Shown here: piece by piece, positions 1 through 64,000 of the stretch
Numbering within the stretch: position 1 is the stretch's first letter
Layout of the letters: each line of letters begins with the position of its first letter
Notes under the pieces: model-generated
The model's input: only the letters and a program-made list of their open reading frames with translations
Database searches by the model: none
Told to the model about the DNA's origin: nothing
Position numbers and translations under genes: made by a program
DNA from: Pseudonocardiaceae bacterium
GTDB taxonomy: Bacteria > Actinomycetota > Actinomycetes > Mycobacteriales > Pseudonocardiaceae
Direction: 5' to 3'
Length of the DNA stretch: 64,000 nt
NCBI GenBank assembly: GCA_050699715.1
Contig: JBOHFR010000009.1
Span: 28,941 to 92,940 of the forward strand

Positions 1-933
1 GGGCCACCAGATGATCCGCTGCGCGTTGCTCATGAGTGGCTGGTCAGCGACTCGTCCACTGTTGTGCAGTTGCGTACTGGTCGACGGGTTGGCGCAATGC
101 TCGCAGCTGGGCTAGAAAATCGAGTGATCGAGCTGCGTCACTTAGATGACACGGTCGGCGGAGGCGATCTTTTCCCTGTAGTGAGCAAAGAACTATCGGA
201 GGCTCAAGGGGTTGTCCGTTCTGCCAGCTATACCGAAAATGTTGGGCGGCGGTTGTTGGCTGTCGTCGGAGAGTTGGCCCAGCTTACTGGATGGGTGGCT
301 AGTGACGCGGGACGGTATGCTGAGGCACAGCAGGTCTATCTCGATGGGGTATCCGCCGCGCAGGGTGCGGGTAACCGTCCGCTCGGGGCTCAGCTTCTGT
401 CGTCGTTGAGCTACCAGATGGCCAACGTGGGAAAAGCGCATGACGCGGTTTTGCTGGCACGGTCTGCCGTCACCGGAGCCGGGGATGCCTCACCGGTTGT
501 CCGAGCCTTGCTGTTGGAACGGTTGGCCTGGGCGAGCGCCAGAAGTCGAGATCATGTGTGCGCACGGCGTGTCTTGGACGCGGTGGACGACGCATTCGAG
601 GGTCGGTCGCCGGGAATTGCTGAACCGGAATGGGTTTACTGGCTCGACAGAGGCGAGATCGATGTGATGGCTGGTCGATGCCTGATCGAACTCGGCAGCC
701 CACATGCGGCGGCACCGTTGCTCGCGCGGGCCATCAGCTCGTACAACGCCAATCGCGCCCGGGAAATAGCATTGTACCTGTCGTGGCTTGCGGAAGCATA
801 CGCAAGAGCAGGAACTATTGATGCTGCACGAGACGCGCTTACCCGGGCTTGTAAAGCCGCACAAGGAATAAACTCTGTCAGACTCCATTTGCGCATTAAC
901 CACGTTGGCATCCTGCTCCCCCACGAGGGCTAG
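1..933 (+). CDS. XRE-type regulator, C-terminal helical-repeat (TPR-like) region; 5' end lies off-window
   Basis: The frame of ORF 64..933 stays open back to base 1. The helical-repeat C-terminus has the same architecture as the complete HTH-TPR proteins at 30523..32076 and 52892..54454. Confidence 0.55.
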   Translation, partial: GPPDDPLRVAHEWLVSDSSTVVQLRTGRRVGAMLAAGLENRVIELRHLDDTVGGGDLFPVVSKELSEAQGVVRSASYTENVGRRLLAVVGELAQLTGWVASDAGRYAEAQQVYLDGVSAAQGAGNRPLGAQLLSSLSYQMANVGKAHDAVLLARSAVTGAGDASPVVRALLLERLAWASARSRDHVCARRVLDAVDDAFEGRSPGIAEPEWVYWLDRGEIDVMAGRCLIELGSPHAAAPLLARAISSYNANRAREIALYLSWLAEAYARAGTIDAARDALTRACKAAQGINSVRLHLRINHVGILLPHEG

Positions 934-935
934 CG

Positions 936-3900
936 TCAGGGCCGTTCGTCGATGAACTCGAGCCGCAGCTCGCGGACGCGCTCGTCGGACGAGAGCTGGT
1001 AGAGGCTCACGATCAGGTCGAACACCGTCGGCAAATACCGCTGCGCCGGCCGAAAGTCGGCATAGACCCGCCCTTGCAGCAGTGGCGGGAATGCGGACAC
1101 CGGGGTCCCATCCAGGAGTACCGGCAGGACGCTCTCCTTGTCGGCCTCGGAGCCGATCATCCGATTCCCGATGAGGTCACCCTCCGCGGCCGCGACGAAG
1201 GCGCCCATCGGTTGATCGTTGTTGTACTTGGTGCAGTAGAGCGGCGTGCCTATCACGATGACTCGGTCGGCGCTGGCGATAAGCTCCACGAAACGGGGCA
1301 CGCTCGCGCCGATGCGGGTGTTCTCCCACCGGTCAAGTACCACGGTGATCCCCGCCTTGCACAAGTCAGCGGCGAGTTCGTACTCCACCCAGCGCTCGTG
1401 GCGCTTGTCGCCCCAGGCGTAGCTGATGAAACAGTCCGGAGCCGGGATCCTCTCCTGCATGACATAGGTCTTGAGCCGGAACAACACCTGCTCGAACCGC
1501 GACCGCTGGCTAACTGCCTGGCACTGAGTGTCACGGTCGGCGGCTTGCGCCCGGGTGAGCTCGATCGGGGTATCAGTCGCAGGCAGCGTGACCTGCTGCC
1601 CGCATTGCGGGCAGAACGCGTGATGTGCGCGATCGGCGAGTCGCTCCCGCACCACGGCCCGGTTGAGCTGGTGACCGTTGGCGCACCACACCGCCTCGTA
1701 GCGACGGACGGTCAGGTCGCGGCGGGCCAGGAAGGTCTCGAACAGGCTCTGGAACAAGGTCCGAATCGGCGTCCCCACGGTGGCGCCGAAGTAAAGCACG
1801 AAGTCCAGCTCGCCTTCGCGCTCGGCTTCTTTGCGCAGGCCGCACACCAGACCGTCACCCACGACGTAACGGGCGTGGTCGCGCCACTGGTTGGTCCGGG
1901 TGAACGTGCGAGTGTACCCCAGCAGCACCACCAGGACGCGTAGACGTTCTCCACCGCACCGCTCACCGTGTACGCGGCCCCCTCGTCGATGGGCTGCTCA
2001 TCGGAAACCACCGGTTTCTTGAGGTTGATGAGCTCCGGAAAGACCAGATAAGAATGCACGGTGAGCGGATCGGTCTCGCGAAAGCAGACCGAGTGCGCCA
2101 GAAACATCACGATCGCCGAGTCGAGCAACACCTCGCGCTCCTCGGCCGACAGCTGCGCAAGCTCCGGGAAATGGTACCCGCTAGTGAGTACCTGCTGTTC
2201 CTCCAGCGCACCCAAACCTCTCGGGTTGCGCCGCGCTTCCAGGACTATCGACGCGGTGAGATTGTTCAGCAGCACCGGAGCGAGCAAGATCCGCGGTTCG
2301 CCGCGTGAGGTGTGCAGCTGCGCGAGATAACCATGGTTCGACAGGTGCCGCACCGCGGTCAGCAGCTCGTCGTCGGTGAACTCGGTAGCGGGATACTCCG
2401 GCTCCAGGCGGGCCCGGAGTTCGGCAGGGCTGAAAATTGCCTTCTCGGGGGTCGGCGCCTCCTTGAGTTCCCACACAAAGTTCTTGATGCGCTTGAAGGT
2501 CTGCGTGGTGACCGTCGTCGGCCGCTTGTCCCAGCGGATCGCCGCGCGCATCCGCTTGACCAGCTCGTCCAGACCATCGCCGCGCAGCGCGCTGGTGGCC
2601 ACGTACCCCGCGATGCCGCGCTCAGCGCAGAACGCCTCGATCTCCTCGGTGGCCAGCCGCGGCACACCGCGATCCCCGCGAGCCGCGACCAGGATGATCG
2701 GGCGATCCCGCCCGAGCTGGCGCAGCCAGTACTCGACGCCACGCAGCGGGTCGTCCCCGTGCGTCGGGTCGAACAGAACCAGGGCCAGGTCGGCGTCATC
2801 CAGGTACAGGGCATGGATCAGCCGATAGTCGGGCTGCCCGGCGAGGTCCCACAGGATGGCCTCGCGCTTCGTTCCGTCCGCTCCGGTACCGCCGAGCTCG
2901 TCGAGCAGCCAGAACTGCTGGCCGTGCGTCGAGGCGTGCTCAACGAACTCGCTGTGGGCAAGCCGCCACCCCAGTCCGGTCTTGCCCACACCTGACTCAC
3001 CGACGAGCACGATCTTCGCTGTCGTGTAGCTGACGCTGGGTGTCGCGGAATGCGCGAGCAGGCGGTCGACATCGAGCTCCCACAGGTGCACAACGGAACC
3101 GTAACGGGGCTTACTGGACCCGACCGCCGCCAAGATAGGCAGATGTGGGTGGAACGCGACGCTTTGCATCCAATCGCTTGAAGCGAATGCAGGCAGGACT
3201 GCCCTGCATCGTCCACTCTGGGTCTCCCAGAGTCGCACGGTGCCGTCAACACTATTCGACGCGAGCACCCGACCATCACCGGAAAACGAAAGAGCCAGCA
3301 CCTCCCTGGTGTGACCCTCAAGGATCGAGACGGTGCTGCCCGTGGCCACATCCCACAATCTGATGGTGCGATCAAAGCTCGCACTAGCCAGAATCCCACC
3401 TCCCGGATGGAAGGCGACAGACGTGACCGGCTGCGAATGCCCGTCGAGCGCGCGGAGGCGCTGTCCACTCGGGATCGCCCACAGCCTGACTGTCCCGTCG
3501 TAGGCGCCTGCCGTCGCGAGCATGCCACCTTCACCGTCGAAAACCATGCCGAGAATCAAGCTGCCGAGTTCGGTGATCCGGCATAGCATGGAGCCGGTGG
3601 ACAGTTCCCACAGCGTGACGACGTTCCGGTCGTTAACGCTCGCCAAGATGCAGCGGTACGGACTGAATGCGAGGTCGTGGCATTCACCGCTGGCGAGTTG
3701 GTCGCGCAACTTTCCGGTGTCCACGTTCCACAGGCTTGTGCCACCGCTGCCCGTAGTGGCGAGGATGCGCCCATCCGGATCAAAAGCCGCAGCGAACACG
3801 GACTCGCCCCGGTCGCCGATGGTACGCAGGCATACGCCGGAATCGGTGTCCCAAATGCGGACCGTGCCGTCCTTTGACGGTGTCGCGAGCAGGCGCCCGT

Positions 3901-3988
3901 CTGGCGACCAGCCGATGCGCCCGATCGTCTCTTCCTGGCTAGCCAAGGTGCGCAGCAGCCGCACACCGTCCGGCAGCTGCGTCGCCAT
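936..3988 (-). pseudogene. WD40-Roc-COR-TIR (ROCO-type NLR-like NTPase), split by a 1-nt frameshift near 1935
   Basis: ORFs 1712..3988 and 936..1931 read as one protein across '...GAVENVYAS|(L)VVLLGYTRTF...'. N-terminal WD40 blades ('GTVRIWD', 'TIRLWD', 'TVRLWE'). Roc GTPase G1 'GESGVGKTG' and G3 'WDLAGQ'. COR region. C-terminal TIR/SEFIR-like 'CFISYAWGD...DRVIVIGTPLY'. The tail of the upstream ORF after the junction is low-complexity out-of-frame sequence. Confidence 0.75.
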
Positions 3989-4273
3989 CCCCGAATGCTA
4001 ACCGCGACGCGAGTACCGGACGGTCAAGGCTCCGTGGCGATGGTGGTCCAGCACTGTGGTCAACGACACCACCGAGCGTGGGATGTGGGGCACGCCAGGG
4101 CGGGGCGAAGGTCGAATGGCCGGCCCTTGTGGCACCGACCGGCTAGGGCGGGGTCTGGCCCGGCTGCGTGTGGGCAGGTCCTGCCTGTGGATCGAGTCCC
4201 AGTTGTGGACAACTCGGGGGTCCGGGGGCTTGGCGAGTAGCCGCGACGTGGGGCTGGGGGCAGGCTGCGGGCC

Positions 4274-5137
4274 ATGGAGGAGTTGGACGCACCGCTGCGG
4301 GGATCGCTGGCCGTTGCCGCTGGGCTGGTGACCAAGAGTCAGCTGCGCGGTCCCGGATTCCGCAGGCTGTTTCCGGACATCTACCTGCCGGCGCACCTCG
4401 CTCCGACACTGGCCATGCGATCACGTGGCGCGCACCTGTTGGTCGCCGGGCATGGTGCGCTGGCTGGCTATTCCGCGGCGGAGCTGCTTGGCGCCCGGAT
4501 CGCGCCCCGCGACGCGGACGCCGAGGTGACGTCGGGCCGTGACGTGCGGGAGTGCCGCGGGCTGCGGGTGCACCGGGAGCGGCTTGCCGACGACGAGGTC
4601 GAGACGGTGGCCGGGCTGCTGGTCACCTCCACGTTTCGCACCGCATACGACCTGGCCCGCTGGTCGACCCTCGTGGAGGGCGTCGTCGCAGCCGACGCGC
4701 TGGGCCACCTCGGGCGGTTCGGGCCATCCGCGCTGCTCAAGATGGCAGATCGCTACCCCGGGGCGCGGTGGCGCGGCAGGGTTGCGCTGGTTGCCGAGCT
4801 GATGGATCCGCGCGCGGAGTCCGCGATGGAAACCCGGTGCCGGGTGTCCCTCATGCTGCGCGGGCTGCCCCGCCCCGAGCTGCAGTACCGGGTGCGCGAC
4901 GAGCTCGGAGAGCACGTGGCCCGGCTGGACATGGCCTACCCGAGCGCGCGAGCCGGCATCGAGTTCGACGGAGAACACCACCAGAACACCCCGACATTCC
5001 GGGCCGATCTGGCCAGGCACAACCGGCTCGCCGCCCTGGGCTGGACTGTGCTGCGCGCCAGCGCCCCCGACGTGCTGCGCAACCCGGACCGCTTCGCCGC
5101 CCAGGTCCGCGCCATACTCCGCCAGCGCGCCGCCTGA
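4274..5137 (+). CDS. DUF559-like endonuclease-domain protein (AbiEi-like N-terminus)
   Basis: N-terminus 'GLVTKSQLRGPGFRRLFPDIYLP' and C-terminus 'DMAYPSARAGIEFDGEHH...LAALGWTVLR' match the pattern of actinobacterial DUF559 proteins. Confidence 0.6.
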   Translation: MEELDAPLRGSLAVAAGLVTKSQLRGPGFRRLFPDIYLPAHLAPTLAMRSRGAHLLVAGHGALAGYSAAELLGARIAPRDADAEVTSGRDVRECRGLRVHRERLADDEVETVAGLLVTSTFRTAYDLARWSTLVEGVVAADALGHLGRFGPSALLKMADRYPGARWRGRVALVAELMDPRAESAMETRCRVSLMLRGLPRPELQYRVRDELGEHVARLDMAYPSARAGIEFDGEHHQNTPTFRADLARHNRLAALGWTVLRASAPDVLRNPDRFAAQVRAILRQRAA

Positions 5138-5150
5138 CCGCGCTGCGTGC

Positions 5151-5233
5151 GCCGAGTTCGACAGGAGAGCTGCTCCGCCATGATCGAACAACTCTCCTGT
5201 CGAACTCGGCGACAGTAGAGTTGATCACAAACA
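5151..5233 (+). repeat. Palindromic intergenic repeat, copy 1 (about 19-bp stem plus conserved tail)
   Basis: GCCGAGTTCGACAGGAGAG...CTCTCCTGTCGAACTCGGC followed by GACAGTAGAGTTGATCACAAACA. A near-identical copy sits at 10346..10428. Lies between convergent stop codons. Confidence 0.8.
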
Positions 5234-5250
5234 GGGGGACGTCTGCGGGG

Positions 5251-5826
5251 TTAGGGCTCTGTGGCGATGCGCTGCACTACGGGTTGGAGGTCTTGGGCGT
5301 GCATGGCGTGCAGGAAGACGGCGGCGACGCGGTGGTGGCGGTCCAGCACGATTGTCAAGGGGACCACTGAACGCGGGGTGTGGGCCAGCGCGAACAATGT
5401 GCGGCCGGGTGGGTCGAAGATTGACGGGTAGGTCAGGCCGAAGTCGCGGGCGAAATCCGCTCCGGCGTCCCGGGCGTCACGCACGTCGATCCCGAGGAAC
5501 TGCACGCCCTGGCTCGCCGTCGCATGGGCGACCCGAACCAGGTCGGCGGCCTCGGACCGGCACGGCCCGCACCACGAGCCCCAGACGTTGAGCACCACCA
5601 CCTGGTTGGGGTAGCCCGCCAGCGACACCGCCGTCCCGGGTTCGGTGAGGCTGTCCCCGGACAGCTCGCCGACGGTGCCCCGGGTGGCCGGCGGGTCGTA
5701 GAAGATGTTGGTCTTCCCGCCGGGTGAGACGAACTCGAAGGTGCCACCACGGGCCACCGCGCCCGTTCCCGTGGCGCAGCCGACCAACAGCAGTGCCGTG
5801 ACCACAGCGACCAGCGCCCGCCTCAT
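5251..5826 (-). CDS. TlpA/ResA-like thiol-disulfide oxidoreductase lipoprotein
   Basis: Lipobox 'LLLVGCATG'. Thioredoxin active site 'WCGPC'. Start taken at the internal Met 'MRRALVAVV' of ORF 5251..5913. Position after hemL and the phosphatase matches Rv0526. Confidence 0.8.
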   Translation of the reverse strand: MRRALVAVVTALLLVGCATGTGAVARGGTFEFVSPGGKTNIFYDPPATRGTVGELSGDSLTEPGTAVSLAGYPNQVVVLNVWGSWCGPCRSEAADLVRVAHATASQGVQFLGIDVRDARDAGADFARDFGLTYPSIFDPPGRTLFALAHTPRSVVPLTIVLDRHHRVAAVFLHAMHAQDLQPVVQRIATEP

Positions 5827-6434
5827 TGCCGGCTCACCGCAGGTTGGCTGTACACCACGTCGATCAGTGCCGCTTCGACGAACACCAGGCTGGTCAACGA
5901 CGCCAGCGCGCACCGCCGGCGCCGCGGGTCGTGCCAGAGCCGCCGCCCGGTCAGCTGCCGGATCACCACGCAGATCGGCAGCTGATGGGACACGCAGACC
6001 GCTTCATGCCCGGCGGCCTGCTCGCGGGCCCGGTGCACGGCGGCGAGCATCCGGGCCGCGATCTCCCGGTACGGCTCACCCCAGGACGGCCGGAACGGGT
6101 TGCGCAGCTTGGGCCAGGACCGCGGATCGCGCAGCGCTCCATTGCTGACCGACACTCGGGTGCCCTCGAAGACATTGCCCGCCTCGATCAGCCCGTCGTC
6201 GGTGGCTAGGCCCAGGCCGTGTCTCGCGGCGATCGGCGCCGCGGTCTGCTGCGCCCGCAGCAACGGCGAGGCGACCACGTGCACCACGTCATAGTCCCCC
6301 AGGTGCGCCGCGACCCGCTGCGCTTGGCGCAGGCCAACGTCGGAGAGCCAGAAACCGGGGAGCCGGCCGTAGAGGATCCCCCCCGGATTGTGCACCTCGC
6401 CGTGGCGCAGCAGATGGACCACGGTTCGGCTCAT
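5823..6434 (-). CDS. Histidine phosphatase (phosphoglycerate-mutase-like) family protein
   Basis: N-terminal 'LLRHGEV' (RHG motif). 4-nt overlaps with both neighbours. Rv0525-like position. Confidence 0.8.
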
Positions 6435-7747
6435 GCCCGCTGCTTTGGCTCGAGGGTCTGGGCGGCGGCCCGGGCGGCGTGGGGCAGCGCCGCGGCGATC
6501 ACCTCAAAGGCCTCGGTGTCCAGTGCCGCGGAGACGAACCAGGACTCGAACGCACTGGGCGGGGCGTAGACGCCGTGCTCGAGCAGCGCGTGGAAAAACG
6601 CCGGGAAGCGCCAGGTCTGGGTGGCTTGCACCCCGGCATAGTCGCGCACCGCCGCGGCGGTGTCGGTGAAGAACACGCTGAGCAGCGAGCCTGCGGTCTG
6701 CACCAGATGCGGCACGCTCTCGGCGTCCAACGCCTGGTCAACCAGCCCGGCCAGGCGGGTGGCCGCAACATCCAGCCGGGCGTAGACCTCCCGGTCGGCA
6801 GCCCGCAGGGTGGCCAGCCCGGCGGCCACCGCCACCGGGTTCCCGGACAGCGTGCCCGCCTGGTACACCGGCCCGGCCGGCGCGAGGTAGGCCATCAGCT
6901 CCGCAGCACCACCAAACGCCGCAGCCGGCAGCCCGCCGGACATCACCTTGCCGAAGGTGTAGAGGTCGGCGCTCACCCGCTCGAGCCCGAACCAGCCCGC
7001 GGCCGAGACCCGAAACCCGGTCATCACCTCGTCCAGGATCAGCAGCGCCCCGTGGGCGTGGCACAGCTCCCGCAGCGCGGCGTTGAAGCCGGGATCGGGG
7101 GGTACCGCACCCATGTTCCCGGCGGCCGCCTCGGCGATGACGCAGGCGATCTCGGTACCTCGTTCGGCGAACAAGGCGCCGACCGCGTCGAGGTCATTGT
7201 AGGGCGCGACGATCGTGTCGGCGGCCTGCGCGCCGGTGACGCCGGGGCTGCTGGGCAGCCCCAAGGTGGCGACGCCGGAGCCGGCGGCGACGAGCAGCGC
7301 GTCGACGTGGCCGTGGTAGTGCCCGGCGAACTTGACCACCCCAGGGCGCCCGGTGATGCCCCGGGCCAGCCGGATCGCGCTCATCGTCGCTTCGGTGCCC
7401 GAGTTGACCAGGCGGAGCTGCTCGACCGGGGGGACCCGGCGGACGATTTCCTCAGCGAGTTCGATTTCCCCGATGGTGGGAGTGCCGAAGGACAGCCCCC
7501 GGGTGGCGGCCGCCCGGACCGCATCCACCACCGCAGGGTGCGCGTGACCCAGGATCATCGGCCCCCAGGACGAGACCAGATCGACGTAGCGGTTGCCATC
7601 GGCGTCCCACAGGTAAGGCCCCGCCGCTTCGACCATGAACCGGGGCGTGCCACCGACCGCGCGGAAGGCCCGCACCGGGGAGTTCACCCCGCCGGGGATC
7701 ACCGCGCTGGCCCGGTCAAACAATCGGGCCGACTCGGTGGCGCTCAC
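6431..7747 (-). CDS. hemL: Glutamate-1-semialdehyde 2,1-aminomutase
   Basis: '[25 protein letters not shown]', '[15 protein letters not shown]', 'DEVMTGFR...FGKVMSGG'. GTG start chosen at '[10 protein letters not shown]'; the longer ORF 5' extension is Arg-rich and looks non-coding. Confidence 0.9.
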
Positions 7748-7989
7748 CCGAGCCGGCCTGCGCCGCGCGCGCGGATCGCTTCGCGCCCAGCGACGAGCAG
7801 CAGGATTCCCGCCAGGGTGGCAGCACCAGTGGCGGCCGCCCACCAGCTTCCCTCGATCCGACTGAGCGCGACACCGCGACGCATCGTGACGTGCACGCCG
7901 CGATGCCAACACCACCAGGCAAGCCCGGCCAGCACGACGGCGGCCAGCACCTCAACCACGGCGACCAGGACCGGGAAACGGGAACGCAC
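7744..7989 (-). CDS. Small membrane protein (two hydrophobic segments)
   Basis: 81-aa ORF whose TGA overlaps the hemL GTG (GTGA coupling). Hydrophobic '[22 protein letters not shown]'. Confidence 0.45.
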
Positions 7990-8075
7990 TCACCCACCTT
8001 GCCAGTGAACGGCGACACTCCCGGCGCCACCCCAAGCCCGCGCTGGCCGTCTCGCGGATCAGGCAACAGCCGCGC

Positions 8076-8303
8076 TCACCCCAGCCATCGCAGCACGGTG
8101 TTGCACAACGCCGTAGCCCCCTCCTCATCAAGCGCGATCACGCATTCGCCGGTCACATGCGGATCGAGCACGATCGACCCGCCCTGCATGCTCACCAGAA
8201 GGTTGGCGAAACCGATCGGTCCCCGGTGTACCCCGCAGGTCGCCGGTATCGCCTTGCGACGGCGCTTGTTCGGACCGTCGGTGTAGTAACTGTGCCAGTT
8301 CAT
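8076..8303 (-). CDS. Small conserved hypothetical protein (paralog of 48923..49138)
   Basis: 75 aa. Shares 'RKAIPATC.(V/L)HRGP(I/M)GFANL(L/M)VS...VLDPHVTG.C...(W)LG' with the 71-aa ORF at 48923..49138. Confidence 0.55.
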   Translation of the reverse strand: MNWHSYYTDGPNKRRRKAIPATCGVHRGPIGFANLLVSMQGGSIVLDPHVTGECVIALDEEGATALCNTVLRWLG

Positions 8304-8411
8304 GATGATCTCTTTCCTCGATGGTGTGAGAGCCAGTCATCAGCTGCGCGCCACATCACCATAGCACCATGGCGACATGGTTGCTATGCTTGAGGCATCA
8401 GCACAACCAGT

Positions 8412-8442
8412 GAGGCCCCCGGCTACCCGCTCCGGGGGCCTC
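8412..8442 (-). terminator. GC-rich hairpin downstream of the GntR gene
   Basis: GAGGCCCCCGG-CTACCCGCT-CCGGGGGCCTC: an 11-bp perfect stem starting about 10 nt after the stop at 8453. Confidence 0.5.
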
Positions 8443-8452
8443 GGGGAGGGAC

Positions 8453-9211
8453 TCAGGTAAGGGGAATCTCGTACTCCAGGCGGTTTCGATCACCGCCGAG
8501 GACCATCACGTGCACCTCGATGGGCCGGTCGTCGTCGGAAAGCACCGTGTGCACGACACAGAAGACCGGCGTGCCGGTTGGCAGGCGCAACGCTCGTGAC
8601 TCATCAGACGTCGACGTCCGGGTGTACACCACGTCGTGCGCACGCCGGGGCGGGTAGCCGAGGGCAAGCAGGACAGCACTAGCACCACGAGGGATCTTGC
8701 CGACCTCCATGATGGGGCTACCACGCACCAGCTCGGTTGGGTAGTACGACTCGACCAGCTCGACGGGCTCATCGTCCAGGAGCATCACCCGCTTGCGCAG
8801 CACCGCCGCATCGGGCAACCTCAGGCTGTCAGCTACGTCCTCCGGGGGCTCGACCTCCCCGACGAACGTGATCTGCTGGGTAGCCCGGCGACCCTCTTTC
8901 GCACCCTCGGTGGTCCACCGATCCCGCTCGCCCTCCGGGGGAACGGACAGATACCGCCACGGCACCTCAGGCCACGACCGCTTGGTGCGGACGAAGACAC
9001 CTCGACCAGGAACACTCTGCACCAGACCCTCAGACGCCAAGGTCCGAACCGCGCGCTGCGCCGTGGAGCTGGCAACCTTGAACCGATCCATGATCATCGT
9101 GTTGGACGGGATCGGGTCACCAGGACCGAGCGCACCGGACTCGATCTCGGCTCGCAGCGCATCCGCAACCTGCCGATACGGTGAGCGCGGATCACCAGGA
9201 TTGACCATCAT
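8453..9211 (-). CDS. GntR-family transcriptional regulator (HutC/UTRA type)
   Basis: wHTH 'PYRQVADALRAEIESGAL...IPSNTMIMDRFKVASSTAQRAVRTLASEGLVQSVPGRGVFV' plus a C-terminal UTRA-like region. Confidence 0.85.
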   Translation of the reverse strand: MMVNPGDPRSPYRQVADALRAEIESGALGPGDPIPSNTMIMDRFKVASSTAQRAVRTLASEGLVQSVPGRGVFVRTKRSWPEVPWRYLSVPPEGERDRWTTEGAKEGRRATQQITFVGEVEPPEDVADSLRLPDAAVLRKRVMLLDDEPVELVESYYPTELVRGSPIMEVGKIPRGASAVLLALGYPPRRAHDVVYTRTSTSDESRALRLPTGTPVFCVVHTVLSDDDRPIEVHVMVLGGDRNRLEYEIPLT

Positions 9212-9814
9212 GACTCCCTACTACAGCCGCCCATTGTGCTGCGCGGCCGCAGACGCTGCGCGGTCGCCGCTGTCCGTGAACTCGACGTCACCGACGTTTG
9301 TGGGCCGTTTTGCGTAGTTCTTGTCGAGTTCACGGCTCTGGTGCCTCGCCGGTCCGGACGTGGGGGCTCGGCTCGCGTGGCTCGTCTCCCATCCTAGGAC
9401 CATGACAGCCAGGCGCCATGGTTCCGTGGGCACCCCAGGGGCACCGGCTGCCCCTTACCGGCGCAGAGCGGCCACGTCCGCACCGAACTGACGATCCCGC
9501 CATGCACTTCCAAGATCACAGGAGGAGTGGACACCGGCCGGTGGTGGTGGCACGGTGGCTCCGAGGGAGCAGTTGCCCGAGCGCTCGGTGTCACCGCCGC
9601 CACGCGGGCGGGACATTTCGGGTGGCGTGCACGAGAGCGGGTGAGCATGGGCAGACACGACCAGACCCGAGCTGGGGGACAGCCCAGCAGCGATGACCGG
9701 GACGACCAGGATAAGTGATCGAGCGCAGCACGCGCACCGGGACCTGGCCCAGCGGTTGGGCGACCGGTTGGGGTCGTCCTCACCCCCTGGGGATCGACCT
9801 TCGAGAACAGCGCG

Positions 9815-10309
9815 TTGCTGCGCCTGACCGTCGAGCAGGCCGGCGCGGCGGTCGGCTTCATCGTGGACTGGGCCAGCTTCATGCGGCTGCGGGCGCAACG
9901 GCCAGTGATTCCCACCGAGCCCGACGATTTCGACATCAGCGCCGAGCTCGACCACACCGACGTCGACCTCGCTGACCTGCTGGGCGAGCACGCCCGCTTC
10001 AGCATCGGCCTACACGTGCCCGACTGCCGGCTGTCCTGGGACCTGGGCGAGGACGGCTACCTGTCCACCCTCTGGCTGCTCGCGCCCGACTCCTGGGCCT
10101 GCGTCCACGACACCACCGTCCGCCAAGCCGGAGCACGCCGACTGTTCGACGAAGTGCTCAGCGCCTACACCTGGTGGCAGCACGCCGGGCGCCGCGACCG
10201 CGACCAGTACGGCGTCACCATCACCGTCGAGGGCCAATCCGTGTGGCTCGATAACCCAACACGGCCCATCACACCACCAGCGACCAAAGCATGTCCCATA
10301 AATCACTGA
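9815..10309 (+). CDS. Hypothetical protein
   Basis: 164-aa ORF with host-like codon bias. No recognisable motif. Start uncertain. Confidence 0.4.
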   Translation: MLRLTVEQAGAAVGFIVDWASFMRLRAQRPVIPTEPDDFDISAELDHTDVDLADLLGEHARFSIGLHVPDCRLSWDLGEDGYLSTLWLLAPDSWACVHDTTVRQAGARRLFDEVLSAYTWWQHAGRRDRDQYGVTITVEGQSVWLDNPTRPITPPATKACPINH

Positions 10310-10345
10310 ACGAGAAGACAGCCCGATCTTGGGTGCGCTGAGCCC

Positions 10346-10428
10346 GCCGAGTTCGACAGGAGAGCTGTTCTCGGGCCTCCCAACAGCTCTCCTGTCGAAC
10401 TCGGCGACAGCAGAGTCGATCACACACA
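10346..10428 (+). repeat. Palindromic intergenic repeat, copy 2 (24-bp perfect stem plus conserved tail)
   Basis: GCCGAGTTCGACAGGAGAGCTGTT-ctcgggcctccc-AACAGCTCTCCTGTCGAACTCGGC followed by GACAGCAGAGTCGATCACACACA. Lies between convergent stops (10309 and 10463). Confidence 0.8.
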
Positions 10429-10462
10429 AGCTATTGCGTTCTCCTGGGTTGGGGCAGGGAGC

Positions 10463-13400
10463 TCACGGGCATGGAGGGCGGTACGCCAGGTCGGGCAGGA
10501 AGCGGTCCCATTCGCTCTTGCTGATCGCGGGCCATGCGATGGCGCAGATTCGGGCGGCAACACTGTCGACGTTGGCGTCCCACAGTCGCGCGGTGTTGTC
10601 ACCGCTGGCGGTGGCCATAGTGCGCCCGTTAGGACTGAAGGCTACCGAGAAGACGGCGTTGGTGTGACCGGTGAGGGAGCCCAGTGACGTGGGATGGTAG
10701 GGGTTGCGGACATCCCACAGCCGCGTGGTGTGGTCGTCGCTGGCGGTGGCCACGGTGTGCCCGTCCGGACTGAACGCCACCGAACGGACGATGTTGGTGT
10801 GGCCGGTGAGGGTGCCCAGCGGGCTAGGACGGTGGAGGTCACGCAGATCCCACAACCGCGCGGTGTTGTCGAAGCTGCCGGTGGCCACGGTGTGCCCGTC
10901 GGGACTGAACGCCACGGAGTCGACGCCGTTGGTGTGGCCGGTGAGGACGCCCAACGGGCTAGGACGGTGGGCGTCGCGGACATCCCACAACCGCGCGGTA
11001 TGGTCGACGCTGCCGGTGGCCAGGGTGTGCCCATCGGGGCTGAAAGCCACCGCGTAGACGGTGTTGGTGTGGCCGGTGAGGATGCTCAGGGAGCCCGGAT
11101 GGTAAGGGTCGCGGACATCCCACAACCGCGCGGTATGGTCGACGCTAGCGGTGGCCACGGTGTGCCCGTCAGGACTGAACGCCACCGAGCGGACGTAGCC
11201 GGTGTGGCCGGTGAGGGTGCCCAGCGGGCTGGGACGGTGGGGGTCGCTGACATTCCACAGTCGTGCGGTGTGGTCGTCGCTAGCGGTGGCCACGGTGTGC
11301 CCATCGGGGCTGAACGCTACCGAGTCGACGCCGTTGGTGTGGCCGGTGAGGATGCCCAGCGGGCTGGGACGGTGGGGGTCACGCACATCCCACAATCGCG
11401 CGGTGCTGTCGACGCTGGCGGTGGCCAGGGTGTCCCCGTCGGGACTGAAGGCCACCGAGCGGACGATGTTGGTGTGGCCAACCACGATGGGTCCAGGAAG
11501 GTCCCACAGCCGCGCGGTGTTGTCACCGCTGGCGGTGGCCACGGTGTGCCCGTCGGGGCTGAAAGCCACCGCGTAGACGGTGTTGGTGTGGCCGGTGAGG
11601 GTGCTCAGCGGGCTGGGACGGTGGGGGTCGCTGACATCCCACAGTCGTGCGGTGTTGTCGTAGCCGCCGGTGGCGAGGGTGTGCCCATCGGGGCTGAAGG
11701 CCACTGACAAGACGTAGCTAGTGTGGCCGGTGAGGGTGCTCAGCGGGCTGGGACGGTGGGGGTCGCTGACATCCCACAGTCGTGCGGTGTTGTCGAAGCT
11801 GCCGGTGGCCAGGGTGTGCCCGTCGAAGCTGAAGGCCACCGAGCGGACGGTGTTGGTATGGCCGGTGAGGATGCTCAGGGGCGTGGGGTGGTGGAGGTCG
11901 CTGACATCCCACAACCGCGCGGTGTTATCGACGCTGCCAGTGGCCACGGTCTGCCCGTCGGGGCTAAAGGCCACCGAGTAGACCGCGTTGGAGTGGCCGG
12001 TGAGGGTGCTCAGGGGCGTGGGATGGTGGGGGTCGCTGACATTCCACAGTCGCGCGGTGTTATCGACGCTGCCAGTGGCCACGGTGCGCCCGTCCGGGCT
12101 AAAAGCCACCGAGTAGACCGCGTTGGAGTGGCCGGTGAGAATGCCCAGCGGGCTGGGACGGTGCGGGTCACGCACATCCCACAACCGCACAGTGCTGTCG
12201 ACGCTGCCAGTGGCCACGGTGCGCCCGTCCGGGCTAAAAGCCACCGAGCGGACCGCGTTGGTGTGGCCGGTGAGAATGCCCAGCGGGCTGGGACGGTGCG
12301 GGTCACGCACATCCCACAGTCGCGCGGTGTTATCGACGCTGCCAGTGGCCACGGTGCGCCCATCCGGGCTAAAAGCCACCGAGTAGACGGGGCTGGTGTG
12401 GCCGGTGAGTTGGGTGGCGTAGGGGGTGGCGAAGGTATTAAGCAGACTGCTGCGGGCTTCTGTGGTGGGGGCAAGCTGGTAGGCGGCCAGACCAAGTTGG
12501 GCGGCCAGGGCCGGGTTTGCTGCACGTAGCTCCATGGCCTGTCCCACGACTTGCCGTGACACCGCGACATCCCGTTGTCGCACTGCGGCACGTTGCTGGG
12601 CGAAGGCGAAACCAGAGGCAACCACAGCAAGGACCAGCAGGACTGACAGGACAGTCACCGCACGTCCCCGCCGGTAGCGATCCCGGCGGATGCTGAGCCG
12701 CAGGAAGGCCCGCGCCGTCGGGCTGAGCTCGACGCGATCGGTGACCAGCTCATGGGCCTGGAGGTGGGCGCCGGTGTCGGCTACCGTGGCGGCAAGTTGC
12801 CCACGTTCCCACAACCGGCCCGATGGTCGCCCCTCGTCGTCCCATTCGGCGGCGGCCTGCTCGAGCAACCGGCGCGCCCGCAACGCCGACACATTGGCGG
12901 TGATCGCCTGGGCCAGCGGTGCCCAGGCGGACAAAAACGCCTCGTGGGCCACCCCCACGACCACGCCGCTGTGGTCCGTATCGGTGATCAGCAGCCGTCG
13001 TGTGACGAAAGGTTCCAGTTCGGCGACCACGGGATCGGGCAGCTCACCGCGGTTGAGCCGCCATCGGGTGGGACGGCCCTGTTCATCGACGGTGACCAGC
13101 CGAAGCAGCCCGGCAATGACCTGCTCGCGACCACAACCCGCAGTGTCGATCGCGGCGGTGAGGGCTTCGTCGGCCTGACGGGTCAGTGCACCTTGCACCC
13201 CGCCGAGCTCGTCGTACCGTGCGGTGGACAGCTGTCCCCCACGGCGGACTCCCTTGGCGAGCTGGGCCAGAGTGAACGCCAGCAGCGGGAGTGCCTCTCC
13301 GGTGTCGGTGTCCGCGACCAGCCGGGCGACTAGGTGGTCCTCAACGTCGATGCCGACCAACCGGGCCGGCCCCTCGATCACCAGGTGCAGCGCCTCGCGG

Positions 13401-14500
13401 TGCAGCGGCCGCAAAGGGTAGATGCTCGTGGCCAAGGTGGCCAGGTGCGAGTCACCGAGCAGGCGGTCGAGGAACTCCGGGCGCACGGTACCCACGACCC
13501 GCACCGGACCGGCCAGTGCCGGACGCAGCAGCGCGGCGAACCGAGCCCGCGCGGCTGGCGCCGTCTGAGTGAGCAGCTCCTCGAACTGGTCCACCACGAC
13601 CAGCAGGTGTCGCAACGGACCGCCCGGGTTCGCCAGCAGCAGCTCGTCGGCAACTCCCACCAGACCGCAGGTGGCAAGCTGATGGCCTACCTGGGCAGGC
13701 GTCCAATCCAGGTCGCTGCGCCGTGCGGCGACGGTCAGTTCCCGGGCCAATGCCGCGATGGGATCGGCTCCCGGCAGGATGGGCGGCAGTGTCAGCCAAG
13801 CCGGCTCCTCGGCCATCACATGCAGCAGCCCGGCCCGGACCAGCGAGGACTTGCCGCACCCTGAGGGACCGACGACGAGCAATACGGCCGCTTTGGCCTG
13901 CTCGGCGGAGGATCGCAGCAGCTCAGCGAGTTCCCCCGTCTCGTCGTCTCGGCCGAAGAACACCTGATGCCGCCCGACGTCGAAGGGCCGCAGCCCCGGG
14001 AACGGGGACCGATCGTCCGGCCAACCGAAACCCCCGGCGGCATCGACCCGGCGCAACGCCTCGCCAAGCGCGCCAGGGACAGCTGCCGGATTCCGGGTCA
14101 GGTCAAGACGCTGCACATCGGCCAGCAGCGGATGGACAACTCCCGGCTCGGCCAGTATCGGAATGACCCGAGTTCCCCGCGACTGAGCGATCGCCACTTC
14201 AGCGGTGCACCAGGTGGACACCAGATAAGCTGAGGTCAGGACACACACCACCGCGTCGGCTGACCGCAACCGCTCGTGGAGCCGCACGCGCCACTGCTCT
14301 CCGGCAGCGATTCCATCCCGCAGATCCGCAGCCAGGAACACCTCGTGGCGACCGTCCTTGAGCCACTGGAGCACCTGGCGGGCCAGAGCTACGTCCTCGC
14401 TCGCGTAGCTGACGAATACCTCGGCCACTGCCCCTCCCCCGCCCAGTGTAAACAGACACCAGGCCATGCCTCCACGCAGTGAGACGTCGGTGAGTGGCAC
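10463..14500 (-). CDS. TIR-STAND NTPase-TM-WD40(x14) NLR-like protein
   Basis: TIR 'VFVSYASEDV...WCTAEV'. Walker A 'GPSGCGKSS'. Walker B-like 'LLVVVDQFEEL'. One hydrophobic helix 'AVTVLSVLLVLAVVASGFAFA'. Then 14 WD40 units. The start may be the internal Met at 14467. Confidence 0.9.
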   Translation of the reverse strand: MPLTDVSLRGGMAWCLFTLGGGGAVAEVFVSYASEDVALARQVLQWLKDGRHEVFLAADLRDGIAAGEQWRVRLHERLRSADAVVCVLTSAYLVSTWCTAEVAIAQSRGTRVIPILAEPGVVHPLLADVQRLDLTRNPAAVPGALGEALRRVDAAGGFGWPDDRSPFPGLRPFDVGRHQVFFGRDDETGELAELLRSSAEQAKAAVLLVVGPSGCGKSSLVRAGLLHVMAEEPAWLTLPPILPGADPIAALARELTVAARRSDLDWTPAQVGHQLATCGLVGVADELLLANPGGPLRHLLVVVDQFEELLTQTAPAARARFAALLRPALAGPVRVVGTVRPEFLDRLLGDSHLATLATSIYPLRPLHREALHLVIEGPARLVGIDVEDHLVARLVADTDTGEALPLLAFTLAQLAKGVRRGGQLSTARYDELGGVQGALTRQADEALTAAIDTAGCGREQVIAGLLRLVTVDEQGRPTRWRLNRGELPDPVVAELEPFVTRRLLITDTDHSGVVVGVAHEAFLSAWAPLAQAITANVSALRARRLLEQAAAEWDDEGRPSGRLWERGQLAATVADTGAHLQAHELVTDRVELSPTARAFLRLSIRRDRYRRGRAVTVLSVLLVLAVVASGFAFAQQRAAVRQRDVAVSRQVVGQAMELRAANPALAAQLGLAAYQLAPTTEARSSLLNTFATPYATQLTGHTSPVYSVAFSPDGRTVATGSVDNTARLWDVRDPHRPSPLGILTGHTNAVRSVAFSPDGRTVATGSVDSTVRLWDVRDPHRPSPLGILTGHSNAVYSVAFSPDGRTVATGSVDNTARLWNVSDPHHPTPLSTLTGHSNAVYSVAFSPDGQTVATGSVDNTARLWDVSDLHHPTPLSILTGHTNTVRSVAFSFDGHTLATGSFDNTARLWDVSDPHRPSPLSTLTGHTSYVLSVAFSPDGHTLATGGYDNTARLWDVSDPHRPSPLSTLTGHTNTVYAVAFSPDGHTVATASGDNTARLWDLPGPIVVGHTNIVRSVAFSPDGDTLATASVDSTARLWDVRDPHRPSPLGILTGHTNGVDSVAFSPDGHTVATASDDHTARLWNVSDPHRPSPLGTLTGHTGYVRSVAFSPDGHTVATASVDHTARLWDVRDPYHPGSLSILTGHTNTVYAVAFSPDGHTLATGSVDHTARLWDVRDAHRPSPLGVLTGHTNGVDSVAFSPDGHTVATGSFDNTARLWDLRDLHRPSPLGTLTGHTNIVRSVAFSPDGHTVATASDDHTTRLWDVRNPYHPTSLGSLTGHTNAVFSVAFSPNGRTMATASGDNTARLWDANVDSVAARICAIAWPAISKSEWDRFLPDLAYRPPCP
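10570..12410 (-). repeat. Tandem ~132-nt coding repeats (14 near-identical WD40 blades)
   Basis: Unit 'GHTxxVxSVAFSPDG(H/R)T(V/L)AT(G/A)SxDxTARLWDVxDPHRPSPLxxLT' recurs 14 times. The mirrored repeat is also visible in the antisense shadow ORFs. Confidence 0.85.
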
Positions 14501-14679
14501 AGGTCATGCCTGGGGGTGGCTCTCATCGTTGTCACATCAGCGGCTCGTGAGGATCCTGGAGGAGGGATTCAGGATTCGTTTCTCGGCCGAGTGCGGTTGC
14601 TCGCCGACGGTGCGTGCCACAATGATCAGAGAGGAGAATGTGCATGTCCGCGCCGTCATCGACGCAGGCCAAGTGTGTG

Positions 14680-15318
14680 ATGCGCAAACTTCCGCACGTC
14701 ACGTTGCTGTTCTGGATTGTGGAGATCGTCGCCGTTACGCTGGGGGAAACCTCCGGAGACTTGTTGGGAATCACCCTCAAGATCGGCTACGTCGCCACCG
14801 CGTTGATCTTTCTCGCGTTTTTTCTGGTCGTCGTGGTAGCCTAGGTCACAGCCACACGGTTCCATTCGGCCCTATTCTGGGCGGTGGTCCTGGGTACCAG
14901 CATGGTCGGTACCGATCTCGGATTTCTTGAACCGCAGGTTCGGTCACGGCAGCGCCCAACACGGAATCGGTTACGCGTGGGGTGCGGTCATCCTCACCAG
15001 CATCTTGGCGATCGTCTTTCTGGTGTGGTGGCGCACGGGGCAGACCTACAACGTGAAGAACATTGCCACCCGCAAGACCGGCCTGGGGTTCCGCAACGCC
15101 TTTTTCATCATCGCCGGGATCATACTGGTGATCGTGACCGCGCACTACCTGACCAGCATCAACGGCATGGTGCTGTTCTGGCTGACGTTCATCCTGACCC
15201 GCCCGTTGGCGGCAGCCGGGGCGACTCGTTGACCAAACCGGTGGACGAGGCAGCCTGGGCTGGGGCACGGTGGGATGTCCGCTGCCACCCGCTGGAACTG
15301 CTTGCGTTCCCCGCATGA
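14680..15318 (+). pseudogene. Decayed membrane protein (COG4705-like repeat membrane protein)
   Basis: 'MRKLPHVTLLFWIVEIVAVTLGETSGD' ends at a TAG (14842). Homologous-looking segments continue in two other frames ('WAVVLGTSMVGTDL', 'LFWLTFILTRP', 'GDSLTKPVDE'). Confidence 0.5.
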
Positions 15319-15336
15319 CCAGGTAACCTAGCGGTC

Positions 15337-15492
15337 GTGATCACTTTCGGCATCATCTTGCTCATCGTGGGGCTCCTGATCCATAGCCCGGTTCTGTGGA
15401 CCATCGGGATCATTCTGGCAGTGATCGGGGCGATCCTGGCCCTGCTCGGCGCCGCCGGGCGCGCCGTGTTCGGCCGACGACATTACTGGTGA
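15337..15492 (+). CDS. Small two-helix membrane protein (51 aa, GTG start)
   Basis: 'VITFGIILLIVGLLIHSPVLWTIGIILAVIGAILALLGAAGRAVFGRRHYW' resembles small membrane proteins widespread in actinomycetes. Below the ORF-track length cutoff. Confidence 0.45.
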   Translation: MITFGIILLIVGLLIHSPVLWTIGIILAVIGAILALLGAAGRAVFGRRHYW

Positions 15493-15495
15493 CAC

Positions 15496-15972
15496 TCACG
15501 AGGTGCGCGGTTGGAGCAGTGTCTTGATCATGCCGCCGTAGACACCGCTCAGCGAGATGGTGCCGCCGCGACGGACCAGCTCGATCGCCGTGTACAACGC
15601 CGCGAGCCGGTCGATGCCGACGGTCGTCATCAGCTTTTCGGCGACCCCGTCAGGCAGCAGTGAGGTTAGTTGGTGAGCGAGTTTGCCGACCGGGGAGCCG
15701 TGGGCTTCCATGCCCACCGCGTCGATCACGGCCTCCGGGCCCCGCCCGCCGGTGAGACCACGCGCGATCTCGGTAAGGTCTTTGCCGTAGGTTTCCAGAT
15801 CGATTGTTCTCACGCCGTGGTCCTGAGCGCGGCGCAGCCGCTCGGGCACCAGATCGATGCCGATCACGTTGTCAATGCCGTGGTGTTGAGCGATGCGGGT
15901 GCACATGTCCCCGATCGGGCCCAGGCCCAGCACCACCAGGCTGCCGCTGGGCGGGACATCAGCGTATGCCAC
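15496..15972 (-). pseudogene. Zn-dependent alcohol/formaldehyde dehydrogenase fragment (cofactor-binding domain only)
   Basis: Rossmann 'VVLGLGPIGDM' and 'GGTISLSGVYGG' are present. The N-terminal catalytic domain and the C-terminal end are missing. Confidence 0.6.
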
Positions 15973-16828
15973 GGCTTGCCAGGCAGTACTCGGTGATGCT
16001 CGCCGACGAGTACGGGCGCGCGAAGTTCTCCGGCAACGTGAACCCGAGCATCCGCCCCAGCCCGATGGCCATGTCTGAATAGCCAGAGAAGTCGAAGTAC
16101 AGCTGCAACGTGTATCCGATTGCCCCGAGCCAGGCGTTCGCGGTGGTCATCTGGTCGGCTGGGGTGGCGAAGCAGGCGTCCACCATAGGCGCGAGTGAGT
16201 CCGCGATCACCACCTTCTTGGTCAGCCCGAGGGCGAAGCGTGGGAATCCGGTGGCGATGTCGTCCAACCGGTGGCTGCATGGCTGGGTGAGCTGATCCGC
16301 AATCTCCCGGTAGCGCACGATTGGTCCCGCGACCAGCTGGGGGAACATCGCGATGTAGGCGACGAATGGGATCTTCTTGCGCAGTGCCCGGCGCTCGCCA
16401 CGGTAGATGTCCACCACGTAGGAGATGTGGTGGAACGTGTAGAAGGAGATTCCGATCGGCAAGGTAAGCGAGACGGTGGGCAGATCAAGCCCAGTGAACG
16501 ACGCCAGCCTGGCGGCCTGCGCGCTGGCGAAACCAGCGTACTTCCAGATGACGAGGACCGCGACGTCGAAGACAATAACGCCGATCAGGATCCGCCGACG
16601 CCGCTTCGGTTCGGGCTCCCCGCCGTCGGGTTGCACCGCCGGACCCACCACGTAATTGACGACCATGCAGGCCAGCAGCAAGAGTGTCGCCGGGCCCGCA
16701 CCCACCGCGTAGAAGACCAGGCTGGCGGCCGCCACGATGCCGTTGCGCCAGCTGCGGGGCGTGACCAACACGGCCGTGAGAACAGCCGGCAGGAAATACC
16801 ACAGGAACATCGGGCTGGCGAAGGACAT
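15959..16828 (-). pseudogene. MBOAT-family O-acyltransferase (AlgI/DltB-like), 3'-truncated
   Basis: 'FYTFHHISYVVDIYRG', 'FPQLVAGPIVRY', 'YSDMAIGLGRMLGF'. Homology stops at '...SITEY' about where 'WRRWH' is expected, and runs straight into the ADH fragment. Confidence 0.65.
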
Positions 16829-16933
16829 GGCAGCGGCGCAGCCTAGCGACGGGCCACCGAGTCCCGGCGGCCCGGGCGGGCCAGCCAGCCCTGGGACAGC
16901 GCGGCGGCGTGCGAGGCTCTACCATCGGTAGCT

Positions 16934-17098
16934 ATGCACTTCATCATGGCGCAAGCTGGCCTTCTCGCCGCCGAGTTCGAGGCCCGGGGTTTCCTCGCGG
17001 GTGTCGGGAAGACCATCCTCGTTTTGATCATCATTCTTGTCGCCATCGGGGGATTGATCGGGTTCTCGGTGGCTCGCAGGTTCGGCCAGCGCAGGTAG
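16934..17098 (+). CDS. Small membrane protein (54 aa)
   Basis: ATG ORF 'MHFIMAQAGLLAAEFEARGFLAGVGKTILVLIIILVAIGGLIGFSVARRFGQRR' with one TM helix. Below the ORF-track cutoff. Confidence 0.35.
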   Translation: MHFIMAQAGLLAAEFEARGFLAGVGKTILVLIIILVAIGGLIGFSVARRFGQRR

Positions 17099-17161
17099 GC
17101 GCATAGCGGCCCGGTGAGCAGGGGAGGTCAAGCAGTCGTCGATGACGGGCTCCCGATAAGG

Positions 17162-17535
17162 TCAGCAGCGAATCACCGGCACGGACCTTCCTGCCGCGCT
17201 GACTAGGCGTGCAATGTCCTGGGGATCGCTGGTGAGGATGCGATCGCCGGGGTACGCAACCAGCACCAGCGTGGCGTCGATCGGGTCCTGGGTGCCCTCC
17301 TGGCCGATCAGTACCCCGGCTGCTCTCCCCGTCTCGTCGTGGACCGGGCGGACATCGACGCCCCGAAGCAGCCGCGCCTGACGCCCCTGGGGTCACGCCA
17401 CACCTGGGCTACGACGATCGCGTTGCTGCGAAGCTCCATACCGTTCCGCTGCGCCACCCGTAGCCGAGCGATCACCGCCCGATCATCGCGCTCCACCGCC
17501 AGGAACGCGCCCGCCTCGAGAACGAGTACGCTCAC
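17162..17535 (-). pseudogene. PIN-domain (VapC-like) toxin, frameshifted near 17390
   Basis: 'VLVLEAGAFLAVERDDRAVIARLR...NAIVVAQVWRDP' continues in another frame as 'QGRQARLLRGVDVRPVHDETGRAAGVL...DPIDATLVLVAYPGDRILTSDPQDIARL'. The 374-nt span is not a multiple of 3. Confidence 0.6.
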
Positions 17536-17672
17536 TCCGCCGAATCTGCCGCCCGCAGTCCGAGTTCCCGCTCGGCCTGCTCCAGCTCCGCAGCGGTGAA
17601 GGCTCCGTGCTCGCGTTCCCACTCGTCCAGATACTGTTCGAGAGCCTCGGCGCGGAGTTTGCTGGCAGGCAT
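17532..17672 (-). CDS. Putative type II antitoxin (46 aa)
   Basis: 'MPASKLRAEALEQYLDEWEREHGAFTAAELEQAERELGLRAADSAE'. Its TGA overlaps the toxin GTG (GTGA). Confidence 0.5.
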   Translation of the reverse strand: MPASKLRAEALEQYLDEWEREHGAFTAAELEQAERELGLRAADSAE

Positions 17673-17699
17673 TACAGTCGAGCCCAAGCCATGAGACCG

Positions 17700-18560
17700 T
17701 CACCGGCCAGGTTTCGGCGATGTGCTCCCGCTGCTGCGGGGTGTCGGCGTGGTTGCGGCCGAGGATGACGGTGTGGCGTGGGAGCACCGGTACCGGGGAG
17801 CAGCCGGATCGAAACCAGCGACCCGCTCGCAGGTGGTGATGGACCCGTCGGACTCCTCGACTGTCCAGCTCACCGGCGGCTCACCCCGGAGACCCTGGTC
17901 CCCTTTGGCGCCCTGGCATTGGGTGGGTTGAGCCAGACACGGAGCAGACTTGCCAGGCGCTCCCGGGTCACCCTGAGGTCCACGCAGTCCCTGGGCGTTG
18001 GCCGCGAGGTAGGCCTGCACCGCTGCGGTGAGCTGTTGGGGGGCCGGCCCTACGGGTGGCGGGGGCAGCTTGGCCAGTGCTGCCGCGATGTCCCCCTGGA
18101 TTTGCGTGGGAGTGCGCTCCACGCTGGACTCACGGGCGATCTTCGCCGCGACCTGGGCTGCGGACGACGCGGCGAGCACCTGGGAATCCGGCGCGGTCCC
18201 CAGTGTGGGGATTGCGACCGGTGTCAAGCCGCGGCGGGTGAGTTCGGCGTTGGCTTGGACCCCGAGATCGTGGGCGCTCTGCGCGAGCCGCTGAATGCTC
18301 TGCGCTTCAGACTGGAACAGGGCCGCGTTCGCCTTGTCAAGTTTTTCGTGATCCGAGAACCTGCTGGCAAGCAGCGCCAGCGGGGCGCCAATCAGCACGG
18401 ATGTGATCACCGAGGCCACCACCGCAGCCCGGAAGTAGGCCCGTCCTTCACGCCTGATCTCCTGCCGCGCGACCTGCGGGGCAACGTGGGCCGTTCGCGT
18501 AATGGAATCCCGCAGTTGGTCCAGGCCCTGGGTGAGCTCATCCACGCTGGTCATGGGCAT
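17700..18560 (-). CDS. Membrane-anchored hypothetical protein with a short collagen-like G-X-Y stretch
   Basis: TM 'AVVASVITSVLIGAPLALLA'. 'GLRGPQGDPGAPGK...GAKGDQGLRGEP'. Confidence 0.5.
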   Translation of the reverse strand: MPMTSVDELTQGLDQLRDSITRTAHVAPQVARQEIRREGRAYFRAAVVASVITSVLIGAPLALLASRFSDHEKLDKANAALFQSEAQSIQRLAQSAHDLGVQANAELTRRGLTPVAIPTLGTAPDSQVLAASSAAQVAAKIARESSVERTPTQIQGDIAAALAKLPPPPVGPAPQQLTAAVQAYLAANAQGLRGPQGDPGAPGKSAPCLAQPTQCQGAKGDQGLRGEPPVSWTVEESDGSITTCERVAGFDPAAPRYRCSHATPSSSAATTPTPRSSGSTSPKPGR

Positions 18561-18786
18561 CCGTCATCTGCATCACCTCGAGCTGTCTGATACGGGTCTG
18601 CAGGTCAGCAAGCGAGGACTGGACTATCATCACTAACTTCACAGCCTCACTGGCCAGTTGCGCAATCGCCGCGGACTCCGGCGATTCGGGGGTGGCCCGG
18701 CCTGATGTGAACCGCTCCACGACCAGCGGACCAACCAGAGCCGTGACCACAACCCCACCCAGGGAAATCACCGCGATAGTGATCAT
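18538..18786 (-). CDS. Small membrane protein
   Basis: Internal Met 'MITIAVISLGGVVVTALVGPLVV' of ORF 18538..19014. The upstream ORF extension looks non-coding. Confidence 0.4.
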   Translation of the reverse strand: MITIAVISLGGVVVTALVGPLVVERFTSGRATPESPESAAIAQLASEAVKLVMIVQSSLADLQTRIRQLEVMQMTDAHDQRG

Positions 18787-18875
18787 CAGCCACGGTGGCC
18801 CAAGAACCTCCGCAGTGCTTCCAGTCTCCACCCCTGCTCCGTTTCGCGGCCAAGAAGGAACAGCCCGGCCAGCCC

Positions 18876-19310
18876 CTAGCCTGAGAACGCGGGGCCCGAG
18901 AAGGTGGGAACCTTGCCGTTCTTCACTGCTTGGTGATTTAATTCCCAAGCGTTCAGCACAGTGAGCGGCAGGCGGCCACGCTCGTTGACACTGTGACCGT
19001 TCTGCTTGGCCCACTCGCGGATGGCCTTGAGCGTATCTCGGTTATAACCGCTGCTCGCAACACCACCGTTGCCTTTGCTGGCTCGCCGACCAGTCGAACG
19101 GTCGGCGCCATGAACGTTCGGGCGCCGCGCACTGGTCTTGCGAGCAGCCGCGACGTAACGGGCCAGGTTGTCACGAAGCTTGGCGGCGTTGTCGTCGGCC
19201 AAGTCGATCTCGTACGTGACACCCTCGAGCGCGAACTCGACTGTCGAAATATCCTCAGCTTCCTCGCCGGTGAGGTCATCGATGAGGGTGACGATGGTCT
19301 TCTGAGCCAC
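18876..19310 (-). CDS. lsr2: Lsr2-family nucleoid-associated protein
   Basis: 'VAQKTIVTLIDDLTGEEAEDISTVEFALEGVTYEIDLADDNAAKLRDNLARYVAAARK' and C-terminal 'IREWAKQNGHSVNERGRLP'. GTG start preceded by AAGGAG. Confidence 0.85.
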   Translation of the reverse strand: MAQKTIVTLIDDLTGEEAEDISTVEFALEGVTYEIDLADDNAAKLRDNLARYVAAARKTSARRPNVHGADRSTGRRASKGNGGVASSGYNRDTLKAIREWAKQNGHSVNERGRLPLTVLNAWELNHQAVKNGKVPTFSGPAFSG

Positions 19311-19453
19311 AGTTACAGAGTCTCCTTGTCGGGAGGAAGACGGCATAGGAACAACTGCCGTGCCGTGAACGCTGACCGCAATAAGATACACACTGCTCGG
19401 CGATGCGAGTCCGCGACATGCCGAAAACGCCAGTTTCACCTCTCCCGAGCGCT

Positions 19454-20455
19454 TCAGCCGGCGCGACGTGAGCGCGCCACCTCGGCGAGCACAACACCGG
19501 CGGCGACCGACACGTTGAGCGACTCGACCGGCCCCACCATGGGTATCGACACCGCGACGTCACAGGTTTCGCGGACCAGCCGGGACAGCCCGTGCCCTTC
19601 TGAACCGAGGACGAGCACTAGGGGGCCGGTGGCCAGCGGGAAAGCATCCAATGGCATTGCGCCGCCAGCGTCCAGGCCGACCACCATCACACCGGACGCG
19701 GCGACATGCTTGAGTGTGCGCACCAGATTGGTGACCCGAGCCACCGGCAGGCGCGCGGCCGTACCCGCCGAGGCCCGCCAAGCCACCGCAGTCATCCCCG
19801 CCGAGCGCCGTTGCGGGAGCACCAGTCCGTGCGCGCCGAACGCGACGGCGCTGCGGACCACCGCACCTAGGTTGCGCGGGTCGGTCATCCCGTCCAGCGC
19901 GACCAGCAACGGCGGCGTCCCGGACTCCCGCGCGCTCACCAGTACGTCCTCGACAAGCGCGTACTCATACGGCGGCACCTGCAGCGCCACTCCCTGGTGC
20001 AGCGCACCCCCGGCCAGCCGATCGAGGTCAGCCCGGGGCACCTCGAGAATGGACAGCCCGGCATCGGCGGCCAACCGTACGGACTCGCCGACCCGGTCGT
20101 CGAGGTCCACTCCGATGGCCACCTGCAGCGCGGTGGCCGGCACCCCGGCGCGCAGGCATTCCAACACCGAGTTGCGACCAAGGACGGTCTCCCCCGGCTC
20201 GCTACCACCGCGACGGCGGGCTGCGGCGGCCGGGCTGGGTGCGCGCTGCCCTGGATGCCGTGGAGTGGACTGGCGCTGGGCAGGGCTGCCCTGGGTGCCT
20301 TGACGTTGGGCCGGATGGCCGGGCCGCAGCTCGGCGGGCGGTGTGGCGCCGCGACCATGCAGCCCCTTGGATTTTTGTCCGCCGGAGCCGACGACGGCGC
20401 CTTTCTTGGTGCCCGGCTTGCGCATAGCACCCCTACGCGCAGAGTTACCAGCCAT
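19454..20455 (-). CDS. rlmB: TrmH/SpoU-family 23S rRNA 2'-O-methyltransferase (RlmB-like) with a basic N-terminal extension
   Basis: SpoU motifs '[20 protein letters not shown]', '[11 protein letters not shown]', '[13 protein letters not shown]'. Rv3579c-like position next to cysS. Confidence 0.85.
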
Positions 20456-21848
20456 GAGCTCCACTCCCCTTGCCCGTCCACACCGGACCATCGGGGGTGT
20501 CCTCGACGGCGATCCCGGCCGCCAACAGCTGATCACGCACCGCGTCGGCGGTTGCGTAGTCACGACGGTTGCGCGCCTCGGCACGCTCGGCGAGCAACCG
20601 GTCCACCAAAAAAGCCAGCGCCGCCGACGCGGCGTCTGACCCCGACGTCGAGCGCCACTGGTCAGCCAGCGGGTCCAAGCCCAGCACGCCGGTCATCGCA
20701 CGCACCGAACCGGCCGCGCCTAGCGCCGCCAAGTGGTCCCCAGCGTCCAGCGCCGCGTTGCCTTCGTGCACAGTGGCATGGACCGCAGCCAGGGCTGCCG
20801 GCGTACCGAGGTCATCGTCCATTGACCCGACAAACTCAGCGCACCAGCCGCGTGGCTCCGGCACCCCGCACCGCTCGCGCACTCGGTGCACAAACGACTC
20901 GATGCGCCGATAGGCTACCACCGCCTCGTCCAGCGCACCGTCGGAATACTCGATGGCAGACCGGTAATGCGCGGCAATTAGATAATAGCGCAGCTCTACG
21001 GCACGGACTCGGCGCAGGGTGGCCGGGATGGACAGCGTGTTGCCCAGCGACTTGGACATCTTCTCACCAGACATCATCACCCAGCCGTTGTGCAACCAGT
21101 ACCGGGCGAACCCATCACCGGCAGCGCGGGACTGCGCCCGTTCATTCTCATGGTGCGGGAAGACCAGGTCCAGCCCGCCGCCGTGGATATCGAACTCCGG
21201 GCCAAGGTAGGTGGTGGCCATCGCGGAGCATTCCAGGTGCCATCCGGGGCGGCCCGGTCCCCACGGCGTCGGCCAGGATGGCTCGCCGGGCCGGGCACCC
21301 TTCCACAGCGTGAAGTCCCGGGGATCGCGCTTGCCCGACGCGGCGGACTCACCCTGGCAGACCTCGTCGGGACGCTGCCCCGACAGCGAGCCGTAGTCGT
21401 CCATCGTGGCCACCGCGAAGTAGACATCACCCCCCGCAGCGTAGGCGTGCCCCCGGTCGATCAGCCGCGCCATCAGCTCCACCATCTGCGGAACATGGCC
21501 GGTAGCGCGCGGCAGCACCGACGGCGCCAGGCAGCCCAGCGCCGTGTAGGCGTCCTCAAACGCCCGTTCGTGCGTGTACGCCCATTCCCACCACGGCCGG
21601 CCCGCCTCGGCGGACCGGGTAAGGATCTTGTCGTCGATGTCGGTGACGTTGCGCACCAGCAGCACGTCGTGGCCGGTGGCACTCAACCAGCGACGCAGCA
21701 CGTCGTAGTTCAGCGCCGACCGCACGTGCCCGATGTGCGGGACGCCCTGCACGGTGGCCCCGCACACGTAGATCGACGCCGTGCGGGGTCGCAGCGGGAC
21801 GAACTCCCGCAGGCCGCGTGTCGCGGTGTCGTACAGGTGCAGGCTCAC
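20445..21848 (-). CDS. cysS: Cysteine--tRNA ligase
   Basis: '[15 protein letters not shown]' (HIGH) and 'KMSKSLGN' (KMSKS). Confidence 0.95.
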
Positions 21849-21905
21849 GACGTGATCGTAGAGCGTGGCTTGTCAAGCCCCACGATCAATACCCGGTCAC
21901 CGCCG

Positions 21906-23255
21906 TTACGCTTCGGCGGTGGGTCGGACTAGCAGCGCCTGACCAGCAGCGGATGTGCCGGTCAGTAGGGCCTGCTCTGCGGCGGGTTCCAGACCGGCCC
22001 GCAGGCCGAGAGAGATGATCTCCTCCGTGCAGATACCCTTCTGGAAAGTCCCCTTGGCCGCACTCGACCAGTAGCCGTCCTGGTGGGAAGACCAGTTCGC
22101 TGAGGCAGCTCTTGGGTCGATGTCAGCGGGTGATCGGGTGACGACAAGCAAATAACCACCCGGACGTACGAACTGGGCGGCGTGCTGCAGGGCTTGGATG
22201 CGTTGCCAGGGGTCGGGCAGGACGTTGAGCACGAAGATGTTGGCGACCAAGTCATACTGACGATCTTGCTTGGTGGTCCAGCCGAAGCCTGGGTGCGGGT
22301 CCCAGCCATCCGCATCCAATCCAGCAGCCCGATAATGGTCGACATCGCTGCCGCGCCCGCAACCGTGGTCCAGGACACTAGCAATGCCAAGCCGGGGTAC
22401 GAAGACATCGACGACGGTACGGGCGAACGGGGACGGACGAACGCGGCTCATCGCGGTCTTATGCGGTTGACACTCGGAACGGGTGAACAGGGCGCGGTCA
22501 GTCGGCTCGGGCAGCAGCGCGAACAGGGCTTCTCGATCCTCCACGGCGACGGTGTCGAGCGTGACCGGGACGTCCATGAGAATGCCGGAATGGTCGGTGA
22601 ATGCCTGCTCGCCAGCGCGAGTGGAATGATCGTATCGGACGTTGACCATCGGAAGCAGGTGACCGGGAACCAGAGCGAGGTCGCACCGAAACCGGCTGCG
22701 CAGGCCTGACCGTTGACGCTCAATAGTGAACTGCGGAGTCTCGGTGGCGGTAGCGTCGGCGAGGCCGTTATCAACCAATAACTCGGCGAACGGTTTGCGA
22801 TCTATGGAACTGTTGAAGTTGCTGGGCCGTCCGTTGTTGAGGCCGTCAACCGGACGAGGGGCGAGGTTGAAGTCTCCGCAGGCGAGTATAGGCCGTCCGT
22901 TTTCGACGGCAATAATCTCCTGGAATCGGCAGAGCTGGCGGCGACGAGAGGTAGCCGAGCGGCAGTCGAGGTAGGTGTTGTACGCCACTAGCCAGCCTAG
23001 TTCCAGGCGTTGGACGAAACTTTCTAGTCGGGAAACCGGTGGGATGGGGACCTGTTCTGCGCTCCAGCAGAAAAGGTCCCCATCTCCGCCGACTGACCTG
23101 TAGGCGGCCAAGTTGACCGCAGTACGGTTCACTGGCTTCCACGGCTCCTGGGCGACCAGCACATCCACGTGGTGGTAATGCAGCCAAGCTGTGAGTTTTG
23201 CTCGTGCGGCGGGGTTGCCAAGGCGCTTGTTGAGGTTTATTGAGGCTAGGCGCAC
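21906..23255 (-). CDS. Fusion protein: EEP (ExoIII/APE1-like endonuclease/exonuclease/phosphatase) domain + SAM-dependent methyltransferase domain
   Basis: EEP motifs 'INLNKR', 'VLVAQE', 'GDFNLAP', 'FTDHSGILMDV'. C-terminal MTase motif I 'VLDHGCGRGSD' and 'VRPGGYLLVV'. Confidence 0.7.
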   Translation of the reverse strand: MRLASINLNKRLGNPAARAKLTAWLHYHHVDVLVAQEPWKPVNRTAVNLAAYRSVGGDGDLFCWSAEQVPIPPVSRLESFVQRLELGWLVAYNTYLDCRSATSRRRQLCRFQEIIAVENGRPILACGDFNLAPRPVDGLNNGRPSNFNSSIDRKPFAELLVDNGLADATATETPQFTIERQRSGLRSRFRCDLALVPGHLLPMVNVRYDHSTRAGEQAFTDHSGILMDVPVTLDTVAVEDREALFALLPEPTDRALFTRSECQPHKTAMSRVRPSPFARTVVDVFVPRLGIASVLDHGCGRGSDVDHYRAAGLDADGWDPHPGFGWTTKQDRQYDLVANIFVLNVLPDPWQRIQALQHAAQFVRPGGYLLVVTRSPADIDPRAASANWSSHQDGYWSSAAKGTFQKGICTEEIISLGLRAGLEPAAEQALLTGTSAAGQALLVRPTAEA

Positions 23256-23271
23256 AAAATCTCCTCGTCAA

Positions 23272-24273
23272 CTACAGAGTAACAGCGGTTCCCGATCGGA
23301 CTTCCTCGTCGAATGCGTTCCACAACAAGTTGAGTGGATGCGTCGGCGTATATTGCTCCCGCTCGCCCTTGCGGGCGAACACGCCGGTGACCAGTTCAAG
23401 CATTGGATCGAAGTCTTCGGCGAACGCAACGAGTCGAAAGTCAGAACCGCCGGGGAGTCGCCCTTCGACGGCCGCTCGCCCGATAGCCTTAGAGACGATC
23501 ATGCATCCGTATATCATTCCAGAGCGTAGTAGCGCCAGGCCATAGTAGATGTCGTCGATAGTAGTCGCGATAGTCAATTTGTTGCGAAAGTCACTACCGT
23601 ACCAACGCGAAAGAAATTCCACAATCACACCGCCGGACGGGATCACGAGCGGGGCCGACGGCAGTTTTTGTCGCCCGACCGCATTTGCTGCAAGCTCTCG
23701 CCGGGGCAAGTTCGTCAACAGTGCAAGTCCTTCACGATGCCATTCGAGGAAATCGTACTGGCCAAGAAATTCGAGACTTCCAACCGCTGAGGCGAACCCG
23801 CCGCACATCAGGTCAACCTCCTTGGTGTCCAGTCGAGTGAACGTATCTTTGGTGCGCACGTGCACTATTTTAAGTTCGATCTCACGGGACTGGAATTCAT
23901 TACTAACACGTTGCCATACCCGACTTAAGAAATCCAGGGTGAACTCAGTGGTTCCTACCGAAATTGTCTGCCCCAGACGGCGCCGGGCGCCGTCTATTGA
24001 TGATTTCCATGCGGTCAGGGTAGTACGGGCCAATTCGACGAACTGCCATCCGGACGGTGTGAACAGGAATTGCTTGCCACGTCCCTGCTTGATTACCAAC
24101 TGCTCTCCGCACATTTTCCGGAAGCTGCGGTTGAGTGTATCCAGCTGCTTTTGCACGCTGGACTGCTCTCGGCCTAGCACCCGGGCCGCGCTGAGAGCCG
24201 AACCGGTCTCGGCCACCAGTACCAGGGTGCGCAGCTGATCGAATGTGGTCTCCAACAGTCCCGCGCCGACCAT
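23272..24273 (-). CDS. LysR-family transcriptional regulator
   Basis: 'FDQLRTLVLVAETGSALSAARVLGREQSSVQKQLDTL' HTH. Start taken at 'MVGAGLLE'. Visibly AT-richer than its surroundings. 16 nt upstream of the nuclease-MTase gene and divergent from the 24503+ operon. Confidence 0.8.
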   Translation of the reverse strand: MVGAGLLETTFDQLRTLVLVAETGSALSAARVLGREQSSVQKQLDTLNRSFRKMCGEQLVIKQGRGKQFLFTPSGWQFVELARTTLTAWKSSIDGARRRLGQTISVGTTEFTLDFLSRVWQRVSNEFQSREIELKIVHVRTKDTFTRLDTKEVDLMCGGFASAVGSLEFLGQYDFLEWHREGLALLTNLPRRELAANAVGRQKLPSAPLVIPSGGVIVEFLSRWYGSDFRNKLTIATTIDDIYYGLALLRSGMIYGCMIVSKAIGRAAVEGRLPGGSDFRLVAFAEDFDPMLELVTGVFARKGEREQYTPTHPLNLLWNAFDEEVRSGTAVTL

Positions 24274-24502
24274 CTCGACCCCGCCAAGGTGCGGCGTGCT
24301 CGTCAACCTATCGTCCTTTACCAACTCCGCACCGCCTTCTTTTCCGGTGACAAAATATTCGATCAAACATTTGAAGTGCACCAGATCACAGTTCCAGTTG
24401 GAGCCACCTCTAGATGTTCGACAGCACATCTAGACGCCTGAAACTTGATCAGGGAATATTTGACCATGGGCTCACCAACCTACGCGGACGGAGGTGGAGC
24501 GG
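24274..24502. promoter_or_regulatory. Divergent promoter/operator region between the LysR gene and the Dcd-like operon
   Basis: Inferred only from the divergent LysR-target arrangement. No operator identified. Confidence 0.35.
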
Positions 24503-25462
24503 ATGTGGACAGCGGGCGTGCCCACAAAGCTGATTGACTCCGGCGACGTCGGCTGGCCGAAACAGTCGATCACGTGCCAGCTGCGGCTGCTGGGCGGTTC
24601 GGGCCGCAACGGCAACGGCATGACTTCCGACGTCGATGCGACCACGCAGCGGGTGGTGGTCCTCACCGAGGAGGCTAGGGTGCCCAAGTTGATGATCCAT
24701 TCCGGCGGCAGTGTGAAGAGCGGCGCATACTACCGTGGCGGTAACAGCTTCCCGATCTGCCCGATCGAACCTCACGCTGGTGCCCTGACGACCGCTGGTC
24801 GAGCGGTCATTCCACTCGAATCCGCAAGCCGATTCACTACCCAACGCATAACCTCAAGATGTACAGAACAGCTGAAACAAGCACTGGAGACGAAGAAGAT
24901 GTTTTTAGACGAATTGGCAGTGCGGTCGCTCATCAACGAAGGCAGGCTAGATTGGGGCGGTGAGCTCCGGCGTGATTCCCTCCTGTTGACCCTCGGCAAC
25001 CGGTTGCAGTCAATGGCGCACCGCCCGCCAGCGGTGGTGGACCTGACTGATCAGGACCAGATTGACGCGATCTATGGCGAGACCCTGGTCGGATGGCATT
25101 CTTTCACCCTGCGACGCGGTGAGCTGGCACTCTTCCACGCGGATCACTCGGTGGCGCTCCCGCGTAGCGTGGGCGGGTTCATCGGCGGGTTGAGCCACAT
25201 GGCGAGGCTCGGTCTCACGGTGCATCTGGACACGCCTATCGTCGATGCCGGATTTCACGGAGTACTGACCATCGAGATGTTCAATGCAGGCCCGTCCGAC
25301 GTGATCCTTCGGCCGGGGATGCCGGTCGCGAAGGTACTCCTGTACCGCGTCGGCGACGGTGCGCTCGTTGAGCCGTATCACCACGTTTTCTACGGAAACG
25401 AAGAGCACCTCGGAAGCAAATACGCGTCCGAGTTCTTCTCGGCGCCCGCCACGGAGGGGTGA
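24503..25462 (+). CDS. dCTP deaminase/dUTPase-fold protein with a ~130-aa N-terminal extension of unknown function
   Basis: C-terminal 187 aa are Dcd-like ('GGLSHMARLGLTVH', 'DAGFHGVLTIEMFNAG', 'VAKVLLY'). The upstream in-frame 135 codons have strong third-position GC bias over about the first 85 codons. GGAGG lies 8 nt before the ATG at 24503. Alternative start: ATG 24899 (GGAGA RBS). Confidence 0.65.
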   Translation: MWTAGVPTKLIDSGDVGWPKQSITCQLRLLGGSGRNGNGMTSDVDATTQRVVVLTEEARVPKLMIHSGGSVKSGAYYRGGNSFPICPIEPHAGALTTAGRAVIPLESASRFTTQRITSRCTEQLKQALETKKMFLDELAVRSLINEGRLDWGGELRRDSLLLTLGNRLQSMAHRPPAVVDLTDQDQIDAIYGETLVGWHSFTLRRGELALFHADHSVALPRSVGGFIGGLSHMARLGLTVHLDTPIVDAGFHGVLTIEMFNAGPSDVILRPGMPVAKVLLYRVGDGALVEPYHHVFYGNEEHLGSKYASEFFSAPATEG

Positions 25463-25463
25463 A

Positions 25464-26087
25464 GTGATCGACTGCGCTTTCTGCGATGAGTTCGCCCAGC
25501 CGACCGAGGCGACCTGGATCGTGGCTCGCACGCAGGGCCGGGTGGTTCTCCCGACGATCGGCTGCCTCACCCAGGGCTACCTGCTCTACATGCCGCACGA
25601 GCACACGCTCGCGTTCGCCGATCTCGACGACGCGGAACTGCACGAGTGCGAGCAGGACATCGACAGCCTGCGCAGCGCATTGGCCGACCGGTACGGTCCG
25701 ATGATCGTCGCCGAGCACGGCCCGCGGGAGTGCGACCTCGGAGCGGGCTGTTGTGACCACGCACACATGCATCTGATCCCGGTGCCAACCCCGGATCGGG
25801 TAGTCGGGGAGTACTTCGAGATCGGGGGGCCGACAGAACCGTACCGGACGCTGGCGGAGTGCCTCGCCTCCGTCGATGAGGCCTACGTGTATGTCTCACC
25901 AGCGCCTACAGAGCACTACATTCGGCCGGCGACGGAGTTTCCCCGGCAATGGGTGCGTCGGGTGTGCGCGGATATTTACGGCAAGGCGTCCCAATGGGAC
26001 TGGCGCGACCATCCCTTCGACCTGGAGCGCCAGCGGACGTACGATGCACTGATCGGAATTCCACTGCTGCCGTCCCGGATACCTTGA
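25464..26087 (+). CDS. HIT-superfamily (histidine triad) nucleotide hydrolase/transferase-like protein
   Basis: 'CAFCDE' N-terminus and triad 'HAHMHLIPV'. GTG start 1 nt after the Dcd-like stop, with GGAGGGG upstream. Confidence 0.65.
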   Translation: MIDCAFCDEFAQPTEATWIVARTQGRVVLPTIGCLTQGYLLYMPHEHTLAFADLDDAELHECEQDIDSLRSALADRYGPMIVAEHGPRECDLGAGCCDHAHMHLIPVPTPDRVVGEYFEIGGPTEPYRTLAECLASVDEAYVYVSPAPTEHYIRPATEFPRQWVRRVCADIYGKASQWDWRDHPFDLERQRTYDALIGIPLLPSRIP

Positions 26088-26986
26088 TGCCTGGCATCTG
26101 CGATGCACCTCCGACCCTCTCCCTGCTCACCCCGGAGGAGAGCAGAGAAAGGGCACGGGACCGGCGATGGCCAAAATGGTCGACGCAGTGCTTTATGCAT
26201 TCCCTGGGCCTGGCCGTCCTGGACGCATGCCTGATAACGCCCGACGCCGCGCTACAGCTCGCTGACGCCGTCAAGGCGTTCGCGCGGCTACACGACAGCG
26301 CGGCGGTGATGATCCGATCCGACGGGGGAATGGAGACCACGGAGTACCGGCGAGGCGGCCACACCCTGACCGTGGAACAGGCGGTCGAACACGCACACGA
26401 TTTACTGTCGCACCGTCGAGCCGTCCTGCTGATGGAACCGACGAACCGGTTCACCAACAGGCTGACCGCGATGATACGGATCGATCGTGAGGCGCCTCAC
26501 GGCGAAACCGGGCAGCTGACAATCGAGGTGCTCGGCCCCGGATACGACCTCGCCGACCTGGCCAGAAGCGGTGTGCAGCCGCACGCTCGGATTGAGGTCC
26601 GCAACATCGACTGGGACCGGCCGGAGGCCCTGTGGCCACAGGACGTCTTCGCCACCGTGGTGGATGCGTCCGTGCCGGCCAGACTCGAGGCAAGGCTGGA
26701 CTTCATCGGCGCGCACTGCCTACCGGGGCAGGCGGCGGTCGACAAAGTCACCCGCGTCGAGCACGCCCGGATCTGGTTGTTGGAGCGGGGGTACGGCGAG
26801 CTTTTCGAGCCTTTCGACCTGACGTCCGCCCTGCGGCACCTACCCGACTGGCACCGGGACGCGTTCTCGATCGCAGCTGGCATCCCGCAGGTGGGGTGGA
26901 CCTGCGTGGCGACTGGCTGGTCCGATCTGGGCGACGGCCGCAATGTCTACTGGGACATCATCGATGGAAGAAACAAATATGGCTGA
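26087..26986 (+). CDS. Hypothetical protein; weak resemblance to the nucleotide-binding (ATP-grasp) half of PEP-utilising enzymes
   Basis: ATG overlaps the HIT stop (TGATG). 'VMIRSDGGMETTEYRRGG' and 'AVLLMEPTN' loosely recall PPDK_N 'VAVRSSA...FAG' and 'AVLVQxMV'. This is not a confident domain call. Confidence 0.55.
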   Translation: MPGICDAPPTLSLLTPEESRERARDRRWPKWSTQCFMHSLGLAVLDACLITPDAALQLADAVKAFARLHDSAAVMIRSDGGMETTEYRRGGHTLTVEQAVEHAHDLLSHRRAVLLMEPTNRFTNRLTAMIRIDREAPHGETGQLTIEVLGPGYDLADLARSGVQPHARIEVRNIDWDRPEALWPQDVFATVVDASVPARLEARLDFIGAHCLPGQAAVDKVTRVEHARIWLLERGYGELFEPFDLTSALRHLPDWHRDAFSIAAGIPQVGWTCVATGWSDLGDGRNVYWDIIDGRNKYG

Positions 26987-28172
26987 CATGACTGAGGCGC
27001 AGCAGCGCAGGGCTCTTTACTTCGACTATCAAGCAACCACTCCGGTCGACCCCGGTGTTGTGGCCGCGATGCTGCCGTTCTTCACGGATCAGTTCGGCAA
27101 CGCGGGCTCGCGCCACAGCTACGGCACGGCTGCGGCGTTCCATGTTGCCGCGGCGCGGCAGCGGGTCGCCCAGCTCATCGGGGCGCTGTCCCCGGACGAG
27201 ATCGTCTTCACGGCGGGTGCTACCGAGAGCAACGCCACGATCATCCGGAATGTCTTTGCCGCTGCGGAACGGGCCCACTTCGTCACGACCGCGATCGAGC
27301 ACCCATCGGTGCTGGGTCCGGCCGCCGAGCAGGCACGGGTCGGGCACGAAGTCAGCTACCTCGCGGTCGATCGTCAGGGGCGGGTCGACCCGGTACAGGT
27401 CGAGTCCTTGATCCGTTCGGAGACGAGACTCGTGTCCGTCATGCACGCGAACAACGAGGTCGGGACGATCCAGCCGCTTGCCGACATCAGCCGCATCACA
27501 CGTGCCGCAGGCGTCCTGTTGCACGCCGACCTGACGCAGACCGCCGGTGCTCTCGAGGTGGACGTGCAGGAGCTGGGGGTAGACCTTGCTTCCTTCTCCG
27601 CACACAAGTTCTACGGACCGAAGGGCATCGGCGCCCTGTATGTACGCAGAGGATGCAGCCTAGGGAAGGGGCCGGGCAGGACCGAGTCGGCGCTGCGCCC
27701 CGGGACCCTGAACGTGCCGGGCATTGTCGGCATGGGCACCGCCGCCGAACTGGCTGTAACGCGGAGGTTGGCCGACAGGATCCACACAGGGACCCTGCGG
27801 ACGCGGTTCGCGGAGGCATTGTTGGCCGCGATGCCGGACGCGTTCGTGAACGGCCACCCGACGGAGCGCATCCCGGGGAACCTGAGCGTCACCTTCCCCG
27901 GCATCGAGGTGGACGAGGTGCTGCGAGCCGACCCGGGCCTTGGCCTGGCGATGGGCTCGGCCTGTACGTCGGGCCGGACGGAACCTTCGCACGTCCTACT
28001 GGCCCTGGGCTTGTCCCGGACGCTCAGCCGCTCGACGCTGCGCATCGGATTCGGCCGGGCAACCGAATGGGACGACTGCCACGAGTGCGTGGAGCGCCTG
28101 GTGCCCCTGCTGATGAGATCCCGGTCCAGATCCCGCGCCGGCGAGGAAGTGTCCACCGGAGGGGCTAGATAG
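26979..28172 (+). CDS. Cysteine desulfurase (class V aminotransferase, IscS/NifS-like)
   Basis: 'YFDYQATTPVD', 'FTAGATESN', PLP-Lys 'SFSAHKFYGPKGIGALYV', catalytic loop 'GSACTSGRTEPSHVLLALG'. Start overlaps the previous stop by 8 nt. Confidence 0.85.
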   Translation: MADMTEAQQRRALYFDYQATTPVDPGVVAAMLPFFTDQFGNAGSRHSYGTAAAFHVAAARQRVAQLIGALSPDEIVFTAGATESNATIIRNVFAAAERAHFVTTAIEHPSVLGPAAEQARVGHEVSYLAVDRQGRVDPVQVESLIRSETRLVSVMHANNEVGTIQPLADISRITRAAGVLLHADLTQTAGALEVDVQELGVDLASFSAHKFYGPKGIGALYVRRGCSLGKGPGRTESALRPGTLNVPGIVGMGTAAELAVTRRLADRIHTGTLRTRFAEALLAAMPDAFVNGHPTERIPGNLSVTFPGIEVDEVLRADPGLGLAMGSACTSGRTEPSHVLLALGLSRTLSRSTLRIGFGRATEWDDCHECVERLVPLLMRSRSRSRAGEEVSTGGAR

Positions 28173-28202
28173 CGTGTTCCTATCGGTCGAAGGGCTGGTG
28201 AC

Positions 28203-30047
28203 GTGACCCAGTATTCGGGGCTACTCCGCCTCTCTGGATGGTGCACGAGCCGTCACCCGATAAGCGGGAGCCTGGATCTGACCGGACGTTTCACTGCCGG
28301 TCCGCTCAGACGTGACGTCGCTGACTGGCTGGCGATGGAGCCGCTGAGTCTGCTGGCGGCCCGGCACCATGACGCTTGGGAGCAACTGGCCGAGCTCGCG
28401 AACCGACTCGAGCGAGAGCGTCGCGCTCCGGTGGAGTTCGAGTTCGAGCTGACGAAGGACCATGCCTGGCCTACCCGCGTCCGCAACGCGCGGATGCAGC
28501 CGCTCGCGTACGTCGCGGCGATACATGATCTCGTGCGCACCGGCGTCATGTCCCCGAGCGAGGCGGTGCTCGCGGTAACCCCGGAGCAGGTACGGGCCTG
28601 TCTGACCCCGACCGTCGTGCCGACCGCCGACGGCCTGCTCGGCGTGGGGCTCGGCGTCTCACCGGGTGCTGGGTCCGGCCGGGTGGTCTTCAGCTCGGAC
28701 GAGGCGAGCCTAGTCGGTGGTCGCTGCGTACTAGTGGTCGGCGACTCACGGCCGGAGGATTTCGGTGCTAGAAGGCATCTTGCGGGTGTGGTCGCGTTGC
28801 GCGGCGGTGCGACCTCGCATGCCGCAGTCGTGGCGAAGGGTCTCGGACTGCCGATGATCGCCGGGCTCCGGGACGCCGTACTGGACAGTGCGTCCGAGGT
28901 GCTCCGGATCGGCGGCCGTGCGGTATCGCGCCTCGACGTCGTGACAATCGACGGGAGCCAGGGGCATCTCTACACGGGCAGCGCCACCGTGACCGATGGC
29001 TCGATGACACCAGCCCTCGCGGAGCTCATCGGATGGGCTGACCAGCCTCGGATGATCCAGGTGCACGCGAACGCCGACAGCGGCGAGGATGTACGCACGG
29101 CGAAGAAGCTGGGCGCCTCTGGGGTTGGACTCTGTCGCCTTGAGCACGTTCTCGCGGCCGGAGGAGGAACCGCTCAGCTTCGGAAGGTCTTCGCGCACAA
29201 GGATCCCGCGGCACGCACCCGTGTGGTCGAGGAGGTGACGCGGCTCCTCACAACTCTGCTCACCGATGTCCTGCTGGCGGCTGACGGCGTACCGGTCACC
29301 GTCCGGCTGCTGGACGTTCCGCGCCACGAGCTTGTCAATGGTTCGGTCGGCGAGACCGACCCGACGGCCGGAATCGGTGAGGTCAATCCGATGATGGGCA
29401 CCCGGGGTGTGCGCGACTTCCTGATCAACGCCGACCTGGGTGTCGCGCAGGTGGCCGCCATCGCGCGGTCCTGCCGAGCGGTCGCGGAGCTGGGTCTACC
29501 CACAGATGTCCGAATCCTGGTGCCGATGGTCGGCTTCAGCGAGGAGTTCCGGCGAGCGAGGCAAGTCGTCGAGTACGTCTTTGAGCGGGAAGCGCCCGGT
29601 GGCCGAGCCTCCCCACCTGCCGTCGGCTGCATGATCGAGGTTCCCCGGATCGCGCTCAACGCGGCCGAACTCGCTGCAGACGCCGACTTCCTGTCGATCG
29701 GCAGCAACGACCTGACGCAGTTCACGCTGGCCGTGTCCCGCGACGACGCCGAAGCCGGCTTCCTCGGCTCCTACGTCCGCGACCAGGTGATCACCGTGAA
29801 TCCCTTCGAGTGCCTCGATCGCGAGGGCGTCGGGCGCATCCTGCGCATCTGCATCGACGAGGCGCGGGGCGCGCGACCAGATCTCCCGATCGGCCTGTGC
29901 GGGGAGCACGCCAGCGACCCGGCGTCGGTGGAATACCTCGTGTCCCTGGGATTGGACTCCCTGTCGTGTTCGCCGCGACAGGTACCGCTGACCCGGTTCA
30001 GCGCCGGCCGCGCCACGCTCATGCAGTCGATGACCTCGCCAGACTGA
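28203..30047 (+). CDS. PEP-utilising enzyme (PPDK/PEP-synthase-like) lacking most of the N-terminal ATP-grasp domain
   Basis: Swivel phospho-His domain 'GGATSHAAVVAKGLGLPMIAG'. TIM-barrel motifs 'GVGLCRLEH', 'VTVRLLD', 'NPMMGTRG', 'GCMIEVPR', 'LSIGSNDLTQF', 'GLCGEHASDP'. Only the last subdomain of the nucleotide-binding domain is present. The start could be the Met at 28335. Confidence 0.85.
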   Translation: MTQYSGLLRLSGWCTSRHPISGSLDLTGRFTAGPLRRDVADWLAMEPLSLLAARHHDAWEQLAELANRLERERRAPVEFEFELTKDHAWPTRVRNARMQPLAYVAAIHDLVRTGVMSPSEAVLAVTPEQVRACLTPTVVPTADGLLGVGLGVSPGAGSGRVVFSSDEASLVGGRCVLVVGDSRPEDFGARRHLAGVVALRGGATSHAAVVAKGLGLPMIAGLRDAVLDSASEVLRIGGRAVSRLDVVTIDGSQGHLYTGSATVTDGSMTPALAELIGWADQPRMIQVHANADSGEDVRTAKKLGASGVGLCRLEHVLAAGGGTAQLRKVFAHKDPAARTRVVEEVTRLLTTLLTDVLLAADGVPVTVRLLDVPRHELVNGSVGETDPTAGIGEVNPMMGTRGVRDFLINADLGVAQVAAIARSCRAVAELGLPTDVRILVPMVGFSEEFRRARQVVEYVFEREAPGGRASPPAVGCMIEVPRIALNAAELAADADFLSIGSNDLTQFTLAVSRDDAEAGFLGSYVRDQVITVNPFECLDREGVGRILRICIDEARGARPDLPIGLCGEHASDPASVEYLVSLGLDSLSCSPRQVPLTRFSAGRATLMQSMTSPD

Positions 30048-30100
30048 GTGGCCGGTGTGGCCGGCTACGTTCCGCTGTCATCCTGCTACTCTCCGCCGCC

Positions 30101-30451
30101 ATGACGAGTGGCACGAGCATGCGAGGGAAGCTGGTACGTGACCGGATTCCGGAGATTATCCTGCAGGCGGGGCTCATCCCCGTCATCGAGACCGCGTCAC
30201 CGGAGGACTACGGCCGGTACGTGCGCGCGAAGCTGGAGGAGGAGCTTGCGGAGTACCTGAGTTCCGGGGACGTGGCCGAGGTGGCCGACCTCGTCGAGGT
30301 CTGCTTCGCCGCTGCGGCGCTGCACGGTGTCGGTCAGGACGAGTTGCTGGCGATCGCCCGGGACAAGCGACAGCAGCGCGGTGGCTTCGAGGATCGGCTC
30401 GTGTGGCTGGGGAACCTACCGGGCGATCACGAGCCGCCAGCCGGATCGTGA
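30101..30451 (+). CDS. All-alpha MazG-like NTP pyrophosphohydrolase (COG4997-type house-cleaning enzyme)
   Basis: 'KLVRDRIPEII', 'KLEEELAEY', 'EVADLVEV', 'RGGFEDRLVW'. Start is the ATG at 30101 or 30119. Confidence 0.7.
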   Translation: MTSGTSMRGKLVRDRIPEIILQAGLIPVIETASPEDYGRYVRAKLEEELAEYLSSGDVAEVADLVEVCFAAAALHGVGQDELLAIARDKRQQRGGFEDRLVWLGNLPGDHEPPAGS

Positions 30452-30522
30452 CGAACCCTGGGCGACGATACGCGGCAGGGCCAGCTCACGTAGATTGACG
30501 CCGTATCGGGAGTTGCGGCTGT

Positions 30523-32076
30523 TCAGCTGCTCGGACCGGAACTGCCGGGCCGCCAGAGTGGCGCGGCGATTGGCCTGAGTCCATGCGCTTCCAGCTGGGC
30601 GTCGAGTGTCGTGACGGCGGGGGTGCTTTTCCAGGGTTGCATCAGAGCCCGGACGGCGTGGATTCTTGCTGTGAGCCGTGGGGAGAGGCTCGCGAATCTG
30701 GCCACGTCACCGAGCACCCGCGCGGCCTCGGTGATCTCCTTGGACAGCACGAGCCCGTGGCCCAGTCTCACCTCACAGAATGCGCGGTCGTGCACATAAG
30801 GGGTGCGCTCGTACCACGCTAAAGAATTGGTCGCGGCTTCGACGGCCTGCCGTGGCTTGCCCAGCAGTGAGAGAAATTTGCTGCGGTCCCTGTCTAGCGC
30901 GCCCTCGTTCACCCAGTACGCCAGTGACTCGGGGGCACCCGCAGTTGCACTGGCGAGGAACTCCTGAGCTCGTGCGCACGCAGCCATACACGGCCCGAAT
31001 TGGCCGTCTAGCGCATAGGCCTCGGCGGCTTGCAGTTCGGCGAAGGCTTTAAGCCGGACGTCGTCGGTGCGCGCGGCCAGGCTGCGGGCAGCGGCGGCGG
31101 CGTCCAGCGCGGCGGGCGTGTCCCCGCGCTCGAATGCCGCAAAGCTTGTCCAGCACGCCGCGTAGGCGGCCGACGCCGGGTTGCGAGCGTCGTGACCAGC
31201 TCGGCGGGCGCGCTCGAAATAGCGTGTGGCCCCGTCAGGGTGGCCCATATCCAGGAAGTAGCCACCGATTGTGGTTGCCATATTGCTGTCCACCGTGTTC
31301 AGCGACCTGCGCAATCCTTCCGGGCAGCCCTTAAGCAGACGACGCACAACCCCATGCTGCGCAACGACCGTGTCCAGCACCTCACACGGCCCGAGTGTGT
31401 CTTCTTGACGCTTGCAATGGGCCAGCGTGGTCGCCAGGTTGTTCACCACATGGGGGTCTACCCGGTGCGGCGAGTCCACAGCCTGCGCCACCCGGTTGCA
31501 CTCGTCGGCGTCCAGGCCAGACAGGCCCATGGTCGCCAGTGCTAAACGGGCGACCCGCAGCGCTTCGCGACGACCCAGGGACCGCGCCAATGTCGCGACC
31601 ACCTCCCGCATTAACTCCTCGGCTACTTCACCGTCCACACCCATCGTCTCCGGCCACGCGCCGCGCCGGCTGCCCTGGCCGCGCTTCCACACAGCATGCG
31701 ACGGTGCGGGCGAGGCCCGGAGGGCGTCCGCGCCGGCCTGCGCCGCTGCTTGCCGCGTTTGGCGCTGGTGGGTGCGCCACCGACCACGGTAGTCCTGTTC
31801 AGCCTGCGCCAGCGTGGTGTGCTCGGTCACCAGGGCACCGTCAGCGCGGCACACGTCGTCGGTGATCTTCCACTGCTTCCCGGGCATCCCGCGCGTGCCG
31901 TGCTCGACCTTCGAGATCGTGGTCCGGGTCCGACCGAGGGCCTGAGCCAGCTCGGGTTGCGAGACCCCGGCCGCGTGGCGGTAGGTGGCCAGGTGCAGAC
32001 CCAGGCTCCGCCGCAAGATCGCCAACCGCGCCCGGTCAGCCGTCAATTCCCCCGTATCGACCGTCATGGCCGTCAA
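30523..32076 (-). CDS. XRE-family HTH regulator with a TPR-like C-terminal domain
   Basis: 'LATYRHAAGVSQPELAQALGRTRTTISKVEHGTR' HTH plus a long helical-repeat C-terminus. Confidence 0.8.
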   Translation of the reverse strand: MTAMTVDTGELTADRARLAILRRSLGLHLATYRHAAGVSQPELAQALGRTRTTISKVEHGTRGMPGKQWKITDDVCRADGALVTEHTTLAQAEQDYRGRWRTHQRQTRQAAAQAGADALRASPAPSHAVWKRGQGSRRGAWPETMGVDGEVAEELMREVVATLARSLGRREALRVARLALATMGLSGLDADECNRVAQAVDSPHRVDPHVVNNLATTLAHCKRQEDTLGPCEVLDTVVAQHGVVRRLLKGCPEGLRRSLNTVDSNMATTIGGYFLDMGHPDGATRYFERARRAGHDARNPASAAYAACWTSFAAFERGDTPAALDAAAAARSLAARTDDVRLKAFAELQAAEAYALDGQFGPCMAACARAQEFLASATAGAPESLAYWVNEGALDRDRSKFLSLLGKPRQAVEAATNSLAWYERTPYVHDRAFCEVRLGHGLVLSKEITEAARVLGDVARFASLSPRLTARIHAVRALMQPWKSTPAVTTLDAQLEAHGLRPIAAPLWRPGSSGPSS

Positions 32077-32242
32077 CCCTAGAGGGTGGCACGCGGGGTG
32101 GCAGCCCGATACGGGTCACCTCTCCCGCCACTCTGGCCACAACTGCCACAGTTCGCCATGCACCTGGTGCCGGGCCGCCGCGACAAACCCATGAGAGAGG
32201 CGGCGGGCGCGGACGGAAGCAACGACTGCTTGTGACCGCCGG

Positions 32243-32707
32243 CTACGCACGCATGAGCAGCACCGTTGCCACGGCGGCGATGCCCTCGCCGCGGCCGGTC
32301 AGCCCGAGGCCGTCGGTGGTGGTGCCGGATACCGAGACCGGCCCGCCCAAGGCGTCGGACAGCACTCGCTGCGCCTCGGCCCGGCGGCTACTCACCCGCG
32401 GCGCGTTGCCGATCACCTGCACCGCGCCGTTACCCACCACCCAGCCCTGGACGGCCAACCTGGTGCGTACCTCGGTGAGCAGGTCGGCGCCGTGCGCGCC
32501 GGCCCACCGCTGCTCGCCGGTGCCGAACACCGCACCGAGGTCGCCCAAGCCAGCGGCGGACAGCGCGGCGTCGCACAACGCGTGCGCGGCGACGTCACCG
32601 TCGGAGTGCCCGGCGCAACCTGGTAGCCCGGGCCAGTGCAGCCCGGCGATCCAGCAGTCCCGGCCAGCTTCCACCGGGTGCACGTCGGTGCCGATCCCGA
32701 CCCTCAT
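32243..32707 (-). CDS. ispF: 2-C-methyl-D-erythritol 2,4-cyclodiphosphate synthase
   Basis: '[10 protein letters not shown]', '[15 protein letters not shown]'. ATGA overlap with ispD. Confidence 0.9.
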
Positions 32708-33396
32708 GCCTGACCGGCGGCGCTCGCGCCGGCCACCGCCGCAGCGACCACAAGATCGAACGGGGTGGTGATTTTCATGGCGTGCGGGTGGCCTGGCACC
32801 GTGGTCACGGACACCCCCAGCGCCTCGACGAGCCCGGCGTCGTCCGTCACTGGACCGGATGGTAGCTGGTGAGCCCGCCATAGCAGGTCCCCGGCGAACC
32901 CCTGCGGGGTCTGCACCACCCGCAAGGCCGCCCGGTCCAGAGTGCCCACAACGCGACCGTGGGAGTCCACCTGCTTGATCGTGTCGACCACCGGCAGAAC
33001 TGGCACCACTGCCCGCTGACCGGCGAGTACCGCGTGCACCACCGCGTGGATCACGCTGACCGGGGTGAGGCAGCGGGCGGCGTCGTGCACCAACACCACC
33101 TCGGCGTCGGGCACGGCGTTCAGGGCCGCCCGAACCGAGTCGCGGCGGTGCACTCCGCCAGTGACGATCCGCACCCGGCCTCCGCCCTCGGCGACGGCTG
33201 CTCGGGCCTGGTCATGGTGTTGCTCACCGACCGCAACTACCACGACCTCGACACAACCGGAGGCCAGCAAACTCTGCACGCAGTGCCAGAGCAGCGGACG
33301 GCCAAGCAGCGGCACAAAGGCCTTGGGTATTCCGGCCGCCAACCGCAGGCCCTGCCCGGCAGCCGGCACCAGTGCCGCGACCCGGGGGCGGGACAC
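32704..33396 (-). CDS. ispD: 2-C-methyl-D-erythritol 4-phosphate cytidylyltransferase
   Basis: '[12 protein letters not shown]...PKAF', 'VLVHDAAR', 'VVDTIK', 'VQTPQGF'. Confidence 0.9.
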
Positions 33397-33443
33397 TGGT
33401 GCCGGCGACGTCGTCGGGACGCTGCGACTAAGGTGGCTGGGAC

Positions 33444-33932
33444 TCAGGAAGCTGCGGCGAGAACCTCGTCGAGTAGCACCTCGGCGTTGTCCTCATTGGT
33501 ACCCTCGGCGAGGGCGAGCTCGCTCACCAGAATCTGGCGGGCCTTCGCGAGCATGCGTTTCTCACCGGCCGACAGACCCCGATCGCGCTCGCGCCGCCAA
33601 AGATCCCGGACCACTTCCGCTACTTTGTTGACGTCGCCCGAAGCGAGCTTTTCCAAGTTGGCCTTGTATCGCCGCGACCAGTTCGTCGGCTCCTCGGTGT
33701 GGGGAGCGCGCAGCACCTCAAAAACCCGATCGAGGCCTTCTTGGCCGACTACGTCCCGGACTCCGACGAATTCGGCGTTGGCAGCGGGAACACGGACGGT
33801 AAGATCACCCTGGCTGATCTTGAGGACGAGATATTTCTTCTCCTCCCCCTTGATCACTCGAGTCTCAATGGCCTCGATGAGAGCGGCACCGTGGTGCGGG
33901 TAGACGACGGTCTCTCCGACCTTAAAAACCAT
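33444..33932 (-). CDS. carD: CarD-family RNA polymerase-binding transcription regulator
   Basis: '[25 protein letters not shown]', 'NWSRRYKAN'. Confidence 0.95.
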
Positions 33933-34199
33933 GTGTCTTCTGCCCCTTTCGCTGCCCCAAGGCTACCACGTCCGGAAATCACGGTGCGCGGGGTAGGTAG
34001 CGCCACGTAGAGCGTCGTCGCAGGTCAGAGGATCCGACCACAGGCCGACACCAGGCGAGGCGGTGCTCCGCAGCTCACGGTCACTCCACTATGGACCTGT
34101 ACCGGAGAGCCGGGCGCTCCCAGGCTCTGTGCCTACCGAGTGCCTACCGAGTGCCTACCGATGGGCCGGCAAGATGGGCCTGTCGGATACGCTTCGCCG

Positions 34200-34751
34200 A
34201 TGCGGGTCTCCCTCACCAGCGCGAGCGCGGCGGCTCGCATCGTGGCCTGCTGCGCCGCCGCGCTCGCGCTGGTCGGCTGCGGTGCGGGCCAGATCACCCA
34301 GACCGATCGCCAGGTGGCCGCCGTTGACGGGGCCTTCGGTAACGCCGGAAATGCCATCGCGCTGCGCGAGGTGCTGATCCCTTACCCACACGACCAGCAG
34401 GGCACCTACCCCGCCGGGTCGGCCGTCCCGATGGTGCTCACCATCATCAATCAGGGAGATAGCGCCGACGAGTTGATCGCCGTGACCAGCCCAGCGGCCA
34501 GCCAGGCACTGGTGCTGGGTACCACGCAGATTCCGCCCGGCACCACCGTCACCAGCACGGCCGGTACCCTCCCTTCCAGGAGCGAGCCGACCAGCCCGCT
34601 GGTCGTCGGCGAGCTGCGCGTCGTGCTCTTCACCACCAGGCTGCTGCACGCTGGGCTGAACACGCCGGTGACATTCCAGTTCCGCAAGGCTGGCACGGTG
34701 ACCCTGTCGGTACCCATGGCGGCCCCGCCGAACTCGGCCAGTCAGGCCTAG
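34200..34751 (+). CDS. LpqE-like lipoprotein
   Basis: Signal peptide/lipobox '[11 protein letters not shown]'. Sits between carD and radA as lpqE does in M. tuberculosis. Start taken at 'MRVSLTS'. Confidence 0.7.
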
Positions 34752-34813
34752 CCCCAGGCGCCGGTTTGGGGACCCAGCCGAATTGTCAGGGTGGGTGGAT
34801 AGCGTGCCGCACC

Positions 34814-36196
34814 ATGGTGAGACTAGCCGCGAACGACCGGAGCACCCACCGCTGTGGTGACTGCGGCCATGAGGTCGCCAAGTGGGTGGGTCGGTGCCCA
34901 GAGTGCCACACCTGGGGCAGCGTGACAGCGCACCGGCCACCACCGGTGACGGCGGTCGCGGCCGGTGCGCCGTCGGCCCCGGCCCGTCCGATCTCCCAGG
35001 TCGACCTGCACTCCGCGCAAGCCACCGCCACTGGGGTGGCCGAGCTCGACCGGGTGCTCGGCGGCGGTCTGGTTCCCGGCGCGGTGGTGCTGCTGGCCGG
35101 CGAGCCCGGGGTCGGAAAGTCCACCCTGCTGTTAGAGGTCGCACACCGCTGCGCGATGGCCGGTCGGCGCGCGCTCTACGTGACCGGCGAGGAGTCCACC
35201 GGCCAGGTCCGGCTGCGGGCGCAGCGCACCGGAGCGCTGCATGACGAGCTGTTTCTCGCCGCCGAGTCCGACCTCGCCGCAGTGCTCGGGCATCTCGACG
35301 CCGTCGATCCGGGCCTGTTGATCGTCGACTCGGTGCAAACCATGTCCTGCGCTGGCGTCGAGGGCAGCCCAGGGGGAGTGTCCCAGGTCCGCGCGGTGGC
35401 CAGCGTGCTGATCAGCGCCGCCAAGCAACGCGGGCTGCCGGTGGTGCTGGTCGGGCACGTCACCAAGGACGGGACGGTGGCCGGGCCCCGGGTGCTGGAG
35501 CACCTGGTCGACGTGGTGCTGCAGTTCGAGGGCGACCGGCACTCCACGCTACGGATGGTTCGCGGGATCAAGAACCGGTTCGGGGCCGCCGACGAGGTCG
35601 GCTGCTTCGAGCTCACCGATGAGGGCATCATCGGCTTGCCCGACCCGTCCGGACTTTTTCTTACCCACCGCGACGGCGCGGTGCCCGGTACGGCGGTGAC
35701 GGTCATCGTGGAGGGCAAACGGCCGTTGCTGGGCGAGGTCCAGGCGTTGGTCGCCGAATCCGCCCTGGCCAACCCCCGCCGCGCGGTGAGCGGCCTGGAC
35801 TCATCCCGGGTGGCGATGATCCTGGCGGTCACCGAGCGCCGAGGGGGCGTGCGGTTGGCGGGGTCAGACGTCTACACCGCGACGGTGGGCGGGATGCGTG
35901 TGGTGGAGCCGGCGGCCGATCTCGCCGTCGCGCTCGCCGTCGCGTCAGCGGCCGGTGACCTGCTACTGCCCCCGCACACGGTGGCGATCGGAGAGGTCGG
36001 GCTGGCCGGAGAGGTCCGGCAGGTGACCGGGCTACGCCGACGCCTGGCCGAAGCCGCCCGGCTGGGCTTCCGGCACGCGCTCGTTCCCCCAGACAGCGCC
36101 CCAGACAGGGCCCCAGACGGCGGTACCCCACCGCCCGGGATGCGCCTGCACATGGTGGCCGACCTCGGGGCGGCGCTGCGCTGGCTGCGCCCGTGA
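34814..36196 (+). CDS. radA: DNA repair protein RadA
   Basis: Zn-finger '[18 protein letters not shown]'. Walker A 'GEPGVGKST'. 'KNRFG'. Lon-like C-terminus. Confidence 0.95.
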
Positions 36197-36228
36197 ACGG
36201 CGCTACCAGTCAAAGATCCGCGCTACGG

Positions 36229-36456
36229 CTATCGTGGCGCGCGTGACACAGCACCCTGTCGCCGCCGCTCGTCACAGCTTCGCCAGAAGGTCAGTGGCGC
36301 GTGCTGCCGACCCGTTTCGACGCCCGCGATGGTGCTACGGCTGTAGGGCAGCTTGTGGGCAAGGCTCCGCTGGGTCTCGCCCGCTGCTTGACGGCGGGCG
36401 GCAAGCTGAGCACCGAGAGCCAGACGAGCCTGGTTGACCACGTGACCGTCTCGCAC
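36229..36456 (-). pseudogene. Truncated XRE-family HTH fragment
   Basis: 'LGAQLAARRQAAGETQRSLAHKLPYSRSTIAGVETGRQ...FWRSCDE' then ends. The C-terminal sensor part seen in the paralogs is absent. Confidence 0.45.
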
Positions 36457-36856
36457 GGTGATCCGCGTCCCTCCTGGATTCCGGGTGGTTGGTTAGCGGA
36501 TTGTCGCAGGCCGCAGGGGTTGGTTGCCGACCACACAGCCAACCATGTCGGATTCCTCATGGCCCCAGGGCCGGGCTGAGCACTCCAGCTGGTGCGGCGT
36601 CCTTCACCTCGTGAGGACGTGTCCCCCACTTACCACCAGTCCGGCCCCCTCCCCGGTCCTGGGTGCCACCCAAGGAAGACGACTCGCGGACAGGCTCGTG
36701 GAGAGCGCGTGGAGCACGACGGCCATCAACCTAGCCCCTACCCACCGAGATCAACCCGCGATCATCCCAGCCACCAGGCAACCCCACCACGGTGACGATG
36801 CCGATGAACAGGGCCAGCGCGCGGTGGCCACGGCGCCCAGCCCTACCATCGGGCGC

Positions 36857-38164
36857 ATGTCGCCGGTGTCTCGTGGACGTACGAGCAAGGGCAAGAAGAG
36901 TAAGACCACCTCCGGCCTGGGGGGTGCCGCGCACCATCGCGCCGATGGCATGCAGGCAGCTCAAGGGCGATCGGTGTTGACGAGGATGCAGTCGCTGCTG
37001 CTGGGTCCGCCGCAGCGGCCAGCGTGGTTCGATTCCTCGATTAAGGCTGTCTTGGATCGGGCTGGTGTCGTAATGGCGGCGCGGGGGCCTCGGGAGCTGG
37101 AACAGGCGACGGCGGAGCTGTTGGGCGCCGAGCTGCACCGCGTCCTCAGGGACGAACGCGAGGGGATGTGGTTCAGCTGGTGGTTCGAGGAGCTCACGGC
37201 GGCCGCGACGGCTCGGATCCGGGAACAGGTGGGCAGCCGGGACGGCGGGTGGGGGCCAGCGTGGCGATTGCTGCACGGTCTCACCTCGATCGGGTCACCG
37301 GCGCTGGCGTCTATAGCGCGCAGCGCGTTGGACCGGGTGAGGAAGGAGTTGCGGGGTGATCCGGTGGTGCGCCAGCAGCCGGACTGGTTACGGCAGCTCG
37401 CGCGGATCACGGCCACCGGTGAGGTGTGGGAGATGCGCGACGCGTACGGCACGCGCATCGCGCTGATCGCTGGTTTCTGCTATCCCGGTGGGGTGGACCG
37501 CTCGGTGTTCCTGTTCGATATCGACGCGTGCGGGATCATCGAGATCGCCTATGCGGGTGTCTTCGACGACGTGGCGCAGGCGGCCACCGCGTGGCGAACG
37601 CTGGTGGGTGATACAGCGGACAGCGCCCAGCCAGAGCGCGTCAAGACGGCGGAGCGCTTGGTCTGCCTCGTGCATTGCGATTCCGGAGAGGACATTCTCA
37701 AGGGAACCGAATCGCGGACGGTGATGGATAACTGGTTCCGGGCGCGTCGCCGGATCCACGATCTCGCGGATGCGCTGCGGAAGCGGGGAATGCCACTGCC
37801 GGCGGCGCGATCGTTGTACCGTAACCTCGACACGGATTCGATGGCAGCGGAATTCACCGACTGGTATGCGCGCCGGCACGGTAGCGAACCCGATCCGGAG
37901 GTCGCCGGTGCGCTGGCAGAGGAGTGGATGGAGGGGGCGCTGCCCGACACCTGGCATGCGGTCTCGCCGCATCGAGTTGAGTTCCAGCTCACGTTGATCA
38001 ACGATTGGATCTCTGATGATCCGATCACCGTCGGGGCGAAGGCACTGTTGCCCGAATGGGTGCGGTGGCACGGTGAGCAAGCCGGCCTGCCCGAGCACCT
38101 TGTCGACCGTGGGGTCGCTGTCGCCGCAGGCGGCGTCGCTCGTGTCACTCAGCGTCTCGACTGA
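36857..38164 (+). CDS. Conserved hypothetical protein
   Basis: Start at 'MSPVSRGRTSKGKKSK' inside ORF 36524..38164. Coding-like bias throughout. No motif recognised. Confidence 0.55.
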   Translation: MSPVSRGRTSKGKKSKTTSGLGGAAHHRADGMQAAQGRSVLTRMQSLLLGPPQRPAWFDSSIKAVLDRAGVVMAARGPRELEQATAELLGAELHRVLRDEREGMWFSWWFEELTAAATARIREQVGSRDGGWGPAWRLLHGLTSIGSPALASIARSALDRVRKELRGDPVVRQQPDWLRQLARITATGEVWEMRDAYGTRIALIAGFCYPGGVDRSVFLFDIDACGIIEIAYAGVFDDVAQAATAWRTLVGDTADSAQPERVKTAERLVCLVHCDSGEDILKGTESRTVMDNWFRARRRIHDLADALRKRGMPLPAARSLYRNLDTDSMAAEFTDWYARRHGSEPDPEVAGALAEEWMEGALPDTWHAVSPHRVEFQLTLINDWISDDPITVGAKALLPEWVRWHGEQAGLPEHLVDRGVAVAAGGVARVTQRLD

Positions 38165-38235
38165 CACGGGGAGAACTTCGGCCACCCGTTCGAGCATCAG
38201 CGTGCCGATTAATTGGGGCGCGTACAATCCACACG

Positions 38236-39180
38236 ATGGAGGACATCGTGGTGCTGCATTACCCCAGTGTGCGATATCCTAACTGGCGGTTGTTATGCGA
38301 AGCCGCGCGGCGCCGTGGTATCCAGCTCACGACGTGGGAACCCCACCGGCTTCAGGTTCACTGCATGGACGGGTGGATCTCGGGCTGTTATGACGGCAAG
38401 CCGGTACGACCGGAAATCGTCCTGCACCGTACAGTCGCGGCATTTCAAGGAATCGTGATTCCAGTGTTAAAAATATGGACATCCGAAGAGACCGTCGTCC
38501 TGAACGAGCCGGACGCCGCGTATCACTCGAGAGACAAGTTGTTGACTTATCTCGCGTTGCATCGCGCCCAGGTACCGATCGTGCACACGGTCGCTTTCGT
38601 TGAGCCGAGCGAAGAGGCCATGCGGCCTCTTGCGGATCATCGGGGCGTGATCCTGAAGCCAGCTCATGGGGTTCGAGGCGAAGGAATCCGCGCTTTTGGG
38701 TCGACGGGTGAGCTCTTAGCGGCCTGGGAGGATGATCTCGAACGGCAGTCTCCTGTGTCACTCGCGAGGGAGCACTACGTTGCCCAGCCTTTAGTGGGGG
38801 GAGGCGGCCGCGACGTGCGCGCTTTCGTGGTGGATGGCTCCTGTGTGGCATTAATGCAGCGCCAAGCGGCTCCCGGCGAGGTCAGGGCTAACCTCACGCT
38901 TGGCGCAACCCCTACCCAGCTTCCGCTAGATCACCCGGCCGCATCGACTGCGGTGGCGGCAGTGGAAGCCTGCCGACTTGACTATGGAGGTGTCGACCTG
39001 ATCGAGGACGACGACGGAACCGTTCGGGTCCTAGAGGTTGACGCGTGGGCTGGCTTCGCGGGTATTTCCGCCGTGACCGGCGAGGACGTCGCGGGCGCCA
39101 TACTCCAACTCGCCGTGACGCGCCGGCTCGGCGGCCCACTGGGAGGCCCGGGAGGCCGACTGGGAGACACAGCCACATGA
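38236..39180 (+). CDS. RimK-family ATP-grasp ligase 1
   Basis: 'DKLLTYLALHRAQVPI', 'VILKPAHGVRGEGI', 'GRDVRAFVVDG', 'GGVDLIEDDDGTVRVLEVD'. AT-richer than its surroundings. Confidence 0.8.
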   Translation: MEDIVVLHYPSVRYPNWRLLCEAARRRGIQLTTWEPHRLQVHCMDGWISGCYDGKPVRPEIVLHRTVAAFQGIVIPVLKIWTSEETVVLNEPDAAYHSRDKLLTYLALHRAQVPIVHTVAFVEPSEEAMRPLADHRGVILKPAHGVRGEGIRAFGSTGELLAAWEDDLERQSPVSLAREHYVAQPLVGGGGRDVRAFVVDGSCVALMQRQAAPGEVRANLTLGATPTQLPLDHPAASTAVAAVEACRLDYGGVDLIEDDDGTVRVLEVDAWAGFAGISAVTGEDVAGAILQLAVTRRLGGPLGGPGGRLGDTAT

Positions 39181-40052
39181 CGCTTGGCATCGCGCGCAAC
39201 CCCTATGCCACGAACGTGCCTACCCGGCTTGCTGAAGCGGCCGCCGAACGTGACATTCCCGTCCGGGTTATCGACCTCCCGACGCTCACCGTCAACATCA
39301 GCGTAAACGGAGAGGCGGTGGTCCGCGACGCGGTGGGTGTTATCGACATTACCAGCCTTGCTCCTTATCTGCTTTTCGGGCACCCGACAGCGGTACACGC
39401 CTTTCGCATACTCTCCCGGCGAGCGTACCTGCAGAACCCGGTAGATAGCGTATTGACAGCGGACGATAAAGCGGCGACAGCGGTACAGTTGGCGCACGCC
39501 GCACTGCCTCAGGTGCCGAGCACTATCTGCCCACTTGACTTGGAAAACGCGCTCACGGCGGCCGGAGAGATTCAGTACCCGGTGGTTATCAAGCGCACTC
39601 ACGGGGCACAGGGTCGATGGGTTCGTCGCTCCGAAAATGCCGCCGCCCTGACGTGGGCCTTTCATGAACTTAAATCCGAGGGGCCTGGGGCGCTGATCTT
39701 ACAACCGGAGGTTACCGAATTCCACGGGCGCAGCATTAGAGCCGTGATAACAGGTGGGCATTTACTGGCGGCGACGCTACGGACAGCCGCCGGAAACGAG
39801 TGGCGAAGCAACATCGCGGGCGGAGCAACGCAGCATCCTGTCGACTTGACACCGAACGAGCGCACGTTGGCTGAGGATGCGGCCCGAGTTCTTGGGCTTG
39901 GCCACGCCGGAATCGACATTGTGCGAACGGCGCGTGGCCCGCTCATCCTTGAGGTGAACTCTTGCCCCGACTTTACGAGCATGCTCCCCTACTTCGGCGA
40001 GGATCTTACCCGAGCCGTGCTGTTGTCATGCCTACCAGCGGCAAGCGGATAG
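39177..40052 (+). CDS. RimK-family ATP-grasp ligase 2
   Basis: ATGA overlap with ligase 1. 'DKAATAVQLAHAALP', 'VVIKRTHGAQGRWV', 'GRSIRAVITGG', 'WRSNIAGG', 'GIDIVRTARGPLILEVNSCP'. Confidence 0.8.
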   Translation: MTLGIARNPYATNVPTRLAEAAAERDIPVRVIDLPTLTVNISVNGEAVVRDAVGVIDITSLAPYLLFGHPTAVHAFRILSRRAYLQNPVDSVLTADDKAATAVQLAHAALPQVPSTICPLDLENALTAAGEIQYPVVIKRTHGAQGRWVRRSENAAALTWAFHELKSEGPGALILQPEVTEFHGRSIRAVITGGHLLAATLRTAAGNEWRSNIAGGATQHPVDLTPNERTLAEDAARVLGLGHAGIDIVRTARGPLILEVNSCPDFTSMLPYFGEDLTRAVLLSCLPAASG

Positions 40053-40312
40053 CCTCTTCTCCCGCGACAGCCCTCGGTGTGCGCGGCCCCGGGCCTGAGA
40101 ACGTTCCTGAGACAGGGCTGTCTGTACGGGCGCCACGCCGATATGCAGCCCGGGCAGGGGGCTGCCTACTATTCGCGAAAACGTGCAACAACACGTCATT
40201 TCGTGTGATCTGGGGCGGGTATCGGCCTCGCTGGAGCCAGGCTGTGACTGCGGCCACGGCGGCGGTGTCCGCCCGTCGAGGTCTTGCCGGGCACCCTACA
40301 CATCCGCTAATA

Positions 40313-40328
40313 TCGAACACATGTTCGA
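40313..40328. promoter_or_regulatory. Perfect actinobacterial SOS (LexA) box-like palindrome
   Basis: TCGAACACATGTTCGA matches TCGAAC-N4-GTTCGA exactly. No obvious SOS gene lies next to it. Confidence 0.4.
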
Positions 40329-40375
40329 ATTTGTTCGGATGGGTCCCCACCGTCACTCGCCGCGAGCGTGGCGGC

Positions 40376-40573
40376 GGGCACGATGATCGAGACCACAACA
40401 CCGCACGCAACCTGGCCGCGCTCGCCGACCAGGCCGTCTCGGGCGAGTTGCGCCCTGACGTGAAACAGCCCGCTGGAAACCCACATCAGACCGCCCTCGG
40501 CGGCACCGGGTACTGCCGCAGGAAGACTCAGATCATGAGTCAACGTCGCCCCCGCGAGGTGGCAGCTCCATGA
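40376..40573 (+). pseudogene. C-terminal remnant of an IS200/IS605-family TnpB (OrfB) gene
   Basis: 'GHDDRDHNTARNLAALADQAVSGE...' resembles the RuvC-III/C-terminal tail of TnpB proteins. No upstream part remains. Confidence 0.45.
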
Positions 40574-40717
40574 GACGTTGTGACACGTTTCGAGGAACGG
40601 TTCGCCGATCACGCACGTCACGAGCCTCGGCGGCGGTAGGTTCTGCATCGACACGGTTCCACGGCCGCCCCGTCCCCATCCTGCCAGAGTCACAGCCCTA
40701 CGAGCCGAAAGTTCACG

Positions 40718-42040
40718 ATGAGCGCTGACTTGCCCGCTGACTTCTTCACCAAGCCGGTCTCCGAGGTCGACCCCGAGATCGCCGAGGTGCTCGCGGCCGA
40801 GCTCTCCCGCCAGGAGCACACCCTGGAGATGATCGCCTCGGAGAACTTCGTGCCGCAGGCCGTCTTGGACTGCCAGGGCTCGGTGCTCACCAACAAGTAC
40901 GCGGAGGGTTACCCAGGCCGGCGGTACTACGGCGGTTGCGAGCACGTCGATGTGGCTGAGCAGCTGGCCATCGACCGGGCCAAGGAGCTGTTCGGGGCCG
41001 AGCACGCCAACGTGCAACCGCACAGCGGCGCCTCGGCCAACGCCATCGTCTACAGCGCGCTAATGGAACACGGCGACACGTTCCTGGGGATGAAGCTCGA
41101 TCATGGCGGGCACCTCACCCACGGCATGCAACGCAACTTCTCTGGGCTGTACTACACCGTGGTGCCCTACGGGGTGGACCGGGAGACCTCCCGGGTGGAC
41201 ATGGACGAGGTTGCGCGGCTGGCGAAGGAGCACCGGCCGAAGATGATCCTCGCCGGCTGGTCGGCCTACCCTCGCCAGCTCGACTTCGCCCGCTTCCGGG
41301 AGATCGCCGATGAGGTGGGCGCCTACCTATTCGTCGACATGGCGCATTTCGCCGGCTTGGTCGCCGCCGGTGAGCATCCCAACCCGGTACCCCACGCCGA
41401 CGTCGTCAGCACGACGATCCACAAGACGCTAGGCGGGCCGCGCAGCGGGATGATCCTCTGCAAGGAGGAGTTCGCGAAAAAGATCAACTCGAGGACGTTC
41501 CCAGGCTGGCAGGGCGGCCCGCTGATGCACGTGATCGCCGCCAAGGCGGTCGCGTTGAGGATCGCCGCGTCGGAGGAGTTCCGGGAGCGCCAGCGGCGCA
41601 CCCGCGCTGGCGCCCACGCGCTCGCCGAGGAGATGCTCAGCGGCGGGCTCACCGTGCTCACCGGCGGCACTGACGTCCACCTGGTCATGGCTGACCTGCG
41701 GGAATCCCCGCTGAATGGGCGCCAAGCCGAAGACCGGCTCGCCGCGATCGGGATCACCGTTAACCGCAACGCGGTGCCCTTTGACCCCCGACCGCCGGCC
41801 GTCGCGTCCGGCCTGCGGATCGGGACCGCCCCGCTGGCCACCCGGGGCCTGCAGGAAGACGACTTCCGCGAGATCGGAAAGATCATTACTGACGCGCTCA
41901 CCGGCGATCTGGACGACGCGGAGCGGGCGTCGCTGTGCGAGCGCACCCGGGCACTGGCCAAGCGCTACCCGTTGTACCCACAGCTTGCACCCAGTCCCCC
42001 AGCGCTCAGCTCCCCAACACCCAGCCCCGAAGGACGGTGA
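40718..42040 (+). CDS. glyA: Serine hydroxymethyltransferase
   Basis: '[39 protein letters not shown]', '[14 protein letters not shown]'. Confidence 0.95.
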
Positions 42041-42045
42041 CATCC

Positions 42046-43251
42046 ATGCCCAACGGACCCCTGCACCTGTTCATCCCCGGTCCGACCAATGTCCCGGACG
42101 CGGTGCGCCGCGCCATGAACGTTCCGATGCAAGACCACCGGGCACCGGATTTCCCTGAGCTGACCCTGCCACTGTTCGCCGACCTGAAGAAGATCTTCGC
42201 CAACGAGACCGGCCGGGTGTTCCTGTACCCGTCCTCTGGCACCGGGGCGTGGGAGGCGGCGATCAGCAACACCCTCAACCGGGGCGACCGGGTGCTGATG
42301 TCGCGTTTCGGCCAGTTCTCCGACCTCTGGGCCAGCATGGCGCAGCGGCTGGGCCTGGACGTGATCTGTGTGGACCGGGAGTGGGGTGAGGGCGTCCCGC
42401 TGGAGGACTATGCGCGCCACCTCGCCGAGGACAACACCATCAAGGGCGTCTTCGCCTGCCACAACGAGACGGCCACCGGGGTGACCTCCGACATCGCCGG
42501 TGTCCGGCGGGTGATGGACGCGGCCGGCTCGGATGCGCTGTTGTTCGTCGACGCGGTGTCCTCGCTGGCGTCGATCCCGTTCGAGCAGGAGGCCTGGGGC
42601 GTCGACCTGGCGGTGACCGGCTCGCAGAAGGGCTTGATGATGCCCCCGGGGCTGTCGATGCTCGGAGTCAGCGCCAAGGCGGTGGAGGCGCACAAGTCAT
42701 CCACGATGCCGCGCTGCTACTTCAGCTTCGAGGACATGCTCAGGACCAACGACCTCGGCTACTTCCCCTACACCCCGCCCACACCGATGCTGCACGGCTT
42801 GCGGTGCTCGCTGGACCTGCTGTTCGCCGAAGGCCTGCCGCAGGTGTTCGCGCGCCACCACCGGCTCGCCGAGGGGATCCGTCGCGGGGTGAGCGCGTTG
42901 GGCTTGTCGCTGTGCGCGCTGGATCCGCGGTGGTACTCCGACACCGTCACCGCGATCCGCACCCCGGAGGGCGTGGACGCCGCAGAGGTCTGCCGGATCG
43001 GCTTCCACCGCTACCGCACGTCGTTCGGGGGCGGCCTGTCCAAGGTGGCGGGCATCGTGTTCCGGATCGGCCATCTCGGCGATCTCAACGAGGTGATGTG
43101 CCTTGCCGCGCTGGCCAGCGCGGAGATGTCGCTGGCCGACGCCGGGGCCAAGGTGGAGCTTGGGGCCGGTGTCGCGGCGGCCCAGGACTACTACCGCAGC
43201 GCGATCACCACGCTGGAGGCCGAGGCGGGCCCCCGAGGAGGAACCAGGTGA
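42046..43251 (+). CDS. sga: Serine--glyoxylate aminotransferase (class V)
   Basis: 'LFIPGPTNVPDAVRRAM', 'NETATGV', PLP-Lys 'TGSQKGLMMPPGL'. Flanked by glyA and malyl-CoA lyase. Confidence 0.85.
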   Translation: MPNGPLHLFIPGPTNVPDAVRRAMNVPMQDHRAPDFPELTLPLFADLKKIFANETGRVFLYPSSGTGAWEAAISNTLNRGDRVLMSRFGQFSDLWASMAQRLGLDVICVDREWGEGVPLEDYARHLAEDNTIKGVFACHNETATGVTSDIAGVRRVMDAAGSDALLFVDAVSSLASIPFEQEAWGVDLAVTGSQKGLMMPPGLSMLGVSAKAVEAHKSSTMPRCYFSFEDMLRTNDLGYFPYTPPTPMLHGLRCSLDLLFAEGLPQVFARHHRLAEGIRRGVSALGLSLCALDPRWYSDTVTAIRTPEGVDAAEVCRIGFHRYRTSFGGGLSKVAGIVFRIGHLGDLNEVMCLAALASAEMSLADAGAKVELGAGVAAAQDYYRSAITTLEAEAGPRGGTR

Positions 43252-44201
43252 GCCACACCCTGTACCCGATGCGCCAGCCCCGGTTGCAACGCAGTGAGCT
43301 CGCGGTGCCGGGATCGAACACCAGCTTCATCGACAAGGCCGCGAAGAGCGCGGCCGATGTCGTGTTTCTCGATTTGGAGGATGCGGTAACCCCCGGTGAC
43401 AAGGAGCGGGCCCGCCGTACTGTCATCGAAGCGCTGCGTGACATCGACTGGGCAGCCACAGGAAAAACCGTGTCGGTGCGGATCAACGGGCTGGACACCC
43501 ACTACATGTATCGCGACGTCATCGACGTGATGGAGCAGGCAGGCGACCGGGTGCACACCATCCTGGTGCCCAAGGTCGGGGTGCCGGCGGATCTGTACTG
43601 CGTGGAAACCCTCATTAACCAGGTGGAGCAGGCCAAAGGTTACCCGAACAAGGTCGGTATCGAGGCACTGATCGAGACCGCGCTGGGAATGGCGAACGTG
43701 GAGGCCATCGCGAGCAGTCCCGGCCGGTTGGAGGCGCTGCATTTCGGGGTGGCCGACTACGCGGCGAGCAACCGGGCCCGCACGGTGAGCATCGGTGGCC
43801 TGAACCCGGATTACCCCGGTGATCAGTGGCATTTCGCGCTGTCGCGGATGATCGTGGCCTGCCGTGCCTACGGACTACGCCCGATCGACGGCCCATTTGG
43901 CGACTTCTCCGACCCCGATGGCTACCGCGCCGGGGCCCGGCGGGCGGCGGCGCTGGGCGCTGAGGGTAAGTGGGCGATTCATCCCAGCCAGATTGAGCTA
44001 GCCAATGAGGTGTTCAGCCCGCCCAAGGCTGAGCTCGACCGAGCCCAGCGCATTGTCGAGGCGCTGGCCGAGGCTGCGGCGCAGGGCAAGGGTGCCGCGG
44101 CGGTGGATGGCAAGATGATCGACGCAGCCTCGGAGCGGATGGCCCAGACGGTGATCGCATTGGACCAGGCGATCCGGGCCGCAACCACCAGCCGGGCCTA
44201 G
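43248..44201 (+). CDS. mcl: Malyl-CoA lyase (HpcH/HpaI / CitE-like)
   Basis: Long identity runs with the remembered Methylobacterium extorquens MclA: '[10 protein letters not shown]', '[14 protein letters not shown]', 'PKVGVPAD', '[15 protein letters not shown]', 'FGVADYAAS', '[23 protein letters not shown]', '[17 protein letters not shown]'. GTG start overlaps the sga stop. Confidence 0.9.
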
Positions 44202-44217
44202 ACTAGAGGGGGCGAGC

Positions 44218-45396
44218 ATGGACATCCACGAGTATCAGGCCAAGGAGATCCTGGCCCGCTTCGGGGTCCCCGTCCCCCGCGGCGGCCTGGCCTACAGCCC
44301 CGAACAGGCATCCTACCGGTGCACCGAGATCGGCGGGTCGGCCTGGGTGGTCAAAGCCCAGGTGCACACCGGTGGCCGCGGTGGCGCCGGCGGGGTGCGG
44401 CTGTGCCACTCCGACCGTGCGGTGCAAGACGTCGCGAGCGACATGTTCGGCCGGCGGCTGGTCACCCGGCAATCCGCGCCGCGGGGCAAGCTGATCTACC
44501 GGGTGTACGTCGAGGAGGCCACCGACATCGCCCGCGAGTTGTACTTCGCGGTCGTGCTGGACCGTCGCATCGAGCGGGTGTGCATCATCACCTCGGCCGA
44601 GGGTGGGGTAGAGATCGAGGAGCTGGCGGCCGCCAAGCCTGAAGCGCTGGTGCGCACGACGATCGACCCCGCGGCGGGCTTCCTGGAGTTCCAAGCCCGG
44701 GAGATCGCGTTCGCGCTGGGCCTGCAATCGGCGCAGATCGCCGAGGCCAGCAGAATTTTCCGGCGCGCGTACCGGGCTTTCCGAGACCTGGACGCCACCA
44801 TGCTGGAGATCAACCCGCTGGCTGTGACGGGCACGGGCGGCATCGTCGCGCTGGACGCCAAGATGTCCTTCGACGACAACGCGCTGTTTCGCCACCTCGA
44901 CATCTCCGAGCTGCGCGACCGCAGCCAGGAGGACGCCAGGGAGAGCCACGCCGCCGACCGCGGGTTGGCCTACGTCAGCCTGGACGGCGACATCGGCTGC
45001 ATGATCAACGGCGCCGGCCTAGCGATGGCGACCATGGATATGATCAAAATCGCGGGCGGGCAGCCGGCGAACTTCCTGGACATCGGTGGTGGCGCGTCGC
45101 CAGAGCGGGTGCTCAAGGCCTTCCGCGCGGTGCTGCGGGACGACAAGGTCAAGACGATGTTGATCAACATCTTTGCCGGCATCAACCGCTGTGACTGGGT
45201 CGCCGAAGGCATCGTGGCCGCGTTCAAGGAGATCGACGTCAAGATCCCGGTGGTGGTGCGGCTGGCCGGCACCCACGTCGAGCGGGGACAGCGGATCTTG
45301 CATGACTCCGGACTGCCCATCATCACCGCGGGCACCCTGGCCGAGGCGGCCCACAAGGCCGTCGCCGTCGTGGGCACCGTCGGTGCCAGCGCCTGA
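44218..45396 (+). CDS. mtkA: Malate thiokinase (malate--CoA ligase) beta subunit
   Basis: SucC-like fold, closely parallel to the remembered M. extorquens MtkA ('[10 protein letters not shown]', 'MLEINPL', '[15 protein letters not shown]', '[18 protein letters not shown]', '[15 protein letters not shown]'), in a serine-cycle context. Confidence 0.85.
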
Positions 45397-45438
45397 GCTG
45401 TCTCAGAGAGGCTCGCTAGAAAGGTCCGCTAAAAGGCT

Positions 45439-46374
45439 ATGGCCATCCTGATCGACGAGCACACCCCCGTGGTGGTCCAGGGCATCACCGGCCGCATCGG
45501 GCGCTTCCACACCGAGGAGATGATCGACTACGGCACCAACGTGGTCGCTGGCGTCACCCCGGGCAAGGGCGGCGAGCGCGCGCTGGACCGTCCGGTGTTC
45601 AACACCATGAAAGACGCCGTGGCGCAAACCGGGGCAAGCGCCTCGATCGTGTTCGTGCCGCCCCCCTTCGCCGCCGACTCCATCATGGAGGCCGCCGACG
45701 CCGGGATCCGGTTCTGCGTCTGCATCACCGATGGCATCCCGATGCAGGACATGATGCGGGTCAAGCGCTACATGCGCCGTTACAAGGCCCAGGGGCGGAT
45801 GACGCTCACCGGGCCCAACTGCGCGGGCACCATCTCACCCGGGCGGGCGCTGCTGGGCATCATGCCCGGGCACATCTACCTGCCCGGACGAATCGGGGTG
45901 ATCGGGCGCTCGGGCACGCTGGGCTACGAGGCCGCGTCCCAGATGAAGGCGCTAGGCATCGGTGTGTCTACCTCGGTCGGCATCGGCGGCGACCCCGTCA
46001 ATGGCACCTCATTCCGCGACCACCTGGAACTGTTCGAAGCCGACCCGGACACCGACGCGGTGGTGATGGTGGGCGAGATCGGCGGGCCGCAGGAAGCCGA
46101 GGGCGCCGACTACGTGCGCGATCACATGACCAAACCGGTGATCGCCTACATCGCCGGGCTGTCCGCCCCCAAGGGCCGCAAGATGGGCCACGCTGGCGCG
46201 ATCGTGTCCGCCGTAGGGGAATCCGCCCAGGAGAAAACGGAGATCCTGGCCGCCGCCGGCATCACGATGGCACCCAACCCGTCGTGCATCGGTGAGACCG
46301 TGGCCCAGGTGCTCGCCGAGCATGGCCTGCCGCTGGAAAACCAGTCTGAGCCTCTGGAGGATCGCCGTGGATGA
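45439..46374 (+). CDS. mtkB: Malate thiokinase alpha subunit
   Basis: '[18 protein letters not shown]', '[16 protein letters not shown]', '[11 protein letters not shown]', '[10 protein letters not shown]', phospho-His region 'MGHAGAI'. Confidence 0.85.
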
Positions 46375-47335
46375 ACCCCTCATCATTGTCACCCGGCGCT
46401 GGCCGGCCCCAGTCGAGGAGCAGCTGGCGCGGCGCTTCGGCCACGTCCGGCTCAACAGTGACGACGTGCCGCTCGGGCCCGACGGGCTGCGCGCCGCGCT
46501 CGAGCAGGCCGACGTGGTGCTGCCCACTGTGTCCGACCGGCTGGGCGCCGAGCTGTTCGACGGCGAGCTGCGGACTAGGTTTTTGGGCAACTTCGGCGTC
46601 GGCTACAACCACATCGACACCGAGGCCGCCGCCAAGGCCGGGATCGTCGTCACCAACACCCCGGGGGTGCTCACCGACACCACCGCAGACACCACGATGA
46701 CCCTGCTGCTGATGGTCGCCCGACGGGCCGGTGAGGGGGAACGCGAGGTCCGCGCCGGACGCTGGACCGGCTGGCGCCCCACCCACATGATGGGCGCCGA
46801 CATCACCGGCAAGACGCTGGGCATCCTGGGCATGGGCCGGATCGGGTTGGCGGTGGCCCGCCGAGGGCACTTCGGCTTCGGCATGCCGGTGGTCTTCTAC
46901 GACCCGGTCGACATCAAGCCCGACCACGGGATCCCCGGCGCCCGCCGGGTCGGCACCGTCGAGGAGGTGCTGGCCCTCGCCGACTTCGTGTCGCTGCACA
47001 TGCCCGGCGGCGGCGGGAACGCCCACCTCATCAACGCCGCAGCGCTGGCCCGGATGAAGCCCACCGCGTTCCTGATCAACAGCGCCCGCGGCGATGTGGT
47101 CGACTCCGCCGCCCTGGTTGAGGCACTGCGATCCGGCACGATCGCCGGCGCCGGGCTCGACGTCTACGAGGACGAACCCGAGATCCCGCAGGCGCTGCTC
47201 GAGCTGGACAACGCCGTGCTGCTACCGCACCTGGGCAGCGCCACCCTGGAGACCCGCACCGCGATGGGCCTGCTCGTCCTGGACAATCTGCAGGCCTTCC
47301 TGGAAGGCCGTGAGCCCCCCTGCCGAGTGGCCTGA
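46367..47335 (+). CDS. hprA: D-2-hydroxyacid dehydrogenase (hydroxypyruvate/glyoxylate reductase)
   Basis: 'GILGMGRIGLAVARR', 'LINSARGDVVD', 'GAGLDVYEDEP', 'LPHLGSAT'. GTG start overlaps the end of mtkB by 8 nt. Confidence 0.8.
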   Translation: MDEPLIIVTRRWPAPVEEQLARRFGHVRLNSDDVPLGPDGLRAALEQADVVLPTVSDRLGAELFDGELRTRFLGNFGVGYNHIDTEAAAKAGIVVTNTPGVLTDTTADTTMTLLLMVARRAGEGEREVRAGRWTGWRPTHMMGADITGKTLGILGMGRIGLAVARRGHFGFGMPVVFYDPVDIKPDHGIPGARRVGTVEEVLALADFVSLHMPGGGGNAHLINAAALARMKPTAFLINSARGDVVDSAALVEALRSGTIAGAGLDVYEDEPEIPQALLELDNAVLLPHLGSATLETRTAMGLLVLDNLQAFLEGREPPCRVA

Positions 47336-47605
47336 TGCCGCCGATGAACGACGAAGCCCTATCTCCTTGACCTGGATATCCGCGCAGACCACCCGTACTC
47401 GGGGTGTTGCGTTCACTACGTGCAGGGATAATAGCTCTCTGTGCACGATTTACCCTCATGAGCGTATGGAATCTTCCCCATTCAGACTAAAAAGTGCCCG
47501 GTTTACCCTAATATTTTTTACTCTGGGTATGACATTCTCGATCTGGCTGGACGCACGCGAGGGCAACCAGCACACTCTGCTCAGTGACGATCCGCGAGCT
47601 GACCG

Positions 47606-48880
47606 GTGATTGATCCGCCCACGCTGTTGCGGGCGATGTTTGACGCGGCGGTGGCGGCGGCGGATCCGCTGCAGCGGGTGGCGCCCTTCCTGCCGGCGCG
47701 GCCACCCGGGCGGGTGGTCGTGGTCGGTGCCGGCAAGGCATCAGCGCGGATGGCGCAGGCGGTCGAGCGGTCCTGGGACGGCCCGTTGAGCGGGCTCGTG
47801 GTGACCCGCTACGGGCACGCGGTGCCGTGCTCACGCATCGAGATCGTGCAGGCGGCGCACCCGGTGCCCGACGCCGCAGGCGAGCGGGCCGCCCGCCGGA
47901 TCCTGGACCTAGTATCCGGGCTCGGTGCGGACGACCTAGCGCTGGCGCTGATCTCCGGTGGCGGCTCGGCCCTGCTGACGCTGCCCGCGCCGGGGATCAC
48001 CTTGGCTGACAAGCAGGCGATCAACACGGCGCTGTTACGGTCCGGGGCGTCGATCGGGACGATGAACCTGGTGCGCAAGCACCTGTCAGCGATCAAAGGC
48101 GGGCGACTCGCAGCGGCGGCGTTCCCGGCTGCCACGGTGGGCCTGCTGATCTCCGATGTGCCCGGTGACGATCCCGCCGTCATCGCCTCCGGGCCCACCG
48201 TGGCGGAGGCGTCCACCCCGGCGCAGGCCCTCGCGGTGCTGGTGACCTGCGGCGTGCCGGTGCCACCGGCGGTGCGGACGCACCTGGAGAGGCGGGCGCA
48301 CCTGGAGAGCACGGCGGGCTGCCCGGGGCCCGACGACCCGCGGCTGGCCCGCGTCACCAACTACGTGATCGCCGCCCCGCAGCAGTCCCTGCAAGCCGCC
48401 GCAGCGGTGGCCCGCCAAGCCGGGGTGACCCCGGTGATCCTGAGCGACTCCCTAGAGGGCGAGGCCCGCGAGGTCGGCATCGTGCTGGCCGGGATCGCCC
48501 GCCAAGTGCGCCGCCACGGCCAGCCAGCGCCCGCGCCCTGCGTGCTGCTCTCCGGCGGCGAGACCACCGTGACCGTGCGCGGCACCGGCCGAGGCGGCCG
48601 CAACGTCGAGTGCCTGTTGTCGCTGGCCCTGGCCCTGCGCGGGGAATCGCGCGTGCACGCCATCGCCTGCGACACCGACGGCGTCGACGGGGTGGAACAG
48701 GTCGCCGGGGCGCTCATCGACCCCGACACCCTGCGCCGCGCCGAACAGCTCGGGGTGAACGCCGCAGCAGCGCTGAACAACAACGACGGGCACGGGTTCT
48801 TCGCCGCGCTAGGCGATCACGTCGTGACCGGCCCCACCCTGACCAACGTCAACGACTTCCGCGCCATCCTCATTACCTGA
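47606..48880 (+). CDS. gck: Glycerate 2-kinase (DUF4147/MOFRL, GckA/TtuD type)
   Basis: 'VVVVGAGKASARMA', 'ISGGGSALL', 'RKHLSAIKGGRL', 'LLSGGETTVTV.GTGRGGRN', 'DTDGVDG'. Confidence 0.8.
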   Translation: MIDPPTLLRAMFDAAVAAADPLQRVAPFLPARPPGRVVVVGAGKASARMAQAVERSWDGPLSGLVVTRYGHAVPCSRIEIVQAAHPVPDAAGERAARRILDLVSGLGADDLALALISGGGSALLTLPAPGITLADKQAINTALLRSGASIGTMNLVRKHLSAIKGGRLAAAAFPAATVGLLISDVPGDDPAVIASGPTVAEASTPAQALAVLVTCGVPVPPAVRTHLERRAHLESTAGCPGPDDPRLARVTNYVIAAPQQSLQAAAAVARQAGVTPVILSDSLEGEAREVGIVLAGIARQVRRHGQPAPAPCVLLSGGETTVTVRGTGRGGRNVECLLSLALALRGESRVHAIACDTDGVDGVEQVAGALIDPDTLRRAEQLGVNAAAALNNNDGHGFFAALGDHVVTGPTLTNVNDFRAILIT

Positions 48881-48922
48881 GGCAAGCAGCTAGCCACGCC
48901 TGGTTCAGCCCAGCCACTGTGT

Positions 48923-49138
48923 TCAGCCCAGCCACTCGGTCAGCACGTCGCGGAGCGCACAGGCCGCAGCCTCGTCGAACGTGATGAGGCAGGAGCCGGT
49001 GACGTGCGGGTCGAGCACGAGCTTCCCGTCGATCAGGCTCACCATCAGGTTGGCGAAACCCATCGGACCCCGGTGCAGCTCACACGTTGCGGGTATGGCC
49101 TTGCGGGGAGGGCGGGCTGGCCATCCTTCGCTGGTCAT
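48923..49138 (-). CDS. Small conserved hypothetical protein (paralog of 8076..8303)
   Basis: See 8076..8303. 71 aa with the shared core 'RKAIPATCELHRGPMGFANLMVS...LVLDPHVTGSC'. Confidence 0.55.
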   Translation of the reverse strand: MTSEGWPARPPRKAIPATCELHRGPMGFANLMVSLIDGKLVLDPHVTGSCLITFDEAAACALRDVLTEWLG

Positions 49139-49516
49139 GGGACACCGACCTTTGCCAGTCTGCGGCTGGTGCTCGCCGCCACCAGATCACCCTGCCGGTG
49201 GGATCGCTACTGGGCGAGCGCTGCGCCGTTGGCACCGCTGGACGGGTCTCGTCAAGCAGGTCACGGTGGTGTGTCAAGCGAGCGACAGTCAGGTTTGTCA
49301 CCGGTGTCCCCGCTAACCTCACGGCATTTTGTGCCCAAAGAGGAGTTTAGCTCCTGTCAGGCTACCCACCTCAGTTCCTGGCTGAGCGGGGCAGCCCCTG
49401 GCGACTCTGAGTACGCCGCCGAGCTCGCGGTGGGCGCCACCGCCCCACGCTCCGGGCTTCGAGGGCCGTCGAGCATCTCTGCCGTCCCGGCCCCGACAAC
49501 CTCAGCCCGCTCGACC

Positions 49517-49711
49517 CTACTTGAAGAACGGTCCCTGACCGAGGACGCAACCGGGCCCAAAATCAACATCGGGGTCCCCGCAGGATGGCGCTGAGGAGTT
49601 GGCACCACCTACCGGAGGCCTCTGATCAGCGGCAGCCACGCCGGCACCAGTAACAACAACCCCACCCAGCACAGCAACGACTGCCAGAAAACGAACAATG
49701 ACTCCTCGCAC
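49517..49711 (-). CDS. Possible small secreted protein (64 aa, GTG start)
   Basis: Signal-like 'VRGVIVRFLAVVAVLGGVVVTGAGVAAA' followed by a Cys-containing tail. Confidence 0.3.
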   Translation of the reverse strand: MRGVIVRFLAVVAVLGGVVVTGAGVAAADQRPPVGGANSSAPSCGDPDVDFGPGCVLGQGPFFK

Positions 49712-49879
49712 GGTGTCCCCCCACGTCCAGTTGTCGGTGAACCGTTGCCCTCGCACACCACCCACCGCAGCAGCGCACGGGCCAAGTGCCCCAGGCCGCT
49801 TGACCGAGCGGTCCAACCCCCCATCGCAGCAACGATCCTACCCGGTGTATCGGGTACGGCCGTGAACTGTTACCGACAG

Positions 49880-50200
49880 CTACTCGGCGCCGTACTGGAA
49901 AACCCCGGGGTTGTCGTGGGAGGTGGGGTCGCCAGTCCGCAGGGTGGCAACGCAGCGCGCCAGCGGGTCGTCTTCGGTGTTCTGCAAGGCGGGTGGGGCG
50001 AAACGGCGGGTGAGGAAGCCGACCAGGTCGAGCGGGTCGGGCCCGGAGTCCAGCAGCGCGATGAGCTCATCACGCTCGTGCAGGGCGACGGGTTCGATGC
50101 CTCCGAAGATCTGTGTCGTGTCACCGGCGGGCACGACGCGGGCGCACACCAACGCGCCCGCCGTGAACGCCTGACTGGCCGTCCACTCCCGGACCTGGTA
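49880..50200 (-). pseudogene. 3' fragment of an unknown gene truncated by the IS6 element
   Basis: The coding-like reading frame runs into the IS left inverted repeat. The N-terminal part of ORF 49880..50293 lies inside the IS and is spurious. Confidence 0.4.
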
Positions 50201-51079
50201 GAGCACTGTCAACTTGGTTGCCTGCCTTGTGGCTGGGAGGATCGCCGGGGTGCTCGCGGTGGGGTGGGAGGGGCTGGGCTTGGTGGGGGACAAGGCACCG
50301 TCCTACACGGGGTTTCGCTTCCCGGTGGAGATCATTAGCCACGGTGTGTGGCTCTACCACCGGTTCCCGCTGAGCCTGCGCGAGGTGCGGGAGATGATGC
50401 TGGAACGGGGCGTCGTGGTCTCCCACGAGACGGTGCGGCAGTGGTGTGCGAAGTTCGGGCAGAGCTACGCCAACGGGCTGCGCCGCCGCCGGCCACGCTC
50501 CGGGGATACGTGGCACCTTGACGAGGTGTTCATCACGATCAACGGCAAGCGTCAGTATCTGTGGCGGGCGGTGGACCAGCACGGGACCGTGCTGGACATT
50601 CTGGTCACCTCCCGGCGGGACGCCAAGGCCGCGACCAGGTTCTTCCGCAAGCTGCTGCGGGGGTTGCGGTCCGTGCCTCGGGTGCTGGTCACCGACAAAC
50701 TGGCCAGCTACGGGGTGGCTCATCGGCGGTTGACGCCGGGGGTGGAGCACCGTCGGTCGAAGTATCTGACTAACCGGGCGGAGAACTCTCACCAACCGAC
50801 CCGGCAGCGCGAACGCGGGGTGAAACGCTTCACCTCAGCGGGGCACGCGCAGCGGTTTCTGTCCGCGTTCAGCGGGATATCACCACACTTCCGGCCCCGT
50901 CTCACCTGCTCCACGCCGAGGAATACCGACGCGAGATGGCCCACCGCTTCAGTACCTGGAACGACGTCACCGGGCTGACCACCGCAGCCTAAACCACCGA
51001 CAGGACCAGACCGCCCCCTCCTCAACCACGCACTGAATGATCACCACCGCTCGTCAGACCGAACAAGTTGACAATGCCC
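50201..51079 (+). mobile_element. IS6-family insertion sequence (~879 bp)
   Basis: Terminal inverted repeats GAGCACTGTCAACTTGGTT (left) and GGGCATTGTCAACTTGTTC (right, reverse complement), IS26/IS6100-like 'GGCACTGT' ends. Single transposase gene. No 8-bp target duplication visible. Confidence 0.8.
50214..50992 (+). pseudogene. IS6-family DDE transposase with a C-terminal frameshift near 50895
   Basis: 'FRFPVEIISHGVWLYHRFPLSLREVREMMLERGVVVSHETVRQWCAKFG', 'WHLDEVFITINGKRQYLWRAVDQHG', 'LVTDKLASY'. The expected tail 'HLLHAEEYRREMAHRFSTWNDVTGL' is in another frame after a C-run. Confidence 0.75.
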
Positions 51080-51119
51080 TCCTCCCCGTTGAATGATCAC
51101 GAAAGCAACTTCAGGTTCG

Positions 51120-51338
51120 TCATTCATCCGTCTCGGCTATCTTGACAATGCTCACATCCGCTAAGGGCATGCCGGTCCGCACCGCTACCATCGCGGTCGC
51201 ATAACGGTCATCTATTATCTCTCCGCGTGGAACGTCCACTTTCAATTCTCGGTGCCGATCATGTGGATGTTTACCGTTCTTGTACACAATGGTCCTGGCG
51301 ACCAGCCCTCTATTCTTCTTGCTCTTGGTGTGTTTCAC
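51120..51338 (-). CDS. Small basic hypothetical protein in an AT-rich patch
   Basis: 72-aa ORF 'MKHTKSKKNRGLVARTIVYKNGKHPHDRH...'. Local GC is far below the window average. Confidence 0.4.
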   Translation of the reverse strand: MKHTKSKKNRGLVARTIVYKNGKHPHDRHRELKVDVPRGEIIDDRYATAMVAVRTGMPLADVSIVKIAETDE

Positions 51339-51643
51339 GTGGATCTCCTAGGAATTGTCAACCGGATGCCGGGAATCGGTTGGCCGAGGACTTCGGTCAC
51401 GGGGGTTGGGGCACCCGGCATGGGGGCGGTTACCAGGTCACGACCTCGTTGAGCACGTCGAGTGCGCTGCCCTCCACCAGTCCATTCCCGGGGACGATCA
51501 GTGATGGTGTTCGCTGACGCACGGCCACGCGGTGGTGGCTGAGTCCCGCGATGTGGATGATGTCCGTGTGGGGCGGCGACGTGCGGTGTGGTGGGGGTGG
51601 GCCACGGCGGGGCCAGGGGTTCCCGGTCCCGCTGTGGGTGGGC

Positions 51644-52162
51644 TCAGGGCACCCGCCGCCGTGCCTGTGGTGTGGTGGCCGCGGGGGATGGCGAGGGGGT
51701 GAGTCCCCACTGGAGGGCTGCCTGGGTGCGCAGGCGCTCATCGGAGTGGTGCAGCCAGTGGTCCACCTCGAGGTACACCGCGCAGCTCTGGCGGCGGCGC
51801 CCGATCACCGAGCCCGGTCGGCGGCAGTGGCGGCAGCGGCCGCGCCGATCGATCGGGTGGGCCATCAACAGCGCGTACAGCGCGCCCGCGAACCGGCATT
51901 GCAGCGAGTTCAGTCCCTCCGCAGCGCCTAGCCCGGCCTGCACACCCTCGCGCAGGATCCGGCGCAGCGCCGTGTACACAACCCCGTAGATGACCTGGTC
52001 CGCTGAAGGGCTGGGGCGGCTCACTGGCGTCACGCCGCCACCGTCTGCAATGCCGTCGTCGCGGAGGGGGACAGGATCGGCTGCGGTGAGTCGCTCGTGA
52101 CGGTCTTCGCGTGGTGGTCGTGTGTCATGGTGGTCGGTGGTGCGGCTCGGGTGCTCACTCAC
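51644..52162 (-). CDS. Hypothetical protein (Cys/His-containing C-terminal half)
   Basis: 172-aa ORF. 'GRCRHCRRPG...CAVYLEVDHWLHH' suggests a small Zn-binding element. No family recognised. Confidence 0.35.
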   Translation of the reverse strand: MSEHPSRTTDHHDTRPPREDRHERLTAADPVPLRDDGIADGGGVTPVSRPSPSADQVIYGVVYTALRRILREGVQAGLGAAEGLNSLQCRFAGALYALLMAHPIDRRGRCRHCRRPGSVIGRRRQSCAVYLEVDHWLHHSDERLRTQAALQWGLTPSPSPAATTPQARRRVP

Positions 52163-52891
52163 CGTTTCCTCCTGTCCAGCTTGTGGCTGTGGGGTGTGCT
52201 GCCTGATCGGCGGGTCATGGGGCCACCTCCTTGGGGACTCGCGTTGGTGGCTTTGTTGCGGGGTGATGCCCGTGGCTGCCCGTCAGCGTGGTGTAGATCA
52301 CGGGTGGGTGGGTCCCGGCGCGGACGGGAGCATGTCCCCGATCATCGCGGTCGTGCTGACGTGGGCACGCGGGTAGCGCGTCTCGTTGCCGCGCCCGCCC
52401 GGGCAGGGCTGCCGTCGGGCGGCGGGTCCAGTCCCGCACTGCCACGTCGTGGGGGTGGGCGATGTGCGGGAACGCGAGAACTGTCTGTGTCGTCAGCGGT
52501 AAGCCGAGCAGTCGGGCTGCATTTTGATCAACTACGGTTGGTCGTTACCCGCTCTGACCAGGGGAGACCGTCCACCATCTCCCGACGGGCAGGTGCGGTG
52601 GGGTTGTTTGTGGGTGGTCAATCACGCCACGGCGCGGTATCACCGAGACGCGCGGCGACATCTGTGGGCGTTGCTGCTTGTCGCTGCCCACTGTTGATCA
52701 TGGGTGTCGGGGTTCCGAGTGAACGGGAACTTCTCCCCGCCCACCAGGACCCCGCTGACCTGGGTTAACAGATCACTGGGGGCGGAGAACTTCCCGGTGA
52801 CACGGCCGCTGAGCTGCCGTACCTGACCGGCCGGGAGCTACCGTGGTGCGGCGGATTCGTTACGGCAGGCAAACGTCATGGGGGGTGGGCG

Positions 52892-54454
52892 ATGCCCAGG
52901 AAAGCGGGACATTCCGCGAAAGCCGAGCGTGATCAGCTACGCGACCGCCTGCGTGCCGTGGGGTGCTCAGTGGCGCAGATCGCCGCGGAGATGAGCCGCC
53001 GGCTCAACCTACGGCCCCGGCTGGCCTGGCGGCTCGCCCTGGACTGGCCGCAGTGGAAGCTGGCCCAGCGGTACAACACGCTGCACCCCGGAGCCCGGCT
53101 CTCCGATCACCGGGTCAGTGAGTACGAAAACTGGCCCCACGGTGGCGCCCCACCCAGCCTGCGCTACCTCGCCAGGTTGGCCGTCACCTATGGTCACGGG
53201 TGCACAGTGTCCCAGCTGGTGGACGCCGATGATCTGGAACAGTTCACTCCGGCGGATCGCTGCCTGCTCACCTCGTCCCCGGGCGGGTCCACAGCCACCA
53301 CGATCACCGCCCTGGCGCGGACCACACCGGCAGACCACGCCGACCCCGATAAGATGCCTGGACACCGGAGCGGTGACACTGTCTCTATCCGGGGCAGCCG
53401 GCGGATCGTGCGCTGTGACGCGCGTGGTGTGCCGATCCGCGAGGAGGTTATCATGGCAGCCGAGGAATCCGCCCAGTTCCATCGCTGGAGCGCCACTACC
53501 AACGTCGATGACGACGTGCTCGAGCAGATGACCGCCGACGTGGCCGAGCTAGCTTGGCGCGAGCAGGTCGACCCGCCCGCCACCACCTTCGCGCGCCTGC
53601 TCGGCGCCCGGGATGACGTGTTCCGCCTGATCGCGGGACGCCAGCAGCCTCGCCACACCACCAGCTTGTACAAGATTGCCGGGCAGATCTGCGGCATGCT
53701 GTCCATCGTCACGTTCGACCTGGGGCATCCGCACGCCGCGAACACCCATGCCCGGACCGCACTGCACTGCGCCGAGGTGTCCGGTCACACCCCGTTGCGG
53801 GTGTTCATCCGTTGGTCCCAGTCCACTATGGCGTACTGGGACGGTCGCTACGACGAGGCCGCTCAGCTCATGGAGTCCGCCCTGCCCGATGCCACCAGCG
53901 GCACCACCTTGCTACGGCTGGCCAGCCAACAGGCTCGCATCAGCGCTGCCCGTCAACAATCCGACGAGGTCAGCCGGGCACTGGCGCTCGCCACGTCCGC
54001 CCCCACCGAGCGCACCTCCGACGAACCAGGCGTGCTTGGTTTCGACGCTGGGATGGCCGCCTGTTACGCCAGTGAAGCCCACTACGCGCTCGGCGGCACG
54101 GAGCATTTGGACGCTGCTGTGGACTGGGCGCGAATCTCGCTGGACGAGTTCACCGCTGAACCGCAGCCCAAAGCCCAGTACGTCGCCACCGCTCGCTTCG
54201 ACCTCGCCCTCGCCCACCTGGCCCGAGGTGACCTCGACGCGGTCAGCGAGCACCTCGCCTCCGTGCTGCGCGCCACCCAGGCTGAATACCGCACGGTACC
54301 GATCATCGGCCGGGCCCGCGCCCTGAACACCCTGCTGGCCCAGCGGCTCGACCTCACCTCCAGCGCTCTGACCGCTCTGCGTGATGACCTCAGCGAGTTC
54401 TCCACCCACCCCGCCCCCACCCCGGCAGGATTGGAGCCAGATCCCACCACCTGA
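52892..54454 (+). CDS. XRE-family HTH regulator with a TPR-like C-terminal domain
   Basis: '[36 protein letters not shown]...[12 protein letters not shown]' plus a long helical C-terminus. Same architecture as 30523..32076. Confidence 0.8.
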
Positions 54455-54484
54455 CTCACCGCTGACGCCGAAGGGGATTCCCGT

Positions 54485-54967
54485 ATGCCTGTGCAGGTCG
54501 CGGTGTGTGGACCCCGCCACTGCACCGAGGAGGACACCACCCACGCCTACGAGGTGGGACGCTTGCTCGCCAGGGCGGGTGCCGTCGTCATCTGCGGCGG
54601 CGGCACCGGCGTCATGGCCGCTGCCGCCGCCGGAGCCCGCGCCGAGAACGGCCTCGTGATCGGCATCCTCCCGCACGACACCGCCGAGGACGCCTGCCCG
54701 GACCTCTCCGCGGTGATCGTGACGAACCTGGGCGAGGCCCGCAACGCGGTCATCGTCTGGTCCGCCGACGCCGTCATCGCCATCGGCGGCTCCTGGGGCA
54801 CCCTGTCCGAAATCGCCCTCGCCAAACGACGCGGCACCATCCCCGTCATCACCCTGGGCGGCTGGACCATCCTCACCCACAACGGCACCCCACTGCCGGA
54901 CCCGACCACCCCCGCCGCCACTGCGCAACAAGCAGTCGATCTTGCCCTCGCCGCCGCGCGCAGCTAA
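54485..54967 (+). CDS. LOG/TIGR00725-family (SLOG Rossmann) protein
   Basis: 'VICGGGTGVMAAAAAGA' and 'AIGGSWGTLSEIALA' (GGGxGxM and PGGxGTxxE-like motifs). Confidence 0.75.
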   Translation: MPVQVAVCGPRHCTEEDTTHAYEVGRLLARAGAVVICGGGTGVMAAAAAGARAENGLVIGILPHDTAEDACPDLSAVIVTNLGEARNAVIVWSADAVIAIGGSWGTLSEIALAKRRGTIPVITLGGWTILTHNGTPLPDPTTPAATAQQAVDLALAAARS

Positions 54968-55742
54968 GCCCTACAGCCGCGCGATCGGCGCGCGGTAATC
55001 CCAGGTGGATCCTGCCGACCAGTCTCAGCTCGGAAGCAGTACGGCCAAGTCGTGAGTCGGAGACCACCGCCCGACTCCACCGCTGAACGGAAGGGAGGCC
55101 TGCGGCGCGGGTCGACACCAGAGCCAACCAGCCCGCCGAAACACCGCTCATCCAGGTAGTCCAGCAACGCCGCGTTCGCCAACGACGCACGGGACCCGCC
55201 CGGAGTCTCCCGCAGCGTGGCGCACTCGCCCAGGCAGCCTCGCGCGGGAAACGGAATCGTCCCCAGCACGACAGGACGGTCAGCCCACACCCGTTCATCG
55301 AGCTGGCGCAACAACCACACAGGAGTGAAGCCATGAACATCATCGACCCGCAAGCAAACCGAGACCATACCCACAGCCTCCCGCATAGCCCGCCTACCAC
55401 GGCGGCCTGCAGCGCGACCTGGGCTGGCTGCCCGAGCAGATCGGTGACGGTGAGGCAGTCAACGAGGGCAACCTCGTAAACGACGCGCCCGACCGGCCAC
55501 GTGAGACGGCGGAGGACCGCGAGCAGCGCCGCAGTCGATAAGGTCCTGGACCCCTGCGGTCGAAGGAGACGCGCCAGCCTTCTCCGGCGGGCTGGGTACG
55601 GATCAAGCATCCGAGAGCGCAACGCCGCGCGCGTCCGCGTTCACCCACCGCACGACACCGTCACCGAGTCGAAGGACCAACCGGGAAAATCTTCAAAGTC
55701 GATCTTTGATCTTCTTGTCCAGGTCGTTGACCTGGTGTTTTG

Positions 55743-55815
55743 TGGGCCGCCTGGGGCTCGAACCCAGAACCGACAGATTAAAAGTCTGCAGCTCTACCCA
55801 TTGAGCTAACGGCCC
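55743..55815 (-). tRNA. tRNA-Lys (anticodon UUU)
   Basis: Hand-folded cloverleaf. Acceptor GGGCCGT/GCGGCCC. D-arm GCTC-AATGGGTA-GAGC. Anticodon stem GCAGA/TCTGT with loop CTTTTAA. T-arm CTGGG-TTCGAGC-CCCAG. CCA not encoded. Confidence 0.9.
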
Positions 55816-56064
55816 CGCGCACTGATCGTAGCTAACGCGGCATCGCGGCTTGTGGGAGGTAGACGGTAACGGGTGGACAAGGTTCCTCGGGCTGCCGAGT
55901 TCGCGGCGGAAGCCCGGTTAGGGCTCGTTCAGGTGGGGGCCGGACAGCGGCCTGGGCTGTGCGCGGGCCGCGCATGCCGTGGTCTACCCGCATGCGCTCG
56001 AGCTTGACCCTGGAGCACGGACACCTGAGCTGAGGCGGCTGGTGCCACCGGGAAGGATGTTGCT

Positions 56065-56565
56065 GTGCCTGCTCCTCACCCTGCTAAGTTCCTTCGGAGG
56101 GTGGTCAAACTTGCTCGCCTGGGCGGGCAACCAATCGTCATGTTGGCGAAACAGCTCTCGATCAGCGAGCCGTGTCTGTGGAAGGGGATGGCTCAGGCCG
56201 ACGCTGATGAGACACACATGCCCGATAGCCTAATCGCTGGACGAGAACACGGGAGTGTCAGACGAAGTCTCCGTCACGGGACTCACCGTATACGAGTAGT
56301 CACGAGTGGTCATCGCGGCGCGAAGGGACCGATTGTCATGAGGGATGTGTTCCTCGAAGTGGGCGGTTACGAGGCTCGCGATTTCGAGCGATGGTCGGCA
56401 ATTTCCGCTATCACGAAGTTGCTGTGGAACGGGTTCGACGTGAGTGCGACACAGGTCCGCGTTGAACCGTGCCGGACCGTGCCTGACGCCCCCAACGAGA
56501 CCATCGTGATCGACAATGAGGACGGAGACGCCTGGAGGGCGCCGTGCGTACACACTGGCACCTGA
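56065..56565 (+). pseudogene. Debris: IS3-family OrfA-like HTH fragment followed by a GHKL-ATPase-like N-terminal fragment
   Basis: 'PAKFLRRVVKLARLGGQPIVMLAKQLSISEPCLWKGMAQAD' (IS3/IS911 OrfA-like). 'AISAITKLLWNGFDVSATQVRVE...IVIDNEDG' (Bergerat-fold N-box-like). Neither part is complete. Confidence 0.4.
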
Positions 56566-56777
56566 GATCCCGCGCGGCAACGGTGAGGCGAGGCCCAAAC
56601 CTGTTCGTGCTCAGCGGCCCCCACACGGGAGTCTGCGGCGAGAGTCGTCGGCAAGAAGGCGGAACCCGTGCCAGGGCAGAGGCGCCGCGTCCCGCGCCGG
56701 GACGCATCGATCGCGTGTGCTCTCCGGATGGACTCGTCGTCGACCGGCCTCAGGAAAAAAGAAATGATGAACTGACC

Positions 56778-57740
56778 ATGTCGCGGCTAGTATTTGTTCA
56801 TGGCATCGGCGGGTCCCGGGATAGCGACCGCGAGTCCTCGTCTTAGCTTGATGCCCTGCTGGAGGGAGCTCGTCGAGCTGGTCACTCGCAGTGGGTCTCC
56901 GCTGTGGAACGCGGGTTCGGGCCTATGATCCGATTCGCCAACTATTCAGACCTGTTCTCCGCACCACAGAGCCAGGGTGGGGGCGCCGAGGAGCTCGATG
57001 AGCGAGAGGCGGAGATTCTCACAGGCCTCCTGCTGGAAGCAATAGACGTGCAGGCGATCCGGGCCTCTGAAGAGCCGATACGGCGCAGGCTGGCGCACGC
57101 TCGCGCGGAGTTGCAACTCGACGGGCAAGCGCAGGGAGCGGGAGACCTTGTCCGGCGTGCGATCAACGCGGCCACGACACTCATGGGCATCGGCCCCCTG
57201 CGGCGCGGTGGTCAATGGATCGCTGGTCAGTTCCTGGTCGGTGAGTTGGCCCAGGTGGCCCGCTATCTCGCCCGTTCCGAGCAAGATGAGTTTGGACAGA
57301 CGCTTGATGCCCAGATCCGGGGGCGGGTGAGCGAAGCGTTCGGAGACGCTCCGCTGATCATCGTCGCCCACTCGCTGGGAACAATCGTCTGTTGGGAAGC
57401 TCTGCACCACTATGCGGGTATCGTATCTCTGTTCGTGACGCTCGGTTCCCCGATCGCCTTACGGACGGTGGTGCTGCCCCGGTTAGTACCAAGCCCGCCC
57501 AGCACGCCGGAGTCGGTCAGGAACTGGCTGAACTTTTGGGACCGGGACGACATCATCGCCGCGCGTCCTCACCTGGAGGCAGACATCGCTCCCAACTCCC
57601 TCTACGTAGTACCGAGGACAGCGCGGGTGGACTCCGACGGGCTCTGGGTACACACCGCCACCAAGTACCTGACCCAGACCAGCGTCGCTGGGCCCATCGC
57701 TGAGGCACTGGGTCGAATTGACTCCGGGGGCCAGAATTGA
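56778..57740 (+). pseudogene. Alpha/beta-hydrolase (lipase-like) with an in-frame TAG at 56844..56846
   Basis: 'MSRLVFVHGIGGS' is in the same frame as ORF 56904..57740 and separated from it only by the TAG. Nucleophile elbow 'LIIVAHSLGT'. The stop overlaps the next gene's start (ATGA-type, 57737). Confidence 0.6.
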
Positions 57741-59062
57741 GCGATAGGCGGCACCTGCTCGTCGTTGCTGTGCAGTGCAGGGCGGAGCAGGAACTGGCAC
57801 GGTTGGCCGAGGCCGCCGGTGGCCTTTGTTCTGTGCTCATTGACGAGACGCTCGGCGCCTGCAAGCCCGGGTTGCCTGATGGCAGGGTGATTCTGTCCGG
57901 GGAGGATCTCACCGCGGATGACATCAATGAAAAGGTACGCATCGCAATCCGACACGCGGGTGAGAATGACGCCACCCTGGTGCTGGCATTCCTCGGTCAC
58001 GGCTTTGTTCCTGGCCAGGTACCGACGCTCTACCTGATGGCTCCTGAGTCGGCGGCCTCGAGCGGTGACTACGCCACCGTGGAGCACTTGGCGCTGTGCT
58101 ACCCGGTGAGCGATGGCACCTGTCGGACCCAACTGGCCAGGTTCGTGGTGGCGTTGGCAGTGGAAGCGGGCCGGGATATCGAGGCCCAGGAGCTGAGGGA
58201 GTGGGCAACCTCGGTCGAGGGGATCGTGGAGCTGAACAACGCGGTCGAGGCGCTGCGGCAACGCGACGACGTCCGGCGAGTTCGCCTCATCGTGAGTCTG
58301 CACGTCTCGTTAGCCGGTGACTGGCCCGACACGATCGTCGCCTGGCTGCTTCACGCTGGCAAGATGTATGAGCGGACGGAGATCCCGTGTGAACCAGACA
58401 AGCTGGGGGTAGAAAGCGCACTCATTGATGCGGTCGACTGGGCTGAGGACCATGCGAGGAAGCTCGGGCTGATGTTGCGGCACGTAGACGTGGCCGTCCC
58501 GACGGCGCTCCTTCTCCGGTGGCGACCGGAGGAGGTCGCCTATGTGCAGCGGCTGGGTCTAGAATACGAAGTCGTCACTCGATGGAGCGATCGACTCAAG
58601 CGATCAAAGGCGATGGCCCGGGCGATCAACCACGCAGCCAGACGGCTCGCCGAGATCGCCGCATGCGCAACGGTGGCGCCAGTGGACTGGCTGGACAGTC
58701 ATGACCTGGCGGACCTTGCTCAACTGCGAGACCAGCTCGTCAACGGTAGATACAGCAAGGCGCTCGCTCTGGCCAGCCGCCCTCGCGACGCTGAGGACCT
58801 GATGGCACTCCTGCTCACCCACTCGCCAATTGTGCTGTGGCCGCATGTCGTGGATGAGTTTCCTGAGGAGAGGCGCGGCTGCTTGGCGACGTGCTGGCAC
58901 CGCATGCCGGGGGAGTTTCTCACCATGTACCGGATGCGGTGGCGCGATGAACCCACCGGGGACGCTGGCGACCTACGGGCAGTGTGGGACGACGAGGACT
59001 GGCTCAACTTCTGCCGTTCCTTCCAGTACGGAGAGTCAGCGAACTCAGGGAGTACGTCATGA
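57737..59062 (+). CDS. vWA-MoxR-associated protein (VMAP-like): caspase-like N-terminal region + VMAP-C-like C-terminal region
   Basis: N-terminus 'HLLVVAVQ...ATLVLAFLGHGF' (caspase/CHAT-like beta-alpha pattern with a GHG; catalytic Cys not identified). Position and overlaps (4 nt each side) tie it to the MoxR and vWA genes. The family call is from memory of published in-silico descriptions. Confidence 0.6.
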   Translation: MSDRRHLLVVAVQCRAEQELARLAEAAGGLCSVLIDETLGACKPGLPDGRVILSGEDLTADDINEKVRIAIRHAGENDATLVLAFLGHGFVPGQVPTLYLMAPESAASSGDYATVEHLALCYPVSDGTCRTQLARFVVALAVEAGRDIEAQELREWATSVEGIVELNNAVEALRQRDDVRRVRLIVSLHVSLAGDWPDTIVAWLLHAGKMYERTEIPCEPDKLGVESALIDAVDWAEDHARKLGLMLRHVDVAVPTALLLRWRPEEVAYVQRLGLEYEVVTRWSDRLKRSKAMARAINHAARRLAEIAACATVAPVDWLDSHDLADLAQLRDQLVNGRYSKALALASRPRDAEDLMALLLTHSPIVLWPHVVDEFPEERRGCLATCWHRMPGEFLTMYRMRWRDEPTGDAGDLRAVWDDEDWLNFCRSFQYGESANSGSTS

Positions 59063-60024
59063 GCTGGAGTTCTCTTTACCAGGGCGATGGGGAGCCGCGG
59101 GATGTGCAGCTACCGGAACCACCGCCGTGGCGAACCTTCCCGAGGCCATCTCTGGGCAGGGTCTTTCAACCGCCCGAAGGGTTGGTAGACGCCGTGAACG
59201 CGGCTCTGTGCTTGCGTCGCCCGATGTTGATCACAGGTGTTGCGGGGTCGGGCAAGTCCACGGTCATCGAGTCGGTGGCCGAAGAGCTCCAGCTGGGAGC
59301 GGTACTGCGTTGGCATGTCACCTCGCGCAGTACCCTAGACGACGCGCTGTACCGCTACGACGTGCTCGGGCGCATCCACGCTCAGCAACTGGATCAGGCA
59401 ACCGGAACTCACAGCGTTCTCGGCGGCCCCCATGCTCGCCCTGCCGAAGATATAGGGCCCTTCCTGCAGCTTGGCCCGCTGGGAACGGCGCTGGTGCCGA
59501 CGCCGCGACCTAGGGCGTTGCTGGTCGACGAGATCGACAAGGGTGACCTCGACTTACCCAGCGATCTGCTCGAAGTGCTTGAGCGTGGCGAGTTCGAGGT
59601 CCGCGAGCTAGCCCGCTATGAGCAGGAAGAGGTCGCCGTCCGGGAGTGGGGCAGCGACCGACGGCATGTGCTCAGAAGGGGCCGGGTCCAGTGCACCGAG
59701 TTCCCCTTCATTGTGATGACAAGCAACGGCGAGCGAGATTTCCCCCCACCGTTCCTGAGGCGTTGTATCCGCTTCAGCATGCCAGCACCCACCTCCAGCA
59801 TGATCACCCGAGTCGTCGAGGCTCATCTGAGCCAGCATGTGACAGATGGTGGCCCGATGGCCGATCTGGTGGAACAGTTCATGCGGCGCATTGAAGGACG
59901 CCAGCAACTCGCGGTCGACCAGCTGCTCAACGCGGTGTTCCTGCTAAGCGGGGACGAGGCACCCCAAGGGCACCAACGTGAACGGCTCGTTGAGAGCCTG
60001 CTGCGCGAGTTGTCCCGTGCCTGA
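59059..60024 (+). CDS. MoxR-like AAA+ ATPase
   Basis: 'LPEPPPWRTFP' N-terminus. Walker A 'GVAGSGKST'. Walker B 'LLVDEIDKGDLDLPSDLLEVLERGEFEV'. 'FIVMTSNGERDFPPPFLRRC'. Confidence 0.85.
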   Translation: MSWSSLYQGDGEPRDVQLPEPPPWRTFPRPSLGRVFQPPEGLVDAVNAALCLRRPMLITGVAGSGKSTVIESVAEELQLGAVLRWHVTSRSTLDDALYRYDVLGRIHAQQLDQATGTHSVLGGPHARPAEDIGPFLQLGPLGTALVPTPRPRALLVDEIDKGDLDLPSDLLEVLERGEFEVRELARYEQEEVAVREWGSDRRHVLRRGRVQCTEFPFIVMTSNGERDFPPPFLRRCIRFSMPAPTSSMITRVVEAHLSQHVTDGGPMADLVEQFMRRIEGRQQLAVDQLLNAVFLLSGDEAPQGHQRERLVESLLRELSRA

Positions 60025-63000
60025 AAACATCGAGTCGCTGGTCGGCTGGCTGAGGGAGTTCGACCGGCGGCTGGACGCTACGGCGATCGCGGACACGCTC
60101 TGGCTCTCGGCAAGTATGCTCGCTGCAGGCCTGTCCGCCGCGACCCCCCTTCCGCCGAGGACCGGGACTCACTGGCAACCGGACTTATCGCGACATCTCG
60201 AGCGGAAACTGCTGGAGCCCTCCAGGAGGCTGCACGACATCGCCCTGACCAGGAAAGATCCAACCGGTGCCCGGCGTGGGCTGCCGGTGCAGGCTCCGAA
60301 GGGACGGCCACTCTCCAGGCAGCTGGATCTCTCGCGGTCACTGCGCCCGTTCAAACGGCCGTGGCCGGTCGGCCTTCGATCCGAGATCGACCTCAACGCC
60401 ACTGCGAGGCAGTACGCCCGTACCCACAGGCTGATCCCCGTGTTCCGGGCCGCCCCTGAACACTGGTTCGGCGCGGACGTTGTGGTCGACGATTCGGCGT
60501 CGATGACGATCTGGGACGATGCCGTTACCGAGTTCACCCAACTGCTGCACCGGCTCGGCGCATTCCGGACTATCCGCTCCTGGCAACTCACAGTGCAGGG
60601 CTCAACCGCAAGCCTGCGAGACCTACGCGGTGATATTCGTCAACCAGATCAACTCCGTTCGGCTGATCATCGACGCGTCATCCTCGTACTGTCGGATTGC
60701 TCGTCCGACGGGTGGTTCACGTCGGCGCCTTGGCAGATCCTGAGGAGGTGGGCGGAGTCAACGTCGACAGCGCTGATTAGCCCGCTGCCGATGAAACTCT
60801 GGGACCGAACTGGCCTGGATCTGCCGGCTGTGAGAGCAGGCCCAGGCTTACCCGGCTGCCCCAACGTCGGCCTCCGATACCGGCTCCCGGTGCTGTTGCA
60901 CGATGCCGCCCATAAAGGCCAGCGTTGGGTACCGCTGCCAGCTATGGCTTTGACGCCCCACTCACTGGAGCGTTGGGCGGCGACGTTGATGCGGGCCGAC
61001 CCCACCGGTTGCGACGTGTTGCTCATCCCGCCGGCGGGTCGGTTGTCTGACGCTGACAACGTGTCCGAGGACGTTTCCGACGATCCGGTCGGGCCTCTGG
61101 ATGGTCACGAACGTGTCAAGACATTCCGGCTGACCGCCTCATCGACGGCAGTCCGACTCGCGACCCTCTGCGCGCCACTCACCCAGGTGAGCCTCCCCGT
61201 TCTCGAGATCATCGGGCAGACACTGGTGCCCGAAGCCACCACGGTGGACTTGGCCGAAGTCATCCTGAGCGGCCTGTTCACTGTCTCCAACCCAAACGGG
61301 CACACAATGTTGGGCTTTCGCGACGGTGTGCAGGCCGCGCTGCAGAAGATGCTCATAGCTCCCGAGGCGTGGCGAACCTATGAGACCCTAAGCCGCTATG
61401 TCGCTGAAAACGTCGCCCCGAGGGGAAGGTTCACCGCGCTGGTGGACGACCCAGTAGGTGAGGGGCAAATCTCCGTTGCATTGCGGCCGTTTGCCGAGGC
61501 ATCGCATGACGTGCTCCGCCTTCTCACCAATACTGCTCCTGTAGTTGCGACTGCTCCTGTGGTTGCGCCAGCGGCACCCACCTCACCACCTGAGACAACG
61601 GAGACGCCGCAGGTCGTGGTCAGGGGCCCGCGCCAGGCGGCACAGCTGGTTACGTTGCCTAAGACATCACAGGTTGCGGTCAGGGGCCCGCACCGGGCAT
61701 CGCTGGTCACGCTGCCCAAGATGCCGCACGGTGATCTGATGGCGCCGGTGCTCGATGACCCTCAGGTGCCCGAGCGCAAGCGGCTCTGTCCGAATCCCGA
61801 CTGCCGCCCTCAACCAAGCCGGGCCCGCAACGGCCGGCCCGGCTTGGTTGAGGGCTTCTGCTCGCGATGTGGGACTGAGTACTCTTTCCGGCCGCTACTG
61901 CCGCCCGGAGCGCTGATCCACGACGGCCAATTCGAGGTAGAGGGCGCGATAGCCCACGGTGGGCTCGGCTGGGTGTACCGGGCCTGGGATCGTCGGGTTC
62001 AGCGCCAGGTGGTGCTCAAGGGCCTGATCAACCCCGAAGACCCGGACACCCGCCAAGCTGCAGTCGCCGAGTTGGCCGCGCTGGCCAAAGCCACCCACCC
62101 GAACATCGTCACCGTGCACACCGTAGTCCGCCATCCCCACCCACTCACCGGACACGATGTCGACTACATCGTGATGGAATGCCTCAGCGGCAAATCACTC
62201 AAGCAACTGCGCGAGGAGCGCCCAGACAGCGATCCTTACCTGCCGGTGGATCACGTCTGCGGGTTTGCGCTCATGGTGCTGGCCGCGCTAGATCACCTGC
62301 ACGTGCAGCTTGGCCTGCTGCACTGCGACGTGTCTGCGGACAACGTGTTCCACTCCACCAGCGGTGTCAAACTGATCGACCTCGGGGCGGTCCGCCGCAT
62401 CGACGACTGGGACAACCTGATCATATGGGGGAGAACTGGCTACCAGGACCCGGACATCACCACCCACGGCCCCTCGGTCGCGACCGATCTCTACAGCGTC
62501 GCCCGGATGATGGCCATCCTCAGCTTCCCCTTCCCAGGATTTTTCGACGACGAGCCAATTCCAGGCCCAGATGAGGTGGAGCTGCTGGCGCAGCACCCTT
62601 CCTTCGCCAGACTGCTGCGCCACGCGACCAACCCCGGCCCCCAGCACCGGTTCACCTCCGCCGCGGACATGGCAGAACAGCTCGAAGGTGTGCTGCGAGA
62701 GATCCGCGCGGTCCAGGAGAGCCGACCGTTCCCCGCCGCCTCGACCCTGTTCGGGCCAGAGCTACGGGTAGTAGGGGCCGATCCGGCCACCTTCCCCACC
62801 GAGGCCCCGGACCCAGTCGCCGCAGCGCTGGCCCTGCCCGACCCCCAGGTCGATCCCACCGATCCACACGTCAGTTTGCTGGCCACGATCGGTGCGGAGA
62901 ATCCTCATGAGGTCGAGCGGGTGCTGGCTTCGTTGCCCGACCCGTCGTTGGAGACGCGGTTGCGGGTGGTGCGCGCCCGGATCGAGCTGCGCCATCCCCA

Positions 63001-63457
63001 TACCGCCAACGACCTCGACGCGCTAGCCCATCAACAACCGGATGACTGGCGGGTCGACTGGTACCAAGGGCTGCACTCGCTAATCGGCGGCCACGTCAAC
63101 GACGCCCGCCAGCACTTCACCGCTGTCCTTGACGCGATACCGGGAGAAGCCGCGCCCAAACTAGCCCTAGCACTATGCGCGGCCCGCGAGGGTGCCCCTG
63201 AGTTTGCCGCGCAGTACTACGCGAGCGTGTGGCGAACCGACCAGTCCTACGTGAGCGCCGCGTTCGGGCTCGCCCGCGCTCGGTTGGCCCTCGGTGACAT
63301 TGCTGGCACGGCCGCCGCGTTGCAGACCGTACCGGCGAACTCCCGCTACGCCATCCCGGCCCAGCTGTGCGCGATCCTGGCCCAGGCCCGTGGATACACC
63401 ACCGGGCAACCCCCGTCCCCGACTTCTTCACCGCCGCCGAGCAACTGTCCACCCTAG
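60017..63457 (+). CDS. vWA (MIDAS) domain fused to a PknG-like rubredoxin-Ser/Thr kinase-TPR module; reading frame breaks near 63410
   Basis: vWA: 'VVVDDSASM' (DxSxS), 'VILVLSDCSSDGW'. Rubredoxin-like 'CPNPDC...CSRCG'. Kinase nearly collinear with the remembered M. tuberculosis PknG ('VVLKGL', 'YIVMECLSGKSLK', 'KLIDLGAVRRI', 'GPSVATDLYSV', 'RFTSAADMAEQLEGVLREI', 'FTAVLDAIPGEAAPKLALA', 'AAFGLARARLALGD'). GTG start overlaps the MoxR stop by 8 nt. Confidence 0.85.
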   Translation: MPENIESLVGWLREFDRRLDATAIADTLWLSASMLAAGLSAATPLPPRTGTHWQPDLSRHLERKLLEPSRRLHDIALTRKDPTGARRGLPVQAPKGRPLSRQLDLSRSLRPFKRPWPVGLRSEIDLNATARQYARTHRLIPVFRAAPEHWFGADVVVDDSASMTIWDDAVTEFTQLLHRLGAFRTIRSWQLTVQGSTASLRDLRGDIRQPDQLRSADHRRVILVLSDCSSDGWFTSAPWQILRRWAESTSTALISPLPMKLWDRTGLDLPAVRAGPGLPGCPNVGLRYRLPVLLHDAAHKGQRWVPLPAMALTPHSLERWAATLMRADPTGCDVLLIPPAGRLSDADNVSEDVSDDPVGPLDGHERVKTFRLTASSTAVRLATLCAPLTQVSLPVLEIIGQTLVPEATTVDLAEVILSGLFTVSNPNGHTMLGFRDGVQAALQKMLIAPEAWRTYETLSRYVAENVAPRGRFTALVDDPVGEGQISVALRPFAEASHDVLRLLTNTAPVVATAPVVAPAAPTSPPETTETPQVVVRGPRQAAQLVTLPKTSQVAVRGPHRASLVTLPKMPHGDLMAPVLDDPQVPERKRLCPNPDCRPQPSRARNGRPGLVEGFCSRCGTEYSFRPLLPPGALIHDGQFEVEGAIAHGGLGWVYRAWDRRVQRQVVLKGLINPEDPDTRQAAVAELAALAKATHPNIVTVHTVVRHPHPLTGHDVDYIVMECLSGKSLKQLREERPDSDPYLPVDHVCGFALMVLAALDHLHVQLGLLHCDVSADNVFHSTSGVKLIDLGAVRRIDDWDNLIIWGRTGYQDPDITTHGPSVATDLYSVARMMAILSFPFPGFFDDEPIPGPDEVELLAQHPSFARLLRHATNPGPQHRFTSAADMAEQLEGVLREIRAVQESRPFPAASTLFGPELRVVGADPATFPTEAPDPVAAALALPDPQVDPTDPHVSLLATIGAENPHEVERVLASLPDPSLETRLRVVRARIELRHPHTANDLDALAHQQPDDWRVDWYQGLHSLIGGHVNDARQHFTAVLDAIPGEAAPKLALALCAAREGAPEFAAQYYASVWRTDQSYVSAAFGLARARLALGDIAGTAAALQTVPANSRYAIPAQLCAILAQARGYTTGQPPSPTSSPPPSNCPP

Positions 63458-63747
63458 AACTTGACGAATGGCAGCGCGAGCAGGCAATCGCGGAAGTGCT
63501 CGAAACCGTCCTGAGCTGGGAGGACGCGGGCCGACCGTGGTCAGCGAGGACAACCACACCGATCCCGGCCACCCTGTTCGGCCACCCCTTCAACGAGCAC
63601 GGCGTGCGCGACCGGCTGGAGTCCGCCTACCGCAAGCTCGCTCAGCTAGCTCCCACCAAGGAGCAACGGATCCGCTTCGTCGACCAGGCCAACGACTGCC
63701 GCAACCGGCGCACCTTGAGGAGCGCCTGGCGCAGGATCTGGAGCTAG
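63400..63747 (+). pseudogene. Out-of-frame C-terminal continuation of the PknG-like gene
   Basis: ORF 63367..63747 encodes 'ATLFGHPFNEHGVRDRLESAYRKLAQLAPTKEQRIRFVDQANDCRNRR'. This matches the PknG C-terminal end ('ILGFPFTSHGLRLGVEASLRSLARVAPTQRHRYTLVDMANKVRP'). The shift coincides with a C5 run at about 63410..63414. Confidence 0.7.
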
Positions 63748-64000
63748 CGCAGTCAGCGGGGTCACGGTACACCCGCGCCGGCCGCTGGAGGCCCCATCAA
63801 GTTTTGGCGAGGTACAGTCGGCCCACGTCGCAGAAACCAGGACCCGAGCGCCAGACGCCGGGCTCCGATCGGGCTCCGCAGTTTTGTGCGAACCCGACAC
63901 TGCCCGGCACCAGGCGACACTCGAAACCAGCGTGCATGGCCGCTGACCTGCACTAACCGGCCCTCACCACCGCTACCCGACACCACGCGACACTTGGCGC

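What the first reader, a model, noticed from the sequence alone, without database searches (positions are those of the whole stretch)
10463..14500. TIR-STAND-WD40 protein whose 14 blades are near-identical, with variation confined to a few positions per blade
Seen: the 14 WD40 units (about 132 nt each) are so similar that the nucleotide repeat is obvious on both strands. Differences cluster at x in 'GH(T/S)xxVx(S/A)VAF' and 'A(T)(G/A)(S/G)xDx(T)'. Established: the same pattern is described for fungal NLR-like HET-E/NWD proteins: highly internally conserved repeats, concerted evolution, and hypervariable ligand-contact positions. It is interpreted there as rapid recognition-surface diversification. 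Inference: this is a bacterial NLR-like immune or cell-death sensor with a TIR (conserved 'WCTAEV' Glu) as a NADase-type effector. A hydrophobic helix sits between the NTPase and the propellers, which is odd for a cytosolic sensor.
Basis: partly seen in the sequence, partly recalled or inferred. Interest (0 to 1): 0.65.

Follow-up and report, generated by a model that had tools for sequence, protein, structure and literature searches.

The report
Membrane-spanning TIR–STAND protein with 14 WD40 blades
An actinomycete gene encodes an NLR-like protein (NAD-cleaving TIR domain, STAND ATPase switch, 14 very similar WD40 blades) whose conserved membrane-spanning helix probably puts the variable blades outside the cell, so it may sense signals at the cell surface rather than in the cytoplasm.

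Summary
The ORF 10463-14500 (-) is real. It encodes 1345 aa: TIR_2, nSTAND1 NTPase, one 21-residue hydrophobic helix, then 14 WD40 units (7+7) and a Cys-pair tail.

The units are 135 nt, not 132. They are similar but not near-identical: 82% nt identity, 77% aa identity, dS about 0.42. Variation is strongly clustered. Columns 5, 7, 23 and 25 hold 33% of all non-consensus residues. These columns match the four positively selected HET-E codons. Their omega is about 1.3, against 0.13-0.19 for the scaffold. Fourteen blades is the family norm, so the count is not an artefact.

The NLR-like reading holds: the catalytic Glu (E101) aligns with AbTir and BtpA, and the Walker motifs are intact.

The "odd" helix is the main result. 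It is present in 116/116 close and 62/65 distant relatives. It has a strong positive-inside bias. The part after it carries a conserved Cys pair and an even-Cys bias that the part before it lacks. I therefore read this as a single-pass receptor: TIR and NTPase inside, variable propellers outside.

Distant relatives keep the nSTAND1-TM-WD40 chassis but carry other N-terminal modules, mostly HTH. Function is inferred; nothing was tested experimentally.

The parts
10463..14500 (-). Whole ORF, 1345 aa (TIR - nSTAND1 - TM helix - 14 WD40 - Cys-pair tail). The start codon is uncertain: GTG 14500, ATG 14467 (M12) or GTG 14428 (V25).
   Evidence: Relatives begin MARVFVSH, which matches query V25-AEVFVSY.
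14090..14419 (-). TIR domain (Pfam TIR_2), aa 28-137
   Evidence: E 3.9e-22, 79.4 bits against a cutoff of 28. A profile of it hits the bacterial TIR structures 4C7M/4LZP, 7UXR and 7UWG.
14198..14200 (-). Codon of Glu101 in the motif S-T-W-C-T-A-E-V, the putative catalytic glutamate of the NADase site
   Evidence: It aligns with the WxxxE Glu of AbTir (7UWG), BtpA (4C7M) and 7UXR. The motif is present in 114/120 relatives. Position.
12821..14005 (-). nSTAND1 NTPase module (PF20703), aa 166-560
   Evidence: E 1.6e-85, 288.5 bits against a cutoff of 27.1. AF2 gives a P-loop domain, a helical domain and a winged-helix-like domain. The best fold match is the plant TIR-NLR RPP1 core.
13847..13870 (-). 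Walker A / P-loop GPSGCGKS, aa 211-218
   Evidence: Invariant in alignment A3.
13577..13600 (-). Walker B region VVVDQFEE, aa 301-308
   Evidence: D304, Q305, E307 and E308 are invariant in A3.
12599..12661 (-). Predicted single transmembrane segment AVTVLSVLLVLAVVASGFAFA, aa 614-634. It lies inside a 65-residue continuous helix (aa 594-658).
   Evidence: Kyte-Doolittle 19-residue window score 2.56; it is the only such segment in the protein. N-flank net charge is +6 and C-flank +3. Conserved in 116/116 close and 62/65 distant relatives. AF2 helix.
12404..12598 (-). Juxtamembrane helical linker between the TM segment and the first blade, aa 635-699
   Evidence: AF2 helices at aa 594-658, 663-676 and 680-689. 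tblastn matches of distant relatives extend to residues 690-699.
11480..12403 (-). WD40 units 1-7 (first seven-bladed propeller). Unit 7 is the short 38-aa junction unit.
10577..11479 (-). WD40 units 8-14 (second seven-bladed propeller)
   Evidence: 2YMU tandem 7+7 propeller, E 2e-60; 7BIG single propeller, TMt 0.96
10466..10576 (-). C-terminal tail with the conserved cysteine pair C1319 and C1344 (motif IC...EW..(F/Y)LP..Y..PC)
   Evidence: These are the only two Cys after the TM segment. A Cys pair spaced 23-27 residues is present in 138/154 family members.

Best explanation
The gene encodes a single-pass membrane protein of the NLR/STAND type.

Shown from sequence:
- An N-terminal TIR domain with the catalytic-type Glu (E101).
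- An nSTAND1 P-loop NTPase with intact Walker A and B motifs.
- One 21-residue hydrophobic helix.
- Two seven-bladed WD40 propellers built from 14 highly similar 45-residue units.
- A C-terminal tail with a conserved Cys pair.

Inferred topology: TIR and NTPase lie in the cytoplasm, where NAD+ and ATP are. The propellers lie outside the membrane.

Inferred mechanism:
1. A ligand binds the top faces of the blades. The residues there (columns 4, 5, 7, 23, 25) differ from blade to blade.
2. Binding causes clustering or a rearrangement that is passed through the long TM helix.
3. This permits nucleotide-dependent oligomerisation of the nSTAND1 modules on the inner face of the membrane.
4. Oligomerisation brings TIR domains together into active NADase sites.
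5. The result is NAD+ depletion or signal-nucleotide production, and then growth arrest or death of the hyphal compartment.

The blades stay similar for two reasons: a strongly constrained family-wide scaffold, and some within-gene homogenisation or recent unit duplication. The ligand-facing residues are free to diverge.
For: Architecture.

TIR active site:
- Glu101 aligns with the WxxxE Glu of AbTir (7UWG), BtpA (4C7M/4LZP) and 7UXR.
- It is conserved in 114/120 relatives.

NTPase:
- Walker A and B are invariant.
- The best fold match of aa 1-660 is the TIR-NB-ARC core of plant RPP1.

Membrane span:
- A single segment with Kyte-Doolittle score 2.56.
- Uncharged core of median 21 residues, at a fixed distance of about 390-400 aa from the P-loop.
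- Present in 116/116 close relatives, 62/65 distant genome loci and 88/88 full-length representatives.
- Mean net charge is +5.7 on the N-flank and +1.8 on the C-flank. The N-flank is more positive in 116/116 close relatives.
- AF2 models it inside a 65-residue helix.

Exported C-terminal part:
- Exactly two Cys after the TM segment in the query, 25 residues apart in a conserved tail.
- The same pair is present in 138/154 relatives.
- Cys parity after the TM segment is 73 even to 15 odd (p = 3e-10, sequences treated as independent). Before the TM segment it is 41 to 47.

Propellers:
- 14 four-stranded blades, pLDDT 90.5.
- Closest solved structure is the Nostoc 14-blade highly repetitive propeller 2YMU.

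Variable surface:
- Clustering of variation.
- Omega 1.26 at the variable sites against 0.13-0.19 at the scaffold.
- The same columns are variable in 47 relatives, Spearman 0.82.
- They fall in the d-a loop and b-c turn.
- They are equivalent to the HET-E selected codons.

Within-gene homogenisation: 9-14 of 14 units find their best match inside the gene.
Against: - No dedicated TM or topology predictor was available, and there is no experiment.
- AF2 does not model a membrane, and I had no coordinates to check the Cys-Cys distance.
- A TM helix between the NTPase and the sensor rules out the usual STAND autoinhibition by direct sensor-NOD contact. The proposed outside-in activation therefore has no precedent that I could find.
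- Omega of 1.26 on four codons is not significantly above 1. Relaxed constraint explains it equally well.
- Top-face variability is a general property of WD40 repeats.
- No PADLOC system matches, apart from weak TIR hits.
- There is no conserved gene neighbourhood. The flanking genes are mostly housekeeping.
- Most distant nSTAND1-TM-WD40 relatives carry an HTH instead of a death effector. The chassis is therefore a general signalling device, and an immune role for the TIR version is an inference.
- The Cys parity statistic ignores the relatedness of the sequences.
Confidence: 0.55

Rival explanations
1. One reading: a cytosolic NLR-like sensor. The hydrophobic helix is only a peripheral membrane tether or an oligomerisation helix. 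The WD40 propellers stay in the cytoplasm, where they recognise intracellular (for example phage) proteins and release the NTPase and TIR, as in Avs or bNACHT proteins.
For: - All experimentally studied bacterial STAND defence proteins and Apaf-1 are cytosolic. Apaf-1-like WD40 sensors are listed among prokaryotic defence-associated STANDs (PMC13581612).
- The propellers resemble Apaf-1.
- Classical STAND autoinhibition needs the sensor and the NOD in the same compartment.
Against: - The segment is 21 residues with no charged or strongly polar residue (two Ser and one Thr), and it scores 2.56 on Kyte-Doolittle.
- It has an Arg-rich N-flank and is conserved in length and position at down to 31-36% identity. 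These are features of a true span, not of an amphipathic tether.
- A single span must put the two ends on opposite sides of the membrane.
- The conserved Cys pair and the even-Cys bias occur only after the helix.
Confidence: 0.2
2. A transmembrane environmental or developmental signalling receptor, not an immune or death device. The nSTAND1-TM-WD40 chassis senses an extracytoplasmic cue (cell-wall state, a neighbour, a nutrient polymer). In this paralogue the TIR acts as a regulated second-messenger generator or scaffold, just as relatives couple the same chassis to an HTH DNA-binding output.
For: - About 38 of 62 distant genome-locus relatives carry an HTH_31-type N-terminus. Others carry trypsin, kinase+BTAD or DUF4062 modules.
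- There is no defence-island context and no PADLOC match.
- The family is very large: 33,170 clusters at E<=1e-3. MAGs carry several paralogues each.
Against: - The TIR keeps the NADase-type Glu.
- Swapping of TIR, trypsin and other effector-type heads on one STAND chassis is typical of conflict systems (PMC8195603).
- Blade-to-blade diversification of ligand-contact residues resembles the fungal allorecognition NLRs.
- A second TIR-bearing NLR-like gene lies 6.5 kb away.
Confidence: 0.2
3. The repeat array is an assembly artefact (a collapsed or chimeric repeat), or the gene is a decaying pseudogene.
For: - Close relatives from short-read MAGs have 6-11 units, with the 38-aa junction unit at varying positions, and many are truncated.
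- Several MAG loci have disrupted frames.
Against: - The query frame is open over 4 kb.
- It has exactly 7 units, then the conserved short junction unit, then 7 units.
- Its length of 1345 aa sits inside the family's interquartile range of 1345-1377 aa.
- AF2 closes two complete propellers at pLDDT above 90.
- Units differ enough for unambiguous assembly: 75-93% nt identity, longest exact repeat 75 nt.
Confidence: 0.03

Closest known systems
Fungal HNWD NLRs (HET-E, HET-D, HET-R of Podospora anserina)
   Same: - N-terminal death effector, then a STAND NTPase, then C-terminal WD40 repeats of high internal conservation.
- The variable residues are two pairs flanking a conserved residue on the top face. 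HET-E codons 7/9 and 25/27 (PMC1805685) correspond to columns 5/7 and 23/25 here.
   Different: - The NTPase is nSTAND1, not NACHT, and the effector is TIR, not HET.
- Repeats are 82% identical at nt level, not up to 100%.
- Omega is only about 1.3.
- The unit is 45 aa, not 42.
- There is a membrane-spanning helix between the NTPase and the repeats, and the protein is bacterial.
Prokaryotic 'Highly-Repetitive' WD40 proteins (Hu et al. 2017, PMC5587647) and the Nostoc punctiforme 14-blade propeller 2YMU
   Same: - Internal identity of at least 0.7.
- 14 blades forming two propellers.
- A conserved scaffold with diverse hotspot sites, as that paper describes for the class.
- 2YMU is the best sequence match (E 2e-213) and the best fold match.
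   Different: In the passages my term search of that paper returned ('transmembrane' 1 hit, in the reference list; 'STAND' and 'TIR' 0 hits), it treats the propellers generically and does not describe the TIR-nSTAND1-TM context or a membrane topology.
nSTAND1 conflict-system NTPases (Kaur et al. 2021, PMC8195603; Pfam PF20703)
   Same: The NTPase module matches PF20703 at 288 bits. Variable effector heads (TIR, trypsin and others) and repeat sensors are as described for these systems.
   Different: I found no mention of the conserved TM helix after the NTPase, or of an exported WD40 sensor, in that paper or in the other papers I searched.
Plant TIR-NLRs (RPP1, ROQ1) and bacterial antiviral STANDs (Avs, bNACHT)
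   Same: - The order is effector, NTPase, repeat sensor.
- RPP1's TIR-NB-ARC core is the best fold match to aa 1-660.
- The expected logic is ligand-induced oligomerisation that assembles TIR NADase sites.
   Different: - Those proteins are cytosolic and use LRR or TPR sensors.
- The fold match has a low TM-score (0.23-0.28).
- No PADLOC Avs or bNACHT model matches.
Toll-like receptors and actinobacterial receptor kinases with an external beta-propeller (M. tuberculosis PknD); ToxR/CadC-type membrane-tethered regulators (comparison from my own knowledge)
   Same: The logic of topology is the same: a repeat or propeller ectodomain, a single TM helix, and a cytoplasmic output (TIR in TLRs, kinase in PknD, HTH in ToxR-like proteins and in the HTH-bearing relatives seen).
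   Different: - There is no homology of the ectodomain to LRR or NHL domains.
- Here a STAND NTPase switch sits between the output and the membrane.
- Orientation is N-in/C-out, so the TIR is N-terminal.
- This is an analogy only; nothing was tested.
Apaf-1
   Same: A STAND NTPase followed by two WD40 propellers. It is among the top sequence and fold matches for the propeller region.
   Different: Apaf-1 has a CARD effector, an NB-ARC NTPase, 7+8 diverged blades, and is cytosolic.

Membership tests
TIR domain, NADase-competent type | Match to a TIR profile above the curated threshold | tested here: met
   PF13676 TIR_2, 79.4 bits against a cutoff of 28, aa 28-137
TIR domain, NADase-competent type | Catalytic glutamate in the WxxxE position | tested here: met
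   E101 aligns with the Glu of AbTir 7UWG, BtpA 4C7M/4LZP and 7UXR in a profile search (E 7e-4 to 8e-3). The motif is present in 114/120 relatives.
TIR domain, NADase-competent type | NAD+ cleavage activity | not testable with these tools
   Needs an enzyme assay
STAND NTPase, nSTAND1 clade (PF20703) | Profile match above the curated threshold | tested here: met
   288.5 bits against a cutoff of 27.1, covering model positions 1-378 of 379
STAND NTPase, nSTAND1 clade (PF20703) | Intact Walker A and Walker B motifs | tested here: met
   GPSGCGKS at 211 and VVVDQFEE at 301. Both are invariant in 30 sequences.
STAND NTPase, nSTAND1 clade (PF20703) | P-loop domain followed by helical and winged-helix domains | tested here: inconclusive
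   The AF2 secondary structure is consistent with this, but pLDDT is 72.8. Foldseek TM-scores are low (0.2-0.3). The top hits are RPP1, PAB2304 and Cdc6/ORC.
Highly-Repetitive WD40 proteins (Hu 2017) | Internal repeat identity of at least 0.7 | tested here: met
   Mean pairwise aa identity is 0.77 over 45 columns and 0.79 over the 31-column core. Their exact metric (eight contiguous repeats) was not reproduced.
Highly-Repetitive WD40 proteins (Hu 2017) | Conserved scaffold with diverse top-face hotspot sites | tested here: met
Fungal HNWD / 'highly internally conserved repeat' NLRs | NACHT NTPase and HET (or related fungal) effector | tested here: not met
   The NTPase region (aa 166-560) is assigned to nSTAND1 (1.6e-85) among the 25 best of 59 Pfam families shown, where neither NACHT nor HET appears. 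Separate scans of aa 1-187 and of ~aa 517-698 found neither.
Fungal HNWD / 'highly internally conserved repeat' NLRs | Near-identical repeats maintained by concerted evolution | tested here: inconclusive
   nt identity is 75-93% and dS 0.42, so the repeats are not near-identical. However, 9-14 of 14 units have their best match inside the same gene rather than in a relative.
Fungal HNWD / 'highly internally conserved repeat' NLRs | Positive selection at the four top-face codons | tested here: inconclusive
   The positions are the same. Omega is 1.26 against 0.13-0.19 for the scaffold. This comes from pairwise counting on 4 codons, with no site model and no control for recombination.
Fungal HNWD / 'highly internally conserved repeat' NLRs | Repeat-number polymorphism among strains | not testable with these tools
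   No conspecific sequence is available. The closest relatives are 86-90% identical fragments. MAG unit counts are unreliable.
Known anti-phage defence systems (PADLOC-DB v2) | Match to a system protein model | tested here: not met
   Only weak TIR-domain hits (ThsB 1.9e-5) and P-loop hits. The NCBIfam Thoeris ThcB4 hit is 38.5 bits against a cutoff of 220.
Single-pass (bitopic) membrane receptor, N-in/C-out | One hydrophobic segment of about 20 residues with a positive-inside charge bias, conserved in the family | tested here: met
Single-pass (bitopic) membrane receptor, N-in/C-out | Independent signature of an exported C-terminal part | tested here: met
   A conserved Cys pair is present in 138/154 relatives. 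Cys parity is 73 even to 15 odd after the TM segment and 41 to 47 before it. This evidence is indirect.
Single-pass (bitopic) membrane receptor, N-in/C-out | Experimentally determined topology | not testable with these tools
   Needs reporter fusions or accessibility assays

The most novel reading that the evidence does not exclude
This is one member of a very large, undescribed class of transmembrane NLR-like receptors in actinomycetes and a few other phyla. The class has about 3,900 clusters at 50% identity at E<=1e-30 and about 33,000 at E<=1e-3.

In this class a STAND NTPase switch sits on the cytoplasmic face. It is driven through a single TM helix by an exported, disulfide-capped double WD40 propeller. 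In some lineages the blades of that propeller are kept near-uniform apart from diversified ligand-contact residues.

With TIR as the output, it would be a bacterial functional analogue of a Toll-like receptor. It would sense phage particles, competitors' proteins or non-kin hyphae at the cell surface and answer with NAD+ destruction.
Probability: 0.35. Interest if true: 0.8.

Novelty: new variant of a known kind. Interest (0 to 1): 0.58.

Why it matters
Every studied STAND/NLR receptor, in bacteria, fungi, plants and animals, senses its ligand in the cytosol, and the sensor directly restrains the NTPase.

A conserved membrane span between the NTPase and the sensor would mean two things. The NLR switch can be driven from outside the cell. 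Multicellular bacteria may also combine the two arms of eukaryotic innate immunity in one polypeptide: surface receptors with a TIR output, and NLR oligomerisation.

The family is large and has swappable outputs (TIR, HTH, protease, kinase). The question is therefore testable in Streptomyces genetics. The highly repetitive, top-face-diversified propellers are a natural scaffold for studying how binding specificity is generated.

If the helix turns out not to span the membrane, the gene is an ordinary new member of the known TIR-STAND-WD40 class.

Tried and rejected
- Exact-sequence look-up of the protein found no record, so source organism and strain comparisons were not possible.
- A single-sequence PDB search with the TIR gave only weak TIRAP/MyD88 hits (E about 0.07-0.9), which are uninformative about catalysis. 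It was replaced by a profile search.
- PADLOC and NCBIfam gave no system-level assignment.
- Synteny: tblastn of six neighbouring proteins against 80 related loci found no conserved partner. The one exception is an orf164-like ORF beside the disrupted gene of L008.
- Using unit counts in relatives as a proxy for copy-number polymorphism was rejected. MAG proteins have 0-11 units, with the junction unit at shifting positions, which is what collapsed short-read assemblies give. Properly assembled relatives cluster at 1345-1377 aa.
- The assembly-artefact and pseudogene readings were rejected (see rivals).
- Foldseek of the N-terminal model gave low TM-scores and mostly generic AAA+/ORC hits. I use it only as weak support.
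- Literature searches for a described TM helix between a STAND NTPase and WD40 repeats found nothing relevant. This is absence from the searchable library, not proof of novelty.
- I could not obtain model coordinates. The C1319-C1344 distance and a 3D map of the variable residues were therefore not computed. The mapping rests on the DSSP strand pattern, on the HET-E equivalence, and on my knowledge of WDR5 hotspot positions.
- Promoters and terminators were not examined.

Full report
**What is there**

The window has one long ORF at 10463-14500 on the minus strand, 1345 aa, with the GC3 bias of a real gene. Pfam gives three modules:
- TIR_2 at aa 28-137 (E 3.9e-22).
- The STAND NTPase family nSTAND1 (PF20703) at aa 166-560 (E 1.6e-85).
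- 14 WD40 repeats.

Between the NTPase and the repeats lies a single strongly hydrophobic segment at aa 614-634, AVTVLSVLLVLAVVASGFAFA. The start codon is uncertain. Relatives begin MARVFVSH, which corresponds to a GTG at residue 25 of the ORF.

**The repeats**

The GH dipeptides mark 14 units. Twelve units are 45 aa (135 nt, not 132). Unit 7 is 38 aa. Unit 14 runs into a C-terminal tail. Tandem Repeats Finder sees the array at periods 135, 270 and 405 with 80-87% matches.

The blades are similar but not near-identical:
- Mean pairwise identity is 82% at nt level (75-93%) and 77% at aa level.
- Synonymous divergence between units is about 0.42.
- The longest exact repeat is 75 nt.
- Adjacent pairs 1/2, 3/4 and 5/6 are the most alike, at 89-93%.

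Variation is strongly uneven. Twenty of 45 columns are invariant. Columns 5, 7, 23 and 25 (G of GH = column 1) hold 33% of all non-consensus residues in 9% of the cells. None of 200,000 uniform redistributions of the non-consensus residues reached this. At these four codons pN 0.47 is about equal to pS 0.41, giving omega of about 1.26. The scaffold has omega 0.13-0.19. The nonsynonymous rate there is therefore about ten times higher, but with four codons and pairwise counting this is not proof of positive selection.

Other columns (16, 18, 21, 33, 39, 42, 43) vary mostly between two states. "Confined to a few positions" is therefore too strong.

**Where the variable sites sit**

An AlphaFold2 model of aa 575-1345 has mean pLDDT 90.5 and gives 14 four-stranded blades. 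In each unit, strand a covers columns 6-11, b covers 17-22, c covers 27-31 and d covers 39-44.

Columns 4-5 and 7 therefore lie in the d-a loop and at the start of strand a. Columns 23 and 25 flank the conserved Asp of the b-c turn. By established WD40 knowledge these loops form the top, ligand-binding face. From my own knowledge, the same positions are Y131, F133 and F149 of the WDR5 peptide pocket.

Paoletti et al. found codons 7, 9, 25 and 27 of the HET-E repeat under positive selection, in pairs around purified codons 8 and 26 (PMC1805685). That is the same geometry as 5/7 around V6 and 23/25 around D24 here.

The same columns (plus column 4) are the most variable within 47 close relatives, Spearman 0.82. 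Hu et al. 2017 already described this pattern for prokaryotic "Highly-Repetitive" WD40 proteins with internal identity of at least 0.7 (PMC5587647). The closest solved structure is the 14-blade highly repetitive propeller of Nostoc, 2YMU (E 2e-213 by sequence; best fold match).

**Is the array an artefact?**

Probably not. The array is 7 units, then a short junction unit, then 7 units. The 38-aa junction recurs in relatives down to 33-35% identity. AF2 closes two complete propellers. In a search of 1.8 billion representatives, full-length relatives have a median length of 1358 aa with an interquartile range of 1345-1377. Fourteen blades is therefore the norm.

The closest relatives come from short-read MAGs. 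They have 0-11 units with the junction at shifting positions, which is what collapsed assemblies give. For that reason I could not test copy-number variation between strains.

Units of the query nearly always find their best match inside the query (9-14 of 14) rather than in a relative. This points to some within-gene homogenisation or recent duplication. However, mean within-gene identity (0.79) is only slightly above between-gene identity (0.70-0.76). Much of the similarity therefore reflects a strongly constrained family-wide consensus blade.

Among full-length representatives, internal identity is much lower (median 0.38, maximum 0.60). That set is biased against highly repetitive genes, which break assemblies.

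**TIR and NTPase**

A profile of the TIR domain hits four bacterial TIR-domain structures: BtpA (4C7M/4LZP), 7UXR and AbTir (7UWG). The query's W97-x3-E101 aligns with their WxxxE motif; that they are NADases whose catalytic residue is this Glu is from my own knowledge. The motif is present in 114/120 relatives. Walker A (GPSGCGKS, residue 211) and Walker B (VVVDQFEE, residue 301) are intact and invariant.

The AF2 model of aa 1-660 is of moderate quality (pLDDT 72.8). Its best PDB match is the TIR-NB-ARC core of the plant NLR RPP1, followed by PAB2304 and Cdc6/ORC-type ATPases, all at low TM-scores.

PADLOC has no matching defence system.

**The hydrophobic helix**

This is the part that changes the picture.
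- The segment is the only one in the protein that scores above 1.6 on a Kyte-Doolittle 19-residue window; it scores 2.56.
- It is 21 residues long and has no charged residue.
- It is preceded by FLRLSIRRDRYRRGR (net +6) and followed by QQRAAVRQRDVAVSR (net +3).
- It is present in 116/116 close relatives, 62/65 intact ORFs from distant genome loci (31-36% identity; Streptomyces, Nonomuraea, Actinomadura, Kutzneria, even Chloroflexi and Acidimicrobiia MAGs), and 88/88 full-length representatives.
- Its core is always 19-24 residues, about 390-400 residues after the P-loop.
- The flank charges average +5.7 (N) against +1.8 (C).
- AF2 places it within one continuous 65-residue helix, aa 594-658.

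By the positive-inside rule the N-terminal TIR and NTPase are cytoplasmic. That fits their need for NAD+ and ATP. The propellers are then outside.

An independent signature agrees with this. After the helix the query has exactly two cysteines, C1319 and C1344, 25 residues apart in a conserved tail. A pair with this spacing is present in 138 of 154 family members. Cys counts after the helix are even in 73 and odd in 15 of the 88 full-length representatives. Before the helix they are 41 even and 47 odd (binomial p = 3e-10 against 0.59, ignoring relatedness). From my own knowledge, paired cysteines are typical of exported proteins in actinobacteria.

I found no description of this membrane span in the papers that name nSTAND1 or survey bacterial STANDs, or in wider searches.

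**Family context**

The close family (58-90% identity) is annotated "TIR domain-containing protein". It comes almost entirely from uncultured Pseudonocardiaceae/Pseudonocardiales, plus one Nonomuraea isolate, and there are several paralogues per MAG.

More distant relatives keep the nSTAND1-TM-linker-WD40 chassis but carry other N-terminal modules:
- An HTH_31 type in about 38 of 62.
- Trypsin_2 in 4.
- BTAD plus protein kinase.
- DUF4062.
- An unassigned head.

The chassis is therefore a general transmembrane signalling device with exchangeable cytoplasmic outputs. The TIR version is the one with a death-type effector.

The gene has no conserved neighbours. In the window it sits in a core chromosomal region among hemL-like, thioredoxin-like, GntR, cysS, ispD, radA and glyA genes, next to some gene fragments. 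A second TIR-bearing NLR-like gene (WD40-Roc GTPase...TIR) lies at 936-3988.

**Most likely mechanism**

Steps 1-3 are shown from sequence; steps 4-6 are inferred.
1. The architecture is as described above.
2. There is a single conserved hydrophobic span with N-in bias.
3. The blade top faces are diversified.
4. The propellers are extracytoplasmic and capped by a disulfide.
5. Ligand binding outside causes clustering or a helix rearrangement. This lets the nSTAND1 modules oligomerise with nucleotide on the inner face.
6. The TIR domains assemble into NADase sites, which leads to NAD+ loss or signal nucleotides and to growth arrest or death.

The main weakness is that the usual STAND autoinhibition, in which the sensor packs on the NOD, cannot operate across a membrane. 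Step 5 therefore has no precedent.

The rivals are a cytosolic NLR with a mere tether (0.2), a non-immune signalling receptor (0.2) and an artefact (0.03).

**Verdict**

The NLR-like reading is sound. The fungal analogy holds for the positions of the variable sites, but not for the degree of homogenisation.

The conserved membrane span and the exported sensor make it a new variant that is worth an experiment.

Noticed in passing
window 936-3988 (-): A second NLR-like gene. ORF 1712-3988 encodes a 7-blade WD40 propeller (about 35% identical to the focal blades) followed by a Roc/Ras GTPase. Its 3' end overlaps ORF 936-1931, which carries a TIR_2 domain. The tail of the 758-aa ORF looks out of frame. 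This is probably one WD40-Roc-(COR)-TIR gene with a frameshift near 1930-1990, or two overlapping genes.
   Followed up: partly
window 64-933 (+) and 4274-5137 (+): Flanking that second gene are a TPR-like 289-aa protein and a DUF559/REase_MTES_1575 endonuclease-like protein. Together with the two TIR genes, this end of the window looks like a loose cluster of conflict-type genes interrupted by housekeeping genes.
   Followed up: no
window 14927-16828: Three apparent gene fragments lie directly upstream of the focal gene: a piece of a DUF347 membrane protein, the C-terminal part of a zinc-type alcohol dehydrogenase, and part of an MBOAT acyltransferase. The last two overlap. This suggests a decayed or rearranged stretch.
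   Followed up: partly
window 9815-10309 (+): A 164-aa ORF with good GC3 and no Pfam match lies convergent with the 3' end of the focal gene. Its only homologue in the 80 related loci lies just downstream of the (disrupted) TIR-nSTAND1 gene of L008 (36% identity).
   Followed up: partly
loci L006, L008, L009, L011, L013, L016, L017, L029: In these MAG loci the tblastn match to aa 1-699 spans the whole region, but the reading frame I extended from the start of the match is much shorter (27-585 aa). These are frameshifts or stops, so either pseudogenes or assembly errors, in a family with several paralogues per genome.
   Followed up: no
window 14428-14500 (-): The 24 residues upstream of the likely start (V25) include a peptide, WCL..LGG, that is also found in frame upstream of the TIR in L001. 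Either translation starts earlier than in most relatives, or the 5' leader is conserved.
   Followed up: no
protein P0001 (closest relative, 86% identical in the search with aa 1-699; 91% to aa 1-660 in alignment A3): It lacks about 32 residues of the juxtamembrane linker directly after the hydrophobic segment (…ASGFAFAQ|LGLAAYQL…), and the record ends soon after.
   Followed up: no
window 22000-26000: GC content drops to 0.59-0.62, against 0.66-0.72 elsewhere. This was not examined.
   Followed up: no
loci L033, L047, L048, L057, L069: A group of Streptomyces nSTAND1-TM-WD40 relatives shares an N-terminal motif (…GGGSVFQAGRD.HVR.GDEGRR…CPYP) with no Pfam match. It may be an undescribed head domain.
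   Followed up: no

Follow-up and report, generated by a model that had tools for sequence, protein, structure and literature searches.

An unnamed seven-gene system inserted between ispF and cysS in a Pseudonocardiaceae genome, with a possible role in sulfur-nucleotide-based defence or DNA modification

The SspABCD system comprises a desulfurase, a nickase and an activating enzyme. MazZ yields a dNMP for a modified-base pathway. The known defensive Dcd proteins are single polypeptides carrying a fused kinase domain. Defence through dCTP deamination is known (bioRxiv 10.1101/2021.04.26.441389), and dikinases made of two components have been documented as a class (PMC12167813).

The window, the whole stretch of 64,000 nucleotides analysed here, derives from a Pseudonocardiaceae MAG and not from a Mycobacterium; the first-pass annotation had compared the core gene order with that of mycobacteria. 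It contains a horizontally acquired insertion in the ispF-cysS spacer (Table 1). The flanking genes rlmB, cysS, ispF, ispD and radA all passed their NCBIfam cut-offs, and the gene order in relatives is LpqE-CarD-IspD-IspF-CysS-SpoU. ispF and cysS are separated by only 67-124 bp in four relatives (L062-L065) with ispF 89-91% identical. Blastn synteny of the window with L062, L065 and L066 ended at 21848-21864 and restarted at 32244; given the short spacer in relatives, the window therefore has ∼10.4 kb of extra DNA. The additional ∼10 kb read into this junction by the first-pass annotation was thus borne out, and close relatives have empty sites. No integrase, transposase or tRNA was found in or adjoining the block. 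In L008, whose cassette is 89% identical, the far edge of the cassette bears a ∼175-bp duplicate of the cysS 5' end. GC content was 0.56 and 0.58 in the 1-kb bins at 23-25 kb, the lowest in the window (mean 0.667, sd 0.032), where an AT-richer part had been noted by eye. GC3 was 0.70 for the nuclease-methyltransferase gene and 0.63 for the LysR gene, versus 0.80-0.90 for host genes; right-arm values were host-like at 0.77-0.83.

Table 1. Features of the inserted block and its flanks (window coordinates)
Feature	Coordinates	Strand	Basis
cysS, left flank	20445..21848	-	TIGR00435 410 bits, above cut-off
Inserted block, ispF-cysS intergenic spacer	21865..32243		Synteny with empty-site relatives
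EEP (APE1/ExoIII/LINE-1-type) endonuclease :: class-I SAM methyltransferase (EEP::MTase), 449 aa	21906..23255	-	Pfam
LysR-type regulator, divergent	23272..24273	-	HTH_1 3e-8; start from family alignment
ATP-grasp gene relic (homology 24545-24844)	24494..24898	+	Identity to Micromonospora-type ATP-grasp proteins
Dcd-family (dCTP deaminase-like, dUTPase fold) protein, 187 aa	24899..25462	+	Pfam DCD 6e-19
HIT protein, CWF19 C-terminal type, 207 aa	25464..26087	+	Profile and structure matches
Stand-alone ATP-grasp, dikinase (PPDK-N/RPH/HpeI) type, 299 aa	26087..26986	+	AF2/Foldseek
IscS/NifS-type cysteine desulfurase, 397 aa	26979..28172	+	Aminotran_5 3.5e-71
N-terminally truncated pyruvate phosphate dikinase (PPDK), 614 aa, lineage-specific accessory	28203..30047	+	Alignment to PPDK
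MazG-like all-alpha NTP pyrophosphohydrolase, 116 aa	30101..30451	+	Motifs, profile vs PDB
XRE HTH + NsdA-family TPR regulator, variable spacer cargo	30523..32076	-	HTH_31 5e-11, NsdA_fam_reg 6e-39
ispF, right flank	32243..32707	-	TIGR00151 146 bits, above cut-off

Judged by gene content and order, the block represents a single copy of an unnamed seven-gene system that is mobile and conserved and consists of the LysR regulator, EEP::MTase, Dcd-like, HIT, ATP-grasp, desulfurase and MazG-like genes. The system core (21906-30451) forms two divergent operons, with the LysR and EEP::MTase genes in the left one and the putative nucleotide-pathway genes in the right one. Co-occurrence was counted over fully flanked genome loci (n = 28). 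All seven genes were present together in 20 of these (Streptomyces, Micromonospora and others); individually, HIT and ATP-grasp were found in 28, MazG in 27, the desulfurase in 26, Dcd and EEP::MTase in 25 each, LysR in 23 and the PPDK-like gene in 3. Distant genera, plasmids and a Bacteroidota MAG carry the same seven genes in identical order, with the system occurring mainly in Streptomyces and Micromonospora. Its presence in 25/28 loci links the nuclease-methyltransferase to the biosynthetic arm, as had been guessed. Right-arm genes are separated in order by a 1-nt gap, a 1-nt overlap, an 8-nt overlap, a 30-nt gap and a 53-nt gap, matching the spacing given earlier. The desulfurase is missing from L051, L046 and apparently L067, so that sulfur may come from host IscS or may be dispensable. 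L019 and L054 keep the biosynthetic arm without the nuclease arm, and the two arms are therefore separable. No conserved transporter or extra tailoring gene was found across the flanks of the 28 loci.

The neighbours of the system are unrelated, with 148 Pfam families among 142 flanking proteins, and include transposases. Copies were located on two Streptomyces plasmids. Integrase and phage-like recombination genes adjoin the system in L067, a conjugative element is present in L060, a TIR protein in L061, and type I R-M with KAP and nSTAND NTPases in L001. Immediate neighbours include MADS, Cas2, Dodola, Shosta and E1-E2 matches, and defence genes are modestly enriched in the flanks (∼12/142 neighbours). 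PADLOC returned no system for the block, with matches only for the desulfurase (DndA/SspA) and, weakly, the HIT protein. No NCBIfam equivalog was obtained for the cassette proteins, three core proteins are 'hypothetical' in PGAP, and a full-text search of the published literature gave no description or name of this gene system or known cluster. With empty sites in close relatives, co-conserved genes and no named system or characterised cluster matched by these four routes, the proposal of an unrecognised nucleotide/DNA-modifying or defence cassette was supported.

The domain calls of the first-pass annotation were recovered: Exo_endo_phos + Methyltransf_23, LysR HTH, DCD, HIT, ATP-grasp, Aminotran_5 (IscS/NifS/DndA-like), PPDK minus the first ∼250 residues, MazG-like and XRE + NsdA-type TPR. 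EEP::MTase matched Exo_endo_phos at 5e-9 and Methyltransf_23 at 1e-10, and its family profile matched LINE-1 endonuclease in the PDB (5.6e-10), followed by ExoIII and APE1; PDB matches of the methyltransferase domain were UbiG-like. Catalytic N, E, GDFN and DH residues and the SAM motif LDxGCGxG are all invariant in the family. The match to TIGR04096 (dnd-associated methyltransferase) was weak (55 bits; cut-off 150). The LysR gene precedes the EEP::MTase gene by 16 nt, its longest ORF extends to 24429, and its product matched LrhA and OxyR in the PDB.

The Dcd-like protein matched E. coli Dcd (1xs1) at 7e-16. The equivalent of catalytic Glu138 is invariant in its family, and a family-specific GLSH stands in place of the GRSS motif. 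Translation was assigned to start at ATG 24899, as this codon and an upstream GGAG are kept in L008 and L009. The 'extra N-domain' previously assigned to this protein was rejected. The upstream sequence is a degenerate ATP-grasp fragment, which over ∼100 aa shares 48-53% identity with Micromonospora-type ATP-grasp proteins and 31-34% with that of the cassette. It has lost the family-invariant residues R77, D79, E83, P118 and N120, carries frameshifting indels in L008 and L009 and is partly deleted in L010. The relic marks a mosaic origin.

The HIT protein has an intact His triad, with H99-x-H101-x-H103, an N-terminal CxxC and a CC pair all invariant. Its profile matched CWF19L1 in the PDB (8e-10, residues 4-195), and its AF2 model (pLDDT 92) matched CWF19L2/L1 in Foldseek (TMq 0.71), then Hint and Ap4A phosphorylase, with aprataxin among the structural matches. 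The ATP-grasp protein had no sequence match in Pfam, NCBIfam or PDB. The top Foldseek PDB matches of its AF2 model (pLDDT 91) were all ATP-grasp (DcsG, HpeI, PEP synthase, rifampin phosphotransferase and PurK), the best BFVD match was a PPDK_N-like protein, and the family is rare (348 clusters among 1.84 billion representatives). The desulfurase matched the PADLOC DndA and SspA models at 3e-123 and 7e-123, scored below the equivalog cut-offs of the NifS, DndA and IscS models, and conserves the PLP lysine (SAHK) and catalytic cysteine (GSAC). In the MazG-like protein EExxE and ExxD-type motifs are invariant; the closest PDB profile match was MazZ (7ody, 1e-4), Pfam PRA-PH reached only 0.31, and a Streptomyces homologue is a 'nucleoside triphosphate pyrophosphohydrolase' in PGAP.

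The PPDK-like protein covers residues 254-871 of the 874 of C. symbiosum PPDK, comprising the last ATP-grasp subdomain, the swivel His domain and the PEP/pyruvate TIM barrel. It retains the His455 motif (GGATSHAAVVAKG) and the Cys831 motif (GLCGEH), and scored 428 bits against TIGR01828 (cut-off 843). Its occurrence in so few loci does not sustain a core role, and since 25/28 loci are without any swivel-His partner, the ATP-grasp protein must work differently there. In Kribbella the PPDK is fused to MazG, Tmk-like kinases lie within the cluster, and an MFS transporter and two further ATP-grasp genes adjoin it. The XRE-TPR gene, earlier counted in the system, is missing from the L008 cassette, where a different XRE-like gene and a flavoprotein take its place; it therefore lies outside the conserved unit.

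We tentatively propose, at somewhat less than even confidence, that the system couples synthesis of a sulfur-containing deoxypyrimidine nucleotide to a DNA nuclease-methyltransferase in a defence or DNA-modification module. Among the three explanations in the first-pass annotation, the evidence leans towards R-M-like sulfur or phospho modification. The Dcd-like enzyme and MazG-like pyrophosphatase would bring dCTP or dUTP to the monophosphate level. Activation would fall to the HIT protein, which is translationally coupled and would use nucleotidyl-histidine chemistry, together with the ATP-grasp of dikinase type, with the truncated PPDK as a possible source of the swivel histidine and PEP-binding domain in the window lineage. 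Persulfide sulfur would be supplied by the desulfurase, giving a thio-base or alpha-thiophosphate deoxynucleotide, which could be returned to the triphosphate by reverse PPDK (NMP + PPi + PEP -> NTP) or, in Kribbella, by the Tmk-like kinases. The nuclease-methyltransferase may then act on presence or absence of the mark on DNA, as restriction or repair/immunity, with both arms under LysR control and anti-phage/anti-plasmid defence, or DNA modification, as the likely role. The chemistry draws on the invariant Dcd glutamate, the intact HIT triad, the likeness of the ATP-grasp model to HpeI, RPH and PEP synthase, the retained PPDK and desulfurase motifs, the MazZ-like MazG and an EEP domain nearest to DNA-nicking enzymes. 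Against the sulfur-nucleotide part, thiolation is usually activated by PP-loop ATPases, not ATP-grasp; against defence, LysR regulators typically belong to metabolic operons, not defence systems. Modification at the pool level would also be incorporated into the DNA of replicating phages, and a simple restriction-modification logic is weakened by this.

It is unlikely that the genes instead form a biosynthetic cluster for a small thio-/phospho-nucleoside or nucleotide metabolite (antibiotic or signal), in which EEP would be a nucleotide phosphatase, the methyltransferase would serve in tailoring and LysR would regulate the pathway. The main hosts, the Kribbella transporter and additional ATP-grasp genes, and the combination of LysR, ATP-grasp, desulfurase, HIT and a small-molecule-type methyltransferase would suit nucleoside natural products. 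However, exporter, resistance and extra tailoring genes are not conserved, flanks vary in almost every genome, and no known cluster was matched in the literature. EEP matches DNA endonucleases, not phosphatases, and copies adjoin integrases, phage-like genes, the TIR protein, R-M and other defence genes.

It is distinctly improbable that DNA is itself modified with sulfur through a route that has no relation to Dnd or Ssp. EEP would nick, ATP-grasp and HIT (aprataxin-like, activated 5' phosphate) would activate the nick, and desulfurase sulfur would give a phosphorothioate or similar, with Dcd and MazG merely supporting or sensing. The SspABCD-like parts list, the DndA/SspA-model scores, the nickase-type EEP domain and a HIT fold of the kind bound to nucleic acid in spliceosomes are consistent with this route. 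The methyltransferase domain is akin to TIGR04096, but far under its cut-off. The route gives no role to the widely retained Dcd and MazG, which with the otherwise unexplained PPDK::MazG fusion and Tmk-like kinases point to free nucleotides, and L019 and L054 have a biosynthetic arm but no nuclease.

We also give little credence to abortive-infection-type depletion of the nucleotide pool with no modified product, in which the Dcd-like, MazG-like and HIT proteins would destroy dCTP and other dNTPs on infection and EEP would degrade DNA. All three consume nucleotides, the surroundings of the copies would fit defence, and defence by dCTP deamination has a precedent in the cited preprint. The near-universal ATP-grasp and desulfurase would be left unexplained, however, and a PEP-driven PPDK would regenerate NTPs. 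The Dcd-like protein matched none of the PADLOC models at E 0.01, whether for Dcd or for other families, and known defensive Dcd proteins are built differently.

Chance juxtaposition of housekeeping-like genes, or ancestral core genes with no insertion, would suit the host-like right-arm GC3 and the lack of integrase, transposase and tRNA, but is refuted by the empty sites and the shared seven-gene order and has negligible probability.

Flanking genes of the cysS-ispF spacer were assigned with NCBIfam, whose cut-offs were passed by rlmB, cysS, ispF, ispD and radA, as the first-pass annotation had named them; in relatives the gene order is LpqE-CarD-IspD-IspF-CysS-SpoU. An empty-site test was performed on the contigs of proteins 89-91% identical to the ispF product of the window. 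The distance between ispF and cysS was 67-124 bp in four of these relatives (L062-L065), and in a fifth (L066) the spacer measured 1.6 kb and carried a flavoprotein gene with two small genes. Synteny with the window by blastn stopped at the cysS edge and restarted at ispF (positions are collected in the table). This break and the short spacers of the relatives mean that the window contains ∼10.4 kb of extra DNA, the insertion that had been proposed for this junction. Nine open reading frames lie between cysS and ispF. Domain searches returned Exo_endo_phos and Methyltransf_23 (the nuclease-methyltransferase fusion, EEP::MTase), LysR HTH, DCD, HIT-like, one protein with no family, Aminotran_5, PEP-utilizers with PEP-utilizers_C (PPDK-like), MazG-like, and XRE with TPR. 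The domain guesses of the first-pass annotation were the same, and the gaps and overlaps it had reported between right-arm genes matched the open reading frame coordinates.

Composition agreed with an insertion in part. The lowest-GC bins of the window were at 23-25 kb (0.56 and 0.58; window mean 0.667, sd 0.032), and GC3, 0.80-0.90 in host genes, fell to 0.70 in EEP::MTase and 0.63 in LysR. With GC3 of 0.77-0.83 the right arm was host-like. No integrase, transposase, tRNA or Rfam element was located in or beside the block; an Rfam search of 19-35 kb returned no RNA element, the sole tRNA of the window is distant, and flanking repeats of the block within the window were limited to short ones at chance level. 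A mycobacterial origin was set aside, as a Pseudonocardiaceae MAG encodes an ATP-grasp protein identical (100%) to that of the window; the closest ispF proteins were all from Pseudonocardiaceae or Pseudonocardiales MAGs. A 2.7-kb contig labelled 'MAG: Mycobacterium sp.' (L007, JAOPVF010000247.1) was 89% identical to the Dcd-HIT-ATP-grasp region of the window; either it was misbinned or mislabelled, or the region has been transferred into a Mycobacterium.

The same cassette was present at 89% identity in a Pseudonocardiales MAG (L008). In this locus ∼175 bp covering the 5' end of cysS and its upstream sequence are duplicated at the ispF-side edge of the cassette (81% identity), and the duplicate contains a 30-codon N-terminal cysS fragment that is not in the window. 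It is probably a recombination scar at the insertion site, of which the window cassette has lost its copy. The cargo of the spacer varies: it is empty in L062-L065, holds the flavoprotein and small genes in L066, genes of the L066 type together with the cassette in L008, and the cassette together with an NsdA-type XRE-TPR gene in the window. The spacer is a recurrent landing site. The XRE-TPR gene, previously taken to close the cassette, was rejected as a system member since it is absent from L008, where other genes are found, and from other loci; the spacer carries it as cargo in its own right. Homology to the spacers of the empty-site relatives (L062-L066) ended only 12-16 nt upstream of the cysS start, so that the original cysS promoter has seemingly been displaced. 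EEP::MTase and cysS share a strand, and the cysS start follows the EEP::MTase stop at a short distance; expression of the essential cysS may now rely on read-through out of the cassette.

Coordinates of features in the window and in comparison loci
Sequence	Positions	Feature
Window	19454-20584	rlmB
Window	20445-21848	cysS
Window	21763-21930	Sequence corresponding to the L008 duplicate
Window	21848-21864	End of blastn synteny, cysS side
Window	21849-21905	57 nt between EEP::MTase stop and cysS start
Window	24494-25462	Open reading frame containing Dcd
Window	24494-24898	ATP-grasp relic
Window	24899-25462	Dcd, 187 aa
Window	26087-26986	ATP-grasp protein
Window	27308-27324	17-nt repeat GGTGCTGGGTCCGGCCG, in desulfurase gene
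Window	28665-28681	17-nt repeat GGTGCTGGGTCCGGCCG, in PPDK-like gene
Window	30523-32076	XRE-TPR (NsdA-type)
Window	32244	Restart of blastn synteny, ispF side
Window	55.7 kb	tRNA
L003	6780-16209	Type-B cassette, Kribbella catacumbae
L005/L006	10001-10951	Distant ATP-grasp relative
L008	14481-14655	Duplicate of cysS 5' end and upstream sequence
L008	14600-16240	L066-type genes beside cassette
L010	6357-6982	625-bp insertion after desulfurase gene
L010	6993-8845	Split PPDK-like gene
L013	4276-5604	EEP::MTase downstream of MazG, same strand
L036	5667-12048, 17285-20828	Type-A cassette and rlmB-cysS-ispF region
L060	340-10148	Variant on conjugative element
L066	8488-10002	Flavoprotein and small genes in spacer
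L067	137-8677	Variant between integrase and phage-type genes

Further loci were located using the family-less ATP-grasp protein as marker. It had ∼100 relatives at 90% clustering, all unnamed, and among 1.84 billion representatives the family accounted for only 348 clusters at 50% identity. Scanning one genome per species gave 53 loci. An HMM was built for each window protein and searched against all loci, and gene counts were restricted to the 28 loci for which the full 10 kb of flank was available. HIT was present in every one of these, MazG in 27, the desulfurase in 26, Dcd and EEP::MTase in 25 each and LysR in 23; all seven genes occurred together in 20/28, confirming that the genes are co-conserved elsewhere. 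Together with the ATP-grasp gene these form a real, mobile and conserved seven-gene system. The PPDK-like gene, which the first-pass annotation had counted as part of it, was found in just 3/28 loci and was discarded as a core component. Close relatives also show rearrangements: in L013 EEP::MTase lies downstream of MazG and on its strand, and in L010 a 625-bp insertion follows the desulfurase gene and the PPDK-like gene is split into two open reading frames of 479 and 138 aa, which suggests decay.

Two main architectures were observed. In type A (Streptomyces, Micromonospora, Streptosporangiaceae) MazG on the forward strand is followed by EEP::MTase and LysR on the reverse strand and by Dcd, HIT, ATP-grasp and desulfurase on the forward strand. 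In type B (Kribbella, L012) a single strand encodes X::Dcd, HIT, ATP-grasp, desulfurase, a Tmk-like kinase, EEP::MTase and PPDK(::MazG). The Kribbella catacumbae locus (L003) has a fusion of YqcI_YcgG, a heme enzyme family, to Dcd, a PPDK-like::MazG fusion, two thymidylate-kinase-like genes and an uncharacterized 398-aa protein; its neighbors include an MFS transporter gene and another two genes of the ATP-grasp type. In Streptomyces sp. DvalAA-14 (L036) a type-A cassette lies ∼5 kb beyond the rlmB end of rlmB-cysS-ispF, where cysS and ispF have stayed close to each other; this proximity may be coincidence or a shared hotspot region.

Dcd-HIT-ATP-grasp was retained in metagenomic and other variants, including one in a Bacteroidota MAG (L051), one adjoining a TIR protein (L061), and one on a conjugative element with Prim-Pol and TraG-like genes and a 386-aa PEP-utilizer protein (L060). 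In L067 EEP::MTase, a LysR-like gene, Dcd, HIT and ATP-grasp lie between a tyrosine integrase and phage-type DUF1580, PDDEXK and AAA_24 genes. No cassette-type desulfurase was detected by Pfam calls in L067 or by the family HMM in L060. The 142 immediate neighbors of the cassette matched 148 Pfam families, several transposases among them, and ∼12 matched PADLOC models: MADS mad2 and mad3 (three members each), a type I MTase, E1-E2, PDC-M37B, Cas2, DolB and ShosA. TIR, R-M and integrase genes were also among the neighbors. The cassette was carried on two Streptomyces plasmids, where the PGAP names were NTP pyrophosphohydrolase, methyltransferase-domain protein, LysR regulator, three hypothetical proteins and cysteine desulfurase. 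A complete type-A cassette lies at 85571-91883 of plasmid pSMg1-2 of Streptomyces sp. Mg1 (NZ_CP011666). A phage origin was rejected after IMG/VR, INPHARED (tblastn) and BFVD (structure) yielded no relative. L005 and L006 encode a distant relative of the ATP-grasp protein (33-34% identity), accompanied there not by Dcd or HIT but by an AAA ATPase, N6_N4 DNA methyltransferases and a PDDEXK nuclease resembling Cas4, a context in which the ATP-grasp family may also serve other DNA-conflict systems.

The two arms of the window cassette have different nearest relatives. EEP::MTase and LysR were closest to Micromonospora type A (63-71% and 73-78% identity), with 35% to Kribbella EEP::MTase and no Kribbella LysR. 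Dcd, HIT, ATP-grasp and desulfurase were closest to Kribbella type B (78, 72, 63 and 63%), with 40-50% to type A. By these affinities the window cassette is a mosaic. The extra N-terminal domain that had been assigned to Dcd was rejected as a true domain. Residues 18-117 of the open reading frame correspond to a degenerate first third of an ATP-grasp protein, 48-53% identical to the Micromonospora-type ATP-grasp and 31-34% to that of the cassette itself, an origin shared with the left arm. Family-invariant ATP-grasp residues are gone from this relic, and the same stretch has frameshifting indels in L008 and L009 and a partial deletion in L010. As the internal ATG and its GGAG are conserved, Dcd was redefined to start there, at a length similar to the 185 aa of type-A proteins. 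Since an in-frame relic stands upstream of Dcd and the arms differ in their relatives, the simplest history is one in which a type-B arm took the place of the biosynthetic arm in a type-A cassette; this would also account for the AT-richer left part. The mosaic left arm likewise explains the high identity of LysR to type-A loci; a suggestion that LysR was the most conserved protein, and hence more than a regulator, was dropped, the LysR of L051 being only 24% identical. LysR is a divergent but ordinary member of its type.

The EEP domain scored 36.7 bits against Pfam (cut-off 24.5), and its catalytic N7, E37, D128-N130 and D221-H222 were invariant. Its closest PDB relatives were all DNA endonucleases, LINE-1 EN (5.6e-10) followed by ExoIII and APE1, from which it is predicted to be a DNA endonuclease of the APE1/ExoIII/LINE-1 type. 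SAM motif I of the methyltransferase was invariant.

The ATP-grasp family gave no sequence-profile match in Pfam or NCBIfam, or with the family profile against the PDB. Its AF2 model (pLDDT 91) clearly predicts an ATP-grasp fold, the top Foldseek matches in the PDB being ATP-grasp proteins throughout (DcsG, HpeI, PEP synthase, rifampin phosphotransferase, PurK, succinyl-CoA synthetase beta and Ddl; probability 1.0). With TM about 0.4 and similar scores for DcsG, PurK and Ddl, assignment to the dikinase (PPDK_N/RPH/HpeI) branch is tentative. The best viral structural match, from BFVD, was a PPDK_N-like protein. HpeI itself serves as the stand-alone ATP-grasp in a dikinase of two components, the swivel histidine being carried by its partner (PMC12167813). 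Such a partner is encoded in the window (PEP-utilizers domain, His motif kept) and in L060, and is absent from 25/28 loci. The PPDK-like protein of the window aligned to PPDK residues 254-871 with the His455 and Cys831 motifs intact, and to model positions 252-864 only of TIGR01828 (428 bits, cut-off 843); a complete three-domain pyruvate phosphate dikinase was rejected, since the first 253 residues, and with them the N-terminal nucleotide-binding domain, are missing. A perfect 17-nt direct repeat, with one copy inside the desulfurase gene and the other inside the PPDK-like gene, probably reflects coincidence within GC-rich coding sequence.

The HIT protein is of the CWF19 C-terminal type with its triad on a HIT fold. 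H99, H101 and H103 were invariant, and a CxxC and a CC pair were present. The profile matched CWF19L1 in the PDB over nearly its full length (8e-10), the model (pLDDT 92) had a Foldseek TMq of 0.71 to CWF19L2/L1, followed by Hint, Ap4A phosphorylase and aprataxin, and Pfam CwfJ_C_1 scored 16 bits (cut-off 21). Dcd matched E. coli Dcd (7e-16) and scored 79 bits with TIGR02274 (equivalog cut-off 92.8). Equivalents of Ser111, Arg115 and the catalytic Glu138, the last invariant, and the C-terminal lid are present; GRSS is replaced by GLSH (R110/S112) across the family. The desulfurase is of the IscS/NifS type with PLP lysine and catalytic cysteine conserved. It matched PADLOC DndA (2.8e-123) and SspA (6.7e-123) but fell below every NCBIfam equivalog cut-off (DndA 337 bits vs 480), and was therefore treated as a desulfurase and not as a DndA equivalog. 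The MazG-like protein has invariant EExxE and ExxD motifs; its best PDB relative was MazZ (1e-4 over 45 residues), and Pfam PRA-PH was below threshold (0.31).

We infer function from the parts and their context. The constant features are a dCTP/dUTP-binding enzyme, an NTP pyrophosphatase, a HIT protein, a dikinase-type ATP-grasp, a sulfur donor and a nickase-methyltransferase, and synthesis of a sulfur nucleotide fits them best. It is plausible, if short of probable, that a sulfur-containing deoxypyrimidine nucleotide is made and returned to the triphosphate, and that the nuclease-methyltransferase acts on DNA by that mark. HIT, a nucleotidyl-histidine enzyme, is translationally coupled to the dikinase-type ATP-grasp. 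The Tmk-like kinases in the Kribbella cluster and the PPDK::MazG fusion suggest free nucleotides shuttling between mono- and triphosphate levels; PPDK in reverse converts NMP, PPi and PEP to NTP. With sulfur from a persulfide, dCTP or dUTP could be converted to the thio-nucleotide via a nucleotidyl-histidine intermediate on HIT and phosphoryl transfer of the dikinase type. The base might be thiolated by Dcd-type attack at C4, perhaps even with hydrosulfide in place of water; alternatively a HIT-dNMP intermediate might be attacked by persulfide to thiolate the alpha-phosphate. Hint enzymes catalyze the reverse, desulfuration of nucleoside phosphorothioates. The full scheme, in which a 4- or 2-thio-deoxypyrimidine nucleotide or dNTP-alpha-S is made as a DNA building block, enters DNA via the nucleotide pool and is read or policed by the APE/LINE-1-type nuclease-methyltransferase, is doubtful. 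The swivel-His partner is lacking in most loci, the desulfurase or the nuclease arm in a few, and ATP-grasp enzymes are not the usual activators for thiolation, all of which count against a sulfur nucleotide.

If synthesis of a sulfur nucleotide holds, an undescribed mobile system would join sulfur mobilization, deoxynucleotide chemistry and a DNA nuclease, and the resulting DNA or nucleotide modification would be new, as would, probably, a mechanism of defense. Roles would also be gained by a truncated PPDK, by an ATP-grasp family without a Pfam entry and by a HIT subfamily about whose eukaryotic relatives (CWF19/Drn1) little is understood. The full scheme would be a third sulfur-to-DNA route beside Dnd and Ssp, mechanistically independent and the first via the nucleotide pool. 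Thio- and phosphorothioate nucleotides are common reagents, for which enzymatic synthesis would then have practical value. Even leaving the chemistry aside, the unit of seven genes defined here, its pair of architectures and the modular exchange of its arms are new. No name for the system was found in database models, annotations or the full-text literature searched (most subscription journals being outside its scope), a reappraisal of Dnd included, and it is apparently undescribed.

A further weak point of the proposed mechanism is the LysR gene, such control being commoner in metabolism than in defense. A cluster making a small molecule is unlikely. The Campylobacter O-methyl phosphoramidate pathway (Cj1415-Cj1420) has a similar enzyme mix, set alongside here by description only: a PPDK/RPH-like kinase, cytidine nucleotide intermediates, a nucleotidyl transferase and SAM methyltransferases. 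That pathway builds an unusual phosphoryl group on capsule sugars; it takes nitrogen from glutamine where the cassette would use sulfur, and has no nuclease.

Direct sulfur modification of DNA, by a route unrelated to Dnd and Ssp, is less likely again. The Dnd and Ssp systems, likewise encoded in mobile islands, also pair a dedicated IscS/DndA-type desulfurase with an enzyme that nicks DNA and with activating enzymes that use ATP, and the cassette methyltransferase is weakly related to dnd-associated TIGR04096 (55 bits, cut-off 150). However, none of the nine open reading frames matched DndB, DndC, DndD or DndE in Pfam, NCBIfam or PADLOC, and SspB, SspC, SspD and SspE gave no PADLOC match. The cassette is without a PP-loop ATP pyrophosphatase (DndC/SspD), an SMC-like or other ATPase (DndD/SspC), DndB, DndE and DndFGH/SspE, and instead has Dcd, HIT, ATP-grasp and MazG, predicted to act on free nucleotides. 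It fails membership of both systems because the desulfurase alone is common to them.

Nucleotide depletion, as in dCTP-deaminase anti-phage defense, is similarly improbable. The Dcd-family protein and the defense-like mobile context are shared, but the cassette Dcd is one of seven co-conserved genes and has the GLSH replacement. No PADLOC model reached E 0.01 on the window Dcd open reading frame. Known defensive dCTP deaminases are single polypeptides with a fused kinase domain; the cassette Dcd was rejected as one of these, its N-terminal extension being the pseudogene relic. Chance juxtaposition is very improbable, given how many loci hold all seven genes. With membership of the Dnd, Ssp, dCTP-deaminase and PPDK groups failing, no named defense system or characterized cluster was matched; this, the co-conservation and the empty sites uphold the cautious first reading, an unrecognized nucleotide/DNA-modifying or defense cassette.

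Synthesis of a modified deoxynucleotide has its closest parallels in phage pathways (Z-genome MazZ-PurZ-DatZ; thymidine hypermodification), where MazG-type and dUTPase-fold enzymes act with ATP-dependent modifiers and kinases; by analogy the logic of the cassette would be dNTP to dNMP, modification, and return to dNTP. Unlike these, the cassette is chromosomal or plasmid-borne in Actinomycetota and was not found in the phage genomes of INPHARED and IMG/VR, lacks a PurZ, thymidylate-synthase or aGPT-Pplase homologue, and has a desulfurase, HIT and a nuclease-methyltransferase. Among two-component dikinases (HpeHI, phenylphosphate synthase) and RPH/PPDK, the modelled ATP-grasp resembles HpeI, the RPH ATP-grasp domain and the PEP synthase N-domain, and the window encodes a separate swivel-His protein. 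However, this partner is a PPDK keeping its PEP/pyruvate barrel, with no RPH-type substrate domain, and across loci the invariant neighbor is not a swivel-His protein but HIT. By analogy, the cassette would work most like a cross of sulfur-based DNA modification and phage modified-dNTP pathways, with an ATP-grasp/swivel-His pair like that of two-component dikinases.

Follow-up and report, generated by a model that had tools for sequence, protein, structure and literature searches.

Does an uncultured actinobacterium carry a working serine cycle, and where would such a pathway have come from? The question is raised by seven intact, closely packed genes (glyA, sga, mcl, mtkA, mtkB, hpr and gck) at 40718-48880 on the plus strand of a 64-kb window, the window being the whole stretch of DNA analyzed here. 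The host record is entered as 'MAG: Pseudonocardiaceae bacterium', an uncultured soil actinobacterium, and carD, ispD, radA, cysS and lsr2 flank the cluster, in agreement with a sequence-only reading of this DNA that had described a serine-cycle gene set in an actinobacterium. Its account of the layout also held: all seven ORFs are present on one strand, intact and of the identities it had given. The intergenic gaps from glyA to gck are, in order, +5, -4, +16, +42, -8 and +270 nt, within one base of the -8 to +41 nt and 270-bp spacer that it had listed.

Enzyme assignments

Mcl, a malyl-CoA lyase (43248..44201, +; 317 aa), begins with a GTG codon and overlaps the sga stop by 4 nt. It shares 66% identity with the Methylobacterium extorquens enzyme of known structure (PDB 5ugr; E = 3e-124) and 48% with Mcl1 of R. 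sphaeroides, and malyl-CoA lyases are its closest relatives among solved structures. A CitE-type lyase was rejected as its identity (180 bits on the CitE equivalog, cut-off 443), and the RipC equivalog failed too. Many Mcl homologues are annotated 'citrate lyase beta subunit' by JGI. MtkA (44218..45396, +; 392 aa), the beta subunit of malate--CoA ligase (malate thiokinase), scored 651 bits on the NCBI equivalog NF010647, 'malate--CoA ligase subunit beta' (cut-off 604), versus 533 bits on the SucC model, whose own, lower cut-off it also exceeded. It is 58-69% identical to alphaproteobacterial MtkA proteins encoded beside mcl, versus 50% to E. coli SucC, and PGAP labels a protein identical to it 'malate--CoA ligase subunit beta'. 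The alpha subunit MtkB (45439..46374, +; 311 aa) matched SucD-family models in the profile search, in which no separate Mtk-alpha model came up; its identity to alphaproteobacterial mtkB products is 71-80%, and it keeps the GHAGA phospho-histidine motif at residues 250-254. The sequence-only reading had allowed that 44218..46374 might fall within bona fide succinyl-CoA synthetases and 43248..44201 within CitE enzymes, and neither placement was found. The likeness to M. extorquens that it described was borne out directly for Mcl and only indirectly for MtkA, through NF010647, a model presumably built around M. extorquens MtkA.

GlyA (40718..42040, +; 440 aa), a serine hydroxymethyltransferase (SHMT), scored 586 bits on NF000586, matched PF00464 and has M. 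tuberculosis SHMT as its best solved relative (3h7f, E = 5e-173); judged by sequence, glyA is of actinobacterial type and lies outside the alphaproteobacterial core described below. Sga (42046..43251, +; 401 aa) is a class-V aminotransferase of the serine--glyoxylate aminotransferase type. Both the MAG gene call and homologues back a start at 42046 over the 41935 of the longest ORF. Its best solved relative, 6pk1 (E = 2e-115), was deposited as 'Serine--glyoxylate aminotransferase' and is the plant photorespiratory enzyme; identity to sga genes upstream of mcl in alphaproteobacterial loci is 52-68%. Hpr (46367..47335, +; 322 aa) overlaps mtkB by 8 nt, this start being supported over the longest ORF, which opens at 46292. 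It is a D-2-hydroxyacid dehydrogenase of the glyoxylate/hydroxypyruvate reductase (GhrB-like) family (PF02826 and PF00389) whose closest solved relatives are the archaeal glyoxylate reductases 6bii and 2dbq (E = 1e-69), with the Hyphomicrobium D-glycerate dehydrogenase 1gdh further away (E = 3.5e-50).

Between hpr and gck lies an AT-rich spacer of 270 nt (47336..47605) with two copies of TTTACCCT. It has no significant fold (z = -0.18) and no Rfam match, is much shorter in relatives (1-76 nt in loci L088 and L089) and is possibly a promoter or operator region inside the operon. Gck (47606..48880, +; 424 aa) is a glycerate 2-kinase of the DUF4147/MOFRL family (PF13660 and PF05161), with 2b8n, deposited as 'glycerate kinase, putative', as its best solved relative (E = 2e-79). 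With the DUF4147 gene product at the corresponding position in Aminobacter it shares only 36% identity; as far as homology can tell, gck differs in origin from the core and is not a co-transferred gene.

Origin and age of the cluster

The order sga-mcl-mtkA-mtkB(-hpr) is common to about 70 proteobacterial loci, nearly all of them alphaproteobacterial. In neighbor-joining trees, drawn from the 80 loci with the greatest similarity to the query and therefore biased in sampling, the actinobacterial sequences are monophyletic (bootstrap 98/100 for Mcl, 60/60 for MtkA and 60/60 for Sga), and each of the three clades is nested among alphaproteobacterial sequences. The MtkA and Sga clades largely share one sister group (L013, L017 Rubrimonas, L023 and others), which the actinobacterial Mcl clade adjoins. 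The shared gene order and the nested clades support a horizontal origin, one of the options raised from sequence alone, and suggest that the five-gene core sga-mcl-mtkAB-hpr was taken from Alphaproteobacteria long ago. That option stands for these five genes, which look alphaproteobacterial, but not for glyA and gck, which do not. We propose that an ancestor shared by several Pseudonocardiaceae received the core in a single block transfer from an alphaproteobacterial donor, the nearest relatives of this donor among those sampled being of Rhodobacterales type; a glyA of actinobacterial type and a gck from a separate source would have been gained afterwards, and in the host lineage the cluster would since have been inherited vertically beside radA under purifying selection.

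The cluster is an old acquisition and not a recent island, because it occupies the same site after radA in related species, its synonymous divergence resembles that of radA, and dN/dS is low. It directly follows radA, a conserved chromosomal anchor (34766..36196, +; assigned by Pfam and syntenic in related loci), in four further loci, all from related MAGs (L006, L087, L088 and L089). Synonymous divergence to L088 is 0.49-0.72 for the cluster genes versus 0.61 for radA, and dN/dS is 0.08-0.31 across all cluster genes (0.13-0.17 for glyA). The cluster is common in uncultured Pseudonocardiaceae and not unique to the host genome. In the window, a segment of about 4.4 kb with low GC3 (36200..40598, +; 0.67 versus 0.89-0.92 in the cluster) separates radA from glyA; it lies outside the pathway, is absent from L088 and L006 and contains genes for two RimK-family ATP-grasp ligases and an unknown protein of 546 aa, along with an ORF of 109 aa. 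The RimK portion (window 38222-40031) has a counterpart of 76% identity between mtkA and mtkB in L087, where the cluster is broken up and only a fragment of hpr is present.

Proposed one-carbon assimilation and its alternatives

We favor, at a probability of roughly 0.55, a functional serine-cycle assimilation operon whose core was acquired once from an alphaproteobacterium. Going by enzyme family, GlyA would combine glycine with methylene-THF to give serine, and Sga would pass the serine amino group to glyoxylate, yielding hydroxypyruvate and regenerating glycine. The GhrB-like reductase would then form D-glycerate, and the glycerate 2-kinase 2-phosphoglycerate, which leads to PEP; carboxylation to oxaloacetate and reduction to malate would depend on ppc and mdh elsewhere in the genome. 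MtkAB would convert malate into malyl-CoA, which Mcl would cleave to glyoxylate, returned to the cycle, and acetyl-CoA for biomass. The C1 donor is likely to be THF-bound C1 from formate and/or methylated amines.

In the 64-kb window, Pfam scans of most called flanking ORFs found no ppc, ftfL, folD/mtdA/fch or C1 dehydrogenase, and tblastn, whose queries from relatives covered FDH-alpha but neither methanol nor methylamine dehydrogenase, found no accessory C1 gene; nor is any N-methylglutamate-pathway gene present there. The lack of mtdA/fch, ppc and methanol/methylamine dehydrogenases remarked on earlier thus holds for the window. The 10-kb flanks of the cluster in the closest relatives contain housekeeping genes only. 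Further afield, the Pseudonocardia nigra locus comprises FDH-alpha, folC, glyA, ppc, sga-mcl-mtkAB-hpr, folD, a TMAO-permease-like gene and an mgsC-like gene, and that of Saccharopolyspora mangrovi ftfL, sga-mcl-mtkAB-hpr, folD and pntAB. A Haloechinothrix MAG joins mgsABC-like genes, a TMAO permease and purU (both passing their equivalogs) to sga and mcl, and Pseudonocardia sp. N23 has kept only mcl-mtkAB, beside P450 and LigB genes.

Because the neighbors in these relatives are ppc, ftfL, folD, purU, folC, formate dehydrogenase, TMAO permease and N-methylglutamate-synthase-like (mgsABC-like) genes, C1 assimilation is favored over a purely C2 role. Such a role, a salvage or assimilation module for glyoxylate, glycolate or 2-phosphoglycolate, is possible but rather unlikely. 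As the plant C2 cycle does, Sga, GlyA (with glycine cleavage), Hpr and Gck would turn glyoxylate into phosphoglycerate by way of glycine, serine, hydroxypyruvate and glycerate, and Mcl with MtkAB would run in the condensing direction, from glyoxylate and acetyl-CoA via malyl-CoA to malate and ATP, replacing malate synthase. The match of Sga to 6pk1, the relatedness of Hpr to glyoxylate reductases, the gene content of N23 and the lack of C1 genes in the window would fit this, as would a need for phosphoglycolate salvage in the abundant RuBisCO-bearing trace-gas oxidizers among uncultured Pseudonocardiaceae (bioRxiv 10.1101/2024.05.30.596735). Against it, no glycolate oxidase/dehydrogenase, phosphoglycolate phosphatase, glycine-cleavage or RuBisCO gene adjoins the cluster in any locus examined, and glyoxylate condensation needs no ATP-dependent Mtk. 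The same neighbors disfavor the reverse route from malate that had been offered as the other option, in which MtkAB and Mcl would split malate from the TCA cycle into acetyl-CoA and glyoxylate and thereby supply glycine, serine and C1 units from C4 acids, much like a reverse glyoxylate shunt. All its steps are thermodynamically feasible for this enzyme set, the operon opens with glyA and sga, and the window holds no C1 input gene, but Hpr and Gck would be pointless in it, even though purifying selection acts on both and the cluster retains them, and the ppc, ftfL and folD genes clustered in relatives point to net assimilation of C1 plus CO2. We know of no organism that uses this route as a dedicated biosynthesis, and consider it improbable.

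Least credible of all, and largely refuted, is that the genes are mis-assigned (a succinyl-CoA synthetase, a CitE-like lyase and an unrelated aminotransferase and dehydrogenase) or form a decaying foreign island. The SucC-level score of MtkA, the SucD-only matches of MtkB, the JGI label and the broken L087 cluster could be read that way, but the malate--CoA ligase equivalog scored highest and was passed, the CitE equivalog failed, Mcl closely matches an experimentally solved Mcl, every ORF is full length with low dN/dS, and gene order is conserved across phyla.

Several observations weigh against the C1 reading itself. The window itself contains no accessory C1 gene, and those described come from other genera and not from the closest relatives; the enzymes are all reversible or multi-purpose, and the same set could process glyoxylate; and Hpr is nearer to glyoxylate reductases than to the Hyphomicrobium enzyme. 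Pseudonocardia dioxanivorans, a cultured family member, is cited for RubisCO-based C1 metabolism, which also counts against a serine cycle. Our literature search found no paper on this cycle in Pseudonocardiaceae. The serine-cycle reading suggests that some Gram-positives may make their cell material out of one-carbon compounds through a pathway regarded as characteristic of Proteobacteria.

Comparison with known systems

Sga is related to BhcA of the beta-hydroxyaspartate cycle (BhcABCD) of Paracoccus denitrificans, but BhcA was rejected as its identity (553 bits on NF045640, cut-off 650); homologues of bhcB, bhcC and bhcD are lacking here, and Mcl and Mtk are foreign to that cycle. M. extorquens AM1 has the same enzyme set as the window, arranged as sga-hpr-mtdA-fch and mtkA-mtkB-ppc-mcl with glyA and gck elsewhere. 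In contrast, the window has a single compact seven-gene operon without mtdA, fch or ppc, a GhrB-like reductase and no adjacent QscR-type regulator, and M. extorquens Mcl is the first ingroup branch in the neighbor-joining tree, outside all other sampled sequences.

The cultured P. nigra DSM 104088 (NZ_JAHKRK010000022.1) and S. mangrovi S2-29 (NZ_JAWLNX010000002.1) belong to the same monophyletic actinobacterial clade and share the sga-mcl-mtkAB-hpr core. For the five core proteins, identity to the window ranges over 72-84% in P. nigra and 68-79% in S. mangrovi (lowest for Hpr, 68%). Within or next to both clusters lies folD, accompanied by ppc in P. nigra and by ftfL in S. mangrovi, and the P. 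nigra cluster also has FDH-alpha, folC, the TMAO-permease-like gene and the mgsC-like gene nearby. None of these is in the window, whereas gck is in the window cluster and absent from theirs.

Plasmid pAM01 of Aminobacter sp. MSH1 (NZ_CP026266.1, 175489-182212) carries six genes, sga-mcl-mtkA-mtkB-hpr-gck, in the order and orientation of the window. Identities are 63% for Sga, 75% for Mcl, 66% for MtkA, 72% for MtkB and 63% for Hpr, the last annotated 'D-glycerate dehydrogenase' there, and both Mcl proteins are of the short type, which lacks a loop of some 12 residues found in M. extorquens Mcl. The pAM01 operon adjoins mgsABC and a gene annotated glnT (type III glutamate--ammonia ligase), a gmaS candidate, and operons of this type also occur in Mesorhizobium, Sinorhizobium megaplasmids, Hyphomicrobium, Roseovarius and Labrys. 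Where the alphaproteobacterial operon lies on a plasmid or chromid, the window cluster, without adjacent pntAB, mgsABC or gmaS-like glnT, has an actinomycetotal host, is chromosomal beside radA and has glyA joined at its front.

Gene order and enzyme assignments

Seven intact ORFs on the + strand make up the cluster at 40718–48880: glyA (40718–42040), sga (42046–43251), mcl (43248–44201), mtkA (44218–45396), mtkB (45439–46374), hpr (46367–47335), which encodes a D-2-hydroxyacid dehydrogenase, and gck (47606–48880), which encodes a DUF4147/MOFRL glycerate 2-kinase. The measured gaps, from glyA to gck, are +5, −4, +16, +42, −8 and +270 nt. Gene set and spacing are thus as the sequence-only reading had described them; the sole adjustments are the likely starts of sga and hpr, which follow the public gene calls for identical contigs instead of the longest ORFs. 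Of two public MAG contigs that overlap the window, one (GCA_975255985.1) is 100% identical across 34218–55396. Database entries that match the encoded proteins exactly (MGH38656xx) are labelled "MAG: Pseudonocardiaceae bacterium".

The 270-nt spacer between hpr and gck (47336–47605) is AT-rich and contains two TTTACCCT repeats approximately 55 nt apart, while the corresponding spacer is just 1–76 nt in the related MAGs L088 and L089. It could be an internal promoter/operator or an insertion scar. Its predicted fold is not significant, no sigma-70-like promoters were detected around the cluster, and terminator-like sites there do not exceed the number expected from shuffled sequence. Rfam gave no matches around the cluster at the gathering threshold (ZTP, THF and glycine riboswitches included) and, at E ≤ 1 across 40000–49500, a single chance sRNA match. 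Riboswitch or leader control was rejected on these scans.

Two alternative identities that had been raised from the sequence, succinyl-CoA synthetase for MtkA and the citrate-lyase subunit CitE for Mcl, fail on curated cut-offs. MtkA scores 651 bits on the equivalog NF010647 "malate--CoA ligase subunit beta" (cut-off 604) versus 533 on SucC models, an identical protein carries the same name in PGAP, and its identity to mcl-linked alphaproteobacterial MtkA is 58–69%, compared with 50% for E. coli SucC. For MtkB the matches are SucD-family models, and the GHAGA phospho-histidine motif is retained. A plain succinyl-CoA synthetase was rejected on these cut-offs, and MtkAB is predicted to be a malate thiokinase. 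Mcl is 66% identical to the solved M. extorquens malyl-CoA lyase 5ugr (E = 3e-124) and 48% identical to R. sphaeroides Mcl1, and falls below the equivalog cut-offs for CitE (TIGR01588, 180/443) and RipC (170/375). A citrate lyase was rejected on the TIGR01588 score and because citD and citF are missing from the cluster; Mcl is a probable malyl-CoA lyase, distinct from CitE and other HpcH-family lyases.

Sga has as its best solved relative 6pk1, deposited as "Serine--glyoxylate aminotransferase" (E = 2e-115), and shares 52–68% identity with the gene that precedes mcl in alphaproteobacterial loci, which supports its putative assignment to the same activity. A beta-hydroxyaspartate cycle was rejected, since the BhcA score (553) lies below the cut-off of 650 and bhcB, bhcC and bhcD are missing from the cluster. 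GlyA is a serine hydroxymethyltransferase homologue (586 bits on NF000586, cut-off 335) closest to the M. tuberculosis enzyme. Gck belongs to the DUF4147/MOFRL glycerate 2-kinase family; among solved structures it matches 2b8n (Thermotoga TM1585; deposition title "glycerate kinase, putative") best, and it scores below archaeal equivalog cut-offs. GlyA and Gck would thus supply the hydroxymethyltransferase and glycerate kinase activities. The hpr product, a member of the D-2-hydroxyacid dehydrogenase family, is a putative GhrB-type glyoxylate/hydroxypyruvate reductase that scores under every NCBIfam equivalog cut-off; its sequence resembles archaeal glyoxylate reductases more than it does Hyphomicrobium glycerate dehydrogenase 1gdh, and it is 63% identical to the "D-glycerate dehydrogenase" in the equivalent operon slot of Aminobacter.

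Ancestry and age of the cluster

Homologous loci were collected with Mcl from one genome per GTDB species, and the best 80 of about 600 or more matches were used. Among the matches listed, the closest are from Pseudonocardiaceae: MAGs at 95% and 88% Mcl identity, a Haloechinothrix MAG (85%), Pseudonocardia nigra DSM 104088 (84%), an Actinophytocola MAG (83%), Pseudonocardia sp. N23 (82%) and Saccharopolyspora mangrovi (79%). The remaining loci of the 80 are proteobacterial, mostly from Alphaproteobacteria at 71–79% identity (including Mesorhizobium, Aminobacter, Hyphomicrobium, Roseovarius, Labrys and Rhodobacterales MAGs), with five labelled Gammaproteobacteria or Pseudomonadales and one, L009 (79%), labelled only "uncultured proteobacterium". 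The order sga-mcl-mtkA-mtkB is common to approximately 70 of the proteobacterial loci, and in about 10 of them hpr directly follows mtkB.

In neighbour-joining trees of these 80 similarity-selected loci, the actinobacterial Mcl, MtkA and Sga sequences are each monophyletic (support 98/100, 60/60 and 60/60, respectively) and all three clades are nested among alphaproteobacterial sequences. The MtkA and Sga trees largely share a Rhodobacterales-type sister group, which the actinobacterial clade adjoins in the Mcl tree. The nested clades and the shared gene order support the proposed horizontal acquisition of the module. Gck shares only 36% identity with the DUF4147 gene of Aminobacter. The simplest reading is that sga-mcl-mtkAB-hpr would have been transferred as a single block from an alphaproteobacterium, and that an actinobacterial-type glyA and a different gck were recruited afterwards. 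In the donors the operon often resides on megaplasmids or chromids, five of which are predicted to be conjugative. A tblastn search of PLSDB returned 36 plasmid records, in which every named genus is proteobacterial (Aminobacter, Sinorhizobium, Paracoccus, Ruegeria, Paraburkholderia and others); plasmid carriage in Actinobacteria was rejected because no actinobacterial record appears among the 36, one first-word group of which is not shown.

In related MAGs (Mcl approximately 90% identical) the upstream order is lsr2-spoU-cysS-ispF-ispD-carD-PCuAC-radA, followed by glyA-sga-mcl-mtkA-mtkB-hpr-gck and then MFS-ROK; in the relatives L006 and L087, too, the cluster lies downstream of radA. The flanks in the window carry typical actinobacterial housekeeping genes (lsr2, spoU, cysS, ispD, carD, a PCuAC-like gene and radA). 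Compared with L088, the cluster genes of the window have a synonymous divergence of 0.49–0.72 and radA one of 0.61, and dN/dS is 0.08–0.31 for every gene in three comparisons. Because dS resembles that of radA at a shared site and dN/dS is low, the cluster is taken to be vertically inherited and maintained by selection, and these comparisons show that it is ancestral at the radA-adjacent site. Public metagenomes contain more than 120 distinct 90%-identity protein clusters that are at least 88% identical to Mcl, and most of the organism-named ones are labelled Pseudonocardiaceae.

A recent genomic island or composite transposon was rejected: direct and inverted repeats within 36–56 kb are chance-level short matches with no flanking repeats, the IS6-family (DDE_Tnp_IS240) transposase at 50214–50978, which stands among short hypothetical ORFs 1.3 kb past the end of gck, is single and unpaired, and relatives share the radA-adjacent site with dS equal to that of radA. 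A tRNA-Lys(UUU) gene (− strand, 55742–55815) has no integrase beside it. GC3 is 0.89–0.92 in the cluster, 0.63–0.89 in most other called genes of the window and 0.67 in the inserted flanks. High GC3 was rejected as a sign of foreign origin, since the cluster itself is colinear with relatives and the DNA missing from them consists of two additional low-GC3 insertions, 21861–32243 and 36200–40598.

Inserted and neighbouring DNA

The 10.4-kb insertion at 21861–32243 lies between cysS and ispF/ispD and is missing from L006, L087 and L088. It encodes an Exo_endo_phos-methyltransferase fusion, LysR-like and dCTP-deaminase-like proteins, an HTH protein, two proteins of no family, a cysteine desulfurase (approximately 410 bits on PADLOC DndA/SspA) and a PPDK-like PEP-utilising enzyme that lacks the N-terminal part. 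It may be a DNA-modification or defence island. The second low-GC3 segment (36200–40598, between radA and glyA) encodes an uncharacterised 546-aa protein, two RimK-family ATP-grasp ligases and a 109-aa ORF. The ligases were treated as generic RimK-family proteins, since a match of 115 bits against a cut-off of 350 rejects H4MPT:glutamate ligase (MptN). In L087 the RimK pair recurs as a 76%-identical copy inserted between mtkA and mtkB (12625–14691); there hpr is only a fragment, and a gene for a large serine recombinase is close by. L006 retains a 156-nt cassette remnant upstream of glyA. The cassette thus appears mobile, with a repeated association with this locus.

A further MAG contig, L001 (GCA_975304515.1), was compared with 40677–55396 of the window. 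It is identical from mtkA onward (dS = 0), differs in glyA, sga and mcl (dS 0.16–0.26), and is unrelated upstream of 40677. Either co-occurring strains have undergone homologous recombination within the operon, or the MAG contig is chimeric. Elsewhere, three genes resemble conflict systems: a TIR-domain protein (936–1931), a WD40 plus Roc/Ras GTPase protein (1712–3988) and a 1345-aa nSTAND1 NTPase with approximately 14 WD40 repeats (10463–14500). The region 56904–63457 encodes an alpha/beta hydrolase, a vWA-MoxR-associated protein (VMAP-M2), an AAA ATPase and a 1159-aa PknG-like Ser/Thr kinase with rubredoxin and TPR domains, and upstream of it are an NsdA-family regulator (52892–54454) and a SLOG/LOG-like protein (54485–54967).

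Candidate functions and comparison with known systems

The cluster fits C1 assimilation and C2 (glyoxylate) processing alike, and the window alone cannot separate them. Pfam scans of most called flanking ORFs and tblastn with the relatives' accessory genes found no ppc, ftfL, folD/mtdA/fch or formate dehydrogenase in the 64 kb, the Pfam scans found no methanol or methylamine dehydrogenase in the parts covered, and malate dehydrogenase, which together with PEP carboxylase would close the cycle, was not found in the window. Loci in other genera are more informative. In P. nigra, FDH-alpha (TIGR01591 passed) and folC are divergent from glyA-ppc-sga-mcl-mtkAB-hpr, in which ppc passes NF000584 (842/815), and hpr is followed by folD, a sensor kinase, a TMAO-permease-like gene and an mgsC-like gene. 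The order in S. mangrovi is ftfL-sga-mcl-mtkAB-hpr-folD-pntAB, and in the Haloechinothrix MAG sga-mcl come after mgsABC-like genes, a TMAO permease that passes NF053774 and purU, which also passes its model. The recruited neighbours in these Pseudonocardiaceae, genera other than the window's own lineage, are without exception serine-cycle or THF-C1 genes.

Since these neighbours belong to C1 metabolism, and no glycolate oxidase, glycine-cleavage or RuBisCO genes were seen beside the cluster in the loci examined, we favour a true serine cycle, for which formate or methylated amines would supply the THF-bound C1, with a probability of roughly 0.55. Salvage of C2 compounds, which the enzyme set would also serve, is ranked second and considered rather unlikely given the same neighbours. 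Running the route in reverse, from malate to glycine, ranks third and is improbable. Mis-annotation or decay of the cluster genes comes last and is very improbable: all seven ORFs are intact with dN/dS well under 1. A broader proposal builds on the favoured serine cycle: Pseudonocardiaceae of a widespread, uncultured soil lineage, along with cultured relatives such as P. nigra and S. mangrovi, might be genuine serine-cycle methylotrophs, the first documented outside Proteobacteria and among Gram-positives, that captured an alphaproteobacterial operon, rewired it with native glyA and gck, and use THF-bound C1 from methylated amines or formate, possibly beside trace-gas oxidation or CO2 fixation. 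We regard this as possible and put it forward tentatively.

The Haloechinothrix MAG (L014, 1–6149) and P. nigra (L019, 17379–20867) share a TMAO permease (the L014 copy passes the equivalog model, and that of L019 is 79% identical to it), a conserved 153-aa protein of no family and an N-methylglutamate-synthase-subunit-C-like gene, all adjoining serine-cycle genes; L014 additionally has mgsA-like and mgsB-like genes and purU. This gene content points to a putative methylated-amine catabolism in Pseudonocardiaceae. Pseudonocardia sp. N23 (7342–13073 of its locus, L008) has only mcl-mtkA-mtkB, without sga or hpr, beside a cytochrome P450 and a LigB-type extradiol dioxygenase. Here the lyase/thiokinase pair may have a different role, possibly in glyoxylate handling.

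If an actinobacterial family abundant in soil has an intact, selected serine-cycle module at operon level, more taxa would be able to consume methylated amines, formate or methanol than are now listed, and the transfer of an entire central-metabolic operon between phyla would have a clean example. Cultured carriers exist (P. nigra DSM 104088 and S. mangrovi S2-29, in which the cluster occurs with ppc or ftfL/folD), which opens the idea to direct testing. Engineers of synthetic C1 pathways or of a reverse glyoxylate shunt could also draw on the compact operon as a set of Gram-positive-adapted parts.

The serine cycle is generally regarded as proteobacterial. Arthrobacter and Mycobacterium reportedly assimilate formaldehyde by the RuMP cycle, according to a study of Gram-positive methylamine utilisers, and Amycolatopsis methanolica uses the same cycle. 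N-Methylglutamate-pathway genes are present in methylamine-utilising Mycobacterium (PMC5023230), and a reference title names RubisCO-based CO2 fixation/C1 metabolism in Pseudonocardia dioxanivorans. A full-text literature search, with subscription-only papers outside its reach, found no paper that describes a serine cycle or mcl/mtk from Pseudonocardiaceae or from elsewhere in the Actinobacteria. Among the closest parallels is plasmid pAM01 of Aminobacter sp. MSH1, which like the window encodes, in this order, an aminotransferase, a CoA ester lyase, malate--CoA ligase beta, a SucD-like alpha subunit, D-glycerate dehydrogenase and a DUF4147 protein; unlike the window, it continues with mgsABC and a gene annotated glnT (a gmaS candidate). 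The enzymes and operon architecture are already known as the alphaproteobacterial serine-cycle module, whereas the host phylum, the chimeric seven-gene form and the spread in Pseudonocardiaceae are new here.
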